This document shows positions 1 to 44,420 of a DNA stretch of 44,420 nucleotides, piece by piece. The position numbers were made by a program, and so were the translations under genes. The notes beneath the pieces are model-generated. The model ran no database searches and was not told where the DNA came from. It saw only the letters and a program-made list of their open reading frames with translations. Within the stretch, counting starts at the first letter, position 1; each line of letters starts with the position of its first letter. The stretch lies in the IMG/VR virus record IMGVR_UViG_3300045988_035600, positions 1 through 44,420 of that record; one strand, given 5' to 3'. This DNA comes from a virus.

Positions 1-99
1 ATTTTTTTTTCAATTTCATCCACCGTTTTATACATGGGCGGTTTTCCCATTGGCATTCCCACATTCTCACCTCCAGACATAAAAACGCCCTAGCATAGC
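1..99. repeat. Terminal direct repeat, copy 1 (identical to 44322..44420). Circular-assembly overlap carrying a duplicate of the terS 5' end (1..80, minus strand).
   Basis: Read directly: attttttttttcaatttcatccaccg...ctagcatagc occurs at both ends of the window. Confidence 0.9.
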
Positions 100-169
100 T
101 ATAGTTATATACACTATAATACCATACTAGGGTTAACTACCTCTATACCACTTTTAGTTTTTATCAATT

Positions 170-466
170 TTATAATCTTCCGGTCAATTTTGCCAAGTGA
201 TAATATTCTGCCATGATCCTGCGCTTGTATCCATAGAAATCATTTTCAGATACTGGAATATCTCGGAATCGTTCCATTGTTCGGTATCCTATGCAGTTCA
301 CTATGCTGTCATAGATTTGTGATTCTATGCCGGGTGCATATTTGATAGATACCTGTAACAGATTGTATTTATCACTTTCACTAAGATTCCGCAAGTGGCT
401 TTGTAATGCCGGTATATCATCCGGCGGTACTCCGTAGTCAATCAGTGTTGCCTTTCTCAACTTCAT
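170..466 (-). CDS. Hypothetical protein, last ORF before terS across the circular junction
   Basis: 98-aa track ORF with SD gaagaggtgaaataaATG. No family recognised. Its position is typical of late-gene or packaging accessory proteins. Confidence 0.6.
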   Translation of the reverse strand: MKLRKATLIDYGVPPDDIPALQSHLRNLSESDKYNLLQVSIKYAPGIESQIYDSIVNCIGYRTMERFRDIPVSENDFYGYKRRIMAEYYHLAKLTGRL

Positions 467-485
467 TTATTTCACCTCTTCTTTC

Positions 486-644
486 TCAATCCATCTCCAC
501 CAGAGAACTATATACACCGTTTTTTCTGAAAAGTAAACCACATCTCTCTTTGTGGATTGAATCAAAATTTTCTCGTCCAATCTCCATTGCTCTTTTCCGT
601 GCCTGATCTAATGTTTTACACGGTTCTTGACACAGAAACCACAT
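486..644 (-). CDS. Hypothetical small protein (52 aa, hand-called)
   Basis: aagaggtgaaagaacATG followed by MWFLCQEPCKTLDQARKRAMEIGRENFDSIHKERCGLLFRKNGVYSSLVEMD. It fills the gap between flanking genes and is below the track length cutoff. Confidence 0.4.
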   Translation of the reverse strand: MWFLCQEPCKTLDQARKRAMEIGRENFDSIHKERCGLLFRKNGVYSSLVEMD

Positions 645-671
645 GTTCTTTCACCTCTTATCGCTTGCTTT

Positions 672-995
672 TTATCGCTCGTTTTTATCGCTTGTTTCTG
701 TAATTTCTCTCAGACAGGCATTCCAACCGGCAGCAAATAAGTTTTTTTGAGGTTCATGTTTTCTCTCCGGTGCAGTGTAAAGTTTTTTCTCCGGCAATGG
801 CTTCAATGGGCACCAGTCGGGCCTTGATTTACTTTCACAATCATAATGTTCTTCTGTTATCAGAATTTCATCGCAGCCTAAACAGTCAGCTAATTCACAC
901 AAACCCTCATATTCAAGATCGCTACAGTATTCAGTTCCAAATGGGCAATCATAACAATTTGTGGGTGTAGCTATCGCAAATACTGATTTATTCAT
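672..995 (-). CDS. Cys-rich hypothetical protein (11 Cys in 107 aa by hand count)
   Basis: Track ORF with SD gagggagtgaagtgaATG and motifs CYDCPFG...CELADCLGCDE...DWCPLKPLPEKK. Confidence 0.7.
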   Translation of the reverse strand: MNKSVFAIATPTNCYDCPFGTEYCSDLEYEGLCELADCLGCDEILITEEHYDCESKSRPDWCPLKPLPEKKLYTAPERKHEPQKNLFAAGWNACLREITETSDKNER

Positions 996-1230
996 TCACT
1001 TCACTCCCTCTCAGCATCAGGCTCAAGCTGTTATATCCTGGACAGATTCTGAATCCACTTCTGGTATCTCTTAATAATGCACAGTGTGGATACAATGCCA
1101 CGATTTCATAGTTGTGTTCCGTGACATCCTCGCCGCGCTGGTCTATGTATTTGAAGCATTTTCCCTGTCTGAGAAAATATCTTGCACATACATATGCTTT
1201 TGTTCCAAATCTTGCGCTTGCACTACTCAT
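988..1230 (-). CDS. Hypothetical protein
   Basis: 80-aa track ORF with SD caggaggaacacaaATG. The ATG overlaps the TGA of the extended YopX frame (ATGA). Confidence 0.65.
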   Translation of the reverse strand: MSSASARFGTKAYVCARYFLRQGKCFKYIDQRGEDVTEHNYEIVALYPHCALLRDTRSGFRICPGYNSLSLMLRGSEVNE

Positions 1231-1639
1231 TTGTGTTCCTCCTGTAATAATTCTTTATTGTCGAAAATATTTCCAACTACTTCAAAATGTTCCAGATCAA
1301 ACTTATCAAGATATTCTCTATCCGTGCTGCCAGTTTCGTGTCCTACTCATCCGGCAACACTCCATTCAACAGTTTCATATGTCGCATCTTCTGGGTAGGA
1401 TTCGTCCAAGTGTGCCATCAGAATATCATTCTCCCAAATTTTCTTCCCGTTCTTGTCGCAAAGTCCTGTGAACTGGCAGAGGATTTCTGGATTAATAGGT
1501 GGTGCGTATAAAACGCCTGATTCAACTGGTTGCATTCGATATTCAAATAAGTTTGACCGTGAATGATCTATTACCAAACACCCCCCCCAACCCATTCTCC
1601 ATCATCAATCCGCTTTGCCTTGAAAAGAATTTCTCTCAT
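1227..1639 (-). pseudogene. YopX-family gene, interrupted by a frameshift in a G8 tract (1581-1588) and an in-frame TGA (1347-1349)
   Basis: ATG 1639 gives MREILFKAKRIDDGEWVGG and then stops. The track ORF 1347..1595 frame carries ...CQFTGLCDKNGKKIWENDIL... The same frame reads through the TGA for 39 more codons to ...FEVVGNIFDNKELLQEEHK*. Both gene ends are ATGA-coupled to their neighbours. Confidence 0.75.
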
Positions 1640-1893
1640 TCAACTCCACCGCCTTCCACGATCTCAATTGCTCTGTTCAGTCCAGCATTGTATCCTTGAT
1701 GTACATCAGATAAGATACATTCGGATTCGATGAATTTATCTCTTTTCAATTCGCCAATAACCTTATCCACATCAAATGCCGTTGGCTGTTCATCAACAGC
1801 TTCATATATAATTTCTGGACTAAATGTTTCTCTCCCTGTATTTAAAGAGCTATTAATTGCTTCTTTCAGTTTATCTGCATTAATCAACCTCAT
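1636..1893 (-). CDS. Hypothetical protein (85 aa from the internal start MRLINADKL)
   Basis: SD gaggagtgtgaagattATG. The longer track ORF start has no SD. Confidence 0.6.
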   Translation of the reverse strand: MRLINADKLKEAINSSLNTGRETFSPEIIYEAVDEQPTAFDVDKVIGELKRDKFIESECILSDVHQGYNAGLNRAIEIVEGGGVE

Positions 1894-2023
1894 AATCTTC
1901 ACACTCCTCCGCATATTCATAACCGTCCATATCATCACATCTGCACTGACAAGAATCCTGTTTAGTACAGCAGATGCAGCACTCTGTTTCACCGTCCGGG
2001 CAGTCTAATTTACAATATCCCAT
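1880..2023 (-). CDS. Cys-rich acidic miniprotein (47 aa, 9 Cys)
   Basis: SD gagggagactggattaATG, then MGYCKLDCPDGETECCICCTKQDSCQCRCDDMDGYEYAEECEDYEVD. Confidence 0.5.
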   Translation of the reverse strand: MGYCKLDCPDGETECCICCTKQDSCQCRCDDMDGYEYAEECEDYEVD

Positions 2024-2195
2024 TAATCCAGTCTCCCTCTTTCTCAAAGTAAATGTATCTACTGTTTTTCTTGACCGGCTTTGATGTATCAATGCCATAC
2101 TTTGTCAGCAGACCTTTCCAAGATTTAAACTCTTTTAGCGTGACCTTGAATCTGGTGTAGGTCTTCCCGTCCTTTTTGAAAATTGACATTTCCAT
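2010..2195 (-). CDS. Hypothetical protein
   Basis: 61-aa track ORF with strong SD gaggagggctgaacATG. Confidence 0.65.
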   Translation of the reverse strand: MEMSIFKKDGKTYTRFKVTLKEFKSWKGLLTKYGIDTSKPVKKNSRYIYFEKEGDWINGIL

Positions 2196-2197
2196 GT

Positions 2198-2592
2198 TCA
2201 GCCCTCCTCATATGGTTTTGGATAGTCCATCCATGCAACTACTGTTCCGCCTAAAACTTTTTTATCCGTTCTCCAAATTCCATCAGTAGTATGCGCCTGT
2301 TCTACCAATACTGTTCCATCGTCAAATACAACTGTAGCAATCACATATTTAGATGTTTTTTCGAACATTCCTTTTTCCAGTTACCCGTTCCTTTAAACTT
2401 TACAAATATGGAATCGTGTTCTTCCGGCAGTCTCTCACTGACTGGAATCCATCCATTTTCTTTCTCGTCATCTATATTTTCGATGAAATCCATGATTTTA
2501 AGCCCGAGCTCATATGTAGTTCCCTCGAAAGGTCTTCCGTAAGGATTTATTGTCCTTTTTATGTAATCATATATTTTACGTTTATCACTCAT
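2198..2592 (-). pseudogene. DUF551-like gene split into two frames (2341..2592 and 2198..2368) at A-runs
   Basis: Part 1 ends ...GWIPVSERLPEEHDSIFVKFKGTGNWKKECSKKHLNM*. The -1 frame continues ...TSKYVIATVVFDDGTVLVEQAHTTDGIWRTDKKVLGGTVVAWMDYPKPYEEG*. Together these look like one DUF551-type domain (WIPV..LPE ... AWM.YP.PY). One extra A in the A6 run (2356-2361) would fuse them. Confidence 0.6.
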
Positions 2593-2807
2593 GCTTCCAC
2601 CTCTACAAAATACTTTTCTAAAGTTTCTTTTGATATTTCAATCCATCTGTTAACATTTACTCCGTCAAGATGAATTTCTCCATCAATAATTTTTTCATCT
2701 CCAACTTCATAAACTTCACCTATCTTAATTTCCATGTACCCATCAACGTAAAATCCATCATCATCGTATGTATCTAACGTGAATGCTTTCACGCATTTAT
2801 ACTTCAT
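2589..2807 (-). CDS. Hypothetical protein
   Basis: 72-aa track ORF with SD gaggaggtggaaggATG. 4-nt overlaps with both neighbours. Confidence 0.7.
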   Translation of the reverse strand: MKYKCVKAFTLDTYDDDGFYVDGYMEIKIGEVYEVGDEKIIDGEIHLDGVNVNRWIEISKETLEKYFVEVEA

Positions 2808-3097
2808 CCTTCCACCTCCTCATAAGTTTCACTGAATATATCTGGCTTACACGGATAAAATTCACCGTGTACACCGCGGATGATGTAATCACCAATGTTT
2901 TCAAGATGTTCGCCCTCAAGTGTCTTAATGACCAGACCTCCTGGAACCTTCCAATGGTCAATATAGAAATTCTTACCTTCTGCCGACATGTACTGGTCTG
3001 TGCATTGATAGTCCGTCAGGAAATCGAACATTTCTCGATGGTTTGTACCAGTCCACTGTACTGTATCAATTACAACTGGCTTCTTTCTGTACTTCAT
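2804..3097 (-). CDS. Conserved phage hypothetical protein (MKYRKKPVVI...GDYIIRGVHGEFYPCKPDIF type)
   Basis: 97-aa track ORF with SD gaggtggttgtATG. I recall this motif pattern from many phage early regions. Function unknown. Confidence 0.7.
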   Translation of the reverse strand: MKYRKKPVVIDTVQWTGTNHREMFDFLTDYQCTDQYMSAEGKNFYIDHWKVPGGLVIKTLEGEHLENIGDYIIRGVHGEFYPCKPDIFSETYEEVEG

Positions 3098-3456
3098 ACA
3101 ACCACCTCACTATCATCTGGCATCTGAAACAGGATTGATTTTCTTATCTCATTTCCATAGCCTTTTAATACAGCAATTCCATGCGCCACACTTTCTTTTG
3201 TATCATAGCTTCCTGTGTATGCTGATCCTGCCAACCCACTGCCAATAATTTCACCGGATTTGTAATCCATGTAAGCTTCCTGAATCATATCCAGTACTTT
3301 CATGGCTTTTGCTTTATCCGAATATTCTCCTAGCAGATAACTGCATCCGGTTATGTATGATGTTATAATTGTTTTTATAGGTCCTTCCGCAATTTCAGTG
3401 CCTGCCATAGAATTGAGATTAATCAATACTTCTCTATTCTGACTTCTGATTAACAT
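3094..3456 (-). CDS. Hypothetical protein
   Basis: 120-aa track ORF with SD gaggaggacgcgaaATG. Confidence 0.7.
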   Translation of the reverse strand: MLIRSQNREVLINLNSMAGTEIAEGPIKTIITSYITGCSYLLGEYSDKAKAMKVLDMIQEAYMDYKSGEIIGSGLAGSAYTGSYDTKESVAHGIAVLKGYGNEIRKSILFQMPDDSEVVV

Positions 3457-3656
3457 TTCGCGTCCTCCTCGTTGTTCGCTCTTTTATTCCATGCTTCTAT
3501 TGCATATTCGGGATTGTTATAATGTCCTGTACCGCAAAGACAGTTACCGCATCTTACAAGATACTGAGCATTACCTAAATATCCCATTTCATCATCGGTA
3601 AAAATTTGCGCCTCTTCTCCACAAAACGGGCACGGCTTTAACTGTTCCATTTTCAT
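3450..3656 (-). CDS. Lar-family (restriction alleviation)-like zinc-ribbon protein
   Basis: CPFCG...(x)...RCGNCLCGT...EYAIEAWNKR matches the Lar-family pattern as I recall it. The start was chosen at MKMEQL after gtgagg. The track start at 3686 is also possible. Confidence 0.6.
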   Translation of the reverse strand: MKMEQLKPCPFCGEEAQIFTDDEMGYLGNAQYLVRCGNCLCGTGHYNNPEYAIEAWNKRANNEEDAKC

Positions 3657-3734
3657 CCTCACTTTCCCCATGTAAGCAACTGACACGCTATTGTGCAGTC
3701 CTCCATGATTTCCTATCCAAATGCTACCTGTCCG

Positions 3735-4133
3735 TTATTCTGCATGTCTTTTTATTTCTCCTGAAAAGCTTAATTCAATTCCCAGTTCTTCCTTGATAGC
3801 CTGCACATAATCAATCCATTCAGCCAAGCCCTGGTCGATATAGTCCGAAGCTTTGTCCATGCCTGCCATGAACTTCTGGCATCTTTTCTGACCGAATCCA
3901 AATTCATCATGCAGGACAGCTATTGCCATGATCACGCAGCATTCAGATACAATCTGTTTGATCTTCTCAGATGCTTTGTCCAGGTCCTTTCTTGCCAGGG
4001 AAGTATGTATTCCTGTTACTCCCCTGAATCTGCATTCCTTTTCGAGGGCTTCAAGACCGCCCTCTCTGGTGATTCGTCTAGCAAGGTCAAGACCATCTTC
4101 CCTGCCGCGTTCATATTCACGCATTTTGTTCAT
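3735..4133 (-). CDS. Hypothetical protein
   Basis: 132-aa track ORF with SD gaaaggtgaagaaATG. Confidence 0.7.
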   Translation of the reverse strand: MNKMREYERGREDGLDLARRITREGGLEALEKECRFRGVTGIHTSLARKDLDKASEKIKQIVSECCVIMAIAVLHDEFGFGQKRCQKFMAGMDKASDYIDQGLAEWIDYVQAIKEELGIELSFSGEIKRHAE

Positions 4134-4387
4134 TTCTTCACCTTTCCGAACCCGTATCCTGTCGGAGCATAGGCTCTATCAGTACTCGGGTGTGCTGTTT
4201 TAAGCAACCCATCATCAATAAGCTGGTTTAAATGTCTCCAGATGGTAGCTCTGCTTGCGTCTACTTTCTCGCAGATCTCGCTGACCGATGGTGCATATCC
4301 AACAAGTTTAAAGTAGCTTACTACATACATATAGATTTCTTTTCTAAGAGCCTGTCCCTGCTCGTATTTATTCTTAGTGTTGTACAT
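4130..4387 (-). CDS. Winged-helix DNA-binding protein (LexA-N/MarR-like wHTH)
   Basis: GYAPSVSEICEKVDASRATIWRHLNQLIDDGLL resembles wHTH recognition modules. 85-aa track ORF. Confidence 0.6.
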   Translation of the reverse strand: MYNTKNKYEQGQALRKEIYMYVVSYFKLVGYAPSVSEICEKVDASRATIWRHLNQLIDDGLLKTAHPSTDRAYAPTGYGFGKVKK

Positions 4388-4613
4388 TCTTTCTCAACTC
4401 CCTTTGTTTAGAATCAATAAATTTGCAAAATGCTAAAACAAATTCTTTTGCTAATGGATCTGAATATATTTCTATCAATTCCATACAGCGGTCATAAGCT
4501 GCTTTTGAATATTCATCTGTGAGTTCAACCAGGTAAAACTCTTTTATTAATTCCCATAATTTAGGCATAAACATTGCCATCATTGGAATATCATCTTTTC
4601 TTACGCTTGCCAT
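4374..4613 (-). CDS. Hypothetical protein
   Basis: 79-aa track ORF, first gene downstream of the iteron region. Confidence 0.65.
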   Translation of the reverse strand: MASVRKDDIPMMAMFMPKLWELIKEFYLVELTDEYSKAAYDRCMELIEIYSDPLAKEFVLAFCKFIDSKQRELRKNVQH

Positions 4614-4630
4614 TTCTTCCCCCTTGAATG

Positions 4631-4806
4631 TGTAACGTGTAACATAAGTATTTAATTTTTCCTATAATTACCTTTTTATATAATTATTAAAATATACTTT
4701 ATAGTAAAATATTAGTTACATTAGTTACACTAAGTAAAAAATACAGTATTTATAAGGGTTTGAGGTGTATCTTGGGGTGTAACTAAATGTAACTAAGTGT
4801 AACTAG
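4631..4806. repeat. Iteron array with an AT-rich spacer; candidate replication origin
   Basis: Three tandem 10-mers RTGTAACTAR at 4777-4806. Two inverted tandem TTAGTTACA at 4712-4729. TGTAAC and GTGTAAC at 4631-4643. An AT-rich tract lies between them. The array is in the 195-bp non-coding gap abutting the primase stop. Confidence 0.6.
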
Positions 4807-4808
4807 TT

Positions 4809-6908
4809 CTAGTCAAATGGTATCTCACACTCACACATTTTTTCAAATTCGCTTAATTTTCTGACTTTTTGGTAGCATATCTGCGGACCATACTTTCCAC
4901 ATCTCACCCGTTTCCCACCATTTTCCCTTTCCCATCCGTCAATGCAGTTCTGCATGATGGAGTGAATTTCGTTGGACTCGAACCTTGTGGGCTTGCGGCC
5001 CTCGTTACCCAGCGCCTGTTCATATAGCATTGCGACGCAAACGCGAGGTTCCGCTGTATGGTCTAGCCATTCTTGAATAATTCCAACTCTCACGTCCTCC
5101 TCCATAAATTCCTCCTGTTTATCCTCTATATATCTCTGTAAATTCTTCGGAAGAATTAACTTAGGTGCTCTATTGGCCCTTTCAAAAAGCTCCATGGCTT
5201 CTCCCCAAGCGTTTGTAAAGTCTGACGCTACGGCTTGTGGATCATCAAACATGGATTTCAGGACGTGTTCTTTTCTCGTGACTATCGGAAGGAATCGTCT
5301 ATTGCCTGTTCTATCAGTCAGGAAACGGTCATTGTTGGTTGTTCCGGCAAATACACACACTCTTGGTCTCTGCTCTGTTCTGCGCCCATATGGAGGCCTG
5401 TACGTGTCCACTGTGGATGTTAAAAATGCTTTGATGCTCTCAACTTCTTTTGCTTTTTTAGTAGCCAGCAGTTCTGCCAGTTCCACCATCCACATACCGC
5501 GCAGCTTTTCCGGGGCTTTGTCGCCCTCGACTGTATTGAAGTTGTCGTTATACCATGCGTTATTGAGTGATAAAAGTCTCAGGAAGGTAGATTTTCCAAT
5601 TCCCTGTGAGCCGTATAATACTGGCATGTAGTCAAACTTACATCCCGGATGGAATGCCCTGCTGATTGCACCTAACATAAACAGTTTCATACATTCCCTG
5701 GAATACTCTGTGTCTTCTACTCCCAGATATTCTGGAAGCAATTTGATGATATATCCCGTCTTTTTATTCCACTTATTCTTATGAATGTCAGTAAGCATAT
5801 CAACAACAGGGTTGAATCTGTTTCTATTCGCCACAATATTAAGTGCTTCCATGATCTTCTCCAGACTCTTTAGCCCATATTTTGATTCAATGTACGACTT
5901 CAAATTGCTGTCATCACTGTTACTCCATTCCCTATACATGTTTACATGCTCCCACGGGAGACTTCCGCAAACAAAGGGCGCGTATGATAGCTCGTTATAT
6001 TTGATATGTCCATACAAATCAGGGTCGTACTCAATGGCTTCACACATGTTCTTAATGCTCTGAATCATTACTCCTTTTTCTGTAAAATCAAACTCCGGCT
6101 CCCTCCACCCTTGCGTTGCAACCCCCTCTGAGTCAATGTGAATGGGTTTTCCTTTATCATATCTAGTCGCACTTGATACAATGACTTTGACTTCCTGTTC
6201 AGTTAATGGAGGCGAGCAGGAACTTTCATTCTCAGCCATGGTAGCGGCAAACACTGATTGATCTGATGCTCCCTTCGCCTGCATCATACACGCAAAACGA
6301 AAAAGCATCTGATTTCTTTGTCCTGCTGCCACGATATTTGGCATAGTAAAAGCCGTACCATGCTTCTGATCGTCATGGTTCAAGAAGTATTCTACATTGT
6401 TATCGGCCTTTGCAATTTCAAATTCATCCGGTGAATATTCCCATTCATACCGATTGCCATTCTTATGTATTGATGGAGGAGCTACTACATACCCGCCATT
6501 TCCACGAATATCTACACCATCAATAATTCCAGCTCGGTTCTTTATTTTGCCATTTCCACGATAGTACAAATGGTATCCGCCACGCCCCGTTATAGCCGTC
6601 CATGTTTCTGGGAAATCCCCGTGTTCACGCTGCCAATCTTCAAGTGAATGGTACCCATCTATTCCGCGATCTTCATCAATGTCTAAATCAATCACAAACA
6701 CATTCTGGCTAACCGAGCCAGTCGCAAGGCCTATGTTTGCATTTGGGTATTTCTGCCACCAAGCTTTTATCTGGGCCGCATCCGTAGTTGCATCCTTGCA
6801 TCCATTCCTGGTAAGTGGAACTTTATCGCGATATTTTAACGGGAAGACAGCAAATCCTTTTTTGGCATATTCGATAGCCGCATCATACATACTCGGATAT
6901 TCACTCAT
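4809..6908 (-). CDS. Bifunctional primase-polymerase (prim-pol) / PriCT / VirE-type P-loop NTPase replication protein
   Basis: N-terminus AKKGFAVFPL...VFVIDLDID is prim-pol-like. GQRNQMLFRFACMMQAKG is PriCT-like. Walker A is YGSQGIGKST. The start was moved to the ATG after aggtga (track start 6917 is a GTG). Confidence 0.85.
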   Translation of the reverse strand: MSEYPSMYDAAIEYAKKGFAVFPLKYRDKVPLTRNGCKDATTDAAQIKAWWQKYPNANIGLATGSVSQNVFVIDLDIDEDRGIDGYHSLEDWQREHGDFPETWTAITGRGGYHLYYRGNGKIKNRAGIIDGVDIRGNGGYVVAPPSIHKNGNRYEWEYSPDEFEIAKADNNVEYFLNHDDQKHGTAFTMPNIVAAGQRNQMLFRFACMMQAKGASDQSVFAATMAENESSCSPPLTEQEVKVIVSSATRYDKGKPIHIDSEGVATQGWREPEFDFTEKGVMIQSIKNMCEAIEYDPDLYGHIKYNELSYAPFVCGSLPWEHVNMYREWSNSDDSNLKSYIESKYGLKSLEKIMEALNIVANRNRFNPVVDMLTDIHKNKWNKKTGYIIKLLPEYLGVEDTEYSRECMKLFMLGAISRAFHPGCKFDYMPVLYGSQGIGKSTFLRLLSLNNAWYNDNFNTVEGDKAPEKLRGMWMVELAELLATKKAKEVESIKAFLTSTVDTYRPPYGRRTEQRPRVCVFAGTTNNDRFLTDRTGNRRFLPIVTRKEHVLKSMFDDPQAVASDFTNAWGEAMELFERANRAPKLILPKNLQRYIEDKQEEFMEEDVRVGIIQEWLDHTAEPRVCVAMLYEQALGNEGRKPTRFESNEIHSIMQNCIDGWERENGGKRVRCGKYGPQICYQKVRKLSEFEKMCECEIPFD

Positions 6909-6913
6909 TGCTA

Positions 6914-7477
6914 TCACCTGTGAGTTGAATCGAATTTACAACCATCAAACTCACCCCTTTCAAGTCTTTCTTTTAAATCTCTGTATAAAATTTCTTTTAT
7001 CAGTCTTCCAGATGTTTCCTCTTTGCAAAAAACCACATTCATGTTGTATCGGACCATCCATGCAACACTGGAAGCTAAAAACGCATTGGAGTTGAATTTG
7101 CTTCGATATTTACCGTTCAAAAGGTTTTCCCAGCTCGAATTTTCACAGATGAGGTAAATCCTACACTGCTGATCTAATGCCCGTTCAAACTCTCTTTTGA
7201 ATCTCTCACGCCCCCTGGTAAAACATGCAGCTAACTCATCTAAATTCATTTTCCGTTCCACCACGCAGAATGGTTTAATAGTTTCACATGTGTCAAAAAG
7301 TGAACTACCATCTGGCAACACTGCATTATAGGTATAATCACCATAATCCAATGTTGCTCGACTATATGGAGCGGAAAAGGATTTATACCGTTTCTCCGCT
7401 CGTTCGGTCGCTTGTTCCCTGGAATCAACAAGAATCTGGAAAGACTTTAAGACTTCTTTTTGATCGAAAATATCCAT
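6914..7477 (-). CDS. ERCC4/XPF-Mus81-type nuclease (putative structure-specific resolvase)
   Basis: VDSREQ ... GDYTY ... VVERKMNLDEL matches the GDxn-ERKxxxD ERCC4 signature. Confidence 0.7.
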   Translation of the reverse strand: MDIFDQKEVLKSFQILVDSREQATERAEKRYKSFSAPYSRATLDYGDYTYNAVLPDGSSLFDTCETIKPFCVVERKMNLDELAACFTRGRERFKREFERALDQQCRIYLICENSSWENLLNGKYRSKFNSNAFLASSVAWMVRYNMNVVFCKEETSGRLIKEILYRDLKERLERGEFDGCKFDSTHR

Positions 7478-8067
7478 TAGTTGAATGGCATCTCCTCATC
7501 TGCACCGTCTGGAACACTCATGAAATCATCTGAATTAGTGCGTGAAGAATTATTACTGTTCAAAACTCTGTCTTTTGGGAGTTTGTAATCACCGGAGCGA
7601 ATTTTATCGACTTTACAGAAGGATGCCAGATTGGTAGCTCTTCCAATGCTTCCGTCATTCTTTTCATATTCTCTTTCATTAAAAAGACCGCCGGCAATCT
7701 TACCTTTGAATTTCTGCTCATCCCAGTCAAAGTGGTATCCCGGATTGGATTCTTCAAGAGCTTCTGTAAATGTTTTAAAGCGTCTCTTTGTCCAGTTATC
7801 TTTCTCTGATCCGTCATCATTCGGAATATTCAGAAGATAATTGCAGTGCCATTTCTTATCCTCGCTCTGCTGGGCTTTATATTCTTTTGTATAGAAGCCC
7901 GCATATTCGCCTTCTGCAATATCGCAACTGATTTTTACATACTGACCTACACTGTTATTGCAAACTTCGGCTCCAAGAATCTTTACAATATAACCACCTT
8001 TTGGAAGCACTTCGTAATCTCCGTAAGCCTGTGTTTTTTCGTAATCTCCAAATCTTTTAATTGCCAT
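7477..8067 (-). CDS. DUF669-family SSB-like protein (Sak4-associated)
   Basis: YEVLPKGGYIVKILGAEV...IAEGEYAGFY pattern, acidic C-terminal tip DGADEEMPFN, and position next to the AAA_24 ATPase. Confidence 0.65.
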   Translation of the reverse strand: MAIKRFGDYEKTQAYGDYEVLPKGGYIVKILGAEVCNNSVGQYVKISCDIAEGEYAGFYTKEYKAQQSEDKKWHCNYLLNIPNDDGSEKDNWTKRRFKTFTEALEESNPGYHFDWDEQKFKGKIAGGLFNEREYEKNDGSIGRATNLASFCKVDKIRSGDYKLPKDRVLNSNNSSRTNSDDFMSVPDGADEEMPFN

Positions 8068-8254
8068 GTTTTTTATCTCCTTTTAAATATTTGTTATAGT
8101 CATAGCACATAGAAACGGCTTCTTCTTTGCTCGCACATTTCCTGTACTCACGAATTGCTTTATCACGGTATAATTGACGGATATAATGCGATTCGCATCT
8201 TATCCGATAGGCGTACCGGCCTATTAAAAATACATACCAGTTTTGTTCTCTCAT
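8057..8254 (-). CDS. Hypothetical protein
   Basis: SD gaaggagttttgATG. TGATG overlap with the upstream stop. Confidence 0.6.
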   Translation of the reverse strand: MREQNWYVFLIGRYAYRIRCESHYIRQLYRDKAIREYRKCASKEEAVSMCYDYNKYLKGDKKHGN

Positions 8255-8895
8255 CAAAACTCCTTCATAACTTCAATGACCTTCACAATATCATTCGGAA
8301 TATATTCCTCTTCAAATGCTCCCAGCGGCGTTCTTGCAGTGTCATTATGAGAAGTGGTTGAAAAACAATAGGTGTTCTCCTGCTTCATTGATCTGAGCAA
8401 CCAGTTGAATTTACTGTCAATGTTGTTTTTCTCAGTCTTTCTTCCATTGGTTTTGATTCTGGTAAACTCATAGCCTGCGTCAGTCATTTCTGTTTGCGTG
8501 TGGAACAGCAGGATCACTGTCAGATCATCTCTAAGCTTTGACGGAATATCTACCAAGTCCCAGATGCTCGAGGCGAGGTCCATCCACTTGTCATAGCCTT
8601 TCTCTTTGCATCTTCTCATTTCGTCTGATACCATTAAGTTATTTACGGTATCAACAACGAAATAATGGATATGTGGTGCTTTTTCTGCAATGTTTAAAAG
8701 ATATTTGATTGTAGTCTGCGGAAAACTGGTCTTTACATAATTGTTCTTATCAGCGGAATACTGATCTCTCCACCCTTTCCAATTCAGACCTTTTCCATCG
8801 CAATCACAGTAATAAGTTTCTTCTGGATTGAGATTGCGAAGGGATGTACTTTTACCACTTCCGGGTTCACCCATGATTCCAATTAAGTTTGCCAT
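8254..8895 (-). CDS. AAA_24 / Sak4-like RecA-fold ATPase (recombination)
   Basis: Walker A GIMGEPGSGKST, Walker B-like YFVVDTV, about 210 aa, synteny with the SSB-like gene. Confidence 0.75.
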   Translation of the reverse strand: MANLIGIMGEPGSGKSTSLRNLNPEETYYCDCDGKGLNWKGWRDQYSADKNNYVKTSFPQTTIKYLLNIAEKAPHIHYFVVDTVNNLMVSDEMRRCKEKGYDKWMDLASSIWDLVDIPSKLRDDLTVILLFHTQTEMTDAGYEFTRIKTNGRKTEKNNIDSKFNWLLRSMKQENTYCFSTTSHNDTARTPLGAFEEEYIPNDIVKVIEVMKEF

Positions 8896-8898
8896 AGT

Positions 8899-9102
8899 TC
8901 ACACCTCCGCTTTGTCGTATACGATATGTTTGCTACCTTCTACAATCAGTAAACTTGCAATGTCTTTCATAGATATAGTTGATTCATTATAGATTTCAAC
9001 CAGTGTGTTGTATGCTTCTGGAGTAATCTTCACAACCGGATTCTCCTTTTCGCTGATTGTTTTCTTCTTTTTAGCCGGAATACGGATTTCAAACTTTTCC
9101 AT
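8899..9102 (-). CDS. Hypothetical protein
   Basis: 67-aa track ORF with SD taaggagggtaacaATG. Confidence 0.65.
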   Translation of the reverse strand: MEKFEIRIPAKKKKTISEKENPVVKITPEAYNTLVEIYNESTISMKDIASLLIVEGSKHIVYDKAEV

Positions 9103-9265
9103 TGTTACCCTCCTTAGTTGTTTTCTGAGCCGCTAAAAGCCCATTTAAAGCCTGTATATAGTTCGCCAGTGTTCTTGCCTTGTACTGTTCTTCAATCGGA
9201 TTATCCGGCACTGTAGCAAGTTGTATGTCAATTAATCTCAATACTTCTTGAATGCGTTCGTCCAT
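9089..9265 (-). CDS. Hypothetical small protein (58 aa, hand-called)
   Basis: aaggcggtgtaagtATG followed by MDERIQEVLRLIDIQLATVPDNPIEEQYKARTLANYIQALNGLLAAQKTTKEGNNGKV. It fills an otherwise empty gap. Confidence 0.45.
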   Translation of the reverse strand: MDERIQEVLRLIDIQLATVPDNPIEEQYKARTLANYIQALNGLLAAQKTTKEGNNGKV

Positions 9266-9267
9266 AC

Positions 9268-9507
9268 TTACACCGCCTTAAAGAAACAATAAAGGTTATC
9301 TGATGCATCTCCGAACTTCTCTCCGTCGATATCTTCTGCCTTGTGGTATTCGATATGATCCAGAGACATATCGCAGTTTTCATAATCCAAAATGTGATCC
9401 CCTCTGGACTGAAGCTCTCTGAGCAGTTCATTAATGCATCCTGCTATCTCCAGACTGGGAAGAAGTTTCATAATTGCTATCTGCTTACTCATTTGGACAC
9501 TTCCCAT
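9268..9507 (-). CDS. Hypothetical protein (start uncertain; MSKQ at 9492 is possible)
   Basis: 79-aa track ORF. Confidence 0.55.
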   Translation of the reverse strand: MGSVQMSKQIAIMKLLPSLEIAGCINELLRELQSRGDHILDYENCDMSLDHIEYHKAEDIDGEKFGDASDNLYCFFKAV

Positions 9508-9766
9508 CTATCAGAAGCTCCAGCAAGAATGCTTTGATTACTTTGAGACTTTCGCGGCTTTCTTTCTCATAAAATGGGTTGAAAGATACGTTTTGGTACA
9601 AATCCCACTTGAATTCGCCGTCGGGAAGGCCAGCGTCTTCTTTTCTCTTGAGTCCATATACTCTCATGCCGTAAATTGAAAAATCGAATGTAACATTTGC
9701 TGCCGGAACTTCATTCGCAACTCTTTTACAGAGTGCATAAATTTCGTCAATTTCTTTCTCGAACAT
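9485..9766 (-). CDS. Hypothetical protein (93 aa from MFEKEIDEIY)
   Basis: SD aataaggaggataaagaaATG. The longer track ORF N-terminus overlaps the upstream TM gene and has no SD. Confidence 0.65.
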   Translation of the reverse strand: MFEKEIDEIYALCKRVANEVPAANVTFDFSIYGMRVYGLKRKEDAGLPDGEFKWDLYQNVSFNPFYEKESRESLKVIKAFLLELLIDGKCPNE

Positions 9767-9786
9767 TTCTTTATCCTCCTTATTTC

Positions 9787-9918
9787 CTACTGCCAGTCTG
9801 CTTTCATCTGGCGCACCGCCCATGCTGCCGAGATGCCAAAAAAGATGTTCAGCCAGATAGGCACATCGACATATTTCCCGGCAAGCATACAAACAGCAAT
9901 CAGCGCATACTCTTTCAT
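9787..9918 (-). CDS. Small membrane protein (43 aa)
   Basis: MKEYALIAVCMLAGKYVDVPIWLNIFFGISAAWAVRQMKADWQ has two hydrophobic segments. ATGA-coupled to the upstream gene. Confidence 0.5.
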   Translation of the reverse strand: MKEYALIAVCMLAGKYVDVPIWLNIFFGISAAWAVRQMKADWQ

Positions 9919-10100
9919 CTCATTTCTCCCATAATCCATGCAAGGTTGCTTGCTACCAGTGCGGCTGCGGTCACAATCCATGCCGTGAACCATTTTCTTG
10001 CTTTTTTTCTACTTTCTTCGACAATTTCTGTCGCAAGAATGAACTCAAGTTCGTCCCATGTCGGAACATTTTCACATTTATTTGTGCTATTTCTGCTCAT
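9915..10100 (-). CDS. Small membrane protein (61 aa, C-terminal TM)
   Basis: ...KWFTAWIVTAAALVASNLAWIMGEMR. Track ORF. The SD spacing is long. Confidence 0.5.
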   Translation of the reverse strand: MSRNSTNKCENVPTWDELEFILATEIVEESRKKARKWFTAWIVTAAALVASNLAWIMGEMR

Positions 10101-10229
10101 ATCGTGCTAATTTCTCCTTTTTTGGTATTTACAATTAGCAGATACGAAGTTATAATTAACCTGTACCTACTAAGCGTAGATTAGTAAGTGCAACGCTCCG
10201 GTTGGTGTGGCTTCACCGCCGGGGCACTA

Positions 10230-10559
10230 TCACTTTAATGCTTCTTTCCCTCTCCAGACATATCCTGTTTCTTCCCAGAGTTTTCTTGGAGAGATAACAA
10301 ATTCTATTCTTCCAGAACCTTTTCTGTCGTGAATCACTTTATTCCCACGATACGCCGTACCGATAGGCAACCATCCATAGATGATTCCTGCTCTGACAGA
10401 TGATGTAGGAATGCCTGTCATTTTGCTCACGTCTGATACTGTCAGGCGCTCGTTTGAGAACTCTGGCATCTGTGGGATACCAGATATGATTCTTGCCACT
10501 TCTGCGGCAAACTGATGAACCTGTGCATTCTGCTCTATGTAATTATCAACTGCACTCAT
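10230..10559 (-). CDS. HTH DNA-binding protein (excisionase/MerR-like HTH, tentative)
   Basis: LTVSDVSKMTGIPTSSVRAGIIYGWLP looks like an HTH_17/Xis-type motif. SD aaagaggtttatATG. Confidence 0.5.
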   Translation of the reverse strand: MSAVDNYIEQNAQVHQFAAEVARIISGIPQMPEFSNERLTVSDVSKMTGIPTSSVRAGIIYGWLPIGTAYRGNKVIHDRKGSGRIEFVISPRKLWEETGYVWRGKEALK

Positions 10560-10572
10560 ATAAACCTCTTTT

Positions 10573-11262
10573 CTAACTGATACTCATTTGAGCATTACAG
10601 TCACGTATCATCATTACTGTATTGGTGCATGGATGCCAATTTCTGACATATTCCATAGATTCTTCAAATCTCAGCTTAGGGATGTTATTACGGGCATTTA
10701 CTGCGAAGTAAGTCTTTATATCCCTGTTGCATTCAGCAAATACTTTCTTGCCAATTTCCTTGTAAGCATTTGACTCTTTCCCACCAAGGTGAGCAATTAC
10801 GACACTTGACACTAAGTCTCTAATAGATTCCTGCTGTGCGTAGTCAATAGTCATGGTATTTTCAAGTCTGTTAAGCCGCTCTTCGTGATCTAAGAATCCT
10901 GTCGCAATAACCTGTATTTGTTCAACTGTCGTCAGTGGTTTCTGATATGAGCCTGTCTTTCTGATTGTCGGAAGAACTTCATCCATAACCCATGATTCGA
11001 ATTTCTCTGCCGATGGAAGTTTCGATTTCATAATCAGGCGGTACAAATCTCCCTCATTTATGTATGACATTGACTGTATGCCACTAGATGTAGGGGTGTC
11101 ACGTTTCGTTACTCCCTTACAATGGTCAAGAATGGCTTTCCTCGGATTACTGTATCCAAGTGCTTTCGCAACATCTGTTCCAACAAAATACGGTTTCCCG
11201 TCAATTTCTATTGTTCGAATTTCTCCGAACTCCCCTGAATTAAAAATCTGTAATTCGTTCAT
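10573..11262 (-). CDS. Phage antirepressor (BRO-N domain plus a C-terminal KilAC/ORF6C-like domain)
   Basis: MNELQIFNSGEFGEIRTIEIDGKPYFVGTDVAKALGYSNPRKAI...EGDLYRLIMKSKLPSAEKFESWVMDEVLPTIRKTG is a canonical BRO-N pattern. Confidence 0.85.
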   Translation of the reverse strand: MNELQIFNSGEFGEIRTIEIDGKPYFVGTDVAKALGYSNPRKAILDHCKGVTKRDTPTSSGIQSMSYINEGDLYRLIMKSKLPSAEKFESWVMDEVLPTIRKTGSYQKPLTTVEQIQVIATGFLDHEERLNRLENTMTIDYAQQESIRDLVSSVVIAHLGGKESNAYKEIGKKVFAECNRDIKTYFAVNARNNIPKLRFEESMEYVRNWHPCTNTVMMIRDCNAQMSIS

Positions 11263-11286
11263 AAGTCTCCTTTCTTGTGATATACT
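11258..11286 (+). promoter_or_regulatory. Candidate extended -10 promoter for the plus-strand gene at 11310
   Basis: TGaTATACT at 11278-11286. Weak -35 TTCATA 17 nt upstream. Confidence 0.35.
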
Positions 11287-11309
11287 CCCTATAGATGGGA
11301 GGTGATTAA

Positions 11310-11597
11310 ATGATAACTGGGAAACAATATCGGCTAATGAACTCCGTTCTTAAAAATAACGGAACCACTGCACAAGATACCGAGAATCACGAAATGTATA
11401 GATACTTAGCATCTAAAGGATTCTTACGTAAGCAACCTGTGCGTGGATATGAAGGCTATGTGGTCACTCAAGACGGTGAAGTTGAAATGAAAATATATAG
11501 AGAAGATACTTACCGTTTTAAAGTGACTACTGCGGTCTCATTCATTGCTCTTATCACAAGTATCGTTTCCACAATTTTGAAATTCTGTATCAAGTAG
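11310..11597 (+). CDS. Tail-anchored membrane protein, antisense to the early operon (moron candidate)
   Basis: Strong SD gggaggtgattaaATG. 95 aa with C-terminal TM AVSFIALITSIVSTILKF. Its 3' end overlaps the convergent ORF 11538..11768 by 60 nt. Confidence 0.6.
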   Translation: MITGKQYRLMNSVLKNNGTTAQDTENHEMYRYLASKGFLRKQPVRGYEGYVVTQDGEVEMKIYREDTYRFKVTTAVSFIALITSIVSTILKFCIK

Positions 11598-11768
11598 ATC
11601 GTCTGCAAGATGTCCGAGTGGTATTCTTTTGCCGGGTTCCAGATGGATAGGATTTGGAAGCTCTAATCCATTCGTTTTCCCGGTAAGAATCGCCACTTTT
11701 AACTGATTTACCTGTTTCTGTAAATCTCTTACATAATCAAATAGATACTGAATATCTGTTTTGCTCAA
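11538..11768 (-). CDS. Hypothetical protein (TTG start)
   Basis: ggaggtgaaaacgGTTG... 76-aa track ORF. Confidence 0.5.
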   Translation of the reverse strand: MSKTDIQYLFDYVRDLQKQVNQLKVAILTGKTNGLELPNPIHLEPGKRIPLGHLADDLLDTEFQNCGNDTCDKSNE

Positions 11769-11785
11769 CCGTTTTCACCTCCAAG

Positions 11786-11938
11786 TTAAGAACTTTCTTT
11801 CTGTGCCTTATCAGAATCATCTGGCTTATTCTCAGAAAAACTTTCCGTCTTACCGAGAATGTATCCCTTGTCAAATTCTGACATATTAGGAATCGCTTCT
11901 TTCAGCTTTTCTACGATTCTTTTTTCTTTTTCTGACAT
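11786..11938 (-). CDS. Hypothetical small protein (50 aa, hand-called)
   Basis: gaaaggagaaaatcATG followed by MSEKEKRIVEKLKEAIPNMSEFDKGYILGKTESFSENKPDDSDKAQKESS. Confidence 0.5.
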   Translation of the reverse strand: MSEKEKRIVEKLKEAIPNMSEFDKGYILGKTESFSENKPDDSDKAQKESS

Positions 11939-12051
11939 GATTTTCTCCTTTCAGTTTATAGTCTTGCTTCGCTTGGACACCTGACTTTGAACCTGCCATC
12001 ATCAGCACCGGGCGGTCATTCCCGGTGGACGGTCATTGCTGACCGTTTCGG

Positions 12052-12255
12052 CTATCCGTTTATTACTGCATTTATGGTATCCCATGCCTGTTGATAGCTT
12101 ATTAATACTTCACCCTTGTGTGGACCTGTGGGAATAACGGAACCCCACTTCGGAGTGCCGATTCTATCAGTTATCATTTTTTTATCAGGCACATATTTCG
12201 TTTTAAATGTCCTGAGTGTCTTCATTGCGCATCGTTTATATTGTTTCTTTGTCAT
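12052..12255 (-). CDS. Hypothetical basic protein
   Basis: 67-aa track ORF with SD aaagaggtaatagatATG. Confidence 0.65.
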   Translation of the reverse strand: MTKKQYKRCAMKTLRTFKTKYVPDKKMITDRIGTPKWGSVIPTGPHKGEVLISYQQAWDTINAVING

Positions 12256-12272
12256 ATCTATTACCTCTTTTC

Positions 12273-12497
12273 TTAAATTTCTGAAATAAGTCCTTCAGCT
12301 TCTTCCAAGTTATCAAATGCTTCTTCGATATCTGAAATATACTCTTCCATCTGTTCGCCACGCTCACTGTACTGAAAACTTTCTGGCAGATTATCGAATG
12401 CGTCCTGTTCTTCATCTTTAACTTCTTCTAAAATGTCTTTAGCTTGTGAGATCAGATCAAGTGCCTCAGCCAATCTCTTTCTTCTGATTTTATTCAT
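12273..12497 (-). CDS. First early gene: acidic helical 74-aa protein in the Cro position, with no recognisable HTH
   Basis: MNKIRRKRLAEALDLISQAKDILEEVKDEEQDAFDNLPESFQYSERGEQMEEYI... The SD is present. It lies 45 nt downstream of the early promoter. Confidence 0.7.
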   Translation of the reverse strand: MNKIRRKRLAEALDLISQAKDILEEVKDEEQDAFDNLPESFQYSERGEQMEEYISDIEEAFDNLEEAEGLISEI

Positions 12498-12533
12498 ATC
12501 CTTTTTCCTCTCTTTCTTGTGGCTTGTTTCTTA

Positions 12534-12612
12534 CTTTGTGAGTTTATAATATCACGATGTGAGTTATATGTCAACACTAAATATTGACTTTGTGAGTTTT
12601 TTATGATATATT
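12534..12612. promoter_or_regulatory. Lysis-lysogeny switch: divergent consensus promoters with three TGTGAGTT operator repeats
   Basis: Minus strand: TTGACA (12574-12569), 17 nt, TATTAT (12551-12546). Plus strand: TTGACT (12584-12589), 17 nt, TATATT (12607-12612). CTTTGTGAGTTT occurs at 12534-12545 and 12588-12599, and TGTGAGTT at 12558-12565. The 18-bp near-palindrome GTGAgtTTATAAtaTCAC (12539-12556) covers the early -10. Confidence 0.7.
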
Positions 12613-12632
12613 ATCATTGGAGGTGAGGAAAA

Positions 12633-12995
12633 GTGAAAGACAGAATCAAACAAGTGCGCAAATCCCAGAAGCTCACTCAGGCAGCATTTGGAGACATAAT
12701 TGGAGTAAAAGGAAATACCATTACTAATTATGAAACCGGCTTAAGAAATCCAACAGATGCAGTTATCAAATCTATATGTAGAGAATTTGGAGTGAGTGAA
12801 GAATGGCTCAGAACAGGAAAAGGAAGTATGTTTATTCCAAAGAGCAAAGATGAAGAAATTGCAGAAATGTTTGCAGACATCCAAAAAGCTGGCGAAGATT
12901 CATTCAGACACCGTCTTGTATCTGCATTAGCCAGATTGGACGATGACGGATGGGATAAACTTGAAGAGCTGATTGACATGATTTCCAACAAGTAA
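12633..12995 (+). CDS. CI-like repressor (XRE-family HTH, GTG start)
   Basis: ggaggtgaggaaaaGTG. QKLTQAAFGDIIGVKGNTITNYETGLRNP is an XRE HTH. It is divergent from the early operon. Confidence 0.85.
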   Translation: MKDRIKQVRKSQKLTQAAFGDIIGVKGNTITNYETGLRNPTDAVIKSICREFGVSEEWLRTGKGSMFIPKSKDEEIAEMFADIQKAGEDSFRHRLVSALARLDDDGWDKLEELIDMISNK

Positions 12996-13002
12996 AAAAA
13001 AG

Positions 13003-13040
13003 AAAGACAAGGGCAATGCGCAAACCCTTGTCTTTTTCTT
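13003..13040. terminator. Intrinsic terminator shared by the repressor gene and the convergent small ORF
   Basis: AAAGACAAGGG, 11-nt loop, CCCTTGTCTTT, then TTCTTT. An A-run lies on the other side. Confidence 0.75.
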
Positions 13041-13042
13041 TA

Positions 13043-13141
13043 CTATCCTATTAATCTTTTTATATATGTGTATATCACTTTCAGCCAGTGTGCATTATCA
13101 CATTTCTCTATTAGTTCAATAATTTCTTTCTTATAATCCAT
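13043..13141 (-). CDS. Hypothetical miniprotein (32 aa, hand-called)
   Basis: gggagggctattATG followed by MDYKKEIIELIEKCDNAHWLKVIYTYIKRLIG. It ends at the shared terminator. Confidence 0.4.
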   Translation of the reverse strand: MDYKKEIIELIEKCDNAHWLKVIYTYIKRLIG

Positions 13142-13702
13142 AATAGCCCTCCCTATTGCAACTACCGCCTACATTACAGTATATGTTCGGCTGTGGGAAA
13201 TATAACCGAACATTAGTTCGCTTTTACTATTATACCATCTATTCCAACTCTTGGCAACTGCCAATGATATATGCGAACTTTCGTTATTTCATACACGAAC
13301 TTTGCAATCTCAAAGAAAATTATGCTTTCACAGAAGAAAAATGCGATATCGCGAACTTTGCTGTGGGCTTCTCCCAGATTATGGTTCGGCGCAGGCTTCT
13401 CCTGATATGCGGCACTGGTGATCTGCATATCATTGTGATTGTTCGGGACAATCTTTAGCGGAATATGTATCGTGCAAAATATCTTAAAAATAATTAGAAA
13501 GAATGCAAATATCTTAAAACAATTATTTTTCATAACAAATCACTCTTATTCTTTACAAATCATGTTATCTGCGATAAAATAATAATACCACATAAAAGCG
13601 TACTTTTGCATGACACTTCAAAATCAGCAAGAAAAATGTAAAAATCATCAAAAATGGCATGGTTTAAAGAGTATGTGCAAAGCGTAACAGGAGGAAAAAT
13701 GT

Positions 13703-14251
13703 ATGAGTAATGAAAAAACAAAAATCTGCAAGCACTGTAAAATGGAGATCCCGGCAGGAGCAAAGATATGTCCTCATTGTAGAAAGAAACAGGGCGGAAA
13801 GCTGAAATGGGTAGTTCTGGCAGTCGTTGTTATCGGAGCTGTGGGTGCAGCTTCTGGCGGAAGTTCTGACACAAAAACTACAACCACTTCTACTGCAAAA
13901 ACAGAATCTAAAGAAGTAGCAACACCTATACCAGTAAGCTATACCTCTGTATCTGTAAACGATATGATGTCTGCTTTGAATGATAACCCGCTTGGAGCAT
14001 CAAAGCAATACAAAGACCAGTATTTAGAAATCACTGGAAAACTTGGAAATATTGACGCTTCTGGAGACTACATTGACCTCATGGCAGATGGTGATTTTGA
14101 AATCATTGGCGTACAATGTTACATTAAAAATGATGAGCAGGAGTCAAAAGTTACATCTATGAAAATGGGTGACATGGTGACTTTGAAAGGAAAATGTACA
14201 GACGTAGGTGAAGTTCTTGGATATTCATTTGACATTGAAGAAATAGAATAA
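13703..14251 (+). CDS. Zn-ribbon / TM / OB-fold (tRNA_anti-like) membrane protein; lysogeny-expressed, superinfection-exclusion candidate
   Basis: CKHCKMEIPAGAKICPHCRKK, then TM WVVLAVVVIGAVGAA, a Thr-rich linker, and a domain ...ASKQYKDQYLEITGKLGNID...VTLKGKC. SD aggaggaaaaatgtATG. Confidence 0.75.
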   Translation: MSNEKTKICKHCKMEIPAGAKICPHCRKKQGGKLKWVVLAVVVIGAVGAASGGSSDTKTTTTSTAKTESKEVATPIPVSYTSVSVNDMMSALNDNPLGASKQYKDQYLEITGKLGNIDASGDYIDLMADGDFEIIGVQCYIKNDEQESKVTSMKMGDMVTLKGKCTDVGEVLGYSFDIEEIE

Positions 14252-14258
14252 ATAAAAA

Positions 14259-14291
14259 CCACCCCGGCATTGGCGTACCGAGGTGGCGTTT
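14259..14291 (+). terminator. Possible terminator after the membrane-protein gene
   Basis: CCACCcCGG, 10-nt loop, CCGaGGTGG with one mismatch. The T-tract is short (cgTTTa). Confidence 0.4.
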
Positions 14292-14422
14292 ATACATCTC
14301 CGAAGAAATGTAATATTCTGGCAAAACATATTGTATCATCTTCGGAGCAGTCGGGCAAGTCAGAAAGTTTGTTCGGCTGTTATTTTTATACCTAAATACA
14401 GCTACAGAAAGAGGGAATAAAA

Positions 14423-15604
14423 ATGGCGAAGAAAAGAAAGAAATACCCGAAGCTCCCCAATAGCTTCGGAACAATACGGTACCTGGGCGGCAACCGCAGG
14501 AATCCATTTGCGGTTCATCCGCCGGCAGTACTGGATGAAAAGACCGGAAAGCCCGTCCGACCGCCTGCAATCTGCTATGTGGACGACTGGATCAAAGGAT
14601 TTACTGTACTGACCGCATACAAGGCAGGAACATATCAGCCAGGGATGGAACGGGATCTTGAGATATCACCTACAACGGACGTAGATACCCTTGTTACTCG
14701 TTTGATTGCTGACTACAATACAATCAAGGGTGTCGAGGATAAACACCCGGAAATCAAGAAATTGACGTTTTCAGAGGTATATAAGAAGTTTTACGCATGG
14801 AAATTTCCAGAGGGTTCAAAACTTTCTTATAGTTCAAAAATAGCTTACCAGACCGCTTACTCGAACTGCACGACTCTGTACAATCGTATCTTTGAGGATT
14901 TAAAAGCGCCTGATCTGCAAAAGGTAATTGATGACTGCCCGTTAAAGCGTCAGAGTCTCATGGCGATTCTTACGCTGTTCAAGCAGATGTATAAATATGC
15001 TGTTTACTCAGAAATTGTAACGGAAAACAAGGCGTTATATGTCCATGTCAATGCTGATAATGACACCGAACATGGAACGCCCTTTTCTGATCAGGAAATG
15101 CAAGTGCTGTGGAATAATACCGACAATCAAGAAGTACAGCTCATTCTTATTATGTGTTACTCCGGCTGGAGAATCGGTGAAGTGTTAAAACTTACAACCA
15201 ACTTAGAAGAAGGATACTTTCAAGGCGGCATCAAAACAAAAGCCGGTAAAAACAGAATTGTCCCGATACATCCCGCTATATACCATTTTGTCGAACAGAA
15301 AGTGCTGACACAAGATGGAAAATTATGCGTGTATACTCAGCAGCATCACAGAAAAGCGTTGTTCTATCCTACACTCGAACGTCTTGGGATTGTTGGCGAT
15401 CCGAAACACACTCCGCATGACTGCCGGCATACTTTTTCTATGTTATGTGAAAAATACGGCGTCCGGGAGAACGACCGGAAGCGAATGCTGGGTCACTCTT
15501 TTGGTGGAGATGTTACAAACGCGGTATATGGACACAGGACATTGGAAGAACTCCGCACAGAGATTGAGAAAATAAAAGTCCCATTTGTGACTAACTGTGA
15601 CTAA
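14423..15604 (+). CDS. int: Tyrosine recombinase (phage integrase)
   Basis: ...WRIGEVLKL..., HTPHDCRHTFSM..., MLGHS...VYGH give the R...HxxR...Y catalytic pattern. 393 aa. Confidence 0.9.
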   Translation: MAKKRKKYPKLPNSFGTIRYLGGNRRNPFAVHPPAVLDEKTGKPVRPPAICYVDDWIKGFTVLTAYKAGTYQPGMERDLEISPTTDVDTLVTRLIADYNTIKGVEDKHPEIKKLTFSEVYKKFYAWKFPEGSKLSYSSKIAYQTAYSNCTTLYNRIFEDLKAPDLQKVIDDCPLKRQSLMAILTLFKQMYKYAVYSEIVTENKALYVHVNADNDTEHGTPFSDQEMQVLWNNTDNQEVQLILIMCYSGWRIGEVLKLTTNLEEGYFQGGIKTKAGKNRIVPIHPAIYHFVEQKVLTQDGKLCVYTQQHHRKALFYPTLERLGIVGDPKHTPHDCRHTFSMLCEKYGVRENDRKRMLGHSFGGDVTNAVYGHRTLEELRTEIEKIKVPFVTNCD

Positions 15605-15663
15605 CGGAATCTTATTTTATCAATTTTATTCATCACAATTCAGAACATAAAAACGCGCGAAAC

Positions 15664-15699
15664 CCTTGTAAAATCAACATTCTCAGCGATTTTACAAGG
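15664..15699. promoter_or_regulatory. 12-bp perfect inverted repeat downstream of int (terminator or attP-associated element)
   Basis: CCTTGTAAAATC, 12 nt, GATTTTACAAGG. Confidence 0.5.
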
Positions 15700-15732
15700 A
15701 ATTCACTCATTTCATTTTCATTATTCTAATTG

Positions 15733-15816
15733 TATTTAATTAGGACATTAAATTAGAACTATGCAAATGTCAAAAAGTCCTTTAAATACAGTACTTTAGA
15801 GGATATTTAATTAGGA
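15733..15816 (+). repeat. 13-bp direct repeat TATTTAATTAGGA x2 (15733-15745, 15804-15816); candidate integrase arm-type sites
   Basis: Read directly, in the 330-bp non-coding int-lysin gap. Confidence 0.5.
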
Positions 15817-15907
15817 AATGTTTTTTCTTATTTGTGACCAACGTGTGTCCAACGAACTAATAGGATTTACAAAACGAAATGATACAATATGTTATAAGAA
15901 ACATGAT

Positions 15908-15935
15908 TCCCGGGGTACTATCCCCGGGAGTTTTT
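15908..15935. terminator. Terminator hairpin between the convergent int and lysin transcription units
   Basis: TCCCGGGG, tactat, CCCCGGGA, then gTTTTT on the plus strand. It abuts the lysin stop codon on the minus strand. Confidence 0.7.
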
Positions 15936-17304
15936 ATTTATGAATTTCTGAAATTCTGGTAAATACGCCCTTCGGGACAAACTCAAATACAAACCCATCA
16001 TCATTCGGGTACGGGATTCTGACGAAGTACCATTTAAGTCCCGAACTGTCAGTTTCTGTGTACTTCATCACATCCACGACCGCACCCTTTTTGAGTTTCG
16101 GGAACAGCTTGGACGGGCTTTTGGTGTTCGATTTGGTATAACATTTGCTGTCTTTTTTCATTCGGGCTACATAGGCAACTGTATTTTGCTTTTTCGTAAC
16201 AGTGTCATTTGCCGCCGCACCATTTTCGGAATATCGCAAAACGCAATCCCACGGGTAATTTCTGTAGCTTCTAATCAGGAACTCTTTTCCTGTCTGGTCT
16301 CCCGGCTGTCCGCCATGAGCAGTACCTTTTTCGTTGATACTGGCTTCTACTTCTTTTCCATTTCCGCAGTACATTGCGACATGGTGTGTCTCATTAAGTA
16401 GCACATCTCCTCTTAAAAGTCCAGAACCAGTTGAACGATTAACTTTGCTGGTCACGTCTTTGAACCCGCATGAAAGAAATACAGTTCTCATATCACCAGT
16501 ATAGGTGGCTCCTTTTGTTTTGACCGGAACTCCGGCGTTCTGCCACGCCTGAATCACCGCTGAAGAACAGTCAAAATCTCCTTTTTCTCCCCAGCGATAA
16601 TCCTGATCGTACCCATGAGAGCTGTCCTGTGCCCATGATTCCATTTGTTTTGTTGCTTTTTCTGTCTTGCTCATATTATCTTGCACCTCCTCTGGGAAAT
16701 ATTTTTTTAACGCGTTATAAACAAATCTCTGCCGGCTCTTATATGCCCCGACTTGGTTCCCTGTATCGGTCTGGCAAGCTGCATAGAGATTATCGAGCGT
16801 ATATGGTTTCTTAGTCTTTGCCAGAATCCTCGTTACTGCTCCCTGTCCACCTTGGTGTCTAAAGTTCACGCACATAGCTTGCGCTCTAGTATCCGTAACG
16901 CCCTGTTTAAGGGCTTCATCTGCATAGGCGGCTAATTGCTCATCCATAAGGCTATCTTGGCATTTAACGCCCAAATCGGACGAAATAAGGGCAATTATGG
17001 TATCAGCAAGCTGTGATACTCGGGAAATATTGAAACAATCCCAGTTTGCGGTCTGGACTTGTTCCAAAAGTCTGACCTTGTCTATTTTCTCCCACTGTTC
17101 CGGGTCGGCATTGTAAATCCGTTCCAGAAGGATCTTGGATTCAGTTGCGTACCATGCTCCTGCCCCGATTGTGATTGCGTGTTCTTCAGAAGAATTAGTG
17201 TAGGCTTCTGTGAAGTCCGAATAATCTTGCTGTCCGTAAACCTGTCCGCCGGTTTCGACTGCGTAAATAATCTTTCTGAGAACTGCTTTCTGCTCGTTTG
17301 TCAT
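15934..17304 (-). CDS. Endolysin: N-terminal lysozyme-like domain (tentative), NlpC/P60 endopeptidase, C-terminal SH3b-like domain
   Basis: GDFDCSSAVIQAW...THHVAMYCGNGKEVEAS gives the NlpC/P60 Cys-His pair. The C-terminus ...KKGAVVDVMKYTETDSSGLKWYFVRI is SH3-like. The N-terminus AVETGGQVYGQQDYSDFT...AITIGAGAW is reminiscent of the T4-lysozyme E/D/T spacing. Confidence 0.8.
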   Translation of the reverse strand: MTNEQKAVLRKIIYAVETGGQVYGQQDYSDFTEAYTNSSEEHAITIGAGAWYATESKILLERIYNADPEQWEKIDKVRLLEQVQTANWDCFNISRVSQLADTIIALISSDLGVKCQDSLMDEQLAAYADEALKQGVTDTRAQAMCVNFRHQGGQGAVTRILAKTKKPYTLDNLYAACQTDTGNQVGAYKSRQRFVYNALKKYFPEEVQDNMSKTEKATKQMESWAQDSSHGYDQDYRWGEKGDFDCSSAVIQAWQNAGVPVKTKGATYTGDMRTVFLSCGFKDVTSKVNRSTGSGLLRGDVLLNETHHVAMYCGNGKEVEASINEKGTAHGGQPGDQTGKEFLIRSYRNYPWDCVLRYSENGAAANDTVTKKQNTVAYVARMKKDSKCYTKSNTKSPSKLFPKLKKGAVVDVMKYTETDSSGLKWYFVRIPYPNDDGFVFEFVPKGVFTRISEIHK

Positions 17305-17390
17305 ATGGAAATCTCCTATATCTTATACTGACACAATTAGACTATTTTATCTGGATAGGTATTTTGTAAATTTTATGAAAGATTCTGGAG

Positions 17391-17651
17391 TTAATTAGTT
17401 TCCACTTTCGGTTCTTCTTCCTTATTAGCATCCATCAGCTCATTATACTGTTCCTCGGTAATCCTGCCCGTTGCGAAGAAAATATCAATCTTATTTTTTA
17501 AATCGTCTGTCAGACCGTTTCTTTCTTTAAGTTTCAGTAATGTTCTATATATTAACAGCAACAAATTTGTCGATTCATCGATCGTCAATTTTAAGCCTGA
17601 AGGATATTTTCCATAATTATCATGCCATTTGAATTGTATGCGATATTCCAC
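17391..17651 (-). CDS. XkdX-like small tail-region protein (GTG start, no clear SD)
   Basis: ...FFATGRITEEQYNELM resembles the XkdX-family C-terminal motif. It sits between the fibre and the lysin. Confidence 0.5.
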   Translation of the reverse strand: MEYRIQFKWHDNYGKYPSGLKLTIDESTNLLLLIYRTLLKLKERNGLTDDLKNKIDIFFATGRITEEQYNELMDANKEEEPKVETN

Positions 17652-17664
17652 TCTTGATGAGTTA

Positions 17665-18501
17665 CTATTTTATAACGTAGGATACAACAGTTTGAAGGTT
17701 CTTACCCGCGTCAACGTTCACACATGGCATAACCTCACCACGCGGTCCTATTCGTATACCTGCGTTGAGTCCTATGGCAGGTGCAAATATTACAGAAGAT
17801 GGCACATATTGTTCGGGCAAAGTCAAGTAAATGTTAAATGCAGATAAAGGCTTTAATGTTTTGATATTAAGGACTAAAGTTACTATCTTACCGTTGCGGA
17901 AGCACGATGTGTAATCACTGTCGCTGATGTTCTTTATATACTCGGTTGGCGTTTCAAGTAGTTTCGTTGAGTCGGTCAGCCGGTTACTATTTAATTCATT
18001 AATCGCGCCCAGGATTGTTTTGTCGTTCGTTTGAAGCTTTGCAAACACTTTATCAGCGATTTTATTAAGGACAAAGTCTGACAGCTTGCTCAGCACACTC
18101 TTTTTCATTCCTGTACCGTCATTGATCGGAAATGCGTCAGTATCGGCTAATGTACCTCTGTTGGTGTAATTGATACCTTCGATTTTTGCAACTGCATTTC
18201 CGACTGCTTTTGCATCTGCAGCTTTACCAGATACCGCGAGGTCTTCATCCGTTCCGGATAAATAACTTCCTGCCGGCTGATAAAGCTTATCGGCATCCGT
18301 CTTTGTTACATAATCTTTTCCTTCAAGATATTTACTTACTGCATTTTCTATCTCTTCTGGAGTCAGTCCGCTAATACCTTTCTGACATAAATCGTATAAA
18401 TATTTCTCTACCCGTGTAATTGGATCCGGGACATTTCCGGTATAACTCCCAGTTAATTTAGCAAGATATTTCTCTTTTCTTGTTATTGGATTATCTATCA
18501 T
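17665..18501 (-). CDS. Tail fibre / receptor-binding protein
   Basis: Duplicated N-terminal motif PITRKEKYLAKLTG / PITRVEKYLYDLCQ, plus KTILGAINELN. Placement and SD aaaggagtaactATG support the call. Confidence 0.7.
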   Translation of the reverse strand: MIDNPITRKEKYLAKLTGSYTGNVPDPITRVEKYLYDLCQKGISGLTPEEIENAVSKYLEGKDYVTKTDADKLYQPAGSYLSGTDEDLAVSGKAADAKAVGNAVAKIEGINYTNRGTLADTDAFPINDGTGMKKSVLSKLSDFVLNKIADKVFAKLQTNDKTILGAINELNSNRLTDSTKLLETPTEYIKNISDSDYTSCFRNGKIVTLVLNIKTLKPLSAFNIYLTLPEQYVPSSVIFAPAIGLNAGIRIGPRGEVMPCVNVDAGKNLQTVVSYVIK

Positions 18502-18631
18502 AGTTACTCCTTTCTGAATGAATTTTACATTCCGAGACTGTCTATTTTAATTATATCACGTAGACGATTTATAGCTCTGTACCAATCAACTAATAGTACG
18601 GTCAGGGCTGAGATTTTGATGGTTTTTGAGC

Positions 18632-18736
18632 AAATAAGGGCTTATTTCGGTTTTTATGGAAAATGCGCTCTTATTTGCGGTTTTGGGGCTCTTATTTGGC
18701 GAAATTAATATTGAAATAAGCAAAAATTCCTTATTT
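18632..18736. repeat. Cluster of six AAATAAG/CTTATTT heptamers, including the 11-mer GCTCTTATTTG x2 spaced 21 bp
   Basis: CTTATTT at 18641, 18670, 18691 and 18730. AAATAAG at 18632 and 18714. All lie within a 250-bp non-coding gap in the tail-fibre module. Confidence 0.6.
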
Positions 18737-18752
18737 TGCATCCTAAAAGAAC

Positions 18753-19391
18753 CTATTCTTCAAGCATATATTTAAGAACATCTTCTGCAGATTTGAATGC
18801 ACCGCTTCCTGATGTGTATATTGTTGCAGGAAAGTTGGAAGTCGAAGGACCAGGTCCATAATTCAAAGGTCGTGGTAAAACCGAAAATGTTCCATCGCTA
18901 TTTGAGGTACCAACTCCAAATATATTTCCGTTCCCTTTCACGCTATTGTGGCTCATTTCCCAACTAATGGTTTCGTCAAGAAGTTCTCCTTTCATGTTTC
19001 TCATTCTTAACGTGTACAATACATTTTTCTGGTTAATATACTGTAATATAGTGCTAGGGACTCTTTTCGCTTTAAACATAATACATGCTGATTCATAATA
19101 TGAACGGCCAGATTCTTGTTTGACATATATTCCAGCTTTTTCAATATCTGTGAAATATATTTTTCCATCTTCGGTCTGATTACGAACAGAAATTTCACAT
19201 TCACAAGGATATTGAGTGCCGTCATAGTCGACGTGTGTCCACACTGTTCTTACAGCACAAATTTCTTTCATTGGAGGTATTCCAGATTTTTCCCACAGTA
19301 AAATATCGCCACCATAAATCTTCGTTACGTCCTTGCCTTTGACAGGAAACCCAGTGATTTCCTGTCTGTTCAAAAATGCCTTATATATCAT
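18753..19391 (-). CDS. Hypothetical tail/baseplate accessory protein
   Basis: 212-aa track ORF directly after the Tal gene. No family recognised. Confidence 0.7.
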   Translation of the reverse strand: MIYKAFLNRQEITGFPVKGKDVTKIYGGDILLWEKSGIPPMKEICAVRTVWTHVDYDGTQYPCECEISVRNQTEDGKIYFTDIEKAGIYVKQESGRSYYESACIMFKAKRVPSTILQYINQKNVLYTLRMRNMKGELLDETISWEMSHNSVKGNGNIFGVGTSNSDGTFSVLPRPLNYGPGPSTSNFPATIYTSGSGAFKSAEDVLKYMLEE

Positions 19392-19395
19392 CCTA

Positions 19396-22300
19396 TCATT
19401 TCTCCTCGAATGTGAAATACAATGTATCTGCCCGGTCAGTTCCTGAAGCTACTAGAGCGTCATAATCAGCTTTTTTTATTCGTTTTACACATCTTAATTG
19501 TGCCTTTTTCAATTTCTCAGAAGTGCTACCAGAGTCACCAGAACCGTCCGTAAAATCATTAATCGTTGCCGGCGAAAATTCAGAATCCGAACCGTCTGTA
19601 AATTCCGCATAACTGATTGTCGGCATTTCTGATCGGGTGCGGTTGACGGTTCCAGATATTTCGGGAGTGTATTTTCCTAACTGCTGACTGTTACTATTAA
19701 ACGGTGCGTTGTTAGCAGAATAGGTGTCAATCATGTCTGTAGCGCCGATATTGAGCGTTCTGCTCATGATGTATGAATGAACGTACCATTGCAGTTCCGT
19801 AGGTTCCTGATCGTCGTGCTGAATCTGCTTTTTATAGTAGAGTTCGACTGCCTGTCCAACCATGTTCAGTGGGTTTCCTTGAACTTCTGCGGTATATTTT
19901 TGCGCGCGATAATATTTCCGCAAATCTTGGTTTACGAATACGCCATAGCAAATTTTCATAATTGGTTCAGTCCTTGAAATGCCGCCATATTCGTCTGCAT
20001 CCCAAACGTAGTTTAACCAGTCCTCGTTTCCTACAAAAAAGCTGTTTCGATTATAATAAACATTGTTCTCGTAAGCTTCCTGCGCCGTATAATCGCCTTG
20101 TGTAAATCCGAATGCTCGATTTGGGTCTGGGTCTGTAAAAATGATATTCGGAAACCAGATTCTTCCCTCAGTGGCTTGGAAACTTTTGAATGTATCAAGA
20201 TGTACTTCTTCGTTATTGTAGTATTTATAAATGTTCTGATCACCGGTGGTCTGCCCGTATTTATAACTGTTCTGACGGAGCTTCAAATACTCAAACTTGC
20301 CGTCCCTGTTCATCCATCCAAAACGGTCATTCTGTAAGCATAAATCTTTCAAAATATTGACTACGTTCATCTCATTTGAGTTATTCGTATCAGGGACATA
20401 GGTGTCGTCCCAATGCAACTTTGTACTAACTTGTTCGAGTCCCAAAAACTCAAATAATTTATCCCTGAATTGCTTTTGAGTCAGCTTTTTCTTTTTATCA
20501 GTCGTTTGGTTTTTGTACCATCTAGCAATGTCAGTATTTCGCAATTTATACAAATAATCATATGCAATAAAATTACGTGTTAATGAGTTTGCTTTTCGCT
20601 CTGCACTGTCGATTTCACCTGTAAAAATTTTAATTCTTGTTCCTTTTCTCTCGATGTAAACTTCGATTTTTCCATGCGGATAAAACTCTTCCGAGGTACC
20701 GTTAAACTGGTCGTGGTGAGCCTGAAACGTTATCTGATTGCAGACACAACCGCCGAATATGAAATACTGTTCTGAACAAATAGACTCCTGCAAAGTAAGC
20801 GTATTCTTGTCGATATTTTCATTTGTAAGGTCAGCAAATTCGCCGTTAATCCAGTGTACTGTAACATTGATTGGTTTAGTTTTTTCTTCTTCAACTTCAC
20901 CAGAGCCGCCGCCAGAACCACCACTTGAACTATCATCAAATGGGTTTTTCCCGTCGTTCGTGACTTTAATTTGAAAACTGTCAGAACCGACAAATTTAGA
21001 AACCCCGTTGGCTGTGACATTATAAGAAACCGTGATAGTCTTAGAACCCGCACTGGAACTATCGAAGCCAGAAATATCATAATCTGTAATTTCTTTCTCG
21101 GTTCCGTCCTGTCTTACTTCTGCAACAGTCAGCCCGGACGGGTCGAATGCTTCTCCGATTTTGTAATAAATCTTGGATGGAAAACTTGTGATTCTTATTC
21201 CTGAAAGATCGTATACGGTCACTTTAAAGGTAGTGGTATGGGTTTTATAGGTTACTGTGATTGTTTTTTCACCAACAGAACTGCTGTCAAATCCAGATAC
21301 TTCAAACCCAGTTGTTATTGTTTCTGATGTTCCGTCAGTGTATTTAACAAGGATTGTCAATCCAGTTGTGTCGAATACATCTCCTTTCGGATATTCGGTT
21401 TTTACAGGCATAGTTTTTACTTCGATTCCAGAAATGTCTACCACGAGAATACTGAAATCCACGGTCTTTTCATCGAATGTAACCGTTACAGTTTTATTTC
21501 CATACGTGGACATATCCGGGTTTGACAGGGTATAACCGGTTACTTGTTCGGACGTATTATCATTGTAATATGCAGTAATTATGAGTCCTGCGCTGTCAAA
21601 TGTTTCGCCTACAAAATATCTGATTTTGGTTGGCATATGAGTAATTTCAAGTCTGGTTACTCGGATTAACCATGTAATTGTGCCTGCTGCTCCCCATGGG
21701 GAACCAGAAATTTCATTAGTTTTCTTGTTAAGCGTGATATTCGCTGAATTGGTTTCTCCGAAAGCATTTTCGCCAATGCTTATCACACTTGCCGGAATGA
21801 ATACATTTGTAAGCTTTGTTCCGAGAAATGCTTGTTTTCCAATAGTTTGTACACCGTCTGACAATGTTAATTTTTCAAGCATAGTATTTGAAAAAGCGCT
21901 TTCATGAATAGCTTTTACGCTCGGAGGAATGGTGATTTCTGTAATTTTGCAACTAGCGAAGCATTCCCTTGGGATTTCGGTAATTCCATTTTCCAATGTT
22001 ACAGATTTTAGCGTCGATGAACACGGAACAAATACATGATCACCAGTGAGCTTAACTGCTCCTTTTAAGATCAGCGTTTCCAATACCCCACTAAGTATTC
22101 CTGTCACGCTAGTTCCAGTAAACGTACCGCCGCGTACTACTAGATTTTTGCATTTTGGTATGAATAGTCCATTTGAGTTATCGAATGGCACATTTGCATC
22201 ACCTATTTCGACATTTTCTATCGTTACTCCACTAAAAGCTCCGGATGATAATGAAACTAATGATTTCGGGAATACAATTTTTTTTAAATTTGAACATTCT

Positions 22301-23958
22301 CCAAATGTGCCGCCCTCAATTGTTTGTAAACCATCATGAAAAAGTAGTTCTGTTAGATTAGGACAAGAGTAAAACACACCTCCTAGAATCGTTTTAAGCG
22401 ATGATGGAAATTCAAGTTTAGTTCCTAAAAAAATTGAAAAATTTCCACGTTCGATTTCTGCGATCGTGTTTGAAAAAACAATGCTTTCCAATTTTTTGAA
22501 TGAGGAACTAAATCCGCTCCTAATGCCAGTGATTCCGTCTCCAAAAACCATTTTTGTGCATCTTTTATATAAGCTGTCAGGAATAGAAATGTCGGATTTC
22601 TCTAAACTATCAGATAAACTATATGTGAATTTTCCAGTTCCAGATATGGTTAAAGTATTTGCATCAATGTCGAATTCGGCTGTCACATCTTCGTAATTCG
22701 GAGAACCGATATGTATCAAAAGAGAACTGTATACTGTGACATTTGACGTAATTGCCACGCCAAAATATTCTACATTAATAGGAATTACACCGGCTTCCAA
22801 AAGCGCCTTATTTTCAATTGTGTATCCGCTTGTCACTTCCTCTGAGCCGTCTGAGTATTCTACAGTTATATAAGATACCTTAAGATCTAATGCATCACCG
22901 ACAAAATAATATTTGCCTTGACAAAATATGTCCGAGATTCTTTCTGGTTGCATAATAGTAACTTCAAATGTACAAGTGAAACTGCCATAATGAACTGTAA
23001 TTTCACATTGCTTTGGAGAACTACTGTCAAAACCAGAATATGTACAATCTTTTGTGACATCTATAGTATTTCCATCACTTGCCGTTGCAGTTACCACAAT
23101 TCCCGTAGAATCAAATTCTTTCCCTATGTGATAATTCACCTTGCTTGGCATAGTGATTACTGATATGGCGGTAATAGAAGCTTCTGAGACAGAAATCTCA
23201 AATGTTGTGGTCTTGCCAAATGCAGTAACGGTTATAACTTTTGTTCCTGCGGAACTGCTGTCGAATCCAGATACTTCAAATCCAGTTGTTATTGTTCCTG
23301 ATGTGCCGTCATTGTATGTTCGAGACACCACAAGACCCGTGGCGTCAAATAATTCGCCCTGATAGTATATGGTCTTATCTGGCATTTTTGACACAGTAAT
23401 TCCAGTGACATATTTGTCAACAAACTTCTCATAGCTGACTTTCTGTGATACACCTGCGTTCTTTACCAGAATCGAAACTGGAACCGTAGAAGATACGGAA
23501 AGAGTTAGGTTTGTTGTGGTTTTACCGTCGGTGATTGACGATGTACCAGTGTATGAACTGCTTGTAGGTCTCTGAACAACATTGATAAATAATGTCTGCC
23601 CCTCTATCAAGAATACTTCGTATTTCAGCGCATATGACGAGGATGTGCTTGAATAATACACATATCCTTCAATCCTGATTTTGAGGAATCTTTTCCCCGA
23701 CGTAAGTGTTCCTTCCTGTCGGTAAATATAATAAACCGCGCCATCCCTGCGCCAGATTTTGAGTTGTTCGGCGTTTTGCCCGAAACCGATAAAATTGTTT
23801 CCTGAAACATATATGGTACTGGCGGTCTTTCCTGCATAGGTAAACCAATCAACACCTGTTACACTGACTACATCATCGTCGTGCTTCTTGTTGTTAACAA
23901 TAGCAGTCATCCCGGTCGTTGTATTCAATAAACTGTCAAAAGATACTGTATCTGCCAT
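19396..23958 (-). CDS. Giant tail protein: N-terminal jelly-roll-like domain, Big_3-type Ig repeats, BspA-type LRR, more Big_3 Ig repeats, Gly linker, and a C-terminal Tal / prophage-tail-endopeptidase-like domain
   Basis: The start is at MADTVSF after gggaggatgattATG (track start 24009 has no SD). Repeats ...Y.GE.FD.TGL.V...Y.DGTS..IT.GFEVSGFDSSS.G.K.ITVT... The LRR reads ...I..G.F..C..L..I.FP.S... Linker SSSGGSGGGSG, then INVTVHWINGEF... Confidence 0.85.
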   Translation of the reverse strand: MADTVSFDSLLNTTTGMTAIVNNKKHDDDVVSVTGVDWFTYAGKTASTIYVSGNNFIGFGQNAEQLKIWRRDGAVYYIYRQEGTLTSGKRFLKIRIEGYVYYSSTSSSYALKYEVFLIEGQTLFINVVQRPTSSSYTGTSSITDGKTTTNLTLSVSSTVPVSILVKNAGVSQKVSYEKFVDKYVTGITVSKMPDKTIYYQGELFDATGLVVSRTYNDGTSGTITTGFEVSGFDSSSAGTKVITVTAFGKTTTFEISVSEASITAISVITMPSKVNYHIGKEFDSTGIVVTATASDGNTIDVTKDCTYSGFDSSSPKQCEITVHYGSFTCTFEVTIMQPERISDIFCQGKYYFVGDALDLKVSYITVEYSDGSEEVTSGYTIENKALLEAGVIPINVEYFGVAITSNVTVYSSLLIHIGSPNYEDVTAEFDIDANTLTISGTGKFTYSLSDSLEKSDISIPDSLYKRCTKMVFGDGITGIRSGFSSSFKKLESIVFSNTIAEIERGNFSIFLGTKLEFPSSLKTILGGVFYSCPNLTELLFHDGLQTIEGGTFGECSNLKKIVFPKSLVSLSSGAFSGVTIENVEIGDANVPFDNSNGLFIPKCKNLVVRGGTFTGTSVTGILSGVLETLILKGAVKLTGDHVFVPCSSTLKSVTLENGITEIPRECFASCKITEITIPPSVKAIHESAFSNTMLEKLTLSDGVQTIGKQAFLGTKLTNVFIPASVISIGENAFGETNSANITLNKKTNEISGSPWGAAGTITWLIRVTRLEITHMPTKIRYFVGETFDSAGLIITAYYNDNTSEQVTGYTLSNPDMSTYGNKTVTVTFDEKTVDFSILVVDISGIEVKTMPVKTEYPKGDVFDTTGLTILVKYTDGTSETITTGFEVSGFDSSSVGEKTITVTYKTHTTTFKVTVYDLSGIRITSFPSKIYYKIGEAFDPSGLTVAEVRQDGTEKEITDYDISGFDSSSAGSKTITVSYNVTANGVSKFVGSDSFQIKVTNDGKNPFDDSSSGGSGGGSGEVEEEKTKPINVTVHWINGEFADLTNENIDKNTLTLQESICSEQYFIFGGCVCNQITFQAHHDQFNGTSEEFYPHGKIEVYIERKGTRIKIFTGEIDSAERKANSLTRNFIAYDYLYKLRNTDIARWYKNQTTDKKKKLTQKQFRDKLFEFLGLEQVSTKLHWDDTYVPDTNNSNEMNVVNILKDLCLQNDRFGWMNRDGKFEYLKLRQNSYKYGQTTGDQNIYKYYNNEEVHLDTFKSFQATEGRIWFPNIIFTDPDPNRAFGFTQGDYTAQEAYENNVYYNRNSFFVGNEDWLNYVWDADEYGGISRTEPIMKICYGVFVNQDLRKYYRAQKYTAEVQGNPLNMVGQAVELYYKKQIQHDDQEPTELQWYVHSYIMSRTLNIGATDMIDTYSANNAPFNSNSQQLGKYTPEISGTVNRTRSEMPTISYAEFTDGSDSEFSPATINDFTDGSGDSGSTSEKLKKAQLRCVKRIKKADYDALVASGTDRADTLYFTFEEK

Positions 23959-24021
23959 AATCATCCTCCCATCTATAAAATAAAAGAGCACATGAGCTGT
24001 GACACCCATGCACTCTGGTTG

Positions 24022-24453
24022 TTAGTATTCGATCAGTGCGATTCGGATGCTTGAATAAAACACCATCCCTCTTTTTTTATCAATTTCATTGATTGTAAAG
24101 TCAATATCTGGAACATATACTTTTGCATTCGTATATGTATTTGTTTCGTCATTCCAGTAGGTGATATTTGCTTTACGCTCTTGCTTATTGATAATTGAGG
24201 AATTCATTACATTTTGAATTTTTATTTTTTCTTCTAGGGTTAAATCGTCAACTGTTTCAAATTCTATCTTTGTACGATAATGCGGGAGTGTGTCCCTGTG
24301 CAAATATCCTTTCATATCTGTCCATGAATCATTTTCAAGTCTTTGATTCGGTGTGCTTTTCCATGTTGCTCTTTTGATAAATTCATGTGGAAATTCTTGA
24401 GTCCCGAATTTTAATAGCCATCCCTGAAAATTCCCTGAACTAAATTTGCTCAT
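24022..24453 (-). CDS. Distal tail protein-like (Dit position, short at 143 aa)
   Basis: Position between the tape measure and Tal genes. SD gggtaggtgagcacATG. Confidence 0.55.
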   Translation of the reverse strand: MSKFSSGNFQGWLLKFGTQEFPHEFIKRATWKSTPNQRLENDSWTDMKGYLHRDTLPHYRTKIEFETVDDLTLEEKIKIQNVMNSSIINKQERKANITYWNDETNTYTNAKVYVPDIDFTINEIDKKRGMVFYSSIRIALIEY

Positions 24454-24461
24454 GTGCTCAC

Positions 24462-27218
24462 CTACCCTTCAAAGATTCCGAAGCCTGTCCGGCTCCTGTA
24501 TTGCCCGTTCTGATCTCTCAACCAGCGGATGAATTCGTTTCCGTCAATATTCAATACGATATACTGAGGCGAACCACTACCGCCATTTCCAGATTCTTTC
24601 AAAGCTTCCATCATTGCCTGTTTCATCGTCGACAGTGGAGATACAACCTCTGTCTCACGTTTGTTATCACCGAGGATTGCTGCAAACTCTCCGGCGTTTC
24701 GCGGCACAACTGTACCTTTTGCCAAGTACGGAATCTGTGGCGCTGTCATTGTTGGAATGCTGAATCCCCAAGTGTTTCCACCTATTCCAGGAACCCATCC
24801 AGGAACTTTGATTTTCATCTTATTAAGAACTCCAATTGCGGCATTGACACCAGCAATAATTCCTCTGATCATTCCGTTTATCAATCCGATTACACCATTA
24901 ATGGGAACTTTTGCGATTCCCACAAGTGCTTCAAATACATTCTTGAATATATTTTTTACATTGTTCCATGCTTCTCTCCATCCATTCACGAAATCTGTTT
25001 TTACCCAGTTTATAAGAGATTTGAATTTAGATACGATAAAAACTACTTTCTCTTTTATAGAATCCGACAATATAATTACTATATTTGACACCTTTTCTGT
25101 TAACGAGTTCCATTTATTTACAAACCCTTCTGCAAATGACCGTGTTTTTTCGCCTATCCAGTCAAATATGTTCCCGAAGAATTCTTTTATGGAATCCCAG
25201 TTTTTCACGAGAAGAACACCAGCTGCAATTATTCCGCCTATTGCTGCTATAATAAGTCCTCCTGGTCCGATTGCTGTTGCAATTGCAGATATGCCTCCAA
25301 GTATTCCACCAGAGCCTGTCATAAGTGCAATAAGCCCTTTGATGGCAAGCCCCACATTGCTGATACTGCTAATGATCGTAGTTATCAGCGGGATGATCTT
25401 AGCTGTTGCAAATGCGCCTATAAGAGCCGCACTAAATGCTTCAACTAATGTCTGATGTTCGCCAAGGAAATTAAGAAATCCTGAAACTATATTAATAAGT
25501 GTTGGGACTCCTGTTTCTATTAGCCATTTCAACGATGGAAGAATGATATTCTTATATATCCATTCAACAACATTGCCAAGAGCTTCGATGATTGGTGCGA
25601 ATGATTGCACTAAATTCCTGATAGAATCAAGCAGCGGATAAAAAACGAGTTTTCCAGCCCAGTCTGCTGTTGCTTTCGTTATTTTTTCGATAAAAGTAAG
25701 TATTGCCTGAAAAGCATTTGCCAGTGCCTGGACTATCTTTGTTCCGACTTTATTTTTATTCCACGCTTTAGACAACTGAGACGCAATGTTTCCTATAATT
25801 TTAAAGATATTCTGTATGATCCGGAGCATGGTAGATAGCATTTCAGTGCCTGTCCCATTTGTCCAGACTTCCATAATACTTTTTCCTACACTCTTAGCAA
25901 GTTCAGCAAGACTGGAAAACATATGTCTTGCAGTATCAATAGTATTCTTGCCCTCTCTGCTCCAAGCTTCCTGAAAAGGCTTCCAGATTTGCTTAAGTAT
26001 ATCGGATAATTTCTTTGCAGATTTGCTGAGTTTGTCAATCTGGCTTTCTCCTTTTGCCAATCCTCCGTAATCTACCTGTCCAACATTTCCGAGGCTAATA
26101 TTGTCTGCCTTTACGGTAGGCGTTTTTGTCGCACCAGATATCGCATCCGCCGCTTCTTTTCCAATAACCTTTAATTCGTCAAACGGAGCAATATTCTTTT
26201 TTAGAGCCTTGGTCTGCTTATTTAACGCGCTTGTGCTGTCCTTCGTGGAATCTGTTACATTCTGCGTAGCATCAGCCAGACTATCGGCTCCATCAGCAGC
26301 ACTTCCATAAGCATCTTCTGTGGCTGACAGATCAGTTCCAGTAAGTCCCGCTCCACTGGCTCCCGTCTGCCCGGATGATTTGTTTCCGGTTATCAGTTCC
26401 GTAAAGGACTTAAAAGCATTTGCTACTGTTGCTAGTTTTGCCAGCAATGTGTTAATCACCTTGATAACCGGCGTGAAGATATTAATCAATCCCTGTCCGA
26501 TTGTTGCCTTGAGAGATTGCAGCTGCAACTGCATCACTCGCACCTGATTCGCCCAGCTGTCAGAAGTACGGATGAAGTCACCCGATGCAGCCGATAACTG
26601 TTTCTGCACAAAAGCCAGACGGAGAGCCACTTTCTCTTGTTCGGTCATGGCAGATGTAGTCTTGCCATAGCCATTTGCAAGTGCATACTGGTCGAGTGCC
26701 GACTGGGTCATTACCACGCCGAGATCTTTGAGCGTTTCCGTTTCGCCCGTAAACACTGATTTTAGTTTGATATACGCCAGATCCTGACTGATGTTATAAA
26801 ATGATGCCACATCACCAGTTAGCTGCGTCAAGGCCGTTGACATATCGTAAGCCTGTGCTTCAGAGAAACCGAACGACTTAGACATTGCTCCGAACGTACC
26901 GACATACCGTTTAGTCATAGTTTCTGACAAACCGGCAGTTGTCATTGCGTTCTTCGCAAATTCATTAACCTTATCAGACATGGTAGTAAATGTAACATCG
27001 ACCACGTTCTGAACTTCTGCGAGGTCAGAGCCAAGTTCCACACACTCTTTTCCAAACTGTACCAACTTGCCAATCGCGAACGCTCCGCCAATCAGCAGAC
27101 CGATTTTTTTTACAGCACTTCCAAGGCCGTTAAATGACTTTTTTATTGCAGACACGCCGTTCTGTACGCCAGACGTGTCTATTCTGGTATCAATAATGAC
27201 TGAGCCATCAGCAGCCAT
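24462..27218 (-). CDS. Tail tape measure protein
   Basis: 918 aa, helical and Gly/Ala-rich, with hydrophobic segments in the C-terminal third. Canonical position after the chaperones. Confidence 0.9.
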   Translation of the reverse strand: MAADGSVIIDTRIDTSGVQNGVSAIKKSFNGLGSAVKKIGLLIGGAFAIGKLVQFGKECVELGSDLAEVQNVVDVTFTTMSDKVNEFAKNAMTTAGLSETMTKRYVGTFGAMSKSFGFSEAQAYDMSTALTQLTGDVASFYNISQDLAYIKLKSVFTGETETLKDLGVVMTQSALDQYALANGYGKTTSAMTEQEKVALRLAFVQKQLSAASGDFIRTSDSWANQVRVMQLQLQSLKATIGQGLINIFTPVIKVINTLLAKLATVANAFKSFTELITGNKSSGQTGASGAGLTGTDLSATEDAYGSAADGADSLADATQNVTDSTKDSTSALNKQTKALKKNIAPFDELKVIGKEAADAISGATKTPTVKADNISLGNVGQVDYGGLAKGESQIDKLSKSAKKLSDILKQIWKPFQEAWSREGKNTIDTARHMFSSLAELAKSVGKSIMEVWTNGTGTEMLSTMLRIIQNIFKIIGNIASQLSKAWNKNKVGTKIVQALANAFQAILTFIEKITKATADWAGKLVFYPLLDSIRNLVQSFAPIIEALGNVVEWIYKNIILPSLKWLIETGVPTLINIVSGFLNFLGEHQTLVEAFSAALIGAFATAKIIPLITTIISSISNVGLAIKGLIALMTGSGGILGGISAIATAIGPGGLIIAAIGGIIAAGVLLVKNWDSIKEFFGNIFDWIGEKTRSFAEGFVNKWNSLTEKVSNIVIILSDSIKEKVVFIVSKFKSLINWVKTDFVNGWREAWNNVKNIFKNVFEALVGIAKVPINGVIGLINGMIRGIIAGVNAAIGVLNKMKIKVPGWVPGIGGNTWGFSIPTMTAPQIPYLAKGTVVPRNAGEFAAILGDNKRETEVVSPLSTMKQAMMEALKESGNGGSGSPQYIVLNIDGNEFIRWLRDQNGQYRSRTGFGIFEG

Positions 27219-27233
27219 GTGTCCACCTCCTAA

Positions 27234-27806
27234 CTATTTGAGGTTAAGCATCTCGTTAAGCTTATCTTTATAAGCCTGTTCCTCTTCAGAGAGACGCGTT
27301 TTTATATCAATAAGATTCTTGTTATCGTGGTAGAATTTCTTTTCCCATTTATCTAATCTTTCGCCAAAAGCTTTTTTTGATCGAATCCCGATAACTGTAT
27401 TAAGCAAGCATTCTCCTGCTTCCATGAAATATGAAAAAAACGTCCACCAATGCATATAAGGTACCGCTCTAACTTCGCTATGAATTACCTTGTTTACCGC
27501 CGGAATAATCATTTCCCCGTCCTGTCCCCAGTCCATCAAGCGTGGCTTCGGCTTTCCCGAATCGTCGTCCGTCTGTCCGCAGTCAATAAATTCACAAGCC
27601 TTCTTACAAGCCTCTTCTACGTTCTCTGGTGGAATGCTTTCCCAGTCTTCATAGAGGATCTTCAGCATTACTATTTTTTTTCCGTAGTTGTCAAGATTCG
27701 GGTCGTTCTGTGCAATCAGAATATCTATGATTGCTCGAAAATCCGTTCTGATAGAAAAATCCACCCCACTGATATTTAGTGAGGTGGGTAACTCGTAAGC
27801 GGTCAT
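27234..27806 (-). CDS. Tail assembly protein (Phage_Gp15-like)
   Basis: MTAYELPTSLNISGVDFSIRTDFRAIIDILIA... matches my recollection of the Gp15 family. ATGA-coupled to the upstream chaperone. Confidence 0.65.
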   Translation of the reverse strand: MTAYELPTSLNISGVDFSIRTDFRAIIDILIAQNDPNLDNYGKKIVMLKILYEDWESIPPENVEEACKKACEFIDCGQTDDDSGKPKPRLMDWGQDGEMIIPAVNKVIHSEVRAVPYMHWWTFFSYFMEAGECLLNTVIGIRSKKAFGERLDKWEKKFYHDNKNLIDIKTRLSEEEQAYKDKLNEMLNLK

Positions 27807-28228
27807 TTTGTGTATTTCTCCGTATATTTATCAACAGTAGCCTGCATTTTTTTCTTTCTTTTTTCAATTTCCGGTGCAATTGCTTCTGAAATTTTATCAA
27901 GCACGATATATGCAAAAACCTGACCGTTCGGGAATACAGTTGTTGCAGTAATTGGTTCCTTGAATAAATCCATTGAAGCCTCATACCCTAACAGATAGTT
28001 CATTTTATCTTCAATCTGTTTGTTCAGATCCGCCATTTCTTTACTTGATGTGACCTTCTGAATGCTGTCCTGCATCTGTTCAAAAAATGGTTCGATTTCC
28101 TCTGCTCTTGCTGCAACATTAATGTCGGTCGGGTTCAACTTAAAGGAAGAAAAGATGTCTCCCTGATTATTTGTGAATGTAAAAAGAAGAAATCCGTCAT
28201 CAACGTTTGTGTCAATTGTCTTTGCCAT
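27803..28228 (-). CDS. Tail assembly chaperone
   Basis: 141-aa acidic protein between the major tail and Gp15/TMP genes. SD aggagggcgtagaaaATG. Confidence 0.65.
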   Translation of the reverse strand: MAKTIDTNVDDGFLLFTFTNNQGDIFSSFKLNPTDINVAARAEEIEPFFEQMQDSIQKVTSSKEMADLNKQIEDKMNYLLGYEASMDLFKEPITATTVFPNGQVFAYIVLDKISEAIAPEIEKRKKKMQATVDKYTEKYTK

Positions 28229-28248
28229 TTTCTACGCCCTCCTAAAAA

Positions 28249-28749
28249 TTATTCGCTGTCAGCTGTGAATGAGCCGGAAGTAATGTCAAATTTACCTTTG
28301 ACGCGCCCTCCAACGTAATTAACTGTGAACGGAATCTGATAGCCGGATGTATCACCGCCGTAGGAAGTCGGCACAACATAACAATCCTGCTTGTATGCTT
28401 CGTATTTACCGGCTGTTGCTTCTTTCCAGAGATGTACTTCAACTGCACTTGTTTTCAGATTATCATCTTTAAGACGTTCATCCACAATCTGCTGGAGCTT
28501 TTCGAACAGATCAGATGTGGTATCCGCATAAAACGGATCAGCGTCAGAAGAAGCTTCGTAGCCGTTATGTTTGAATGTGGATTCTCCAATAATGTTATGA
28601 GATGTTTCAGTATCCGGATTGAGTTCTACGTTATACTCTTCCAGATCTTTTCCAAGACGCTCATATTTCGGCGTTAGCCCTCCACAAAGAGAACCTGCAT
28701 CAATGTAATGAGCCATATATTTACGGTCAATTTTTCCTGTAACTGGCAT
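28249..28749 (-). CDS. Major tail protein
   Basis: 166 aa, MPVTGKIDRKYMAHYIDAG...YERLGKDLEEYNVELNPDTE... is typical of siphovirus major tail proteins. The position agrees. Confidence 0.8.
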   Translation of the reverse strand: MPVTGKIDRKYMAHYIDAGSLCGGLTPKYERLGKDLEEYNVELNPDTETSHNIIGESTFKHNGYEASSDADPFYADTTSDLFEKLQQIVDERLKDDNLKTSAVEVHLWKEATAGKYEAYKQDCYVVPTSYGGDTSGYQIPFTVNYVGGRVKGKFDITSGSFTADSE

Positions 28750-28824
28750 AGAAATGTCCTTTCTGCCTATAACTTTTAAAAGGCTGTGTAGGTTAGCGAC
28801 TATCTCTAACTGATAGCCGGTTGT
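28750..28824 (-). promoter_or_regulatory. Stem-loop leader B, upstream of the major tail gene (paralogous to 33983..34054)
   Basis: Minus strand: CAACCGGCTATCagttagaGATAGTCGCTAACC...AGTTATAGGCAGAAAGGAcatttctATG. Confidence 0.55.
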
Positions 28825-28830
28825 TACTTG

Positions 28831-29331
28831 TTATATTACTTTATATGTGTTTTCGTAGCGTACTGACAATGGCAATAGCCAGTCCTGTACACCGCTCTCC
28901 TGCGGCTCTAATCCATATGAATTATCACGAGTGATACGTTTTATTACTCTTCCTTGCGAAAGCTCTGGAAACGCATCTAAACGTGTTTCAGAACCATTTA
29001 TAATAACTGGTTCCCGGCATATCCATTTACCGAGATTGTCCAGAAACTTCTGAACAGATAACTTCTGCCGTTCTTTGTCGGATGCCGTTCGATATACCAC
29101 ATAAAATGGGTACTGGCATACCTGATGCATTACTCCGCATACATCTTCTTTTTCCGAATAAATCAACGCTCCGTTGTCTGCTGAGAAAGCGATTCCGGAA
29201 TCTTTGTTCAGTTCTTCGAACTTGATGCTTTCACCCTGATACAATCCGGGATACTGATTCAGAAGTGCCTTCATGGCATCTGTCAAAATTTCGTATCCGG
29301 TTGCATCTTTACCGATAGGTTTATCCGTCAT
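28831..29331 (-). CDS. Head-tail joining / tail completion protein (Minor_capsid_3-like, by position)
   Basis: SD aggaggtggacgacATG (track start 29340 is a GTG inside the SD). Confidence 0.6.
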   Translation of the reverse strand: MTDKPIGKDATGYEILTDAMKALLNQYPGLYQGESIKFEELNKDSGIAFSADNGALIYSEKEDVCGVMHQVCQYPFYVVYRTASDKERQKLSVQKFLDNLGKWICREPVIINGSETRLDAFPELSQGRVIKRITRDNSYGLEPQESGVQDWLLPLSVRYENTYKVI

Positions 29332-29812
29332 GTCGTCCACCTCCTGCTTGTGCTTTTACTTTGCGAATCCATGTGTCACCGTATTGTCGTTTGGCGGCAT
29401 CAAACCACTTTGCCTGTGCCCGTGGGTGAGCCTGTCTGGCGTATTCAAGATTCTCCTTCGCAGCTGTCTGACCAGAAAACTGACTAACAAGGACTTTCTT
29501 TGCTCCAAGTCTCGCATAAGGGCTTCCGGTTGATTCGTCAACCATGGTTTTCCCCTCGTACAGAAAACGTCCATAAGGAGCCGCCGCCGCACATACTTTC
29601 CCAGTTCCTTGTAAGGATGCACTCTCAACTCTTGTTCGGTTGATAAAGTCCCCTGTAATCATCGGCATAAACGGTACCATACTATCCATGACCATTCCAT
29701 CAAGGAGATACTGGGCTTCTTGATACTGTCTGGAGAACCTGTCCATATTCAGCTTGATTTTCATATCTCCGTCAACCACGGAAAATCCTTTGAAATGATG
29801 AATCTTACTCAT
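29321..29812 (-). CDS. Head-tail joining protein (Minor_capsid_1 / HK97 gp10-like, by pattern and position)
   Basis: ...QEAQYLLDGMVMDSMVPFMPMITGDFINRT... The start is taken at MSKIHHF just after the upstream stop. The track start at 29833 is a TTG. Confidence 0.6.
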   Translation of the reverse strand: MSKIHHFKGFSVVDGDMKIKLNMDRFSRQYQEAQYLLDGMVMDSMVPFMPMITGDFINRTRVESASLQGTGKVCAAAAPYGRFLYEGKTMVDESTGSPYARLGAKKVLVSQFSGQTAAKENLEYARQAHPRAQAKWFDAAKRQYGDTWIRKVKAQAGGGRHDG

Positions 29813-29813
29813 A

Positions 29814-30275
29814 TTACTTACCCAGAATCTCAAAATGTGGAATCAGTGTATACGGACCGCCTACACTAGTGATCTTGAACACGTTATCCTTATTCTCGTT
29901 CATGTACTGATAGAATCCATTTCTGTAATCACCATCAGTGACTGTTCCACCAGTCCACTCACCCTCCCAGAAGAACGATTCATCTGAGAATGTAATAGTA
30001 TCCTCCAGAGCGTTGTTAATCTGTCTTTTCCACTCCTTAGGCGGTACCCATGGGAGAATCTTGACATCCTTGTCAATAATTGTTATATCGCCATTCTGGG
30101 CGGTATAGCGTACGTGCAACTGTGCGTTGTCTGTTGCGTCTGGCCCGTACTTTTTAAGGATTGCTCCTTTGTCGGTAACGAGGTCGACGCCAGATAAAAC
30201 ATGAGGATACCAGTACGCATCTCCAGTCGTTTTGCTTTCGTAATAATTGAAAATCGTCACTGTTTTTTCATACAT
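29814..30275 (-). CDS. Head closure / minor capsid protein (Minor_capsid_2-like)
   Basis: MYEKTVTIFNYYESKTTGDAYWYPHVLSGVDL... SD aaggagggtatcATG. Confidence 0.6.
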   Translation of the reverse strand: MYEKTVTIFNYYESKTTGDAYWYPHVLSGVDLVTDKGAILKKYGPDATDNAQLHVRYTAQNGDITIIDKDVKILPWVPPKEWKRQINNALEDTITFSDESFFWEGEWTGGTVTDGDYRNGFYQYMNENKDNVFKITSVGGPYTLIPHFEILGK

Positions 30276-30288
30276 GATACCCTCCTTT

Positions 30289-30540
30289 TTACAGTTTTAA
30301 ATATTTATATCTGTTCTTCTTTGCGTATTTAATGGCTTCTTCTACGCTGTCAAAGCGTTGTCTAACATCCTCTTTCTTGGAGATTCCCTTGGCATGATAA
30401 TTACCCTCATCGTCCCAGTTCGATATTACATTTCTTGTTCCAGTCATATAATAGGAATAGCCCTGTTTGTTTGGCTCGACTTGCTTATGTATGACAACAC
30501 TTCCACTTCCGAAACCGCTTGTGCCGCCTCTACCACCCAT
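30289..30540 (-). CDS. Small protein with an MGGRGGTSG N-terminus
   Basis: 83-aa track ORF. SD gaggtgaagtgtaATG lies inside the end of the DUF4417 gene. Confidence 0.7.
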   Translation of the reverse strand: MGGRGGTSGFGSGSVVIHKQVEPNKQGYSYYMTGTRNVISNWDDEGNYHAKGISKKEDVRQRFDSVEEAIKYAKKNRYKYLKL

Positions 30541-31174
30541 TACACTTCACCTCGTTAAATTTGTCAGAAAATGCCTTAATTCTAACAATATTACCCTTAC
30601 ACTCTTCCGGGACTTTTCCGTAGAAAATAATACTTTCTGGATGCAATCGTTCAATCATAGCATTATAGCCAGATAAGAATAGGCGTTTTTTGCCTAAACT
30701 GTTCATGCATCCAACCGAACTTACCGCAACCGTTCCGCCCTCTGGCTCACCGTCAAAACACCAATCGTAAGAATCTGGCGTACTCCATGAGATTGCCGGA
30801 ATTACATTGCAACCATATTCTTGCAGATATGCGCCAATCCAATGTTTGCGATAATGATTATAAATCTGGATAGCTTTTGGGAAATCGGTGTAGGTACTAA
30901 AATCCGGTGTTAGAACATACCGGAATTGGCTCAGCTTATCAACATATCTGTCTGGATTCCTCCATAATGCGTCAAACTGGTAATCATCCAGGAAGAAATG
31001 AACCGCTTTCCCTTCTGGATTACTGCATTTACCTCTTGCGTAATTGAATCCGACAAACTCACAGTTACCCTCGAATAATTCCGGTTCTAACTGCGGTATG
31101 CCGTATTCACCAACGCCGGGAAAGATACGGCGGTTTAGATTTTCGTAAGCTATACTCGTCTCTCGGTTTGCCAT
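30530..31174 (-). CDS. DUF4417-like protein
   Basis: VHFFLDDYQFDALWRNPDRYVDKL..FRYVLTPDFSTYTDFPKAIQIYNHYRKHWIGAYLQEYGCNVIPAISW matches DUF4417 as I recall the family. Confidence 0.65.
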   Translation of the reverse strand: MANRETSIAYENLNRRIFPGVGEYGIPQLEPELFEGNCEFVGFNYARGKCSNPEGKAVHFFLDDYQFDALWRNPDRYVDKLSQFRYVLTPDFSTYTDFPKAIQIYNHYRKHWIGAYLQEYGCNVIPAISWSTPDSYDWCFDGEPEGGTVAVSSVGCMNSLGKKRLFLSGYNAMIERLHPESIIFYGKVPEECKGNIVRIKAFSDKFNEVKCNGW

Positions 31175-31177
31175 AGA

Positions 31178-31672
31178 TTACTTCTTTCCACTTCCAAAGA
31201 ACCACGAATCAAAGTTTTTCATTCTGCGCTTTCTGGCTCTGTCATAAGTGGTGGTAGTACGGCTTGTATCGTGCAAAGCACTTGTATCGCCTTTTTCAGA
31301 AGCCTTTGAAAATTTGTGCAATTCATCTCTCATGGCTGTACTGGCATTGACTAATTTTCGATGTTCTATAGCAAGTCTTTGATTTTTAAATAACGCCTCT
31401 GCACTTCCAAGTTTTGCGATTTTCCTTTTACTCTCACTCAATCTGTCATTTATATAATTCATTGTCTTTACTGCTTCACTCTTTGTCTTGATTGACTTAA
31501 AATAGCTAGTGTTTTCTGAATTAATGACCTTCTCGAGTTTATTGTCTTTCTTGACAATTCCACTTCCTCTGAGTGCGTCACTTTTCTTTGCAGAGTTGAA
31601 ATATACTTTTGACATTAACTTAGAAACTGGCTTCTCGTTGTTTAATCCACTGCTTCCACCACGTCCACCCAT
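31178..31672 (-). CDS. Basic coiled-coil protein with an MGGRGGSSG N-terminus
   Basis: 164-aa track ORF, Lys/Ser-rich, C-terminus ...RKRRMKNFDSWFFGSGKK. Confidence 0.7.
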   Translation of the reverse strand: MGGRGGSSGLNNEKPVSKLMSKVYFNSAKKSDALRGSGIVKKDNKLEKVINSENTSYFKSIKTKSEAVKTMNYINDRLSESKRKIAKLGSAEALFKNQRLAIEHRKLVNASTAMRDELHKFSKASEKGDTSALHDTSRTTTTYDRARKRRMKNFDSWFFGSGKK

Positions 31673-31676
31673 AAAA

Positions 31677-31946
31677 TCACTCTTTCATAATACTTTGCTT
31701 AATAATCTGATTCACACCAGTAGCCGACAATCCATTAAACATACCTACTGCAACTGCCGTGATATAATCCGTTGCCGGAAAATCCGGGATAATTCCCATT
31801 CCGACTGCTCCGAGAATCCCGCCAGTAACCGCCATGATCACCGGAATCCATTCATCAGAGATTCTTTTTGATGCCTTACAGCCCATTCCTACGATGTAGC
31901 AAATCATAACGATTGCTATACATGAGCCTAATGTTGTAATGTCCAT
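31677..31946 (-). CDS. Three-TM small membrane protein, holin-like
   Basis: The start is at MDITTLG after gaggtgataataATG. TM1 is followed by KASKRISDEWIPVIMAVTGGILGAVG and then AVAVGMFNGLSATGVNQIIKQ, which resembles Gram-positive phage holin families. Confidence 0.55.
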   Translation of the reverse strand: MDITTLGSCIAIVMICYIVGMGCKASKRISDEWIPVIMAVTGGILGAVGMGIIPDFPATDYITAVAVGMFNGLSATGVNQIIKQSIMKE

Positions 31947-31956
31947 TATTATCACC

Positions 31957-32331
31957 TCACATCAATTTAAGTTCATTGAATACTTTAAAAATTTTTGGTG
32001 ACTGAATAGCAAACCAGTCAACCATTTCTTCGTTTGTAGCCCAGCTGTCAGCACTATTTGAATTAGAATCAAGTCCAGATTCCATCAGAAATGCGTGGAT
32101 GATTTCGTGCCTAATAACCTGCTTCTGATAACTTTTAAGGTCTGCTTTTACTCCAATCTGTCCCTGCGATGCCTCCATGTCATCAACCACAATTTCCCGT
32201 GTTGATAAATCAGTATAGCCATCTGCATTTGTCAGACTCGGATATTGTTTCTTGTTCCCGAACTTCACGCTCCATTCAGAGCCTAAGATATCAACCTTGA
32301 AATCCTGCATATAAAATCGGTATCCCTTCAT
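31957..32331 (-). CDS. HExxH zinc-metallopeptidase-like protein
   Basis: ...QKQVIRHEIIHAFLMESGL... contains HEIIH. 124 aa (the start could be MQDF at 32310). Confidence 0.6.
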   Translation of the reverse strand: MKGYRFYMQDFKVDILGSEWSVKFGNKKQYPSLTNADGYTDLSTREIVVDDMEASQGQIGVKADLKSYQKQVIRHEIIHAFLMESGLDSNSNSADSWATNEEMVDWFAIQSPKIFKVFNELKLM

Positions 32332-32794
32332 CCGTCCTTACTCCCATCAGAAGCGGTAAAGCTGTCTTTAAGAGTAAGTCATTCGTTTTCTGTACATCTC
32401 CGGCAGCGGCATACACTGCACTCCATTCCTTTGCACCTGATGCTTTTTGCTGTGGCGTGGCGTAAGAGATGGATTCACTGCCGGATGACACAGAAGTTAC
32501 AACGCCTGTCGTGCTACCACCGGGCCCGATTGCAGTTGACGTACCGCTCACAGCGGCATTGGTAGCATTCTTTTCAGCAAGCTCAATCTGATACATTAAT
32601 TCAGCTAGTGAGCAGACTGCCTTTTTGATGCGTTTCTGTGAGCGTTCATTTTCCGGCAGCCCGTCCACCAACCTGTCAAACGTCATTGTGTCCACAAAAT
32701 CACTGGCTCTTTCCGCCAGGCGTGAAAAGTCGGTTTCCGGCACGACCGAACCGAAGTATGAAGTTGTATAAAAATCATAATCTGCATAAGCCAT
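32291..32794 (-). CDS. Head-tail connector (gp6/gp15-like, Phage_connect_1 type)
   Basis: MAYADYDFYTTSYFGSVVPETDFSRLAERASDFVD... is the typical N-terminus. It lies directly after the capsid gene. Confidence 0.75.
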   Translation of the reverse strand: MAYADYDFYTTSYFGSVVPETDFSRLAERASDFVDTMTFDRLVDGLPENERSQKRIKKAVCSLAELMYQIELAEKNATNAAVSGTSTAIGPGGSTTGVVTSVSSGSESISYATPQQKASGAKEWSAVYAAAGDVQKTNDLLLKTALPLLMGVRTDEGIPILYAGFQG

Positions 32795-32812
32795 GCCAGC
32801 TACCTCCTACAT

Positions 32813-33982
32813 TTATGATTTCGCTGTTACGCTTGCACTTCCGGCGTTCAGTGCTTTGTATGTTCCATCGCACTCAACCACTGTAATCTTCTGTCCGGTT
32901 GCCGCTGTGATATCGGCTTTTCCATCCCAAGTGTTCCAGTTTCTGAGGTTCTGTCCATATCCAACAGTTACTGCGTCTGTTGCAACTTTGTATTTATATA
33001 CGTTGTTGGTATTTTCCTTAGCCGGTTTTACAGTGATTTTTGTGTCACCACTTGCTGTTCCAGCCACGGAATTTACTGTCAGAGTGCCAAGCGTTGGTGT
33101 TTCGTCAATGGTGATTACTGCGATTGCGTCAATGTATTCTGCAAAAAGAGTAAGACCCATGACCGCAAACGCCTCGGACACCGCTGTGTGGTAGTTGCCC
33201 TGAGTGTGGAATCCGATCAGGTTTGTCTCGCCAGATACAGTGTATACAAGCCCCGCTCTCGCAAAGTCAGATTCGTTAGGGTCTACATAATACAGAACAA
33301 TGTTCTCAACAGGTGTTGCAATAACCTGTCCTCTTGGAATCTCACTGTCAGATAACAGGAAGATTGTGTTGAATCCCATGAAATCTTTCATATACTGGAA
33401 ACCGAACTGATTCTGAATAGTAATCTCAGCCGCGCCGAGATATTCATATACATCCAGAATATTCACAAATCCAACAACGCCAGTCACATTTCTGTGCATC
33501 TGTTTAAATTTGTTCTCTACGCGACCCTTAGCCATTGCCAGAGCCATCTGGAATGTTGTTTCTGTGGAAGTAAGCGTACCGGTTTTCAGATAATCATAGA
33601 ATCTGCCGGTAACGTCAGTCTGAAGTTGGAAAAGGAATTCATCATCAGTCATCTGAACAGCGTTCTCATAACCGTGATCCTTGATTGCTTCGATAGATAC
33701 AGCCTTTGCGTACTTTTCAATAGTCATTTCCGCATAGGTCTTTTCTTTTACAGTAAACTTGCTGTAAGGGATTTCCTCACCCTCACCAACATTTCCGCTC
33801 TGCAAAGTACCCTCTGCGTATTTTGACTTGAGTACAGCACCCGGCTGTTTTTTGATAGGTCTCATGATGCCCAGAATATCACGTAAGTGCTGCCAGTTTC
33901 TTTCGAATCTGGTAACAAAGTCAATCTCACGTGCTGTGACCTGGATATCATTACTCATAATAAGATTAGCTTTTGCTGCCAT
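32813..33982 (-). CDS. Major capsid protein with a C-terminal Ig-like domain
   Basis: 389 aa directly after the scaffold gene. The C-terminal ~90 aa (TLTVNSVAGTASGDTKITVKP...GSASVTAKS) look Ig-like (Big_2-type). Confidence 0.85.
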   Translation of the reverse strand: MAAKANLIMSNDIQVTAREIDFVTRFERNWQHLRDILGIMRPIKKQPGAVLKSKYAEGTLQSGNVGEGEEIPYSKFTVKEKTYAEMTIEKYAKAVSIEAIKDHGYENAVQMTDDEFLFQLQTDVTGRFYDYLKTGTLTSTETTFQMALAMAKGRVENKFKQMHRNVTGVVGFVNILDVYEYLGAAEITIQNQFGFQYMKDFMGFNTIFLLSDSEIPRGQVIATPVENIVLYYVDPNESDFARAGLVYTVSGETNLIGFHTQGNYHTAVSEAFAVMGLTLFAEYIDAIAVITIDETPTLGTLTVNSVAGTASGDTKITVKPAKENTNNVYKYKVATDAVTVGYGQNLRNWNTWDGKADITAATGQKITVVECDGTYKALNAGSASVTAKS

Positions 33983-34054
33983 ATAAAAAATCCTTTCTAC
34001 CCATAACTATTAAGGTATTGGGTTAGCGGCTATACTCTGGCGTATAGTCGGTGT
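33983..34054 (-). promoter_or_regulatory. Stem-loop leader A, upstream of the major capsid gene (paralogous to 28750..28824)
   Basis: Minus strand: CACCGACTATACgccagaGTATAGCCGCTAACCC...AGTTATGGGTAGAAAGGAttttttatATG. Confidence 0.55.
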
Positions 34055-34062
34055 AAAAAAAA

Positions 34063-34695
34063 TCACTGGAATAACTGGATATTCTGAGCAATTGCAGCCT
34101 GTCTCTCGGACGGGTCTTTGATTGCTTCGATATCTTTCTTTGTCATGATTCCCGGTGTCTGTTGCTGTCCAACATGAGTAGTAAACCTTGCCTGATTCTG
34201 CTGAGCCTGTTGCTGAGATTCATCCACAAAAGCTGATGCGTCAGACTGTTTCATCTGCTCGATCAGGTCATTCAGTCCAAGGATTTTACCGTCTTTCAGC
34301 TTCAATCCTGCTTCCTTGATGTCTGCCATAACAGACTTCTTTGCAGCCTCACTGGAAAATTTAACATCATCAAGTGCTGTTTTAAGTGCGTCTGAGAAAT
34401 CGCGGTCATAAATCTTCGCATTAAATTCCTTCTCTGCGTCCTCCGCTTTTTTCTTCCATCCAGCAAGCTCTGTCTGAATGTTCGCCGGGTCGATGCCGTC
34501 AAAACCTTTTAGGGTCTCTTCTGCTGTCTCAGCACGTTCTTTCCAGTCATCACGTTCACTCTCGACTTTCGACAGAGTTTTCGCTACTTCTTTTGCGTTC
34601 TTATAATGCTCAGAGAGTGCTTTCTTCACATCTGCCTGTTTATCTTCCGGGATTTCAATTCCAAATGATTTTAATGTGTCAATAAGTTTCTGCAT
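34063..34695 (-). CDS. Scaffolding protein (Phage_GP20 type)
   Basis: Acidic coiled-coil protein, 210 aa. ...FNAKIYDRDFSDALKTAL..., ...LKDGKILGLNDLIEQMKQSD... Position before the capsid gene. Confidence 0.8.
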   Translation of the reverse strand: MQKLIDTLKSFGIEIPEDKQADVKKALSEHYKNAKEVAKTLSKVESERDDWKERAETAEETLKGFDGIDPANIQTELAGWKKKAEDAEKEFNAKIYDRDFSDALKTALDDVKFSSEAAKKSVMADIKEAGLKLKDGKILGLNDLIEQMKQSDASAFVDESQQQAQQNQARFTTHVGQQQTPGIMTKKDIEAIKDPSERQAAIAQNIQLFQ

Positions 34696-34772
34696 AACAT
34701 CCTCCTGGTCGTGTTTATTGACCTGCCGCCGCAGGTAAATGGATTAAGCCAGTTAGACCACTGGCAAGGTAA

Positions 34773-34844
34773 TTGGAAAGGCAGGAATCGAACCTGTGAC
34801 ACATAGCTTACAAGACTACTGCTCTACCACTGAGCTACATTCCA
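34773..34844 (-). tRNA. tRNA, anticodon UGU (Thr) by hand fold; no encoded CCA
   Basis: TGGAATG TA GCTC AGTGGTA GAGC A GTAGT CTTGTAA GCTAT GTGTC ACAGG TTCGATT CCTGC CTTTCCA A. U8, A14, G18G19, U33, A37 and TTCGA are all present. There is one T-T mismatch in the acceptor stem and an A-C at 49:65. Confidence 0.8.
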
Positions 34845-34845
34845 T

Positions 34846-34865
34846 TAACCCGGATTCCCGGGTTA
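34846..34865 (-). other. 8-bp/4-nt stem-loop abutting the tRNA 5' end
   Basis: TAACCCGG attc CCGGGTTA. Confidence 0.6.
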
Positions 34866-34990
34866 GCAAGGTATTTAACGTGTTATGCCTGCCACGAGTT
34901 GTTTCGGATATTTATTTCTTTTAAAAGAAAAGTATAAATAACAAAAACCTTAATCAAGGAGGTGAGCCATCTTGCGTGCCAGATGACAAA

Positions 34991-35039
34991 TGCGCACGGC
35001 AGGATTCGAACCTGTTTAACTTTCCATTAAAGCGTGCGC
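34991..35039 (-). ncRNA. 49-nt armless tRNA-like minihelix: acceptor stem, T-arm and a short hairpin
   Basis: GCGCACG C TTTaatggAAA GTTAA ACAGG TTCGAAT CCTGC CGTGCGC A. Perfect 7-bp acceptor stem and canonical T-loop. The D and anticodon arms are replaced by a 13-nt hairpin. Confidence 0.5.
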
Positions 35040-35170
35040 ACCAGCTACTAAATTAAAGAAAGGAGGATTAAAACGAAAATGTCAAAACAACCGTTTTACT
35101 TGTGCTTCCTGCTGCACAATTACATTATAACAGATTTATTTTAACTACCTCTCTACCACTTTTTGCGTTT

Positions 35171-35728
35171 TTAGAGCATATCGCGAAGTTTTTCCACGTA
35201 TCTCTTGACAAGATCACGTTCCTCCCGGCACTCCGCATCTTTAGACATATCGCTCATTTCTGTTGTGAGTTCGTCCAGATGTTCTTCCAGAGCGGCAAGC
35301 ATCTTCCTTTTGCAGTCTTCAGATTTGCCGGAACGATAGCTTTGCTTCTGCGTCATATAGTCATCGTAAGCATCTCGCCCATCAGAACGACTGTAATGCC
35401 CTCTGACGTAATGCTCGCCCCGTCTGGCATAAGAATTACCCCTGTCGTAATCTGGCATCATTCTGCCATCATTTGAGCTGTATCTCCCCATGCTATCACG
35501 CTTTCTTCCGCGTTCGCTGTAATCGTCATTGTATCCGCCACCACGCATCTCATCAAGAACAGTGTTGTAATATTCCACTTTCTTGTCCCAGTACTGCGTA
35601 TTCTTGATATCTTTGTACATATCAATCAGTTTGTATGTCATTTCCAGATTCCCGGTGGTCAGCCCATTGTCAGCTATTTTGGAAAGTTCATCTTCGATTC
35701 TTGCGCATAAGTCTTTAATATCTCTCAT
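35171..35728 (-). CDS. Helical protein with a central RG/Y/D-rich low-complexity region
   Basis: SD aggaggtgtgattATG. The centre reads GGGYNDDYSERGRKRDSMGRYSSNDGRMMPDYDRGNSYARRGEHYVRGHYSRSDGRDAYDDY and is flanked by helical segments. Confidence 0.75.
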   Translation of the reverse strand: MRDIKDLCARIEDELSKIADNGLTTGNLEMTYKLIDMYKDIKNTQYWDKKVEYYNTVLDEMRGGGYNDDYSERGRKRDSMGRYSSNDGRMMPDYDRGNSYARRGEHYVRGHYSRSDGRDAYDDYMTQKQSYRSGKSEDCKRKMLAALEEHLDELTTEMSDMSKDAECREERDLVKRYVEKLRDML

Positions 35729-35739
35729 AATCACACCTC

Positions 35740-36162
35740 CTACGCTTCTCTGGTTACGACAATGTTTGCGTTCGCAACAGAAACAGCCTGATCGCTTGTA
35801 TTCTCTACTGCGATGTTAACGCAACATCCACGAGGTACATCAATATAAATGCCAGAGGACACATTATTATACTGGTCTACTGCTGCCGGTGTGGAAATCA
35901 TCTGTGAAGATAATACAGGTTCGCCAGAGATTGCAATAGCCAGAGAAATAGCTCTGACAGTACCGCCCGTTGGAATTGCGATATTACCAGAAAAGTCCAC
36001 GAAAAATCTAGCTTTACACTGATTGGTTAAACCTCTCAGTGTAATGATTCCACTTCCCTCTCTGTGTTGAATACAGTTAGAACCTTTGACTGCTGTGCTT
36101 GAAAACACTACGTTTCCATTTGCTGCTACAGTCTGAGCAGCTACATTTGTAAATTCTGCCAT
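35740..36162 (-). CDS. C1q/TNF-like jelly-roll protein (BclA C-terminal-domain-like), no collagen stalk
   Basis: 140 aa. The pattern NVVFSSTAVKGSNCIQHREGSGIITLRG...ARFFVDFSGNIAIPTGG...AISLAIAISGEPV...VNIAVENTSDQAVSVANANIVV resembles BclA-CTD strand periodicity. SD gaaaggagtatttttATG. Confidence 0.55.
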   Translation of the reverse strand: MAEFTNVAAQTVAANGNVVFSSTAVKGSNCIQHREGSGIITLRGLTNQCKARFFVDFSGNIAIPTGGTVRAISLAIAISGEPVLSSQMISTPAAVDQYNNVSSGIYIDVPRGCCVNIAVENTSDQAVSVANANIVVTREA

Positions 36163-36184
36163 AAAAATACTCCTTTCATATCAC

Positions 36185-36208
36185 AAAAGGACAGGTCTCA
36201 GCCTGCCC
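36185..36208 (-). terminator. Intrinsic terminator inside the island
   Basis: Minus strand: GGGCAGG ctgaga CCTGTCC TTTTGTG (one G-U pair). Confidence 0.5.
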
Positions 36209-36273
36209 CTCTGTGTAATACGGCATAAGCCGACATCCGAAATCAATCGAAAGATACTCTCAATATGAAGTTA

Positions 36274-37053
36274 TCAGCAATTACATCCAGTGTTGCATCC
36301 GCATCCGTAATATGTGTTCGGATTAGGAACCTGATATGCCGGAATCGGCGCCGGATTAATCGCATTAATGAGCTGCTGTGTCTGTGAAGCCATTGCAGTT
36401 GTGAGAAGTGCGCTCTGGCGGTCCTGAGAAGCAGCACGTCTGAGGTCGTTATTTTCAGCCTGGAGATTGGAAATCTTCTCGTTGCACAGGTAATCAAGGA
36501 TTGCCCTTGTTCCGGCGTTCTGGCTGTCGATAATATCTCTAGTGTTGTTGTTCATGGTGTTCTGTAATGCACAGGTGTTCTGTGCCATGTTGTAGTTCAC
36601 GCCCTGGATAGCTTCTCTGGTTTCACAGCAGCAATTTGCAAGCTGAGACTGTAATGCGTTTGCGTTCTGCATATTAGCTACAGTATCGGCATTAATAGCC
36701 TGCTGGATGCCGAAACCAGTCTGCATGATGTTGGTGTTGATTCCATTGAATCCGGTAAGCATACCATTATTCATGGCATAGAAGCCATCGCACAGACCAC
36801 TGTTGATTCCGTCAAGCTTGCTAATCACTGCGGAATTGTCAAATCCTCTCTGAATGTCTGCCTGAGTAGCTGCTGTGGCTACATATCCGCCGCCGTTTCC
36901 ATTATTGCCCCATCCGTTGTTTCCCCATCCGAAGAAAGCAAAAATAAATAAAACAATAATCCACCAGCTGCCATCTCCACCAAACATGCCGTCATTATTT
37001 CTACCGTTTCCAGTAGCAGCGGCAATATCTGCTAAGCTATAATTTCCATCCAT
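36274..37053 (-). CDS. Single-pass membrane protein: G/N/W-rich juxtamembrane segment, N/Q-rich ectodomain with conserved Cys, C-terminal YYGCGCNTGCNC
   Basis: TM WWIIVLFIFAFFGWG, then NNGWGNNGNGGGY, ...LANCCCETREAIQG...NTCALQN...LDYLCNEK..., and the tail CGCNTGCNC. SD aaaggagattatattATG. Confidence 0.75.
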   Translation of the reverse strand: MDGNYSLADIAAATGNGRNNDGMFGGDGSWWIIVLFIFAFFGWGNNGWGNNGNGGGYVATAATQADIQRGFDNSAVISKLDGINSGLCDGFYAMNNGMLTGFNGINTNIMQTGFGIQQAINADTVANMQNANALQSQLANCCCETREAIQGVNYNMAQNTCALQNTMNNNTRDIIDSQNAGTRAILDYLCNEKISNLQAENNDLRRAASQDRQSALLTTAMASQTQQLINAINPAPIPAYQVPNPNTYYGCGCNTGCNC

Positions 37054-37105
37054 AATATAATCTCCTTTTTGTGTATTTACATCAATCTGGCCAGATTGTA
37101 ATGTA

Positions 37106-37327
37106 CTATTTCATTCCTTTCAACATGTGCTGGAATTGCCCTGCCATCTGTTGAACTTGATTGAGCTGCTGTTGAGAAATCTTTCCAGACTGCAACATTT
37201 TCTCGACTTCTGCTTTCGGATCTCCCTTAAAATTCTGTTTAAACTGCATAAACTGTTGTATCATCTGCATTGGTCCGTTTCCCTGCGGCATCCCGCCGCC
37301 AAGTGCGTTAAATAATGGATTACTCAT
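37106..37327 (-). CDS. Q/M-rich small protein (73 aa)
   Basis: MSNPLFNALGGGMPQGNGPMQMIQQFMQFKQNF...QQQLNQVQQMAGQFQHMLKGMK. The second ATG has the best SD spacing after agggagg. Confidence 0.65.
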   Translation of the reverse strand: MSNPLFNALGGGMPQGNGPMQMIQQFMQFKQNFKGDPKAEVEKMLQSGKISQQQLNQVQQMAGQFQHMLKGMK

Positions 37328-37790
37328 CTGCATTTCCTCCCTTGGTCGCTGATTCCTGTACGGTATTAGCCCTAACAGGTTCAGAAAATGAATTTAATCG
37401 GTTTATGATAACTTCGTATTTGCCTTTCAAATCATCGTATTCCTGTCGAGTAACATATTTACTGTCCATGTTCTGAACAGGCTGCTTAGGCGGCATCTGA
37501 GAACCTACCTCGTGGTATTCAAATGTCCGCAGTGGTTGTGGCATACCGGATACATCTGTGGATTTTATGTAGAACTTTTCACTTTCGCTGTCCATCAGCA
37601 AAACACTTGTCCCGGGTGCTACCAGATAGGATTTTGCGCCGACTTCGCCGGATACCCACAGGATACCGCTATTATTCTGCTGTGGTTGCTGTACTGGTTG
37701 AGCTGGAATCTGGACAGGCTGTTGCTGGAACTGGTTCATTTGCCCAGGGACGCCAAAGCTATATTGATAAGGATTATTATATAATGCCAT
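37320..37790 (-). CDS. Protein with a Q/P-rich N-terminus and a beta-rich core
   Basis: MALYNNPYQYSFGVPGQMNQFQQQPVQIPAQPVQQPQQNNSGILWVSGEVGAKSYLVAPGTSVLLMDSESEKFYIKS... SD aaaggcggtgtataagATG. Confidence 0.7.
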   Translation of the reverse strand: MALYNNPYQYSFGVPGQMNQFQQQPVQIPAQPVQQPQQNNSGILWVSGEVGAKSYLVAPGTSVLLMDSESEKFYIKSTDVSGMPQPLRTFEYHEVGSQMPPKQPVQNMDSKYVTRQEYDDLKGKYEVIINRLNSFSEPVRANTVQESATKGGNADE

Positions 37791-37867
37791 CTTATACACC
37801 GCCTTTCTGATTATATTTTTACACAGAAGTATTAAACTAAGAAGTTCAAAAAAGTATCAAAAAAGTA

Positions 37868-37899
37868 TTGACATATCACCCACTGAGTGGTATTATAAT
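37868..37899 (+). promoter_or_regulatory. Consensus sigma-70-type promoter with an embedded palindromic operator
   Basis: TTGACA (37868-73), 17 nt, TATTAT (37891-96), overlapping TATAAT (37894-99). The palindrome CCACTgAGTGG (37880-90) sits in the spacer. AAAAAGTAT occurs twice just upstream. Confidence 0.7.
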
Positions 37900-37942
37900 A
37901 TCAGAAACAGGGAAGAACAAAAAAATCAAGGAGGAAATAGAA

Positions 37943-38230
37943 ATGAAAATTAAAATTTATTGTAATTACGGTTGTTTATCGGCTGAAAAAAGAAACGTTT
38001 ACACATATGGATTCCCAGAAGCCACAGCTACTTGCTGGGACGAAATGACAGTGGAAGTCCCGGAAGGCTGGGAAGTGTTCGAAAATTCCATGGGAAGCTT
38101 AATGGTAACATCTCCTTGGGGCTTTGTTTACGTGATAAATGAAGTACTTCAGGGCAACGAAAAACCATGCTTTTATGCATTAGATAAAAACATGAACGGA
38201 CACCGCCAGTATTTAAAAGTTTTGGATTGA
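37943..38230 (+). CDS. Small hypothetical protein (95 aa), first gene of the plus-strand operon
   Basis: SD caaggaggaaatagaaATG, MKIKIYCNYGCLSAEKRNVYTYGFPEATATCWDEM... Confidence 0.7.
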   Translation: MKIKIYCNYGCLSAEKRNVYTYGFPEATATCWDEMTVEVPEGWEVFENSMGSLMVTSPWGFVYVINEVLQGNEKPCFYALDKNMNGHRQYLKVLD

Positions 38231-38247
38231 TAGGAGGAATAAAAAAA

Positions 38248-38481
38248 ATGATAAAATTAAACACATCATCTTACGTTTACGGGCAGAACGACACAATAGA
38301 GGTCGGAGAGGAATACTATTTCGGTCAGCTCTGGGACGGTGACGGGGACGGCGAAGAACTGATAGAGTCTGAAGCAATCGCCATATATCAGGACGGCGAG
38401 GAATATATTGTTGACTTCGAGATTTTGGAGTCTGCGGAGGATATTTTACAAACCCGAGTTAAGGTTACCGGGATTAACTAG
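38248..38481 (+). CDS. Small, very acidic protein (77 aa)
   Basis: SD taggaggaataaaaaaaATG. About 19 D/E against 3 K/R by hand count (WDGDGDGEELIESEA...). Confidence 0.7.
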   Translation: MIKLNTSSYVYGQNDTIEVGEEYYFGQLWDGDGDGEELIESEAIAIYQDGEEYIVDFEILESAEDILQTRVKVTGIN

Positions 38482-38492
38482 GAGGCAGGAAA

Positions 38493-38708
38493 ATGAAGTA
38501 TATAATTATGGATTATACAGACGGTGATTGTTTCACCGATGAATTTGAGAACAAAGAAGAAGCCCTTCAGGAAGCGGATGAACAATGGGAGCATCTAACA
38601 AGGTGCGAAAAGAAACACAGATCGGAGTTTTACGTGCTGGAAAGCATCAATCCGGACGAGGACACGCCCGATCATTACGACGGAGGCATTGTGAAGCGTT
38701 GGAAATAA
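38493..38708 (+). CDS. Small acidic protein (71 aa)
   Basis: SD taggaggcaggaaaATG. About 20 D/E against 9 K/R. Confidence 0.7.
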   Translation: MKYIIMDYTDGDCFTDEFENKEEALQEADEQWEHLTRCEKKHRSEFYVLESINPDEDTPDHYDGGIVKRWK

Positions 38709-38730
38709 AAAGAAGAAAGAAAGGAACAAT

Positions 38731-38898
38731 ATGAACATCAAAGAAATTAGATTAATTTCCGGGTTAAGCCAGCAGGCTTTTTCCGATAAATACAAAATTC
38801 CCAAAAGGACAATTGAAAACTGGGAAGGCGGTAAAAGAAATCCACCAGAATACGTAATTTTATTGCTTGAAAGAGCTGTAAAAGAAGATTTTGCATAA
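38731..38898 (+). CDS. Mini HTH regulator (55 aa, XRE/MqsA-like HTH), hand-called
   Basis: MNIKEIRLISGLSQQAFSDKYKIPKRTIENWEGGKRNPPEYVILLLERAVKEDFA. SD gaaaggaacaatATG. Below the track cutoff. Confidence 0.7.
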   Translation: MNIKEIRLISGLSQQAFSDKYKIPKRTIENWEGGKRNPPEYVILLLERAVKEDFA

Positions 38899-38902
38899 AA
38901 AG

Positions 38903-38929
38903 AAGGAGGGGTAAATTGCCTCTCCTTTT
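38903..38929. terminator. Bidirectional terminator between the plus-strand operon and the convergent minus-strand gene
   Basis: AAGGAGGGG taaattg CCTCTCCTT with T-runs on both strands. Confidence 0.55.
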
Positions 38930-39128
38930 AGCATACTTTTATAATCTTACTGTTTACTCTTCTGCTTAATCTCTTTACGGTAGATATGCTCACATTCATC
39001 TGTTCAGCACAGTATTCGAGCGTATATTCCTTGCATCTCAGCCGGAACAGTCTTTCTTCGTCCGGTGTGAAATTACACTCTATCAAGAATCTGTCTATAT
39101 CTTTCTTCGTGAACACATATAATTTCAT
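38928..39128 (-). CDS. Small sigma-70 region-4-like HTH protein
   Basis: ...TPDEERLFRLRCKEYTLEYCAEQMNVSISTVKRLSRRVNSKI... The start is at the second ATG after aagggg. Confidence 0.6.
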   Translation of the reverse strand: MKLYVFTKKDIDRFLIECNFTPDEERLFRLRCKEYTLEYCAEQMNVSISTVKRLSRRVNSKIIKVC

Positions 39129-39148
39129 GAGCATACCCCTTACTAATG

Positions 39149-39454
39149 CTAACGTTGATTCTGCGCAAGATAATTTGTAAGTTTCTGTTTTGTTTTTTTT
39201 AATTCTTCTACATTATTCCCACTAATCTGACTATCCAACATGGTTGATAGCACTTCCAAAATCAATGAATCACGTTCCGCGATCCTCTGAAGACTCTCAA
39301 AGTCACGCTTATCATGTTCTTCCAGTGTCTCAACTCGTTTGTTGAGTCGAAATGCCGGAGTAATCCACTTAAAGATTACGGCTGCCGCGCCTCCGACAAT
39401 GGATATCCCTCCGCAGATAGAGAGGAAGATCTGTACAAATTCTGATATGCTCAT
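39149..39454 (-). CDS. N-terminally anchored membrane protein with a coiled-coil
   Basis: TM FVQIFLSICGGISIVGGAAAVIF, then a charged helical region. SD aaaggagtagctaaATG. Confidence 0.7.
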   Translation of the reverse strand: MSISEFVQIFLSICGGISIVGGAAAVIFKWITPAFRLNKRVETLEEHDKRDFESLQRIAERDSLILEVLSTMLDSQISGNNVEELKKTKQKLTNYLAQNQR

Positions 39455-39458
39455 TTAG

Positions 39459-39842
39459 CTACTCCTTTTCCCAGTAGTATACCGGGATTTCATTACCACT
39501 ATCCCATGTATCGTAATATTTGCCATTCTGTACCGTCACTACGTGTCCATCTATACAGAGAATGTATGTGCCTGTCGGATGGTCTGTGCAAAAGTCGTTG
39601 ACTGTATAGATATATCGTTCTGATTGTTCAATCAGCTTGCGTCTGTACCCACGTTTATAGAGGTACGCTCCCCAGACATAATTTGCACTTGGCATATCTG
39701 ACAAAGCGCACGCCTGTACCATTAATCCGGCGAATACTGTTTCCCAGTCGAAACCGGTTGCCTTGCATATTGCCCGGACAACGCAATCTCCTGTTCTCTT
39801 ATCCTTAACGGGATTCGGATTATAATATTCCCATCTATCCAT
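39459..39842 (-). CDS. Putative papain-like cysteine peptidase-fold protein
   Basis: NPNP...RTGDCVVRAI (Cys20) ... ILCIDGHVVTV (His100) ... YYDTWDS. ATGA-coupled to the minor capsid gene. Confidence 0.45.
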   Translation of the reverse strand: MDRWEYYNPNPVKDKRTGDCVVRAICKATGFDWETVFAGLMVQACALSDMPSANYVWGAYLYKRGYRRKLIEQSERYIYTVNDFCTDHPTGTYILCIDGHVVTVQNGKYYDTWDSGNEIPVYYWEKE

Positions 39843-41071
39843 CAGTCAATCCCCTTTGCTGTTTTATATCTCTTTGCCGCTCCTCTGGCTTTTGCGGCGT
39901 TCCGACGATTCCACTTAGCGATCATGAGCCGGTCTTGCAGCTCTCTTAGATCATTGTCTTTGCAGTAAGCCTTGTATGCAGCATTTTGTTTCTGCAAAAG
40001 ATAAGACTTCCGGTCAAGGTCTTGTTGTAATGCGAATTTTGTCTGTTCGTCCTTGCAGTTATCAACCGCCGCTTGCATTCCAAGGACTTCTCGCTTCGTT
40101 TTACGGATTCTTCGTTCATAAGTACGTTGTCGTTGTTCCTTTTCGTACTGTTTGCCTTTGTTGGCTTTATCCTGTGCTGATAGTTCTGCATAGGGGTTAA
40201 ATTCCCCGTCACTTGCCCCAAAACTATGCCGGCAGTTGACCCCTGACAGTCCACTCGCCGTTCCATATCCGGTCAATGAGAACGGCGGAAATTTCTTACT
40301 CTTGCCAGAGCGAGAGTATATCTTGCCTTGCCACCATGCGTGATTTCCCGGATTCTCGCCGCCGTCACCTGTTCTGGCTCCCATGTGAGCACTGACCAGA
40401 ACTAAATCCCAGCCCATTTCTTCCATGCGTTTGAGGGATATATCTCCAGTAGCCTGAGCCACGCCAGTTCTGACAGAACGTGCGACTGCTGTTTCGATCG
40501 TGTCTTTTCTGCCAGATGGATATGTGACCGTAACGCCATCACTCACAACGTTATTAACTGCCTCTTTGATGGCTTGCGTATACCCAACCGCCCCAGTCAT
40601 TACATGATTATAGGCAAGGTCGCATTGCTCAATATAGAGCCTCTGAGCGGCACTTGCAGTTGTTCTTGTGAAGTTCTTCCACTCTCCCATAGTCGCAAGC
40701 ATATTTCGCTCCATGAGTCTTATCATAGCTGGTGACTGTTCGAGCGGTACAGGGCTTAATCCTGCCGCCTTATATACCTTATCATCATAGTTCATTGCAG
40801 TGATTCCTGCATCTTCAAACGCTTCAAGAAGTTCCTGCTGTTCACGTTTGGTATATTTGGATAATTCTGCCAGAATGTCCTCTAGCAGTTCACCGGATTC
40901 CTGCAGTGTTCTGATCCTCCACGCATCGGCATTGGTCAGAATATAATCCTCACCTCTGCCAATTCTTGCCATCATTCTCGACACAATCTCAGAGATGATG
41001 TACTGATGCAGTTCTTCTACTATCTGTTCACTGCCCTCTGTAATTTGCCGTAAATATTCTGGGCTTAACAT
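39842..41071 (-). CDS. Minor capsid / head morphogenesis protein (Phage_min_cap2 / MuF-like)
   Basis: 409 aa directly after the portal gene. ...VSAHMGARTGDGGENPGNHAWWQGKIYS... Basic coiled-coil C-terminus. Confidence 0.75.
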   Translation of the reverse strand: MLSPEYLRQITEGSEQIVEELHQYIISEIVSRMMARIGRGEDYILTNADAWRIRTLQESGELLEDILAELSKYTKREQQELLEAFEDAGITAMNYDDKVYKAAGLSPVPLEQSPAMIRLMERNMLATMGEWKNFTRTTASAAQRLYIEQCDLAYNHVMTGAVGYTQAIKEAVNNVVSDGVTVTYPSGRKDTIETAVARSVRTGVAQATGDISLKRMEEMGWDLVLVSAHMGARTGDGGENPGNHAWWQGKIYSRSGKSKKFPPFSLTGYGTASGLSGVNCRHSFGASDGEFNPYAELSAQDKANKGKQYEKEQRQRTYERRIRKTKREVLGMQAAVDNCKDEQTKFALQQDLDRKSYLLQKQNAAYKAYCKDNDLRELQDRLMIAKWNRRNAAKARGAAKRYKTAKGID

Positions 41072-41073
41072 AA

Positions 41074-42519
41074 CTATTCATCTCCAAACAATTTTGGTTC
41101 GTCTGGCTGAGCTTCTTTGACCATTGCTTTCGCTTCGGATTCTGTCATATTTTCGAATTTGACATAATACATCCAAGGAGGACAGTCACCCTGTAAGCGA
41201 TACTTCCACCAATTGTCTCGGTCTCTCTCATAAGAATATGCCATTTCGCCAAAGTTGCACTGAACTTTATATGCACCGACTGGGGCCAATCCATATAAAT
41301 CTGCATATACGCTCAACGCATATACTACTTGTTTTATGCTTTTGTCTAATTGGTCTCTTACGTCCTTGATAAATTGTACAGACCTCTGTTGCCCTGCTTC
41401 TACCTCTGTGGCTGTTTGTATTCCGCTTTTTTCATTAAATACAAAATATCCATTAGAGAATCCGACCTTATATCCAATCTGTCCAAGGAGGGCATTTATG
41501 CCGCTTATACGGGTATCTGTGTTGAGTATCGGATTTATTTCCTGATAAAACTCTTTTTCATCTTGTCCGAATACATTCTTGACAAAATGCGGTAAGCTCA
41601 TCTCATTACGTCTGTTCTCCATGCCCTGTGGCGACATGGCTGATACAGGTGCACCGCTTGGCATCAGCAGTCTATCATCTGCCAGAACAATCTTCTGAGA
41701 ATCAAAAATCTCTCCGACGTTTCTGCTGTATGCAATATCGAGGTCTTTTAACTCTTCGATAGCTTCGGCAAATATTGGCAAACCCAATGGTGCGTTAATA
41801 TCCACGTTATTTGCCTGTGGTGTCCGTAGAACTCCGTACAGAGGTCCGTCCAGCTTCTCGCCGTTTGCCTTGAGTATCGGCGGCGTATCTACCATTAGGT
41901 CAGCCCATTTGGTCTGTTTAAGGTCAATCTTGTCTCCGATCGACTGAGGGGATTTTGATACATAGGCTCTGTTTGAAACATAGTACGGATAAGTTGTCAC
42001 ACCATCTATTGTAGTCTCAGCAAAACGATGATATTCAAGCCGTGTATAATATTTCCTTTCAACCGTATAAGAGTCCTTGAATATAATCCCTTTGATTTTC
42101 TGATTATCATAATCCACAATCATCACATCTGCCGGAGTAAATACGTCAAGACTCTCGCCGTTTGGTTTGATAAATACTGTTCCGTAAGCACAGCCGTATT
42201 CTACCCAGTGACGGATCTGGAAATACACCTTGTCAATCTGCTCCTGCAACCATGCTGCCCTTGCAGAGCCGTCAATCTGAATGCCGATCGCCAATGTTGC
42301 AAGTCTGGCAGTCTCGGAGCAGACGGATTTAGCAAAATTAATCGTCTTGATGTTATTTTTATCATCTAACCAGTATGGAACGCCTCGATATATGTTTGCA
42401 CATTTATTAATCAACGATTCCATCTCTGGGAACTCTGCTGCCTGGATATTAAAATCCTCTTCGGCTTGTTTTTTGAAAATCATGTTAAACCACCTTTTTA
42501 GTGTTGTTATAAGTCCCAT
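41074..42519 (-). CDS. Portal protein (SPP1 gp6-like)
   Basis: 481 aa, in the position after terL. An alternative start MIFKKQ at 42483 has SD aaaggtggtttaacATG. Confidence 0.85.
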   Translation of the reverse strand: MGLITTLKRWFNMIFKKQAEEDFNIQAAEFPEMESLINKCANIYRGVPYWLDDKNNIKTINFAKSVCSETARLATLAIGIQIDGSARAAWLQEQIDKVYFQIRHWVEYGCAYGTVFIKPNGESLDVFTPADVMIVDYDNQKIKGIIFKDSYTVERKYYTRLEYHRFAETTIDGVTTYPYYVSNRAYVSKSPQSIGDKIDLKQTKWADLMVDTPPILKANGEKLDGPLYGVLRTPQANNVDINAPLGLPIFAEAIEELKDLDIAYSRNVGEIFDSQKIVLADDRLLMPSGAPVSAMSPQGMENRRNEMSLPHFVKNVFGQDEKEFYQEINPILNTDTRISGINALLGQIGYKVGFSNGYFVFNEKSGIQTATEVEAGQQRSVQFIKDVRDQLDKSIKQVVYALSVYADLYGLAPVGAYKVQCNFGEMAYSYERDRDNWWKYRLQGDCPPWMYYVKFENMTESEAKAMVKEAQPDEPKLFGDE

Positions 42520-42524
42520 TTAAT

Positions 42525-42683
42525 CTACCTTTTAAAATCCATCCATCTTACAGAAGTATCTCGCACAATAATGTCTTCATATTCTACAACTTTTAAGATT
42601 TCGTTAATGTCAGATGATCCATATATTTTTAAACCGATGCTTAAGAATTTATTTATTTTATCTGAAAAGTACCTATCTAACAT
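42525..42683 (-). CDS. Hypothetical small protein (52 aa, hand-called) between terL and the portal gene
   Basis: TAAAATG coupling to the terL stop. MLDRYFSDKINKFLSIGLKIYGSSDINEILKVVEYEDIIVRDTSVRWMDFKR fills the gap exactly. No clear SD. Confidence 0.35.
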   Translation of the reverse strand: MLDRYFSDKINKFLSIGLKIYGSSDINEILKVVEYEDIIVRDTSVRWMDFKR

Positions 42684-42684
42684 T

Positions 42685-43941
42685 TTATGCACTGTGCCCC
42701 CTTCTCATGGACAATGGACTGGTTGCGTATCTGAGAGAATCTATCCAGTGATCGTTGCCATCTGGATAATCTGCAATCACTTCTCCATTGCTATCTACTT
42801 CATGCTCATAATTGATAATTTCCTTGTATGCTCTAGGTGTTCGTGTCGGATCAATAACTAATGTTCGGCACTGTAACCACTCAAAAGTATATTTGCGGCT
42901 TCCCGGTGTAACAATGGCCCTACGCGCTGGAAGCCCTGCATCTCGGAAGTCAATAATGCTTTCTTCTTCATCAACTCCGCAAGATATTGAATAATCATCA
43001 TATCCCTTTTGTTTTATCTGGCCAGCCATTACTGTATTTCGGATTTTGCAACCGCCAAGCTCATCTAGTAGGATAACTTTGTCCTGATTAGGCACATAAG
43101 CCACACGAATAAATGCTTTCGGATCTGGATACCACCCCCAGTCCTGTCCCTGGTAGATACTTTGAAAGCTCTGAATCTCTTCATCTGTAATTTCTCGAAT
43201 TTCTAACAGTTCGAAAATATTTGTGCCAAGTCCAACAGGAAGGCCAAGATATTCATGGTCGTAAGCTCTCTGATTTGTCTTTCTCAAATGCTCCGCATCA
43301 TCAAGGAATTGTTGACCAAGCCATTCAACAGGAACTGATCTGTAATCGCTCTTATGCCTGTAGCTGTCGTCTCGTGGCTCTTCTACATACACATTCGCCC
43401 AGTTGCTCCGGCTAATTGGCGGATTGAATGTCTTAAATACAACAAACTTACTGCCACCTCGAAGAACTGACTGTTGCACTGTACGAATTTCTTCAATGCC
43501 CGAAAATTCGTCAAGTTCCTCGAACCAGAGATACTTGAAATATCCCTTGCTTGCTTTAATAGATTTAGTCTTTTTTGCCTTGTCCAGTCCTCTGAATATG
43601 ATTTTCTGTCCAGTAGGCTTATAAATGTACTGCATAGGGCTTACGCTGGTATCCCATAGTTCATTGACTCCGAGCGCGTCAATTCCCCATGCTATCTGTT
43701 CGTAAACGGATTCTCTAAGTGTGTTTCCAACTTTACGGAAAATAACGGTATTTGACATTATACCGTTCTCTGTGTCCTGCATCATCAGGAAAGGAATCAT
43801 GACACCCACAAAAGATGATTTAGTAGATCCACGCCCACCATACAAATCATAATAGGTGTGTTTTCCGTCCAAAATGTCCCAGAACACATTGTAAAAGGCA
43901 GGAGCTATAATTTCATTCAGATTAATCGGATTCTCATTCAT
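42685..43941 (-). CDS. terL: Terminase large subunit (PBSX/Terminase_3 type)
   Basis: Walker A YGGRGSTKSS, Walker B YLWFEELDE, nuclease half ...QGQDWGWYPDP... 418 aa. Confidence 0.9.
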   Translation of the reverse strand: MNENPINLNEIIAPAFYNVFWDILDGKHTYYDLYGGRGSTKSSFVGVMIPFLMMQDTENGIMSNTVIFRKVGNTLRESVYEQIAWGIDALGVNELWDTSVSPMQYIYKPTGQKIIFRGLDKAKKTKSIKASKGYFKYLWFEELDEFSGIEEIRTVQQSVLRGGSKFVVFKTFNPPISRSNWANVYVEEPRDDSYRHKSDYRSVPVEWLGQQFLDDAEHLRKTNQRAYDHEYLGLPVGLGTNIFELLEIREITDEEIQSFQSIYQGQDWGWYPDPKAFIRVAYVPNQDKVILLDELGGCKIRNTVMAGQIKQKGYDDYSISCGVDEEESIIDFRDAGLPARRAIVTPGSRKYTFEWLQCRTLVIDPTRTPRAYKEIINYEHEVDSNGEVIADYPDGNDHWIDSLRYATSPLSMRRGHSA

Positions 43942-43942
43942 T

Positions 43943-44401
43943 CTATTTCTCCGGCCTTGGAATATTATTTACAATCGTAATCTTTCCATCTCCAGAATCA
44001 TCATTTTTCTTGTCAGCATCCCATCCCTTAAAATTATTTCTCAAGCTGAACTGAGCGCCATTTGAACCGTCACGATCAAATAGCCTTTCCTCTGCGTACT
44101 GTTCCACTCTGGCTTTCGCGCGCGTAATCGTGTCAACAAACTCTGGTTTTGCTTGATAGTTTAAAAGAGCCTGTCTGCTTGTAAATCCAAGGGCCAGAGC
44201 AAGTCCTGTAACGGTCGGAGGGTGAACGTCTACGAAAACGGGAGATCCAAATTTATTAAACATTTGTTTTCCTTTGCTATCAGTTAAAGGATATCCTTTA
44301 CAATCCTTAAAATATTTTTCGATTTTTTTTTCAATTTCATCCACCGTTTTATACATGGGCGGTTTTCCCATTGGCATTCCCACATTCTCACCTCCAGACA
44401 T
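43943..44401 (-). CDS. terS: Terminase small subunit
   Basis: ...HPPTVTGLALALGFTSRQALLNYQ... is the HTH typical of Terminase_2-type TerS. An internal SD ggaggtgag suggests the true start may be the GTG at 44383 or the ATG at 44377. Confidence 0.8.
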   Translation of the reverse strand: MSGGENVGMPMGKPPMYKTVDEIEKKIEKYFKDCKGYPLTDSKGKQMFNKFGSPVFVDVHPPTVTGLALALGFTSRQALLNYQAKPEFVDTITRAKARVEQYAEERLFDRDGSNGAQFSLRNNFKGWDADKKNDDSGDGKITIVNNIPRPEK

Positions 44402-44420
44402 AAAAACGCCCTAGCATAGC
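44322..44420. repeat. Terminal direct repeat, copy 2 (identical to 1..99)
   Basis: Read directly. Confidence 0.9.

What the first reader, a model, noticed from the sequence alone, without database searches (positions are those of the whole stretch)
30289..31672. Two unrelated proteins share the N-terminal nonapeptide MGGRGG(S/T)SG and flank the DUF4417 gene
ORF 31178..31672 starts atgggtggacgtggtggaagcagtgga (MGGRGGSSG). ORF 30289..30540 starts atgggtggtagaggcggcacaagcggt (MGGRGGTSG). About a third of the nucleotides differ, nearly all synonymously, so the peptide is conserved rather than the DNA. The rest of the two proteins is unrelated. A shared Gly/Arg N-terminal tag on two adjacent late proteins suggests a targeting, processing or capsid-incorporation signal. 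By analogy, capsid-targeting sequences are known for internal proteins of other phages. I do not know of a described function for this motif.
Basis: seen in the sequence. Interest (0 to 1): 0.7.

Follow-up and report, generated by a model that had tools for sequence, protein, structure and literature searches.

The report
Shared N-terminal tag linked to DUF4417
The shared MGGRGG start is real and belongs to a widespread, apparently undescribed N-terminal tag carried by dozens of unrelated small phage proteins, some of them toxins, that almost always sit next to a DUF4417 gene, which points to a common handling or delivery route for phage accessory proteins.

Summary
Two unrelated minus-strand ORFs, 31178..31672 (164 aa) and 30289..30540 (83 aa), start MGGRGG(S/T)SG and flank a DUF4417 gene.

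It is not a local curiosity. In both families most homologs start M-GGRG, and some start M-x2-4-(N/D)LQ(F/Y)F-GGRG. That leader matches the Firmicutes L27/Prp cleavage leader, so both forms should mature to the same N-terminus, GGRG.

Collection scans found this tag, usually followed by a Gly/Ser-rich linker, on at least 49 unrelated families of small, very basic proteins. These include Pfam-confirmed ADP-ribosyltransferase toxins, proteins with a zincin motif, and Ntox24-like proteins.

The link to DUF4417 holds from both sides:
- About 98% of leader-type and about 95% of evaluable leaderless tagged genes lie next to DUF4417.
- About 82-95% of DUF4417 genes have a tagged neighbour, often with stop/start overlap.

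The pairing occurs in gut Clostridia phages, Streptococcus phages A25 and Str01, Roseburia phage Jekyll, and Mycobacterium and Gordonia phages (D29, Bugsy, Rifter).

Best reading: the tag is a recognition or processing handle that couples polymorphic effector-like proteins to DUF4417, possibly for delivery in the virion. Virion incorporation is untested, and one virion proteome was negative. I found no literature on the tag.

The parts
31178..31672 (-). T164: a 164-aa tagged protein. It has the MGGRGGSSG tag, a helical and very basic body, and a conserved C-terminus TTTTYDRARKRRMKNFDSWF.
   Evidence: ORF. It has 129 homologs, all small stand-alone proteins. In alignment A1, R4 and G5 are invariant and G2, G3 and S8 nearly so. 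In the AF2 model (pLDDT 82), residues 2-10 score below 50, meaning disordered, and the rest is helical. There is no match in Pfam, PHROG, NCBIfam or PADLOC and no PDB fold match.
31646..31672 (-). Tag-coding codons 1-9 of T164 (MGGRGGSSG).
30530..31174 (-). DUF4417 gene (214 aa), the conserved partner of the tagged genes.
   Evidence: PF14386 at E=6.9e-58. phrog_8680 and phrog_940. More than 3000 homologs. AF2 model with pLDDT 80 and an alpha/beta fold. No confident PDB fold match. Only weak similarity to TGT/DpdA-like phage proteins in BFVD, E about 4e-3 and TM 0.40-0.47.
30289..30540 (-). T83: an 83-aa tagged protein. It has the MGGRGGTSG tag, a short Gly/Ser linker and a small alpha/beta body.
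   Evidence: ORF. It has 18 homologs, of which P0127 and P0133 carry the MVMNLQYF or MLKMDLQFF leader before GGRG. The only Pfam hit is a sub-threshold NDUS4 match. The gene is present in only about 35 of 81 closely related phages.
30514..30540 (-). Tag-coding codons 1-9 of T83. Bases 30530..30540 are also read as the last DUF4417 codons and its stop (NGW*).
   Evidence: The same -8 stop/start overlap is common in other phages, but it is not required for the tag.
31677..31955 (-). Holin-like small membrane protein (Hol44 family) directly upstream of T164. It is a variable companion of the cassette, and whether it belongs to it is uncertain.
   Evidence: PF16079 at E=4.8e-23 and phrog_1129. It is present in most but not all related loci.

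Best explanation
The nonapeptide is the N-terminal end of a modular tag, GGRG-[G/S/A]-[S/A/G]-[S/G]-G, usually followed by a flexible Gly/Ser-rich linker. The tag marks a polymorphic set of small, strongly basic phage accessory proteins, some of which are toxin-like enzymes.

The mature protein is predicted to begin with Gly-Gly-Arg-Gly. This end can be exposed in two ways. Methionine aminopeptidase can remove Met1, as in both window proteins. In many Firmicutes-phage relatives, a Prp-type cleavage can act after an L27-like leader M-x2-4-(N/D)LQ(F/Y)F.

The tag is functionally tied to the DUF4417 protein, which is co-encoded and often translationally coupled. Most likely DUF4417 binds the tag or otherwise acts on it, as a common adaptor, chaperone or processing partner for whatever cargo domain follows. 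The most plausible purpose is to route these late-expressed proteins along one path, such as loading into the capsid or onto the packaged DNA for delivery into the next host. That would parallel toxins fused to MuF.

Shown here: the tag, its peptide-level conservation, its polymorphic cargo, the leader/leaderless alternation, and the synteny with DUF4417 across two phyla.
Inferred: Prp and MetAP processing, physical recognition by DUF4417, and virion delivery.

My rough step confidences are:
- the tag and the DUF4417 linkage are real: 0.9
- Prp cleaves the leader forms: 0.7
- DUF4417 recognises or acts on the tag: 0.5
- the cargo travels in the virion: 0.3
For: 1. In both window families the N-terminus alternates. 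T164 homologs P0024, P0025, P0028, P0033, P0088 and P0106 start MV(I/M)(D/N)LQ(F/Y)FGGRG. T83 homologs P0127 and P0133 start MVMNLQYFGGRGG and MLKMDLQFFGGRG. The rest start MGGRG. The published L27/Prp motif is MLxx(D/N)LQ(F/L)F'A(S/H)KK (PMC9405229). Prp also cleaves the phage 80alpha scaffold and capsid proteins (PMC5744158).

All 132 matches lie 1-5 codons from an ORF start. In about 117 of the 120 loci the ORF begins within a few bases of the end of a DUF4417 gene on the same strand.

3. I surveyed from the DUF4417 side using the HFFxDDY pattern. Of 111 DUF4417 genes, 91 have an abutting tagged gene: 62 downstream, 21 upstream and 8 on both sides. A further 5 have one within 1.5 kb. Eight of the 15 negatives lacked enough flanking sequence.

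4. I also scanned from the leaderless-tag side. Of 120 matches, 98 have DUF4417 within 700 nt on the same strand. Most of the other 22 are at locus edges or look like chance hits.

5. The 253 distinct tagged proteins fall into 49 BLASTP clusters. Thirteen clusters contain both leader and leaderless members. Positions 5-8, which my search pattern left free, are [GSA] 96%, [SAGT] 86%, [SG] 73% and G 55%.

6. The cargo is basic. Median net charge is +11, against 0 for 1587 control ORFs from the same loci (p=3e-19).

7. Some cargo is toxin-like. Bugsy gp3 and the Epsocamisio gp2 ORF extended to its upstream ATG match PF03496 ADPrib_exo_Tox at E about 4e-22 and 4e-21, behind MGGRG and a Gly-rich linker. 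Rifter gp2, annotated 'metalloprotease', carries HELGH. The commonest family matches Ntox24 in 4 of 18 members, best E 3.9e-5.

8. The same VIP2 ADP-ribosyltransferase domain is fused to MuF, and so predicted to be virion-borne, in Microbacterium phages (PMC7302621).

9. Independent gene calls place a DUF4417 gene so that it overlaps the start of the leader-type T164 homolog P0024, upstream of the terminase gene.

10. The AF2 model of T164 leaves residues 2-10 disordered, as expected for a docking peptide.
Against: No direct evidence links the tag to DUF4417 physically. Synteny and translational coupling are the only basis.

The one available virion proteome (Str01; 12 proteins after stringent filtering) contains neither the tagged protein APZ81907 nor DUF4417 APZ81899.

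P1' is Gly in the tags but Ala in all documented Prp substrates, and cleavage at F|G has not been tested. I could not establish the host of the window phage or check whether that host has Prp.

DUF4417 has no confident structural or sequence relative, so its activity is unknown.

A few genes that look genuinely tagged lack a nearby DUF4417 (L392, L427, L449, L474).

The T164 family shows no fusions to structural proteins.
Confidence: 0.5

Rival explanations
1. The tag is a substrate site rather than a docking handle. DUF4417 would be an enzyme, possibly with a TGT/DpdA-like fold and often fused to a ParB-type DNA-binding domain. It would chemically modify or ligate the exposed N-terminal glycine of the tagged proteins. 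In the extreme version it would tether them to phage DNA or to another macromolecule.
For: Both maturation routes expose a free Gly-Gly N-terminus. DUF4417 has many invariant polar residues, including H59, D63, D64, D91, H107, H111, C139 and S152/S153. Its model gives weak matches to phage 'queuine tRNA-ribosyltransferase' proteins (E 4e-3 to 6e-3), and one depositor gave it that annotation (Tyson gp113). ParB-DUF4417 fusions are common (bioRxiv 10.1101/2025.10.10.680097). The module sits next to the terminase genes or the cos end. The cargo is very basic.
Against: The fold matches are below any safe threshold (TM 0.40-0.47, rmsd 6-12 A). The PDB search gave nothing better than E=0.03. No chemistry of this kind is known for the family. 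Nothing here distinguishes an enzyme from a binding partner.
Confidence: 0.15
2. The tag has no dedicated partner. It would be a Prp-site remnant or a generic flexible N-terminal linker, kept because the region next to DUF4417 is a recombination hotspot where cassettes are exchanged at a shared module boundary. On this view the synteny reflects how the genes move, not how the proteins work.
For: The cassette content next to DUF4417 is highly variable even among phages more than 93% identical at the T164 protein. The options seen are T83, a 70-aa ORF, a 66-aa ORF or nothing, and L049 carries an additional third tagged family. The cassette occupies different genomic positions in different phages.
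Against: The tag is encoded by many synonymous variants, so there is no conserved DNA to serve as a recombination handle (9 of 27 bases differ within this window). GGRG stays invariant in leaderless proteins down to 37% identity. It also stays invariant in Actinobacteria phages, whose hosts lack the long L27 that Prp processes (phyla with long L27 listed in PMC9405229). The tag is retained whether the gene lies upstream or downstream of DUF4417, and at gaps from -160 to +100 nt.
Confidence: 0.15
3. The conservation is a dual-coding or translational-coupling artefact. MGGR would be fixed because ATG GGT GGT AGA overlaps the conserved DUF4417 C-terminus, read as ..NGW-stop.
For: The 83-aa gene overlaps DUF4417 in exactly this way. 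The -8 overlap is the commonest arrangement.
Against: T164 in this window does not overlap DUF4417 and still has the tag. Many tagged genes start 2-100 nt after the stop, or lie upstream of DUF4417. In leader forms GGRG lies about 8 codons beyond the overlap. Positions 5-8 of the tag lie outside the overlap and are also conserved.
Confidence: 0.04
4. The tag is an export signal. It would direct the proteins out of the cell, for example through the adjacent holin-like protein, so that they act as secreted toxins.
For: A Hol44-type holin-like gene sits directly upstream of T164 in this window and in most close relatives. Some cargo is toxin-like.
Against: The holin-like gene is absent from most other tag/DUF4417 cassettes. 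The tag has no hydrophobic segment or other known secretion feature. No immunity gene is evident next to the toxin-like cargo.
Confidence: 0.04

Closest known systems
L27-type N-terminal leader cleaved by the host protease Prp (ribosomal protein L27; phage 80alpha scaffold and capsid proteins)
   Same: Many tagged proteins start M-x2-4-(N/D)LQ(F/Y)F directly before GGRG. This matches the P-side of the published motif MLxx(D/N)LQ(F/L)F'A(S/H)KK. As in 80alpha, the leader appears on non-homologous phage proteins (PMC5744158). Leader forms were found only in Firmicutes-type phages and prophages.
   Different: The two window proteins have no leader at all. P1' is Gly, not Ala. The conserved element is on the P' side (GGRG...) and persists without the leader, including in Actinobacteria phages. 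The link to DUF4417 is not part of the Prp story.
Capsid targeting sequence (CTS) of phage T4 internal proteins and Alt (from my own knowledge; no paper was read here)
   Same: Both are short N-terminal peptides shared by unrelated, basic, non-essential proteins, including an ADP-ribosyltransferase, that are made late. In both cases processing exposes a new N-terminus.
   Different: The T4 CTS has a different sequence and is removed by the phage prohead protease inside the procapsid. Here the conserved peptide is retained. The window phage shows no prohead protease, virion incorporation is unproven, and there is a dedicated partner gene (DUF4417).
MuF polymorphic toxins of temperate phages (PMC5576092) and MuF-VIP2 fusions (PMC7302621)
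   Same: Both combine a conserved N-terminal module with variable toxin-like C-terminal domains, encoded in phage late regions. The same PF03496 ADP-ribosyltransferase domain occurs in both contexts. Some cassettes sit directly beside the MuF-like gene.
   Different: There is no MuF domain here. The conserved N-terminal part is only about 8 residues plus a low-complexity linker. The conserved protein (DUF4417) is a separate polypeptide. The MuF paper mentions neither the tag nor DUF4417.
N-terminal cargo-loading signals of extracellular contractile injection systems such as PVCs, and chaperone-bound N-termini of type III effectors (from my own knowledge)
   Same: In these systems a disordered N-terminal signal on diverse effectors is recognised by one conserved loading factor encoded nearby.
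   Different: The machinery, the sequences and the organisms are all different. This is an analogy of logic only.

Membership tests
Prp-cleaved L27-type leader proteins | The extreme N-terminus carries M-x(2-5)-(D/N)-L-Q-(F/L/Y)-F immediately before the mature protein. | tested here: not met
   The two window proteins start M-GGRGG, with a stop codon 3-5 codons upstream. No such motif is encoded at any ORF N-terminus in the window. The feature is met by homologs P0024, P0025, P0028, P0033, P0088, P0106, P0127 and P0133 and by 132 ORFs in viral contigs.
Prp-cleaved L27-type leader proteins | Cleavage between Phe and a small P1' residue by Prp, in a host that encodes Prp and a long L27. | not testable with these tools
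   P1' is Gly rather than the documented Ala. The host of the window phage was not identified. Genome hits for leader forms are Clostridia-type MAGs.
T4-like capsid targeting sequence proteins | A shared N-terminal peptide on otherwise unrelated proteins. | tested here: met
   At least 49 unrelated clusters share GGRG[GSA][SAGT][SG]G. T164 and T83 give no BLASTP alignment.
T4-like capsid targeting sequence proteins | The protein is present inside the virion, and the tag is removed by the prohead protease. | tested here: inconclusive
   The Str01 virion LC-MS listed 12 proteins and did not include the tagged protein or DUF4417. The assay had low sensitivity. No prohead protease gene was noticed among the portal-to-capsid ORFs that were scanned (two small ORFs there were not scanned).
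Polymorphic toxin systems | A conserved N-terminal trafficking module joined to variable C-terminal toxin domains. | tested here: met
   PF03496 ADP-ribosyltransferase domains sit behind the tag in Bugsy gp3 and Epsocamisio gp2. Rifter gp2 and one L086 ORF carry the zincin motif HExxH (HELGH, HEMGH). Ntox24 is matched by 4 of 18 members of the commonest family. The two window proteins themselves have no recognisable toxin domain.
Polymorphic toxin systems | A cognate immunity gene immediately downstream of each toxin. | tested here: inconclusive
   In Jekyll, Dorea DO134P1 and Str01 the tagged gene is followed by a tRNA, by terminase genes or by the end of the linear record. Small ORFs follow the cargo in Bugsy, Rifter and NatCom_6392, but their function is unknown.
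MuF polymorphic toxins | An N-terminal MuF (Phage_Mu_F, SPP1 gp7-like) domain in the same polypeptide. | tested here: not met
   T164, T83 and ten other tagged representatives have no MuF or other N-terminal domain. A profile search with T164 found only small stand-alone proteins. The window's minor capsid protein 2 (39842..41071) is a separate gene without GGRG.
DUF4417 (PF14386), for the middle gene | A Pfam match above the gathering threshold over the full domain. | tested here: met
   E=6.9e-58, 195.6 bits against a cut-off of 28.9, covering profile positions 4-182 of 183.
RGG/GAR nucleic-acid-binding motifs | Several closely spaced RGG or RG repeats. | tested here: not met
   The core tag has a single Arg. 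All literature string hits for FGGRGG were eukaryotic GAR proteins unrelated to phages.

The most novel reading that the evidence does not exclude
DUF4417 together with the N-terminal GGRG tag is a previously unrecognised cargo-handling system of tailed phages that spans Firmicutes and Actinobacteria. One conserved protein would recognise, or covalently process, the exposed Gly-Gly-Arg-Gly N-terminus of a polymorphic repertoire of toxins and effectors. It would then load them into the capsid or onto the packaged DNA for injection into the next host. This would be a separate-polypeptide counterpart of MuF-toxin fusions and of the T4 capsid-targeting sequence. It would also give DUF4417 its first function and provide a portable tag for packaging foreign proteins into phage particles.
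Probability: 0.3. Interest if true: 0.85.

Novelty: new variant of a known kind. Interest (0 to 1): 0.75.

Why it matters
If the reading is right, several things follow.
- It would give a large domain of unknown function its first functional context. DUF4417 has more than 3000 homologs in the protein database and occurs in 509 deposited phage genomes, including D29, L5 and A25.
- It would define a simple sequence rule for finding phage accessory, toxin and possibly anti-defence proteins in metagenomes: M-GGRG, or a Prp-type leader plus GGRG, followed by a Gly/Ser-rich linker.
- It would extend the set of phage proteins predicted to depend on the host protease Prp.
- It would correct mis-called start codons in well-known genomes (D29 gp2, Str01_54 (= A25 gp27), Epsocamisio gp2).
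- If the tag does route proteins into virions, it could be used as a short portable tag for loading cargo into phage particles of Gram-positive hosts.
- It makes the open question of how non-MuF phage toxins such as the cluster A VIP2-like ADP-ribosyltransferases are deployed directly testable in tractable systems (D29 in M. smegmatis, A25 in S. pyogenes).

Tried and rejected
Searches that found nothing informative:
- Family annotation for T164 and T83. Pfam, PHROGs, NCBIfam and PADLOC gave only sub-threshold hits, NDUS4 and Cas11a for T83.
- Sequence and profile searches of the PDB for DUF4417, T164 and the 130-aa family.
- Foldseek with the T164 model.
- Foldseek of the DUF4417 model against the PDB. 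The best hit had E=0.03, to EAL or TIM-barrel-like folds with TM about 0.3, so I drew no conclusion.
- Literature string searches for MGGRGG, GGRGGSSG, LQFFGGRG and similar. They returned only eukaryotic GAR/RGG papers. The three DUF4417 papers listed give no function.
- A test of whether the T164 domain is fused to MuF or other structural proteins elsewhere. All 48 profile hits among 1.84 billion representative proteins are small stand-alone proteins, apart from one marginal hit to a 941-aa protein at E=6.5e-4.
- A search for promoter or terminator boundaries around the cassette. Counts were no higher than in shuffled sequence.

Ideas I considered and dropped:
- That the MuF-like genes downstream of DUF4417 carry internal GGRG or LQFF sites. 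None do.
- That DUF4417 is a clan CE (Ulp1/adenain-like) cysteine protease, suggested by the H..D..Q..C order of invariant residues. I rejected this because the Gln-Cys spacing does not fit and no such fold match appeared.
- That the Christensenellales phage cargo is an ADP-ribosyltransferase, which I suspected by eye. Pfam did not confirm it.

A correction of my own: I first recorded that D29 gp2 lacks the tag. That was wrong. The ORF extends upstream to an ATG at position 1063 that encodes MGGRGSAGSGG.

Technical limits:
- The predicted model coordinates are not exposed, so I could not map the active-site geometry of DUF4417.
Full report
**1. The observation**

Both ORFs are on the minus strand at the stated coordinates. 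ORF 31178..31672 (164 aa, here called T164) starts MGGRGGSSG. ORF 30289..30540 (83 aa, T83) starts MGGRGGTSG. They flank ORF 30530..31174, which is DUF4417 (PF14386, E=6.9e-58).

The two 27-nt tag-coding stretches differ at 9 positions, 7 of them in synonymous codon pairs. The degenerate pattern for MGGRGG occurs nowhere else in the window and in none of 100 shuffles. GGRGG occurs nowhere else in the six-frame translation. The two proteins are otherwise unrelated, with no BLASTP alignment at E<=100.

The surrounding genes are a late operon of a temperate siphovirus-like phage:
- terminase, portal, minor capsid protein 2 (PF06152), scaffold, major capsid protein and a head-tail adaptor (phrog_541);
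- then a variable block made of a phrog_1233 ORF, a holin-like gene, T164, DUF4417 and T83;
- then phrog_3366, tail genes and the tape measure gene;
- an endolysin and an integrase lie further on.

**2. The N-terminus alternates between two forms that converge on one mature end**

T164 has 129 homologs and T83 has 18. Most start MGGRG.

Some members of each family instead start with a short leader:
- T164 family: MVIDLQFF-GGRGGASG, MVMNLQYF-GGRGGTSG and MVEMNLQFF-GGRGAS (P0024, P0025, P0028, P0033, P0088, P0106).
- T83 family: MVMNLQYF-GGRGGSSG and MLKMDLQFF-GGRGSGSG (P0127, P0133).

This leader matches the P-side of the published L27 cleavage motif of the Firmicutes protease Prp, MLxx(D/N)LQ(F/L)F'A(S/H)KK (PMC9405229). 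Prp also trims the scaffold and capsid proteins of phage 80alpha, and the same motif has been noted on other non-homologous phage proteins (PMC5744158).

Methionine aminopeptidase removes Met before Gly (established knowledge). So both forms are predicted to mature to a protein that begins GGRG.

In the T164 alignment R4 and G5 are invariant, and G2, G3 and S8 nearly so, down to 37% identity. The AF2 model leaves residues 2-10 disordered in front of a helical body.

**3. The tag is widespread and its cargo is polymorphic**

My rough estimate of the chance expectation is a few hits. All 132 matches lie 1-5 codons from the start of an ORF of 80-225 aa.

The 27-nt tag region occurs in 51 distinct synonymous versions, so the selection is on the peptide.

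Pooling all loci gave 253 distinct tagged proteins in 49 BLASTP clusters. Thirteen clusters contain both leader and leaderless members.

Beyond the GGRG that my searches required, the next four positions are also conserved: [GSA] 96%, [SAGT] 86%, [SG] 73% and G 55%. A Gly/Ser-rich linker follows, with a median length of about 13 residues and up to about 80 residues in actinophages.

The proteins are small (median 137 aa) and strongly basic. Median net charge is +11, against 0 for 1587 control ORFs from the same loci (p=3e-19).

Most have no family assignment. Recognisable cargo includes:
- PF03496 ADP-ribosyltransferase toxins in Mycobacterium phage Bugsy gp3 and Gordonia phage Epsocamisio gp2;
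- proteins with a zincin motif, namely Rifter gp2 (annotated 'metalloprotease', HELGH) and an ORF in L086 (HEMGH);
- proteins with a JAB-like HNHP motif;
- the commonest family of about 130 aa, for which Ntox24 is the only Pfam family matched by several members (4 of 18, best E 3.9e-5).

**4. The pairing with DUF4417 holds from both sides**

- From the leader-tag side: in about 117 of 120 loci the tagged ORF starts within a few bases of the end of a DUF4417 gene on the same strand. Sometimes two or three tagged genes follow in a row.
- From the leaderless-tag side: 98 of 120 matches have DUF4417 within 700 nt on the same strand. Of the other 22, about 11 lie at a locus edge, about 6 look like chance hits, and about 5 look genuinely tagged but unpaired.
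- From the DUF4417 side, using the HFFxDDY pattern: of 111 genes, 62 have a tagged gene directly downstream, 21 directly upstream and 8 on both sides, and 5 more have one within 1.5 kb. Eight of the 15 negatives lack flanking sequence. At least two of the remaining seven (L282, L322) are tagged genes whose start overlaps DUF4417 by more than my 60-nt limit. In the 41 loci checked for it, no tagged ORF lay on the opposite strand.
- Independent gene calls with precomputed Pfam show the same arrangement for P0024.

The stop/start overlap seen in the window (NGW* read as MGGR) is the commonest arrangement. But the tag persists at gaps from about -160 to +100 nt, and also when the tagged gene lies upstream of DUF4417. 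Dual coding therefore cannot explain it.

The cassette occupies different positions in different phages: just upstream of terS or terL, between the portal gene and a MuF-like gene, among the head-tail connector genes (this window), or at the left cos end of cluster A actinophages.

**5. Taxonomic range**

The module is present in:
- uncultured gut phages (IMG/VR);
- Clostridia-type MAGs;
- Roseburia phage Jekyll, where DUF4417 is followed by a leader-type T83-like gene and then a leaderless 131-aa gene;
- Dorea phage DO134P1;
- Christensenellales phage NatCom_6392, with the variant start MGTRGSSS;
- Streptococcus phage Str01, with matching hits in A25 and other Streptococcus phages;
- Mycobacterium phages Bugsy, Rifter, Finemlucis, Bromden and D29, and Gordonia phage Epsocamisio.

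Leader-type tags were found only in Firmicutes-type phages. That is consistent with a dependence on Prp. The actinophage forms are all leaderless.

In several public records the start codon is called downstream of the tag, which hides it. Examples are Str01_54, Epsocamisio gp2 and D29 gp2.

**6. What DUF4417 is**

There are no sequence relatives in the PDB. The AF2 model has pLDDT 80 and pTM 0.80, with an alpha/beta fold. Foldseek against the PDB gave nothing better than E=0.03.

Against BFVD, the hits after the DUF4417 homologs themselves are phage 'queuine tRNA-ribosyltransferase' proteins, at E 4e-3 to 6e-3 and TM 0.40-0.47. This is suggestive of a TGT/DpdA-like fold but inconclusive.

DUF4417 is often fused to a ParB-type N-terminal domain (bioRxiv 10.1101/2025.10.10.680097). 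Its function is unknown in the literature I could search.

**7. Interpretation**

The data show a modular N-terminal tag on a polymorphic set of late-expressed, basic, partly toxin-like proteins, coupled to one conserved partner gene across two bacterial phyla.

I infer that DUF4417 recognises or acts on the exposed GGRG end. I rate that at about 0.5.

The purpose is less certain. Delivery in the virion is attractive for four reasons:
- the architecture mirrors MuF-toxin fusions;
- the same VIP2 ADP-ribosyltransferase domain is MuF-fused, and so predicted to be virion-borne, in Microbacterium phages (PMC7302621);
- the cargo is basic, like known internal proteins;
- some cassettes abut the portal and MuF genes.

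It is unproven, however, and the only relevant virion proteome was negative for both proteins (Str01, PMC6195288). In phage Kampy the left-arm genes are late-transcribed, which fits late expression (PMC4626039).

The rival explanations are set out separately with their evidence:
- enzymatic modification of the N-terminal glycine;
- a recombination-hotspot by-product;
- a dual-coding artefact;
- holin-linked export.

**8. Novelty**

Prp-type leaders on phage proteins, capsid-targeting peptides and polymorphic phage toxins are all known kinds of feature. I found no description of the GGRG tag, of its retention after processing, or of its near-obligatory pairing with DUF4417, either in the searchable literature or in the Pfam, NCBIfam, PHROG or PADLOC models.

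I therefore class it as a new variant of a known kind. It carries a substantial chance, about 0.3, of being a new cargo-handling system.

Noticed in passing
L387 (Mycobacterium phage D29) 1063-2097; L503 (Gordonia phage Epsocamisio) 1098-1985; L201 (Streptococcus phage Str01) about 3061-3471: The start codons in these public records appear to be called too far downstream, which hides the MGGRG tag and, in the two actinophages, the Gly-rich linker. The D29 gp2 ORF extends to an ATG at 1063 (annotated start 1318). Epsocamisio gp2 extends to an ATG at 1098 (annotated 1335). Str01_54 starts 8 codons upstream of its annotated ATG. In the L5 reference the corresponding upstream frame is interrupted.
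   Followed up: partly
window 31677..31955 (-): A Hol44-family holin-like gene (PF16079, E=4.8e-23) sits inside the head-tail connector block directly upstream of T164. It is about 14 kb from the endolysin gene (15934..17304, NlpC/P60 plus ELLD). It is present in most but not all close relatives.
   Followed up: partly
window 37868..39134: An island of plus-strand ORFs (37868..38898), including an HTH_3 protein (38731..38898), interrupts the minus-strand head module between the minor capsid protein 2 gene and the scaffold gene. Next to it lies a 68-aa protein with a Sigma70_r4-like match (38928..39134, minus strand).
   Followed up: no
window 34773..34844 (-): A tRNA-Thr (anticodon tgt) gene lies just upstream of the scaffold gene, inside the late operon.
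   Followed up: no
window 36274..37053 (-) and 37320..37799 (-): Two low-complexity ORFs lie between the minor capsid gene and the scaffold gene. One is a 259-aa protein rich in Gly, Asn and Gln that ends in a Cys-rich tail (GCGCNTGCNC). The other is a 159-aa protein rich in Gln and Pro. Neither has a family match.
   Followed up: no
L289 (IMGVR_UViG_3300022601_000845), ORF starting 6 nt after the DUF4417 stop: A leaderless tagged protein (MGGRGGSSHRNTGG...) also carries an internal Prp-like site, LSLQFF|AQKE, about 25 residues in. This hints at a second processing step in some cargo.
   Followed up: no
L203 (Streptococcus phage SpGS-1) 3123-3869: In gp30, downstream of a ParB-DUF4417 fusion, the tag-like stretch KINFTLGGGRGA lies about 60 residues inside the annotated ORF. 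The protein has an HNHP motif reminiscent of JAB/RadC domains. The true start codon and any processing are unclear.
   Followed up: no
L280, L305, L319, L326, L332, L346, L351, L357, L368, L373 and others: In about 16-20 IMG/VR loci the DUF4417 gene overlaps by 28-29 nt the start of a 330-576-aa protein that looks MuF-like or minor-capsid-like from its N-terminal sequence (not confirmed by a family search). In most of them the tagged gene or genes sit just upstream. These MuF-like proteins have no internal GGRG or LQFF motif.
   Followed up: partly
L049/L052 (IMGVR_UViG_3300029378_000027), 7660-8199 in L049: In phages 96% identical to the window at the T164 protein, a third tagged family (179 aa, MGGRGAAGGLVSG...) lies between T164 and the DUF4417 gene, and T83 is absent. 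This shows cassette turnover on a very short evolutionary scale.
   Followed up: partly
L387 1063-2097 (D29 gp2, extended ORF): The body of D29 gp2 matches DUF3626 (PF12294, E=1.8e-7, above the cut-off), another domain of unknown function that now appears as tagged cargo.
   Followed up: no

What the first reader, a model, noticed from the sequence alone, without database searches (positions are those of the whole stretch)
35171..37790. Island of five low-complexity or atypical proteins between the head-morphogenesis genes and the tRNA/scaffold/capsid genes
The co-oriented genes, in transcription order, are as follows. First, a protein with a Q/P-rich N-terminus and a beta-rich core. Second, a 73-aa Q/M-rich protein. 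Third, a membrane protein with a G/N/W-rich segment, an N/Q-rich ectodomain and a Cys-studded tail. An internal terminator follows (36185-36208). Fourth, a C1q/BclA-CTD-like protein. Fifth, a helical protein with an RG/Y/D-rich disordered centre. None resembles standard virion components. The compositional themes (Q/N-rich, RG/Y-rich, Cys-rich, C1q-like trimer fold) recall spore-surface and exosporium proteins or condensate-forming proteins. As a set inside a late operon they may form a previously undescribed surface, decoration or compartment system.
Basis: partly seen in the sequence, partly recalled or inferred. Interest (0 to 1): 0.7.

Follow-up and report, generated by a model that had tools for sequence, protein, structure and literature searches.

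The report
Mobile phage cassette of unknown function
The five odd genes are real, strongly conserved, and form the core of an eight-gene cassette that moves between thousands of gut viruses, yet matches no known system, so a very common piece of phage biology remains unexplained.

Summary
Five co-oriented minus-strand genes (g1-g5) have the stated compositions and are under purifying selection as strong as the scaffold and capsid genes (pN/pS 0.01-0.08).

The island is incomplete. It is the distal part of an eight-gene module: papain-like Cys peptidase, TM/coiled-coil protein, sigma70-region-4-like regulator, then g1-g5. In 63 of 100 close relatives the module is contiguous. The window carries a rare insert inside it.

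The hallmark is g3, with a hydrophobic Gly/Trp-flanked segment, long helices, a near-invariant CCC, PxPAY and a Cys-rich C-terminus. It has 3201 clusters at 50% identity and no Pfam domain or informative name. It occurs in phages of Firmicutes, in crAss-like and Bacteroides phages, and in Methanomassiliicoccales viruses.

g4 is BclA_C/C1q-like: 11 of 25 family members hit PF18573, and the profile hits the F-BclA C-terminal domain.

The module's position varies and is usually at the end of the late operon. Near-identical C. perfringens phages lack it, so it is accessory. A hairpin after g3 recurs in 22 of 29 diverse loci.

Best reading, at low confidence: a self-contained, membrane-anchored stalk-and-knob assembly made late in infection. 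The spore or exosporium analogy fails on host range. Function is unknown. Both AlphaFold models were of low confidence.

The parts
39459..39842 (-). pap: a 127-aa papain-like Cys peptidase candidate (phrog_3754). It is the first gene of the module in this lineage.
   Evidence: D19, C20, H100, D111, W113 and S115 are invariant in 25 diverse homologues. It lies in the cassette neighbourhood (within 6 kb of g3) in 76 of 112 loci. There is no Pfam or PDB match. pN/pS is 0.087.
39149..39454 (-). tmcc: a 101-aa protein with an N-terminal hydrophobic segment followed by coiled coil.
   Evidence: It has a TM-like segment at residues 2-20. It is found in the cassette neighbourhood (within 6 kb of g3) in 25 of 112 loci. 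pN/pS is 0.042. There is no family match.
38928..39134 (-). sig4: a 68-aa sigma-70 region-4-like HTH protein, the candidate regulator of the cassette.
   Evidence: Pfam Sigma70_r4 scores E = 5e-4, below the curated cutoff, and phrog_1190 scores 2e-6. It lies in the cassette neighbourhood (within 6 kb of g3) in 85 of 112 loci, and it is listed first or just ahead of pap and g1 in the commonest orders.
37868..38898 (+). A variable insert of four small plus-strand genes, including an XRE-type HTH. It interrupts the module and is not part of it.
   Evidence: It is present in only 3 of 118 close relatives. In 63 of 100 relatives sig4 and g1 are about 90-100 nt apart.
37800..37869 (-). Region upstream of g1: two exact tandem copies of ATACTTTTTTGA (37846-37869), a third ATACTT copy, and TATAAT. 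This is a candidate operator and promoter.
   Evidence: The sequence is shown. The tandem pair is the only match with 0 or 1 mismatch on this strand of the window; one other 1-mismatch site lies on the plus strand at 6853-6865. Similar tandem repeats lie upstream of the cassette in L195 and L261. Function is inferred.
37320..37790 (-). g1: 156 aa, with a Q/P-rich N-terminus, a conserved beta-rich core (WVxGExGAKSY...DSE...Y(I/L)KS.D..GMP) and a C-terminal helix.
   Evidence: phrog_21718 scores 3.4e-38. The alignment is A4. It is found in 101 of 112 loci. pN/pS is 0.081. There is no PDB match.
37106..37327 (-). g2: 73 aa, rich in Q, M and G, overlapping the end of g1.
   Evidence: phrog_22984 scores 5.2e-27. 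It is found in 64 of 112 loci, which is probably an undercount because the protein is short and divergent. pN/pS is 0.059.
36274..37053 (-). g3: the 259-aa hallmark protein. It has a conserved N-terminal peptide ending in FGG, a hydrophobic segment, a Gly/Asn/Trp segment, long helices, CCC, ASQ, PxPAY and a Cys-rich C-terminus.
   Evidence: phrog_16490 scores 5.5e-58. Invariant residues are in A2 and A6. CCC is present in 210 of 213 homologues. The family has 3201 clusters at 50% identity. pN/pS is 0.026. The AlphaFold2 model is of low confidence and shows helices at 30-41, 74-111 and 124-232.
36182..36215 (-). A 14-bp GC-rich hairpin ending in UUUUGUG, between g3 and g4. It is a candidate attenuator or partial terminator.
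   Evidence: z = -4.8. Comparable hairpins, often followed by T-runs, occur in 22 of 29 diverse loci that have a g3-g4 spacer of 25-260 nt.
35740..36162 (-). g4: a 140-aa all-beta protein of the BclA_C / C1q-TNF-like family.
   Evidence: phrog_20016 scores 1e-60. Of 25 diverse family members, 11 hit Pfam PF18573 BclA_C, best E 4.4e-7. The family profile hits PDB 9H38, the F-BclA C-terminal domain, at E = 0.002. Foldseek top hits of the low-confidence model are TNF-family ligands, C1q and 9H38, but E is at least 2.5e-3. pN/pS is 0.040.
35171..35734 (-). g5: 187 aa, with helical ends flanking an R/G/Y/D/S-rich centre. The family motif is SYARGRG..RRDSMGRYS.
   Evidence: phrog_28802 scores 9.8e-65. 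The alignment is A9. It is found in 80 of 112 loci. There is no Pfam or PDB match.

Best explanation
The five genes are the distal part of a widespread eight-gene accessory cassette of gut viruses that moves horizontally: pap, tmcc, sig4, then g1-g5.

I think it builds a self-contained stalk-and-knob protein assembly in the infected cell, held by a hydrophobic anchor rather than by any particular virion.
- g3 supplies the anchor (its hydrophobic Gly/Trp-flanked segment), a long helical stalk and a Cys-rich C-terminal docking end. The hairpin after g3 means it is made in excess over what follows.
- g4 is a C1q/BclA_C-like head, presumably a trimer, that caps or decorates the stalk.
- g1 (beta core plus C-terminal helix), g2 (Met/Gln-rich, possibly shielding the hydrophobic segment) and g5 (helical ends with an RG/Y-rich linker) are adaptors or assembly factors.
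- The small Cys peptidase matures a component.
- The sigma-r4-like protein drives the cassette's own promoter.

The likely site of action is the cytoplasmic membrane late in infection, for an envelope-level task such as egress or lysis support, or exclusion.

Shown: gene reality, conservation, synteny, mobility, dispensability, the g4 fold family and the recurrent hairpin. Inferred: every physical interaction, the membrane location, the topology, the stoichiometry and the biological role.
For: - Reality and constraint: pN/pS is 0.01-0.08, like the scaffold and capsid protein.
- Module: the orders sig4-pap-g1-g2-g3-g4-g5 (30 loci), tmcc-sig4-pap-... (15) and the window's order (8) are the three commonest among 112 loci. 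The module is contiguous in 63 of 100 close relatives.
- Portability: g3 occurs in siphovirus-like Firmicutes phages, crAss-like and Bacteroides phages and archaeal viruses, with at least 7996 clusters at 90% identity and 3201 at 50%. It is almost absent from plasmids.
- Position: the cassette sits after endolysin or holin genes, after tail-fibre genes or inside head modules. Downstream lie integrases, repressors, dUTPase and RuvC. That pattern suits a self-contained unit, not a part fitted to one capsid or tail.
- Dispensability: C. perfringens phages 17DYC and XP41-N3 carry g1-like, g2-like, g3 and a beta partner. The isolated phage phiCP13O is 90-98% identical over the aligned flanks and lacks them; phiCP34O, 9O, 26F and 39-O cover a similar fraction of the region and gave no g3 match.
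- Anchor and stalk: a hydrophobic 15-mer, helices at 74-111 and 124-232 (low confidence) and a near-invariant CCC and Cys-rich end.
- Head: BclA_C/C1q-like.
- Peptidase partner in two unrelated chemistries: a Cys-His-Asp protein in Firmicutes cassettes and an HExxH protein in 66 of 75 Bacteroidota-type loci.
- Excess of g3: a hairpin follows g3 in 22 of 29 loci that have a spacer.
- Own control region: tandem repeats and TATAAT before g1.
- None of g1, g2, g4 or g5 has a hydrophobic N-terminus.
Against: - No interaction, localisation or expression data exist.
- Both AlphaFold2 models were of low confidence (pLDDT 46.6 and 45.1).
- The hydrophobic segment of g3 is short (about 14 residues) and lacks the positively charged flank of a classical membrane anchor. 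It may not span a membrane.
- In this window, in Dulem virus 35, in cr116_1 and in contig L426 the cassette sits among head or head-to-tail genes. That also fits a virion accessory.
- Partners of g3 in Bacteroidota phages show no detectable homology to g1, g4 or g5, so the 'same machine' argument rests on analogy.
- A canonical holin and an endolysin exist elsewhere in the window, so no lysis role is needed.
Confidence: 0.33

Rival explanations
1. A dispensable virion accessory: a knobbed fibre, or an ejected membrane-penetration protein. g3 would be a trimeric coiled-coil shaft with a hydrophobic end that inserts into the host membrane at infection. g4 would be the TNF-like knob. g1, g2 and g5 would be assembly chaperones, and the peptidase would mature the shaft inside the particle.
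For: - The cassette is co-oriented with, and embedded in, late structural operons. In the window it lies between the minor head protein and the scaffold. In cr116_1 it lies just before the scaffold and capsid genes. In L426 it lies between head and fibre genes. In Dulem virus 36 it directly follows the receptor-binding protein.
- The upstream census includes tail-fibre and baseplate domains.
- The lack of signal peptides fits assembly in the cytoplasm.
- Depositors annotated crAss-like homologues as 'viral fiber' or 'spike'.
- From my own knowledge, a coiled-coil shaft plus TNF-like knob is the plan of several viral fibres (Sf6 tail needle, PRD1 P5).
- Foldseek also returned cyanophage tail-fibre domains.
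Against: - The same cassette occurs in unrelated virion architectures and at many genome positions. That is hard to reconcile with a specific docking site on a capsid or tail.
- It is swapped out between near-identical C. perfringens phages, inside a region of small early-type genes and antirepressors.
- g4 shows purifying, not diversifying, selection.
- No PHROG structural category was assigned.
Confidence: 0.22
2. A protease-activated membrane-remodelling or lysis accessory. After cleavage at the conserved FGG motif, g3 would expose a Gly-rich hydrophobic peptide followed by long helices and a Cys cluster, and would act on the membrane at egress. This resembles class I fusion proteins and spanins.
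For: - Endolysin and holin domains are the commonest neighbours upstream of the cassette. Holin-like small TM proteins travel with it (tmcc; Dulem virus 35 genes at L163 4147-4879).
- A peptidase partner is conserved in two chemistries.
- The Gly/Trp-rich hydrophobic segment has no charged flanks.
- Its universality across monoderm, diderm and archaeal hosts points to the lipid membrane as the target.
Against: - There is no second membrane anchor and no lipoprotein partner.
- The probable host is a monoderm (Lachnospira), where spanins are not needed.
- The window already has a canonical holin and an endolysin.
- Adjacency to lysis genes may only reflect the end-of-operon spot where accessory genes accumulate, next to integrases and early genes.
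- Only a subset of crAss-like phages carries g3.
Confidence: 0.15
3. A superinfection-exclusion or defence module carried as phage cargo, acting at the membrane of the infected or lysogenic cell against other phages.
For: - The cassette has an accessory, presence/absence distribution and lies next to integrases and repressors.
- It has its own regulator and upstream repeats.
- A hydrophobic anchor plus coiled coil recalls some membrane defence proteins. There is a weak PADLOC hit to the ZorA tail (E = 0.0038).
- The spacer inside the cassette is itself a hot spot for insertions.
Against: - There is no significant PADLOC match and no nuclease, ATPase, NTPase or other effector domain.
- The cassette is co-transcribed in sense with late genes, upstream of the scaffold and capsid genes, in this phage.
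- It is present in crAss-like phages and in a phage observed only in lytic growth.
- The low-complexity composition suggests structural material rather than a sensor and effector.
Confidence: 0.1
4. One reading: a spore-surface or exosporium-like or condensate-forming layer, a lysogenic conversion linked to sporulation.
For: - g4 is related to BclA_C, and the PDB hit is the tip fibrillum of an endospore appendage.
- Cys-rich, Q-rich and RG/Y-rich compositions resemble coat and exosporium proteins.
- A small HTH regulator and a Cys peptidase accompany the cassette.
Against: - g3 occurs in phages of Bacteroides, Methanomassiliicoccales and Butyrivibrio.
- No spore-coat or exosporium model in NCBIfam or Pfam matched.
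- g4 has no collagen-like stalk and no exosporium leader.
- The partner sets change between lineages.
Confidence: 0.05

Closest known systems
BclA / F-BclA C-terminal domain (Pfam PF18573; C1q-TNF superfamily), the head of the exosporium nap and of the endospore-appendage tip fibrillum (PDB 9H38; PMC12357932)
   Same: The g4 family shares detectable sequence similarity with it (11 of 25 members hit PF18573; the profile hits 9H38 at E = 0.002). It has the same size (about 135-150 aa) and is all-beta. Like BclA, g4 lacks a signal peptide and would fold in the cytoplasm.
   Different: g4 is a stand-alone domain with no collagen-like stalk and no exosporium leader. The window protein itself does not reach any Pfam threshold. 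It is encoded by phages of non-sporulating hosts. Trimerisation was not tested.
Viral knobbed fibres with a coiled-coil shaft and a TNF-like or jelly-roll knob (Sf6 tail needle, PRD1 P5, adenovirus fibre, reovirus sigma1). This comparison comes from my own knowledge.
   Same: The overall plan may be the same if g3 (long helices) and g4 (TNF/C1q-like) associate. Depositors labelled crAss-like g3 homologues 'viral fiber' or 'spike'.
   Different: The shaft and knob would be separate polypeptides. g3 starts with a very hydrophobic segment and carries CCC and Cys-rich motifs. The cassette is not tied to any one virion type and is dispensable. There is no sequence match to any fibre in the PDB.
Spanins and the T4-type class III holin (one N-terminal TM followed by a large, Cys-containing, helix-rich domain). 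This comparison comes from my own knowledge.
   Same: The architecture of g3 is similar, it is frequently adjacent to lysis genes, and it is co-oriented with late genes, so late expression is likely though untested.
   Different: There is no lipoprotein partner. The host is probably a monoderm. A canonical holin and an endolysin are present elsewhere. g3 is far more conserved than holins usually are, and it travels with four to seven partner genes.
Cargo loci with a dedicated sigma-like regulator and a holin-like protein (UviA/UviB-bacteriocin, TcdR/TcdE-toxin loci of clostridia). This comparison comes from my own knowledge.
   Same: A small sigma-r4-like gene and a TM/coiled-coil gene precede a block of cargo genes that lack signal peptides.
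   Different: sig4 has only region 4 (68 aa), so it is not a full sigma factor. tmcc matches no holin family. The cargo has no toxin or bacteriocin domain.

Membership tests
BclA_C / C1q-TNF superfamily (g4) | Sequence match of the protein itself to PF18573 or PF00386 at or above the curated threshold | tested here: not met
   The window g4 protein matched 0 Pfam families at E <= 1.
BclA_C / C1q-TNF superfamily (g4) | Family-level homology: relatives of g4 match the family model or a solved member | tested here: met
   Of 25 diverse homologues, 11 match PF18573 (best E 4.4e-7) and 1 matches C1q. Profile A3 matches 9H38, the F-BclA C-terminal domain, at E = 0.002.
BclA_C / C1q-TNF superfamily (g4) | Compact beta jelly-roll fold | tested here: inconclusive
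   The AlphaFold2 model is all-beta but has pLDDT 46.6. Foldseek top hits are 4-1BBL, RANKL, CD40L, C1q and 9H38, but no hit has E <= 1e-3 and TM-scores are at most 0.48.
BclA_C / C1q-TNF superfamily (g4) | Homotrimer | not testable with these tools
   No multimer prediction was available.
BclA-type exosporium glycoprotein | N-terminal exosporium leader and a collagen-like GXY stalk before the head | tested here: not met
   g4 is 140 aa and consists of the domain only. The alignment shows no GXY repeats.
   g3 occurs in Bacteroides, crAss-like, Methanomassiliicoccales and Butyrivibrio viruses. There were no NCBIfam or Pfam coat hits.
Spanin (i-spanin/o-spanin or u-spanin) | N-terminal TM plus a coiled-coil domain | tested here: inconclusive
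   g3 has a hydrophobic segment at 30-44 and predicted helices at 74-232, at low confidence. The segment has no charged flank.
Spanin (i-spanin/o-spanin or u-spanin) | A lipoprotein partner or lipobox, and a diderm host | tested here: not met
   No neighbouring gene has a signal sequence or lipobox. The closest prophages are in Lachnospira and other Lachnospiraceae.
Holin | A small TM protein encoded next to the endolysin, with a match to a holin family | tested here: not met
   No holin family matched g3. The endolysin is at 15934-17304, and a two-TM holin-like gene is at 31677-31955.
Known anti-phage defence systems (PADLOC) | A significant match of any cassette protein to a PADLOC model | tested here: not met
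   The only hit was g3 against the coiled-coil tail of ZorA2 at E = 0.0038 (14 bits). The other six proteins had none.
Virion structural or decoration protein | A fixed place in the structural module and presence in all close relatives | tested here: not met
   The position varies. phiCP13O, which is 90-98% identical over the aligned flanks, lacks the cassette, and four further close relatives gave no g3 match.
Virion structural or decoration protein | Detected in purified particles | not testable with these tools
   No proteome was found for a cassette-bearing isolate.
Papain-like / C39-like cysteine peptidase (pap) | Conserved Cys, His and Asp in the canonical order | tested here: met
   D19-C20, H100 and D111 are invariant in 25 sequences.
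Papain-like / C39-like cysteine peptidase (pap) | A sequence or profile match to a peptidase family or solved structure | tested here: not met
   There is no Pfam peptidase family and no PDB hit. hhalign against a Peptidase_C39_2-type neighbour gave probability 0.9%.
Class I viral fusion protein | A Gly-rich hydrophobic peptide, heptad helices and a C-terminal TM anchor | tested here: not met
   The first two features are resembled. There is no C-terminal hydrophobic anchor; the protein ends in GCGCNTGCNC. The PDB spike hit has E = 4.8.

The most novel reading that the evidence does not exclude
g3 and its partners are a previously unrecognised machine shared by viruses of Firmicutes, Bacteroidota and methanogenic archaea in animal guts. 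It would be a protease-matured, Cys-crosslinked or metal-locked stalk anchored in the host membrane and capped by a TNF/C1q-like head. It would carry out a step of the infection cycle not yet described, such as membrane remodelling at egress or tethering of progeny or DNA. This would make phrog_16490 a new hallmark gene of gut viruses.
Probability: 0.15. Interest if true: 0.85.

Novelty: categorically new. Interest (0 to 1): 0.62.

Why it matters
The hallmark protein has more than 3000 clusters at 50% identity and at least 8000 at 90%. It sits in some of the most prevalent human-gut phages: hundreds of near-identical IMG/VR contigs for this phage alone. It crosses from bacterial to archaeal viruses. 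Yet it has no Pfam domain, no PHROG function and no mention in the searchable literature, and in crAss-like genomes it is mislabelled 'spike glycoprotein' or 'viral fiber'.

The cassette is as constrained as the capsid genes but is dispensable and mobile. That suggests a strong, context-dependent fitness function in the gut.

Cultured phages already exist for testing it. These include natural cassette-plus and cassette-minus pairs that infect Clostridium perfringens, Butyrivibrio phage Ceridwen, and a Lachnospira intestinalis prophage. Defining the cassette would also improve annotation of thousands of viral genomes.

Tried and rejected
- AlphaFold2 on g4 (22-sequence alignment) and on g3 (28 sequences). 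Both gave pLDDT of about 45, so no fold argument rests on them. Foldseek on the g4 model is reported only as weak support.
- Profile searches of g1, g3, g5, pap and the alternative beta partner against PDB sequences. They returned only coiled-coil or chance hits.
- Pfam, NCBIfam and PADLOC on the five proteins. Nothing matched.
- Pfam on alternative partners from other lineages. Nothing matched.
- hhalign between Firmicutes-type partners (g1, g4, g5, pap) and Bacteroidota-type partners. No relationship was found (at most 20% probability, on a coiled-coil helix only). I therefore do not claim homology of the whole module across phyla. Only g3 and a DUF-like helical protein (the c3_133 family) are shared.
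- g3 as the phage's holin. Rejected, because a canonical two-TM holin and a CHAP-type endolysin exist elsewhere.
- Spanin. Rejected for lack of a lipoprotein partner and because the host is probably a monoderm.
- pap as a C39_2 peptidase. Not supported.
- RiPP or bacteriocin precursor, suggested by the Cys-rich C-terminus and the GG motif. Considered from memory only. No modification enzymes or transporter are in the cassette, so I dropped it.
- Literature searches for the PHROG and DUF identifiers and for the cassette-bearing isolates. They gave nothing on these genes.
- A genome-contig scan with the alignment failed. The single-protein scan returned only 17 loci.

Full report
**1. What is there**

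The window is a temperate siphovirus-like genome of about 44 kb. On the minus strand it reads as follows.
- small terminase 43943-44401
- large terminase 42685-43941
- portal 41074-42519
- minor head protein (Phage_min_cap2) 39842-41071
- three small genes, then four plus-strand genes
- the five genes of the finding
- tRNA-Thr 34773-34844
- scaffold 34063-34695
- major capsid protein 32813-33982

An integrase-like gene lies at 14423-15604. A CHAP-type endolysin lies at 15934-17304, and a two-TM holin-like gene at 31677-31955.

- g1 starts at the ATG at 37790.
- g2 starts at the second ATG, 37327, which gives 73 aa.

The compositions match the description. The hairpin at 36182-36215 is real (z = -4.8).

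**2. The genes are real and constrained**

None of the five has a Pfam, NCBIfam or PADLOC match. All five fall in PHROG families of unknown function with E values from 5e-27 to 1e-65.

The phage is very common in human-gut data. Across those relatives 261 of 262 unique full-length copies are intact, with one g2 copy interrupted. pN/pS is 0.081 for g1, 0.059 for g2, 0.026 for g3, 0.040 for g4 and 0.012 for g5. The scaffold is 0.042 and the capsid protein 0.065.

**3. The unit is larger than five genes**

I ran iterative profile searches over ORFs of 166 diverse loci plus the window. Among the 112 loci with at least 3.5 kb on both sides, counts were as follows.

| Component | Loci of 112 |
|---|---|
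| g1 | 101 |
| sigma70-r4-like gene (sig4) | 85 |
| g4 | 81 |
| alternative Cys-rich beta protein in place of g4 | 24 |
| g5 | 80 |
| papain-like gene (pap) | 76 |
| g2 | 64 |

The commonest gene orders were:
- sig4-pap-g1-g2-g3-g4-g5 in 30 loci
- tmcc-sig4-pap-g1-g2-g3-g4-g5 in 15 loci
- the window's order, pap-tmcc-sig4-g1...g5, in 8 loci

The window homologues of pap, tmcc and sig4 are 39459-39842, 39149-39454 and 38928-39134.

Among close relatives, sig4 and g1 are only about 90-100 nt apart in 63 of 100. The other 37 carry inserts of 0.5-1.95 kb at that spot. The window's plus-strand insert (37868-38898) is found in 3 of 118 relatives. So the window holds one eight-gene module interrupted by a rare insertion.

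**4. The hallmark is g3**

A tblastn search with g3 finds 50 phage records:
- human faecal phages and lemur and rodent gut viruses
- five C. perfringens phages
- Butyrivibrio phage Ceridwen
- crAss-like phages, where it is annotated 'spike protein/glycoprotein' or 'outer capsid protein/viral fiber'
- Bacteroides phage C3_41T2LP

The crAss-like homologue also reaches two Methanomassiliicoccales viruses, in which the gene carries the phrog_16490 label.

The alignment keeps these features:
- an N-terminal peptide ending in (F/W)GG
- the hydrophobic segment
- WGGNGWGNG
- CCC
- ASQ
- PxPAY
- a C-terminal GCxC

Across 213 distinct homologues, CCC is present in 210 and the mean is 11.5 Cys per protein. 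The flanks of the hydrophobic segment have almost no K/R, 0.53 on the N side and 0.35 on the C side.

It has 3201 clusters at 50% identity at E <= 1e-3. Most of the best 150 are 170-310 aa, the longest 399 aa, with no obvious large fusions. It is nearly absent from plasmids.

The closest prophages are in Lachnospira intestinalis (78%) and an uncultured Lachnospiraceae genome (85%).

**5. Partners**

g4. The window protein alone hits nothing. Of 25 diverse family members, 11 hit Pfam BclA_C, with best E 4.4e-7. The family profile hits PDB 9H38 at E = 0.002. That entry is the C-terminal C1q-like head of the F-BclA tip fibrillum of Bacillus endospore appendages (PMC12357932). Foldseek on the low-confidence model returns TNF-family ligands, C1q and 9H38, but no hit with E <= 1e-3. 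Trimerisation is untested.

pap. It keeps an invariant D-C...H...D pattern but has no family or PDB match.

g1, g2 and g5. No match anywhere.

Bacteroidota-type loci. Here g3 is followed by a beta-rich protein, a beta-plus-coiled-coil protein, a helical protein (the c3_133 family) and a small HExxH protein. The HExxH gene is present in 66 of 75 loci. These partners are not detectably homologous to g1, g4, g5 or pap. The c3_133 family, however, replaces g5 in some Firmicutes-type cassettes. A peptidase therefore accompanies g3 in two unrelated chemistries.

**6. Position and dispensability**

I took a Pfam census of the three genes upstream of the cassette in 41 diverse loci.
- Lysis domains: CW_7, GH25, CHAP, NlpC/P60, Amidase_2 and _3, M23, glucosaminidase, and two holin families.
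- Tail-fibre or baseplate domains: Sipho_Gp37, Gp10_C, Dit.
- Phage_min_cap2: only three members.

The downstream census found dUTPase, RuvC, SNF2 helicases, integrases or resolvases, HTH repressors and only two scaffolds. The usual site is thus the end of the late operon, at the junction with early or lysogeny genes. The head-module site in the window is a minority arrangement.

In C. perfringens phages the cassette is polymorphic. 17DYC, XP41-N3, CPD1, HMD-PC1 and PMQ04 carry g1-like, g2-like, g3 and the alternative beta protein. phiCP13O is 90-98% identical over the aligned flanks but has a different segment in their place, and it keeps only the last helical gene. phiCP34O, 9O, 26F and 39-O cover a similar fraction of the region and gave no g3 match. 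Those are isolated, plaque-forming phages. So, at least in that lineage, the core genes are not needed to build particles or to grow lytically.

**7. Regulation signals**

A strong hairpin, often followed by a T-run, lies directly after g3 in 22 of the 29 diverse loci that have a 25-260 nt spacer. In 26 other loci g3 and the next gene nearly abut. I read this as attenuation that keeps g1-g3 in excess over g4-g5. That is an inference.

Upstream of g1 the window has two exact tandem copies of ATACTTTTTTGA, a third ATACTT and a TATAAT. The tandem pair is the only match with 0 or 1 mismatch on that strand of the window. Similar or different tandem repeats precede the cassette in other lineages. 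That is consistent with a cassette-specific operator for the small HTH protein, but it is untested.

Because the plus-strand insert separates g1 from the upstream genes, g1-g5 must start from this region. Unless another promoter lies in the 330-nt spacer before the tRNA, the same transcript would feed the scaffold and capsid genes. That is also an inference.

**8. Interpretation**

The facts that constrain any model are these.
- The genes are as constrained as capsid genes.
- The module moves among unrelated virion types and among hosts with quite different envelopes.
- It is accessory.
- Four of the five proteins lack any export signal.
- g3 has a hydrophobic segment, a long helical region and conserved Cys motifs.
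- One partner is a C1q/TNF-like head domain.
- A peptidase and a small regulator travel with the cassette.

The reading I favour, at confidence 0.33, is a self-contained stalk-and-knob assembly. It would be anchored by the hydrophobic segment of g3 to the one structure all these hosts share, the cytoplasmic membrane. It would be made late and in quantity.

A dispensable virion fibre or ejection protein remains a serious rival (0.22). The cassette is always in sense with late genes and sometimes sits inside head or tail modules. A protease-activated membrane or lysis accessory (0.15) and an exclusion or defence role (0.10) are narrower versions that I cannot separate. The spore or exosporium reading (0.05) fails on host range.

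**9. Novelty**

Nothing in Pfam, NCBIfam, PHROG annotation, PADLOC, PDB sequences or the searchable literature describes this cassette. Only g4 can be placed in a known fold family. I therefore rate it as lying outside the known kinds of phage systems. I stress that the function is unknown and that the mechanism above is inference.

Noticed in passing
window 37868-38898 (+) and the sig4-g1 spacer: The spacer between sig4 and g1 is an insertion hot spot. It is about 90-100 nt long in 63 of 100 close relatives and carries inserts of 0.5-1.95 kb in 37. The window's insert has four small plus-strand genes, including an XRE-type HTH at 38731-38898 and two very acidic proteins. It occurs in only 3 of 118 relatives.
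   Followed up: partly
window 35079-35144 (+): A 21-codon plus-strand ORF (MSKQPFYLCFLLHNYIITDLF) has a strong AAAGGAGG ribosome-binding site and lies in the g5-tRNA spacer. It is kept in at least 65 relatives, including variants with an in-frame two-codon deletion. It may be a small hydrophobic peptide gene.
   Followed up: partly
window ~34990-35045 (-): A tRNA-like remnant lies about 150 nt upstream of tRNA-Thr. It has a 7-bp acceptor-like stem plus a GGTTCGAATCC T-arm. ARAGORN and Rfam do not call it, and its fold z-score is only -1.65. The g5-tRNA spacer is fully present in only 50 of 118 relatives.
   Followed up: partly
window 37846-37869 (-): Two exact tandem copies of ATACTTTTTTGA are the only 0- or 1-mismatch matches on this strand; one other 1-mismatch site lies on the plus strand at 6853-6865. 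They overlap the divergent promoter region, whose plus-strand TTGACA-17-TATTAT lies at 37868-37896. Similar tandem repeats precede the cassette in L195 and L261.
   Followed up: partly
L429 (C. perfringens phage vB_CpeS-17DYC) 4455-7359 against L430 (phiCP13O): There is a natural presence/absence polymorphism of the cassette core between isolated phages that are 90-98% identical over the aligned flanks. phiCP13O keeps only the truncated 132-aa gene and the 175-aa helical gene. In phage CPQ4 the g3 match is split into two places, so the gene may be disrupted.
   Followed up: partly
L344 (vir215) 4878-5759; L345 (vir335) 4860-5783: g3 homologues labelled phrog_16490 occur in viruses assigned to Methanomassiliicoccales. 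They sit next to a tail protein and, in vir215, next to a reverse transcriptase that suggests a diversity-generating retroelement.
   Followed up: no
window 32813-33982 (-): The major capsid protein carries a C-terminal S-layer SbsC_C, Ig-like domain (residues 306-387, E = 9e-17). The capsid therefore already has a built-in surface domain.
   Followed up: no
window 31677-31955 (-) and 15934-17304 (-): The holin-like two-TM gene sits among the head-tail joining genes, about 14 kb from the CHAP-type endolysin at the end of the late operon. Dulem virus 35 has a holin annotated at the equivalent place.
   Followed up: no
L339-L342, L336 and the Bacteroidota-type loci: A helical family with the motif NADGT.G.HW...NMMYSDY...D.DA..GK is shared by Firmicutes-type and Bacteroidota-type cassettes. 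It is the c3_133 family and is probably Pfam DUF7841, which appeared five times in the downstream census. Apart from g3, it is the only partner shared between the two types.
   Followed up: partly
L330 (Devosia alba contig, 299 nt): A 299-nt contig in a Devosia alba assembly encodes the g3 C-terminus at 98% identity. This is most likely contamination of that assembly with human-gut phage DNA.
   Followed up: no

What the first reader, a model, noticed from the sequence alone, without database searches (positions are those of the whole stretch)
37848..38930. Plus-strand operon of three small proteins (two strongly acidic) plus a mini-HTH behind an operator-bearing consensus promoter: acr-aca-like anti-defence locus candidate
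This is the only plus-strand block within about 28 kb of minus-strand late genes, and it sits between morphogenesis genes. It starts with a near-perfect promoter: TTGACA, 17 nt, TATTAT, overlapping TATAAT. The spacer of that promoter is filled by the perfect palindrome CCACTgAGTGG. Three short ORFs with strong SDs follow (95, 77 and 71 aa). Two of them are extremely acidic, about 19-20 D/E each. A 55-aa protein that is essentially only an HTH comes last, followed by a bidirectional terminator. A strong promoter with an inverted-repeat operator, small unrelated proteins and a terminal autorepressor HTH is the known organisation of anti-CRISPR/Aca operons. Strongly acidic small proteins are also typical of DNA-mimic anti-restriction factors. 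None of the three small proteins resembles a family I recognise.
Basis: partly seen in the sequence, partly recalled or inferred. Interest (0 to 1): 0.8.

Follow-up and report, generated by a model that had tools for sequence, protein, structure and literature searches.

The report
Self-repressed anti-defence-type cassette in gut phage
A 1.1-kb swappable gene cassette in a temperate gut phage has a strong promoter, three small orphan proteins and a mini-repressor that most likely shuts off its own promoter, the layout of anti-CRISPR operons; sister cassettes carry a known anti-CRISPR, but nothing has been tested for these three proteins.

Summary
At 37868-38929 a near-consensus promoter drives ORF1 (95 aa), ORF2 (77 aa, pI 4.1), ORF3 (71 aa, pI 4.5) and a 55-aa HTH_3 protein, then a hairpin.

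The block is an accessory insert. A sibling phage has 57 bp in its place. About 40 relatives carry 13 or more different cargo sets at the same site, behind the same promoter.

The operator is 15 bp, TCACCCACTGAGTGG, consensus YCACnCAnTGnGTGR. The same promoter and operator occur at 80 sites in 79 genome contigs, one genome per species and almost all Clostridia, against about 0.2 expected. Its free positions stay palindromic. At 59 of 80 sites the same HTH family follows.

The residue before the invariant Trp of the recognition helix predicts the operator base in 86 of 88 pairs (N with A/G, D with C, S/A/E with T). This argues strongly that the HTH binds this operator.

Cargo elsewhere includes AcrIC5 homologues and ArdC, and a lone Cas5b-like gene lies beside ORF1/ORF2 homologues.

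ORF1-3 match no Pfam, PHROG (annotated), PADLOC or NCBIfam family and no PDB sequence; the ORF1 and ORF3 models match no PDB fold. Their anti-defence role rests on association only.

Verdict: a new member of the acr-aca kind.

The parts
37824..38929 (+). Whole accessory cassette, defined as an insertion or replacement relative to a sibling phage.
   Evidence: Window 37000-37823 and 38930-39900 align at 86-91% to MT835739 (L001), where only 57 bp lie between them. MT839401 (L002) has different cargo at the same site. GC is 0.391 against about 0.43 in the flanks.
37846..37867 (+). A-rich stretch upstream of the -35 hexamer, resembling an UP element.
   Evidence: The stretch reads AAAAAAGTATCAAAAAAGTA. 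Phased A-tracts are conserved at this position in 77 distinct promoter segments from genome contigs. Its function is inferred.
37868..37896 (+). Sigma-70-type promoter: TTGACA, 17-nt spacer, TG-n-TATTAT (extended -10).
   Evidence: It scores 11 of 12 and is the top site in the scan. The same promoter is found in 49 IMG/VR contigs and 79 genome contigs.
37876..37890 (.). Operator TCACCCACTGAGTGG. It is a 7-1-7 inverted repeat (5 of 7 pairs in this copy) that fills the spacer and overlaps the extended -10 TG.
   Evidence: This is the only copy in the window. Across 80 genome sites the two unconstrained position pairs stay complementary: 58/80 against 22 expected, and 69/80 against 46 expected. 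Operator base 11 covaries with HTH residue 30.
37943..38230 (+). ORF1, 95 aa, an orphan all-beta protein (phage cargo family C3).
   Evidence: GGAGG ribosome-binding site. 105 homologue clusters, none with an informative name. AlphaFold2 pLDDT 94. No PDB fold match and only weak matches to uncharacterised viral models. No Pfam, PADLOC or NCBIfam hit.
38248..38481 (+). ORF2, 77 aa, strongly acidic with pI 4.1 (cargo family C5).
   Evidence: 214 homologue clusters, named only 'hypothetical protein' where named at all. Charge. Homologues lie next to ORF1 homologues in 73-81-kb contigs from another phage type, and next to a Cas5b-like gene. No family hit.
38493..38708 (+). ORF3, 71 aa, acidic with pI 4.5 (cargo family C10).
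   Evidence: 44 homologue clusters. AlphaFold2 pLDDT 78.5 with a beta-beta-alpha-alpha-beta-beta order. No PDB fold match. A 52%-identical homologue sits in an unrelated prophage, behind a promoter with the perfect palindrome CCACGCAcTGCGTGG and ahead of an HTH-containing protein.
38731..38898 (+). 55-aa XRE/HTH_3 protein, the probable autorepressor (Aca-like). N30 in R-T-I-E-N-W is the specificity residue.
   Evidence: Pfam HTH_3, 31 bits against a cut-off of 23. The same family lies downstream of 59 of 80 promoter-operator sites. The residue-30 to base-11 code holds in 86 of 88 pairs.
38901..38929 (.). Hairpin terminator between the convergent HTH gene and the - strand 68-aa gene.
   Evidence: dG -17.7 kcal/mol and z = -3.1 on the + strand; -12 kcal/mol and z = -1.9 on the - strand. 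Not flagged by the consensus scan.

Best explanation
The block is an accessory, horizontally exchanged operon of the anti-CRISPR/Aca type, inserted in the head-gene region of a temperate siphovirus that infects gut Clostridia.

Proposed mechanism:
1. The host sigma-A RNA polymerase fires the very strong promoter as soon as the DNA enters the cell. The promoter has an UP-like A-tract, TTGACA, a 17-nt spacer and an extended -10.
2. This gives a burst of ORF1, ORF2, ORF3 and the HTH.
3. The 55-aa HTH dimerises and binds the 15-bp inverted repeat. That repeat fills the spacer and overlaps the extended -10.
4. Binding blocks the polymerase and holds the operon at a low level afterwards, including in the prophage state.
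5. The three small proteins are the payload. The most likely role is inhibition of host immunity: CRISPR-Cas type I-B or I-C, or restriction.

What is shown and what is inferred:
- Shown by comparison: the cassette nature of the block, the conservation of the operator, and the co-inheritance and co-variation of HTH and operator.
- Inferred from position: repression rather than activation.
- Inferred by association only: the anti-defence role of ORF1, ORF2 and ORF3.
For: - **Cassette and cargo turnover.** One sibling phage has an empty site, and another has different cargo behind two copies of the promoter. There are 13 architectures built from about 10 cargo families among 40 complete cassettes, 36-39 of 50 loci share the same flanking genes, and one further architecture appears in L140.
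- **Operator.** The pattern TTGACANNYCACNCRNTGNGTGRTATNAT gives 80 sites in 79 genome contigs from the one-genome-per-species collection, almost all Clostridia. My composition-based estimate of the chance expectation is about 0.2.
  - The free positions 5/11 are complementary in 58 of 80 sites against 22 expected. On the 39 distinct operators the figures are 25 against 9.8 (chi-square p = 3e-6).
  - Positions 1/15 are complementary in 69 of 80 against 46 expected (Fisher p = 4e-4 on the distinct operators).
  - Locus-specific second copies of the operator occur in several loci.
- **Regulator.** 59 of 80 sites have this HTH family on the same strand within 4 kb downstream, at a median of about 0.5 kb.
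- **Residue-base code.** HTH residue 30 predicts operator base 11: N with A/G in 53 of 53, D with C in 23 of 23, and S/A/E with T in 10 of 10.
  - Mutual information is 1.29 bits, with z = 32. The next-best column has z about 8.
  - On a neighbour-joining tree built from the other columns, the residue class changes at least 27 times and the operator class at least 26 times.
  - Pairs that are 76-86% identical elsewhere have switched both residue and operator.
  - By the +3 offset of the match to the 434 repressor, residue 30 corresponds to Gln33. From my own knowledge, Gln33 is a base-contacting residue.
- **Anti-defence association.** Cargo behind the same module includes AcrIC5 homologues in L078, L079, L133 and L137. 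The L078 protein matches Pfam PF22147 at E = 1e-21 and 77 bits against a cut-off of 27, and PDB 7YHR at E = 1e-9.
  - AcrIC5 is a validated type I-C inhibitor with known orthologues in Firmicutes (PMC7913775).
  - One cargo is ArdC.
  - A solitary Cas5b-like gene (TIGR01895, E = 1.4e-20) lies in the same operon as ORF2 and ORF1 homologues.
  - ORF1 and ORF2 homologues also sit behind an HTH_26 protein that is 28% identical (E = 3e-13) to an Aca predicted by AcaFinder.
  - A type I-C CRISPR array in a Mediterraneibacter genome carries a spacer that matches this promoter and operator.
Against: - Nothing has been tested for ORF1, ORF2 or ORF3. They match no known anti-defence family, no PDB sequence, and (ORF1 and ORF3 models only) no PDB fold.
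- Most cargo across the wider module is unannotated. Some is not obviously anti-defence: SNF2 + ParB + PAPS reductase, a MutS_I fragment, an HNH-like protein, a DUF4160/DUF2442 pair, and membrane peptides. The module could therefore be a general early or accessory expression unit.
- The Cas5b match is below NCBIfam's trusted cut-off (73.9 against 96.7 bits) and has no PDB sequence match.
- The host of this phage and its defence systems are unknown.
- Binding and repression are inferred, not measured.
- The neighbour-joining tree rests on about 54 columns, so the counts of independent changes are rough.
Confidence: 0.6

Rival explanations
1. The block is a generic moron or accessory cassette whose payload is not anti-defence. 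It could instead serve host takeover, superinfection exclusion or a lysogenic-conversion function. The HTH and operator module would then be only a portable expression switch for any early gene.
For: - The phage is temperate, with an integrase and a Sie-like gene.
- A distant ORF3 homologue sits in the classic moron position between the att/integrase end and the lysis genes.
- Cargo across the genome loci is very mixed and mostly unannotated.
- ORF1, ORF2 and ORF3 have no functional homologues.
Against: - The only cargo with a known function that recurs is an anti-CRISPR: AcrIC5, in four loci. The other cargo with a named immune-evasion role is ArdC, in one locus.
- A lone Cas5b-like gene shares operons with ORF1 and ORF2 homologues.
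- Small size, strong acidity, rapid turnover at a fixed site and a self-repressed strong promoter together form the acr-aca signature (PMC9765179).
Confidence: 0.27
2. The block is a type II toxin-antitoxin module with the toxin gene first, as in HigB-HigA or MqsR-MqsA. The HTH would be the antitoxin and autorepressor, and an upstream ORF the toxin.
For: - The gene order (small genes, then an XRE HTH) and an operator inside the promoter resemble HigBA and MqsRA.
- The HTH gives weak, sub-threshold matches to MqsA and HipB-type antitoxin models and to HigA-2 in the PDB.
- One genome locus carries a DUF4160/DUF2442 pair.
Against: - No toxin domain was found in ORF1, ORF2 or ORF3, in 10 other phage cargo proteins, or in 53 genome cargo representatives.
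- The cargo is acidic, multi-gene and replaced freely while the HTH stays. An antitoxin that must bind one cognate toxin would not tolerate that.
- The 55-aa HTH has no extra domain that could neutralise a toxin.
- Some cassettes have a promoter and cargo but no HTH at all (L002 second unit).
Confidence: 0.03
3. The block is a core developmental switch of the phage. The HTH would be a Cro- or C-protein-like regulator, and the small proteins would be needed for the phage's own early or late programme.
For: - The block lies next to a 68-aa protein resembling sigma-70 region 4, on the other strand.
- The closest comparable structures are small XRE proteins such as the 434 repressor.
Against: - A sibling phage with 86-91% identical flanks lacks the whole block.
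- Relatives carry unrelated cargo at the same site.
- The operator occurs only once in the 44-kb window, so no other phage promoter is under its control.
Confidence: 0.05

Closest known systems
Anti-CRISPR/Aca operons. Examples are acrIF1-aca1 of Pseudomonas phage JBD30, acrIF8-aca2 of Pectobacterium phage ZF40, and acrIF11-aca7 and the aca11 operons (PMC6765145, PMC8633003, PMC12658196).
   Same: - A strong promoter, one to several small unrelated proteins, and a small dimeric HTH that binds an inverted repeat overlapping its own promoter.
- The same regulator pairs with many different cargo genes, and the same cargo with different regulators.
- The operon is an insert among structural genes of a temperate phage.
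- Sister cassettes carry an AcrIC5 homologue.
   Different: - By sequence the HTH is not related above noise to the Aca proteins present in the PDB. It was not found in the part of the AcaFinder supplement held as text.
- There is a single 15-bp operator inside the spacer, rather than the two inverted repeats of Aca1 and Aca2.
- The cassette is transcribed against the surrounding late genes.
- No Acr activity has been shown for any gene in this window.
Fused HTH-Acr proteins: AcrIIA1, AcrIIA13-15 and AcrIF24 (PMC9001735).
   Same: In many sister cassettes the same HTH is the C-terminal domain of a 100-305-aa protein. Examples are the 243-247-aa form in this phage family and the 283-aa protein in L058. 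This matches the regulator-plus-effector fusions known for Acrs.
   Different: - The window's HTH is the bare 55-aa domain.
- In the known fusions the HTH is usually N-terminal.
- The extra domains here have no known function.
AcrIIA22 hypervariable islands of clostridial prophages and genomes (PMC8545432).
   Same: Both are short, one-directional arrays of small orphan ORFs in gut Clostridia and their prophages, with rapid gene turnover between conserved flanks.
   Different: - Those islands are defined by the conserved acrIIA22 gene and, in genomes, by purF/radC flanks. No conserved regulator was reported for them.
- Here the constant parts are a promoter-operator and an HTH.
- No PDB sequence match was found for the cargo proteins searched. 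I did not check whether an AcrIIA22 chain is in that PDB copy.
Bacteriophage 434 repressor/Cro-type operator recognition, and C-protein control of restriction-modification operons.
   Same: - A small XRE-fold dimer reads a short palindrome that overlaps a promoter.
- The covarying residue N30 aligns with Gln33 of the 434 repressor (offset; the contact role is from my own knowledge).
- As with C-proteins, the regulator times expression after DNA entry.
   Different: - It is not part of the lysis-lysogeny switch or of a restriction-modification system.
- One operator rather than three.
- The near-deterministic one-residue-to-one-base code across a large natural family is not, to my knowledge, something described for those systems.
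HigBA/MqsRA-type toxin-antitoxin modules.
   Same: Small genes are followed by an XRE HTH that autoregulates through a palindrome in the promoter.
   Different: No toxin domain is present. The cargo is interchangeable, multiple and acidic. The HTH lacks a neutralising domain.

Membership tests
Acr-Aca operon | A small HTH protein is encoded in the same operon as small genes of unknown function on a mobile element. | tested here: met
   Four co-directional ORFs with 12-22 nt gaps lie behind one promoter and ahead of one hairpin.
Acr-Aca operon | An inverted repeat overlaps the operon's promoter. | tested here: met
   The operator at 37876-37890 lies in the spacer. It is conserved and keeps its palindromic form at 80 genome sites.
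Acr-Aca operon | The Aca protein binds that repeat and represses transcription. | not testable with these tools
   The evidence is indirect but strong. The HTH is co-inherited with the operator at 59 of 80 sites, and the residue-30 to base-11 code holds in 86 of 88 pairs. EMSA or a reporter assay is needed.
Acr-Aca operon | At least one operon gene is, or is homologous to, a validated anti-CRISPR. | tested here: not met
   ORF1, ORF2 and ORF3 have no Pfam, NCBIfam, PADLOC or PDB-sequence match, no annotated PHROG match, and (ORF1 and ORF3 models) no PDB fold match. The feature is met only in sister cassettes with the same promoter, operator and HTH, which carry AcrIC5 homologues in L078, L079, L133 and L137.
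Acr-Aca operon | A gene product inhibits a CRISPR-Cas system in vivo or in vitro. | not testable with these tools
   This needs an experiment.
Known Aca families (Aca1 to Aca13) | Sequence homology of the HTH to a named Aca. | tested here: inconclusive
   A PDB sequence search returned no chain named as an Aca at E <= 1. The best hit was Atu1735 at E = 7e-4. Peptide strings of this HTH are absent from the held part of the AcaFinder supplement, but that file was cut when stored. No Aca HMM library was available.
XRE / HTH_3 (PF01381) | A Pfam score above the gathering threshold. | tested here: met
   31 bits against a cut-off of 23, E = 2.7e-7, covering residues 3-49.
Type II toxin-antitoxin (HigBA/MqsRA-like) | A recognisable toxin domain next to the HTH antitoxin. 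| tested here: not met
   No toxin family appears among ORF1-3, the other phage cargo or 53 genome cargo representatives. The matches of the HTH to MqsA and HipB-type models are far below their cut-offs.
DNA-mimic anti-restriction or anti-CRISPR proteins (Ocr, ArdA, AcrIF2, AcrIIA4, AcrIC5) | A strongly acidic small protein. | tested here: met
   ORF2 has pI 4.1 and net charge -16. ORF3 has pI 4.5 and net charge -11. This feature is not specific.
DNA-mimic anti-restriction or anti-CRISPR proteins (Ocr, ArdA, AcrIF2, AcrIIA4, AcrIC5) | A fold or surface charge pattern that imitates B-DNA, or homology to a known mimic. | tested here: inconclusive
   No sequence or fold match to any PDB entry. 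Surface electrostatics could not be computed.

The most novel reading that the evidence does not exclude
The promoter-operator and the HTH gene could be the two constant ends of a Clostridia-wide plug-and-play cassette system. On this reading:
- Cargo is swapped by recombination between these conserved ends, across phages, prophages and other mobile elements.
- The repressor-operator pairs have diversified through a simple one-residue-to-one-base code (N with A/G, D with C, S/A/E with T). Co-resident cassettes would then be insulated from each other.
- ORF1, ORF2 and ORF3, and dozens of other orphan cargo families, are new inhibitors of type I-B/I-C CRISPR-Cas or other defences. Some may work together with a phage-borne decoy Cas5b subunit.
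Probability: 0.3. Interest if true: 0.8.

Novelty: new member of a known kind. Interest (0 to 1): 0.66.

Why it matters
- **A discovery handle.** If the reading is right, this window gives access to a large and mostly unexplored pool of anti-defence candidates from gut Clostridia. A 29-bp promoter-operator signature plus one HTH family marks about 10 cargo families in this phage lineage. It marks roughly 84 more clusters across Clostridia genomes sampled at one genome per species. Only AcrIC5 and ArdC among them are recognisable.
- **Why that helps.** Few anti-CRISPRs against the type I-B and I-C systems common in Clostridia are known, and these hosts are hard to work with genetically. A sequence-defined marker for finding candidates is therefore useful.
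- **Regulator engineering.** The residue-to-base code offers a natural set of orthogonal repressor-operator pairs. It also gives a clean, directly testable case of protein-DNA co-evolution.
- **A separate lead.** The lone Cas5b-like gene beside ORF1 and ORF2 homologues suggests CRISPR inhibition by subunit mimicry.

Tried and rejected
- **Family searches.** Pfam, PHROGs, PADLOC and NCBIfam gave nothing usable for ORF1, ORF2 and ORF3. There were only weak PHROG hits of unknown function.
- **PDB searches.** I ran profile searches for ORF1 and ORF3. I also ran a concatenated query of ORF2 with nine other phage cargo proteins or domains. Nothing was significant.
- **Fold searches.**
  - ORF1 model (pLDDT 94) against the PDB: best E = 0.35, TM below 0.31.
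  - ORF1 model against BFVD: only uncharacterised viral proteins, best E = 3e-3.
  - ORF3 model against the PDB: best E = 0.57. The matches to Dmd, Gp2 and p56 at E above 2 are noise.
- **Known Aca families.** A sequence search with the HTH returned no chain named as an Aca. The AcaFinder supplement shows HTH_26-type predicted Acas linked to AcrIC5, not this protein.
- **Weak AcrIIA3 hits.** The N-terminal motif of cargo families C2 and C4 hits NCBIfam AcrIIA3 at 15-16 bits against a cut-off of 70. I treat this as a lead only.
- **Cas5b-like protein.** It has no PDB sequence match.
- **Toxin-antitoxin reading.** Rejected; see the rival explanations.
- **RNA element.** Rejected. Rfam finds nothing in the cassette, and the palindrome lies upstream of the likely transcription start.
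- **Palindrome in isolation.** The evidence for it is comparative.
- **Failed or unused calls.** The first collection scan failed because the machine was busy and was repeated. I did not use the search of protein representatives or the metagenome scan. Neither would have added annotation or genomic context.
Full report
**1. The observation**

- TTGACA at 37868-37873 is followed after 17 nt by TATTAT at 37891-37896. TG lies one base upstream of the -10, giving an extended -10. The promoter scores 11 of 12 and is the best site in 36-41 kb.
- Four co-directional ORFs follow: ORF1 37943-38230 (95 aa), ORF2 38248-38481 (77 aa), ORF3 38493-38708 (71 aa) and an HTH at 38731-38898 (55 aa).
- The first three have GGAGG ribosome-binding sites. 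The HTH gene has a weaker one.
- ORF2 (pI 4.1, 19 D/E against 3 K/R) and ORF3 (pI 4.5, 20 against 9) are strongly acidic.
- The last protein is a bare HTH_3 domain (Pfam, 31 bits against a cut-off of 23).
- A 13-bp hairpin at 38901-38929 follows. It has dG -17.7 kcal/mol and z = -3.1 on the + strand, and is weaker on the - strand. The consensus scan missed it.
- These are the only + strand ORFs in 15.9-44.4 kb that are not shadows of longer - strand genes.

The surrounding - strand genes are terminase, portal, minor head protein, major head protein and tape measure. The phage is temperate, with an integrase at 14423-15604 and a Sie-like gene.

**2. It is a replaceable cassette**

- In the related gut phage MT835739 the flanks align at 86-91%, but window 37824-38929 is replaced by 57 bp.
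- In MT839401 the same promoter occurs twice. The first copy drives a 119-aa protein and an HTH whose gene is 82% identical in DNA to the window's. The second copy drives two other proteins and no HTH.
- An exact-pattern scan of IMG/VR found the promoter in 49 contigs. Most are the same phage lineage, with the cassette between the same two - strand genes (36-39 of 50 loci).
- Among 40 complete cassettes there are 13 gene arrangements. They are built from about 10 cargo families plus the HTH, which is either 55-59 aa or the C-terminal domain of a 243-247-aa protein.
- None of the cargo families has a Pfam domain.

**3. The operator**

In the window it reads TCACCCACTGAGTGG. In MT839401 it is the perfect TCACTCAtTGAGTGA.

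A distant ORF3 homologue (52% identity) sits in an unrelated prophage. Its promoter is TTGACA-AA-CCACGCAcTGCGTGG-TATAAT, and an HTH-containing protein ends that operon.

A relaxed pattern, TTGACANNYCACNCRNTGNGTGRTATNAT, was scanned against one genome per species.
- It gave 80 sites in 79 contigs, almost all Clostridia: Lachnospiraceae, Oscillospiraceae, Ruminococcus, Acutalibacteraceae and Christensenellaceae. My estimate of the chance expectation is about 0.2.
- The pattern left positions 5 and 11 fully free and positions 1 and 15 half-free, yet both pairs stay complementary.
- Positions 5/11 are complementary in 58 of 80 sites against 22 expected. Positions 1/15 are complementary in 69 of 80 against 46 expected.
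- On the 39 distinct operators the tests give chi-square p = 3e-6 for positions 5/11 and Fisher p = 4e-4 for positions 1/15.
- L140 shows a further compensated change, CCACCAAaTTGGTGG.
- Several loci carry a second copy of their own operator variant, either upstream of the promoter or in the 5' leader.

The site lies upstream of the likely transcription start. It is therefore a DNA site for a symmetric dimer, not an RNA hairpin.

**4. The regulator binds it (inferred from co-variation)**

A profile built from the phage HTH domains finds the same family on the same strand within 4 kb downstream of 59 of the 80 genome sites. The median distance is about 0.5 kb. Several of the remaining sites are cut off by contig ends.

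I aligned 88 distinct operator-HTH pairs.
- The residue just before the invariant Trp of helix 3 (R-T-I-E-x-W; N30 in the window) predicts operator base 11 and its mirror base 5.
- N goes with A or G in 53 of 53 pairs, D with C in 23 of 23, and S, A or E with T in 10 of 10. Q is mixed, with 2 cases.
- Mutual information is 1.29 bits and z = 32 against permutation. The next-best column has z about 8.
- On a neighbour-joining tree built from all other columns, the residue class changes at least 27 times and the operator class at least 26 times. Even so, 86 of 88 tips obey the code.
- Proteins that are 76-86% identical elsewhere have switched both, for example L113/L120, L094/L130 and L063/L108/L090.
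- With the +3 offset of the PDB match to the 434 repressor, N30 aligns with Gln33. From my own knowledge, Gln33 is a base-contacting residue.

The operator fills an optimal 17-nt spacer and overlaps the extended -10, so binding should repress. That step is inferred from position, not shown. The operator occurs only once in the window, so the HTH is a dedicated autoregulator here.

**5. What the cargo is**

*ORF1.* It has 105 homologue clusters, and the few that are named are only 'hypothetical protein'. The AlphaFold2 model is a confident all-beta fold (pLDDT 94). It has no PDB counterpart (best E = 0.35) and only weak resemblance to uncharacterised viral models.

*ORF2.* It has 214 clusters, again with no informative names.

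*ORF3.* It has 44 clusters. The model has pLDDT 78.5 and a beta-beta-alpha-alpha-beta-beta order. It has no PDB match.

Sequence searches of the PDB were negative for all cargo. The function of the three proteins is therefore not established.

*Association.* Between the promoter and the HTH in the 59 genome loci lie 101 ORFs in about 84 clusters. Most are singletons, small and often very acidic. Among 53 representatives scanned against Pfam:
- One is ArdC (ArdcN plus MPTase-PolyVal).
- One is AcrIC5 (PF22147, E = 1e-21, 77 bits against a cut-off of 27). Its family is the first gene in four loci.
- The L078 protein also matches the solved AcrIC5 structure 7YHR at E = 1e-9.

AcrIC5 is a validated type I-C inhibitor with orthologues in Firmicutes and Actinobacteria (PMC7913775). 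By the criterion AcaFinder uses, an HTH in the same operon as an Acr homologue is a likely Aca (PMC9765179).

*Further links to ORF1 and ORF2.*
- In L140-L142 (same lineage, same site) an ORF2 homologue is followed by a 64-aa acidic protein and a 229-aa protein.
- In phage-like contigs of 73-81 kb from another phage type (L143-L145), an ORF1 and ORF2 homologue pair follows a different small regulator. In L143 and L144 it is an RHH-like protein. In L145 it is an HTH_26 protein 28% identical (E = 3e-13) to an AcaFinder-predicted Aca linked to AcrIC5, AcrIIA17 and AcrVA3. In L145 the same 229-aa protein ends the operon.
- That 229-aa protein is a divergent, solitary Cas5b. It matches TIGR01895 at E = 1.4e-20 and 73.9 bits, below the 96.7-bit cut-off, and has the N-terminal Cas5 motif. 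It has no PDB sequence match.

*A CRISPR spacer.* One 'promoter' hit (L068, Mediterraneibacter) is actually a spacer in an array of at least 66 repeats. The array lies next to cas7 (type I-C by PDB 7KHA and 8G9S, E = 3e-17), cas4, cas1 and cas2. A host type I-C system has therefore acquired a spacer matching this promoter-operator sequence.

**6. Mechanism and rivals**

*Best reading (confidence about 0.6).* This is an acr-aca-type operon. The strong promoter gives an early burst, the HTH dimer then shuts it off, and the payload is anti-defence, most plausibly against type I CRISPR-Cas or restriction. I would put the regulatory half alone at about 0.85.

*Rivals.*
- A generic accessory cassette with a non-defence payload: about 0.27.
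- A core developmental switch of the phage: about 0.05. It is contradicted by the empty site in a sibling phage.
- A toxin-antitoxin module: about 0.03. There is no toxin domain, the cargo is interchangeable, and the HTH is a bare domain.

**7. Comparison and novelty**

The kind of system, an Acr-Aca operon, is known. Three things are new here:
- this HTH family, which is not recognisably any Aca I could compare it with;
- its conserved promoter-operator, which is spread across Clostridia;
- the simple residue-to-base code.

ORF1, ORF2 and ORF3 are orphan families. I file the finding as a new member of a known kind. It cannot be called an anti-CRISPR locus until a gene is shown to inhibit a defence system.

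Noticed in passing
window 11987-12053 (- strand): Rfam finds a type II hammerhead ribozyme at 53 bits against a gathering score of 37, E = 3e-8. It lies in the early or lysogeny part of the phage genome.
   Followed up: no
window 34773-34844 (- strand): A tRNA-Thr gene (anticodon TGT) sits among the head genes.
   Followed up: no
L140 3439-4128; L145 4183-4872: A phage-borne, solitary and divergent Cas5b-like protein of 229 aa ends the operons that hold ORF2 and ORF1 homologues. It matches TIGR01895 at E = 1.4e-20 and 73.9 bits, below the 96.7-bit cut-off. It may act as a decoy subunit against type I-B CRISPR-Cas.
   Followed up: partly
L068 2824-7170 (spacer at 5908-5941): A Mediterraneibacter MAG has a CRISPR array of at least 66 repeats next to cas7 (type I-C), cas4, cas1 and cas2. 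One spacer, TTCTATTGACATACCACTCAATGAGTGGTATTAT, matches the conserved promoter and operator. The closest protospacer among the fetched loci is in C. symbiosum (L110), with 2 mismatches.
   Followed up: partly
L143-L145, about 2670-3540: ORF1 and ORF2 homologues travel as an adjacent pair in 73-81-kb contigs from another phage type, behind regulators unrelated to the window's HTH. One is an HTH_26 protein similar to an AcaFinder-predicted Aca. The other is a 61-aa RHH-like protein whose promoter region holds repeated TATAACGCACATATA motifs.
   Followed up: partly
L066, L070, L071 (5' leader); L020, L044, L069, L071 (upstream of the -35): Some promoters carry a second copy of their own operator variant, which suggests cooperative binding or looping. 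The window has only one copy.
   Followed up: partly
Phage cargo families C2 and C4, e.g. L002 1216-1536 and L140 2133-2564: The shared basic N-terminal motif MKKYNLSxIMKRAWELVKK...LKxAWxEAK gives weak, sub-threshold hits to NCBIfam AcrIIA3_fam (E = 0.007-0.02, 15-16 bits against a cut-off of 70). The same motif hits PHROGs of unknown function.
   Followed up: no
window 38928-39134 (- strand): A conserved 68-aa protein that is little more than sigma-70 region 4 (Sigma70_r4, E = 5e-4; phrog_1190 sigma factor, E = 2e-6). It converges on the cassette and is present whether or not the cassette is there. It may be a late-gene regulator.
   Followed up: no
window 36274-37053, 37106-37333, 37320-37799 (- strand): Three conserved proteins with unusual composition lie between the cassette and the major head gene. 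They are rich in Q, N and G, and the 259-aa protein has a Cys-rich C-terminus (CGCNTGCNC). They match PHROGs 16490, 22984 and 21718, all of unknown function.
   Followed up: no
L100 (Christensenellaceae MAG), cassette from +74 to +2440 relative to the promoter: The same promoter and HTH module drives ArdC, two Cys-rich proteins, a protein carrying a MutS domain I fragment and other small proteins. This looks like an establishment or leading-region-type gene set.
   Followed up: no
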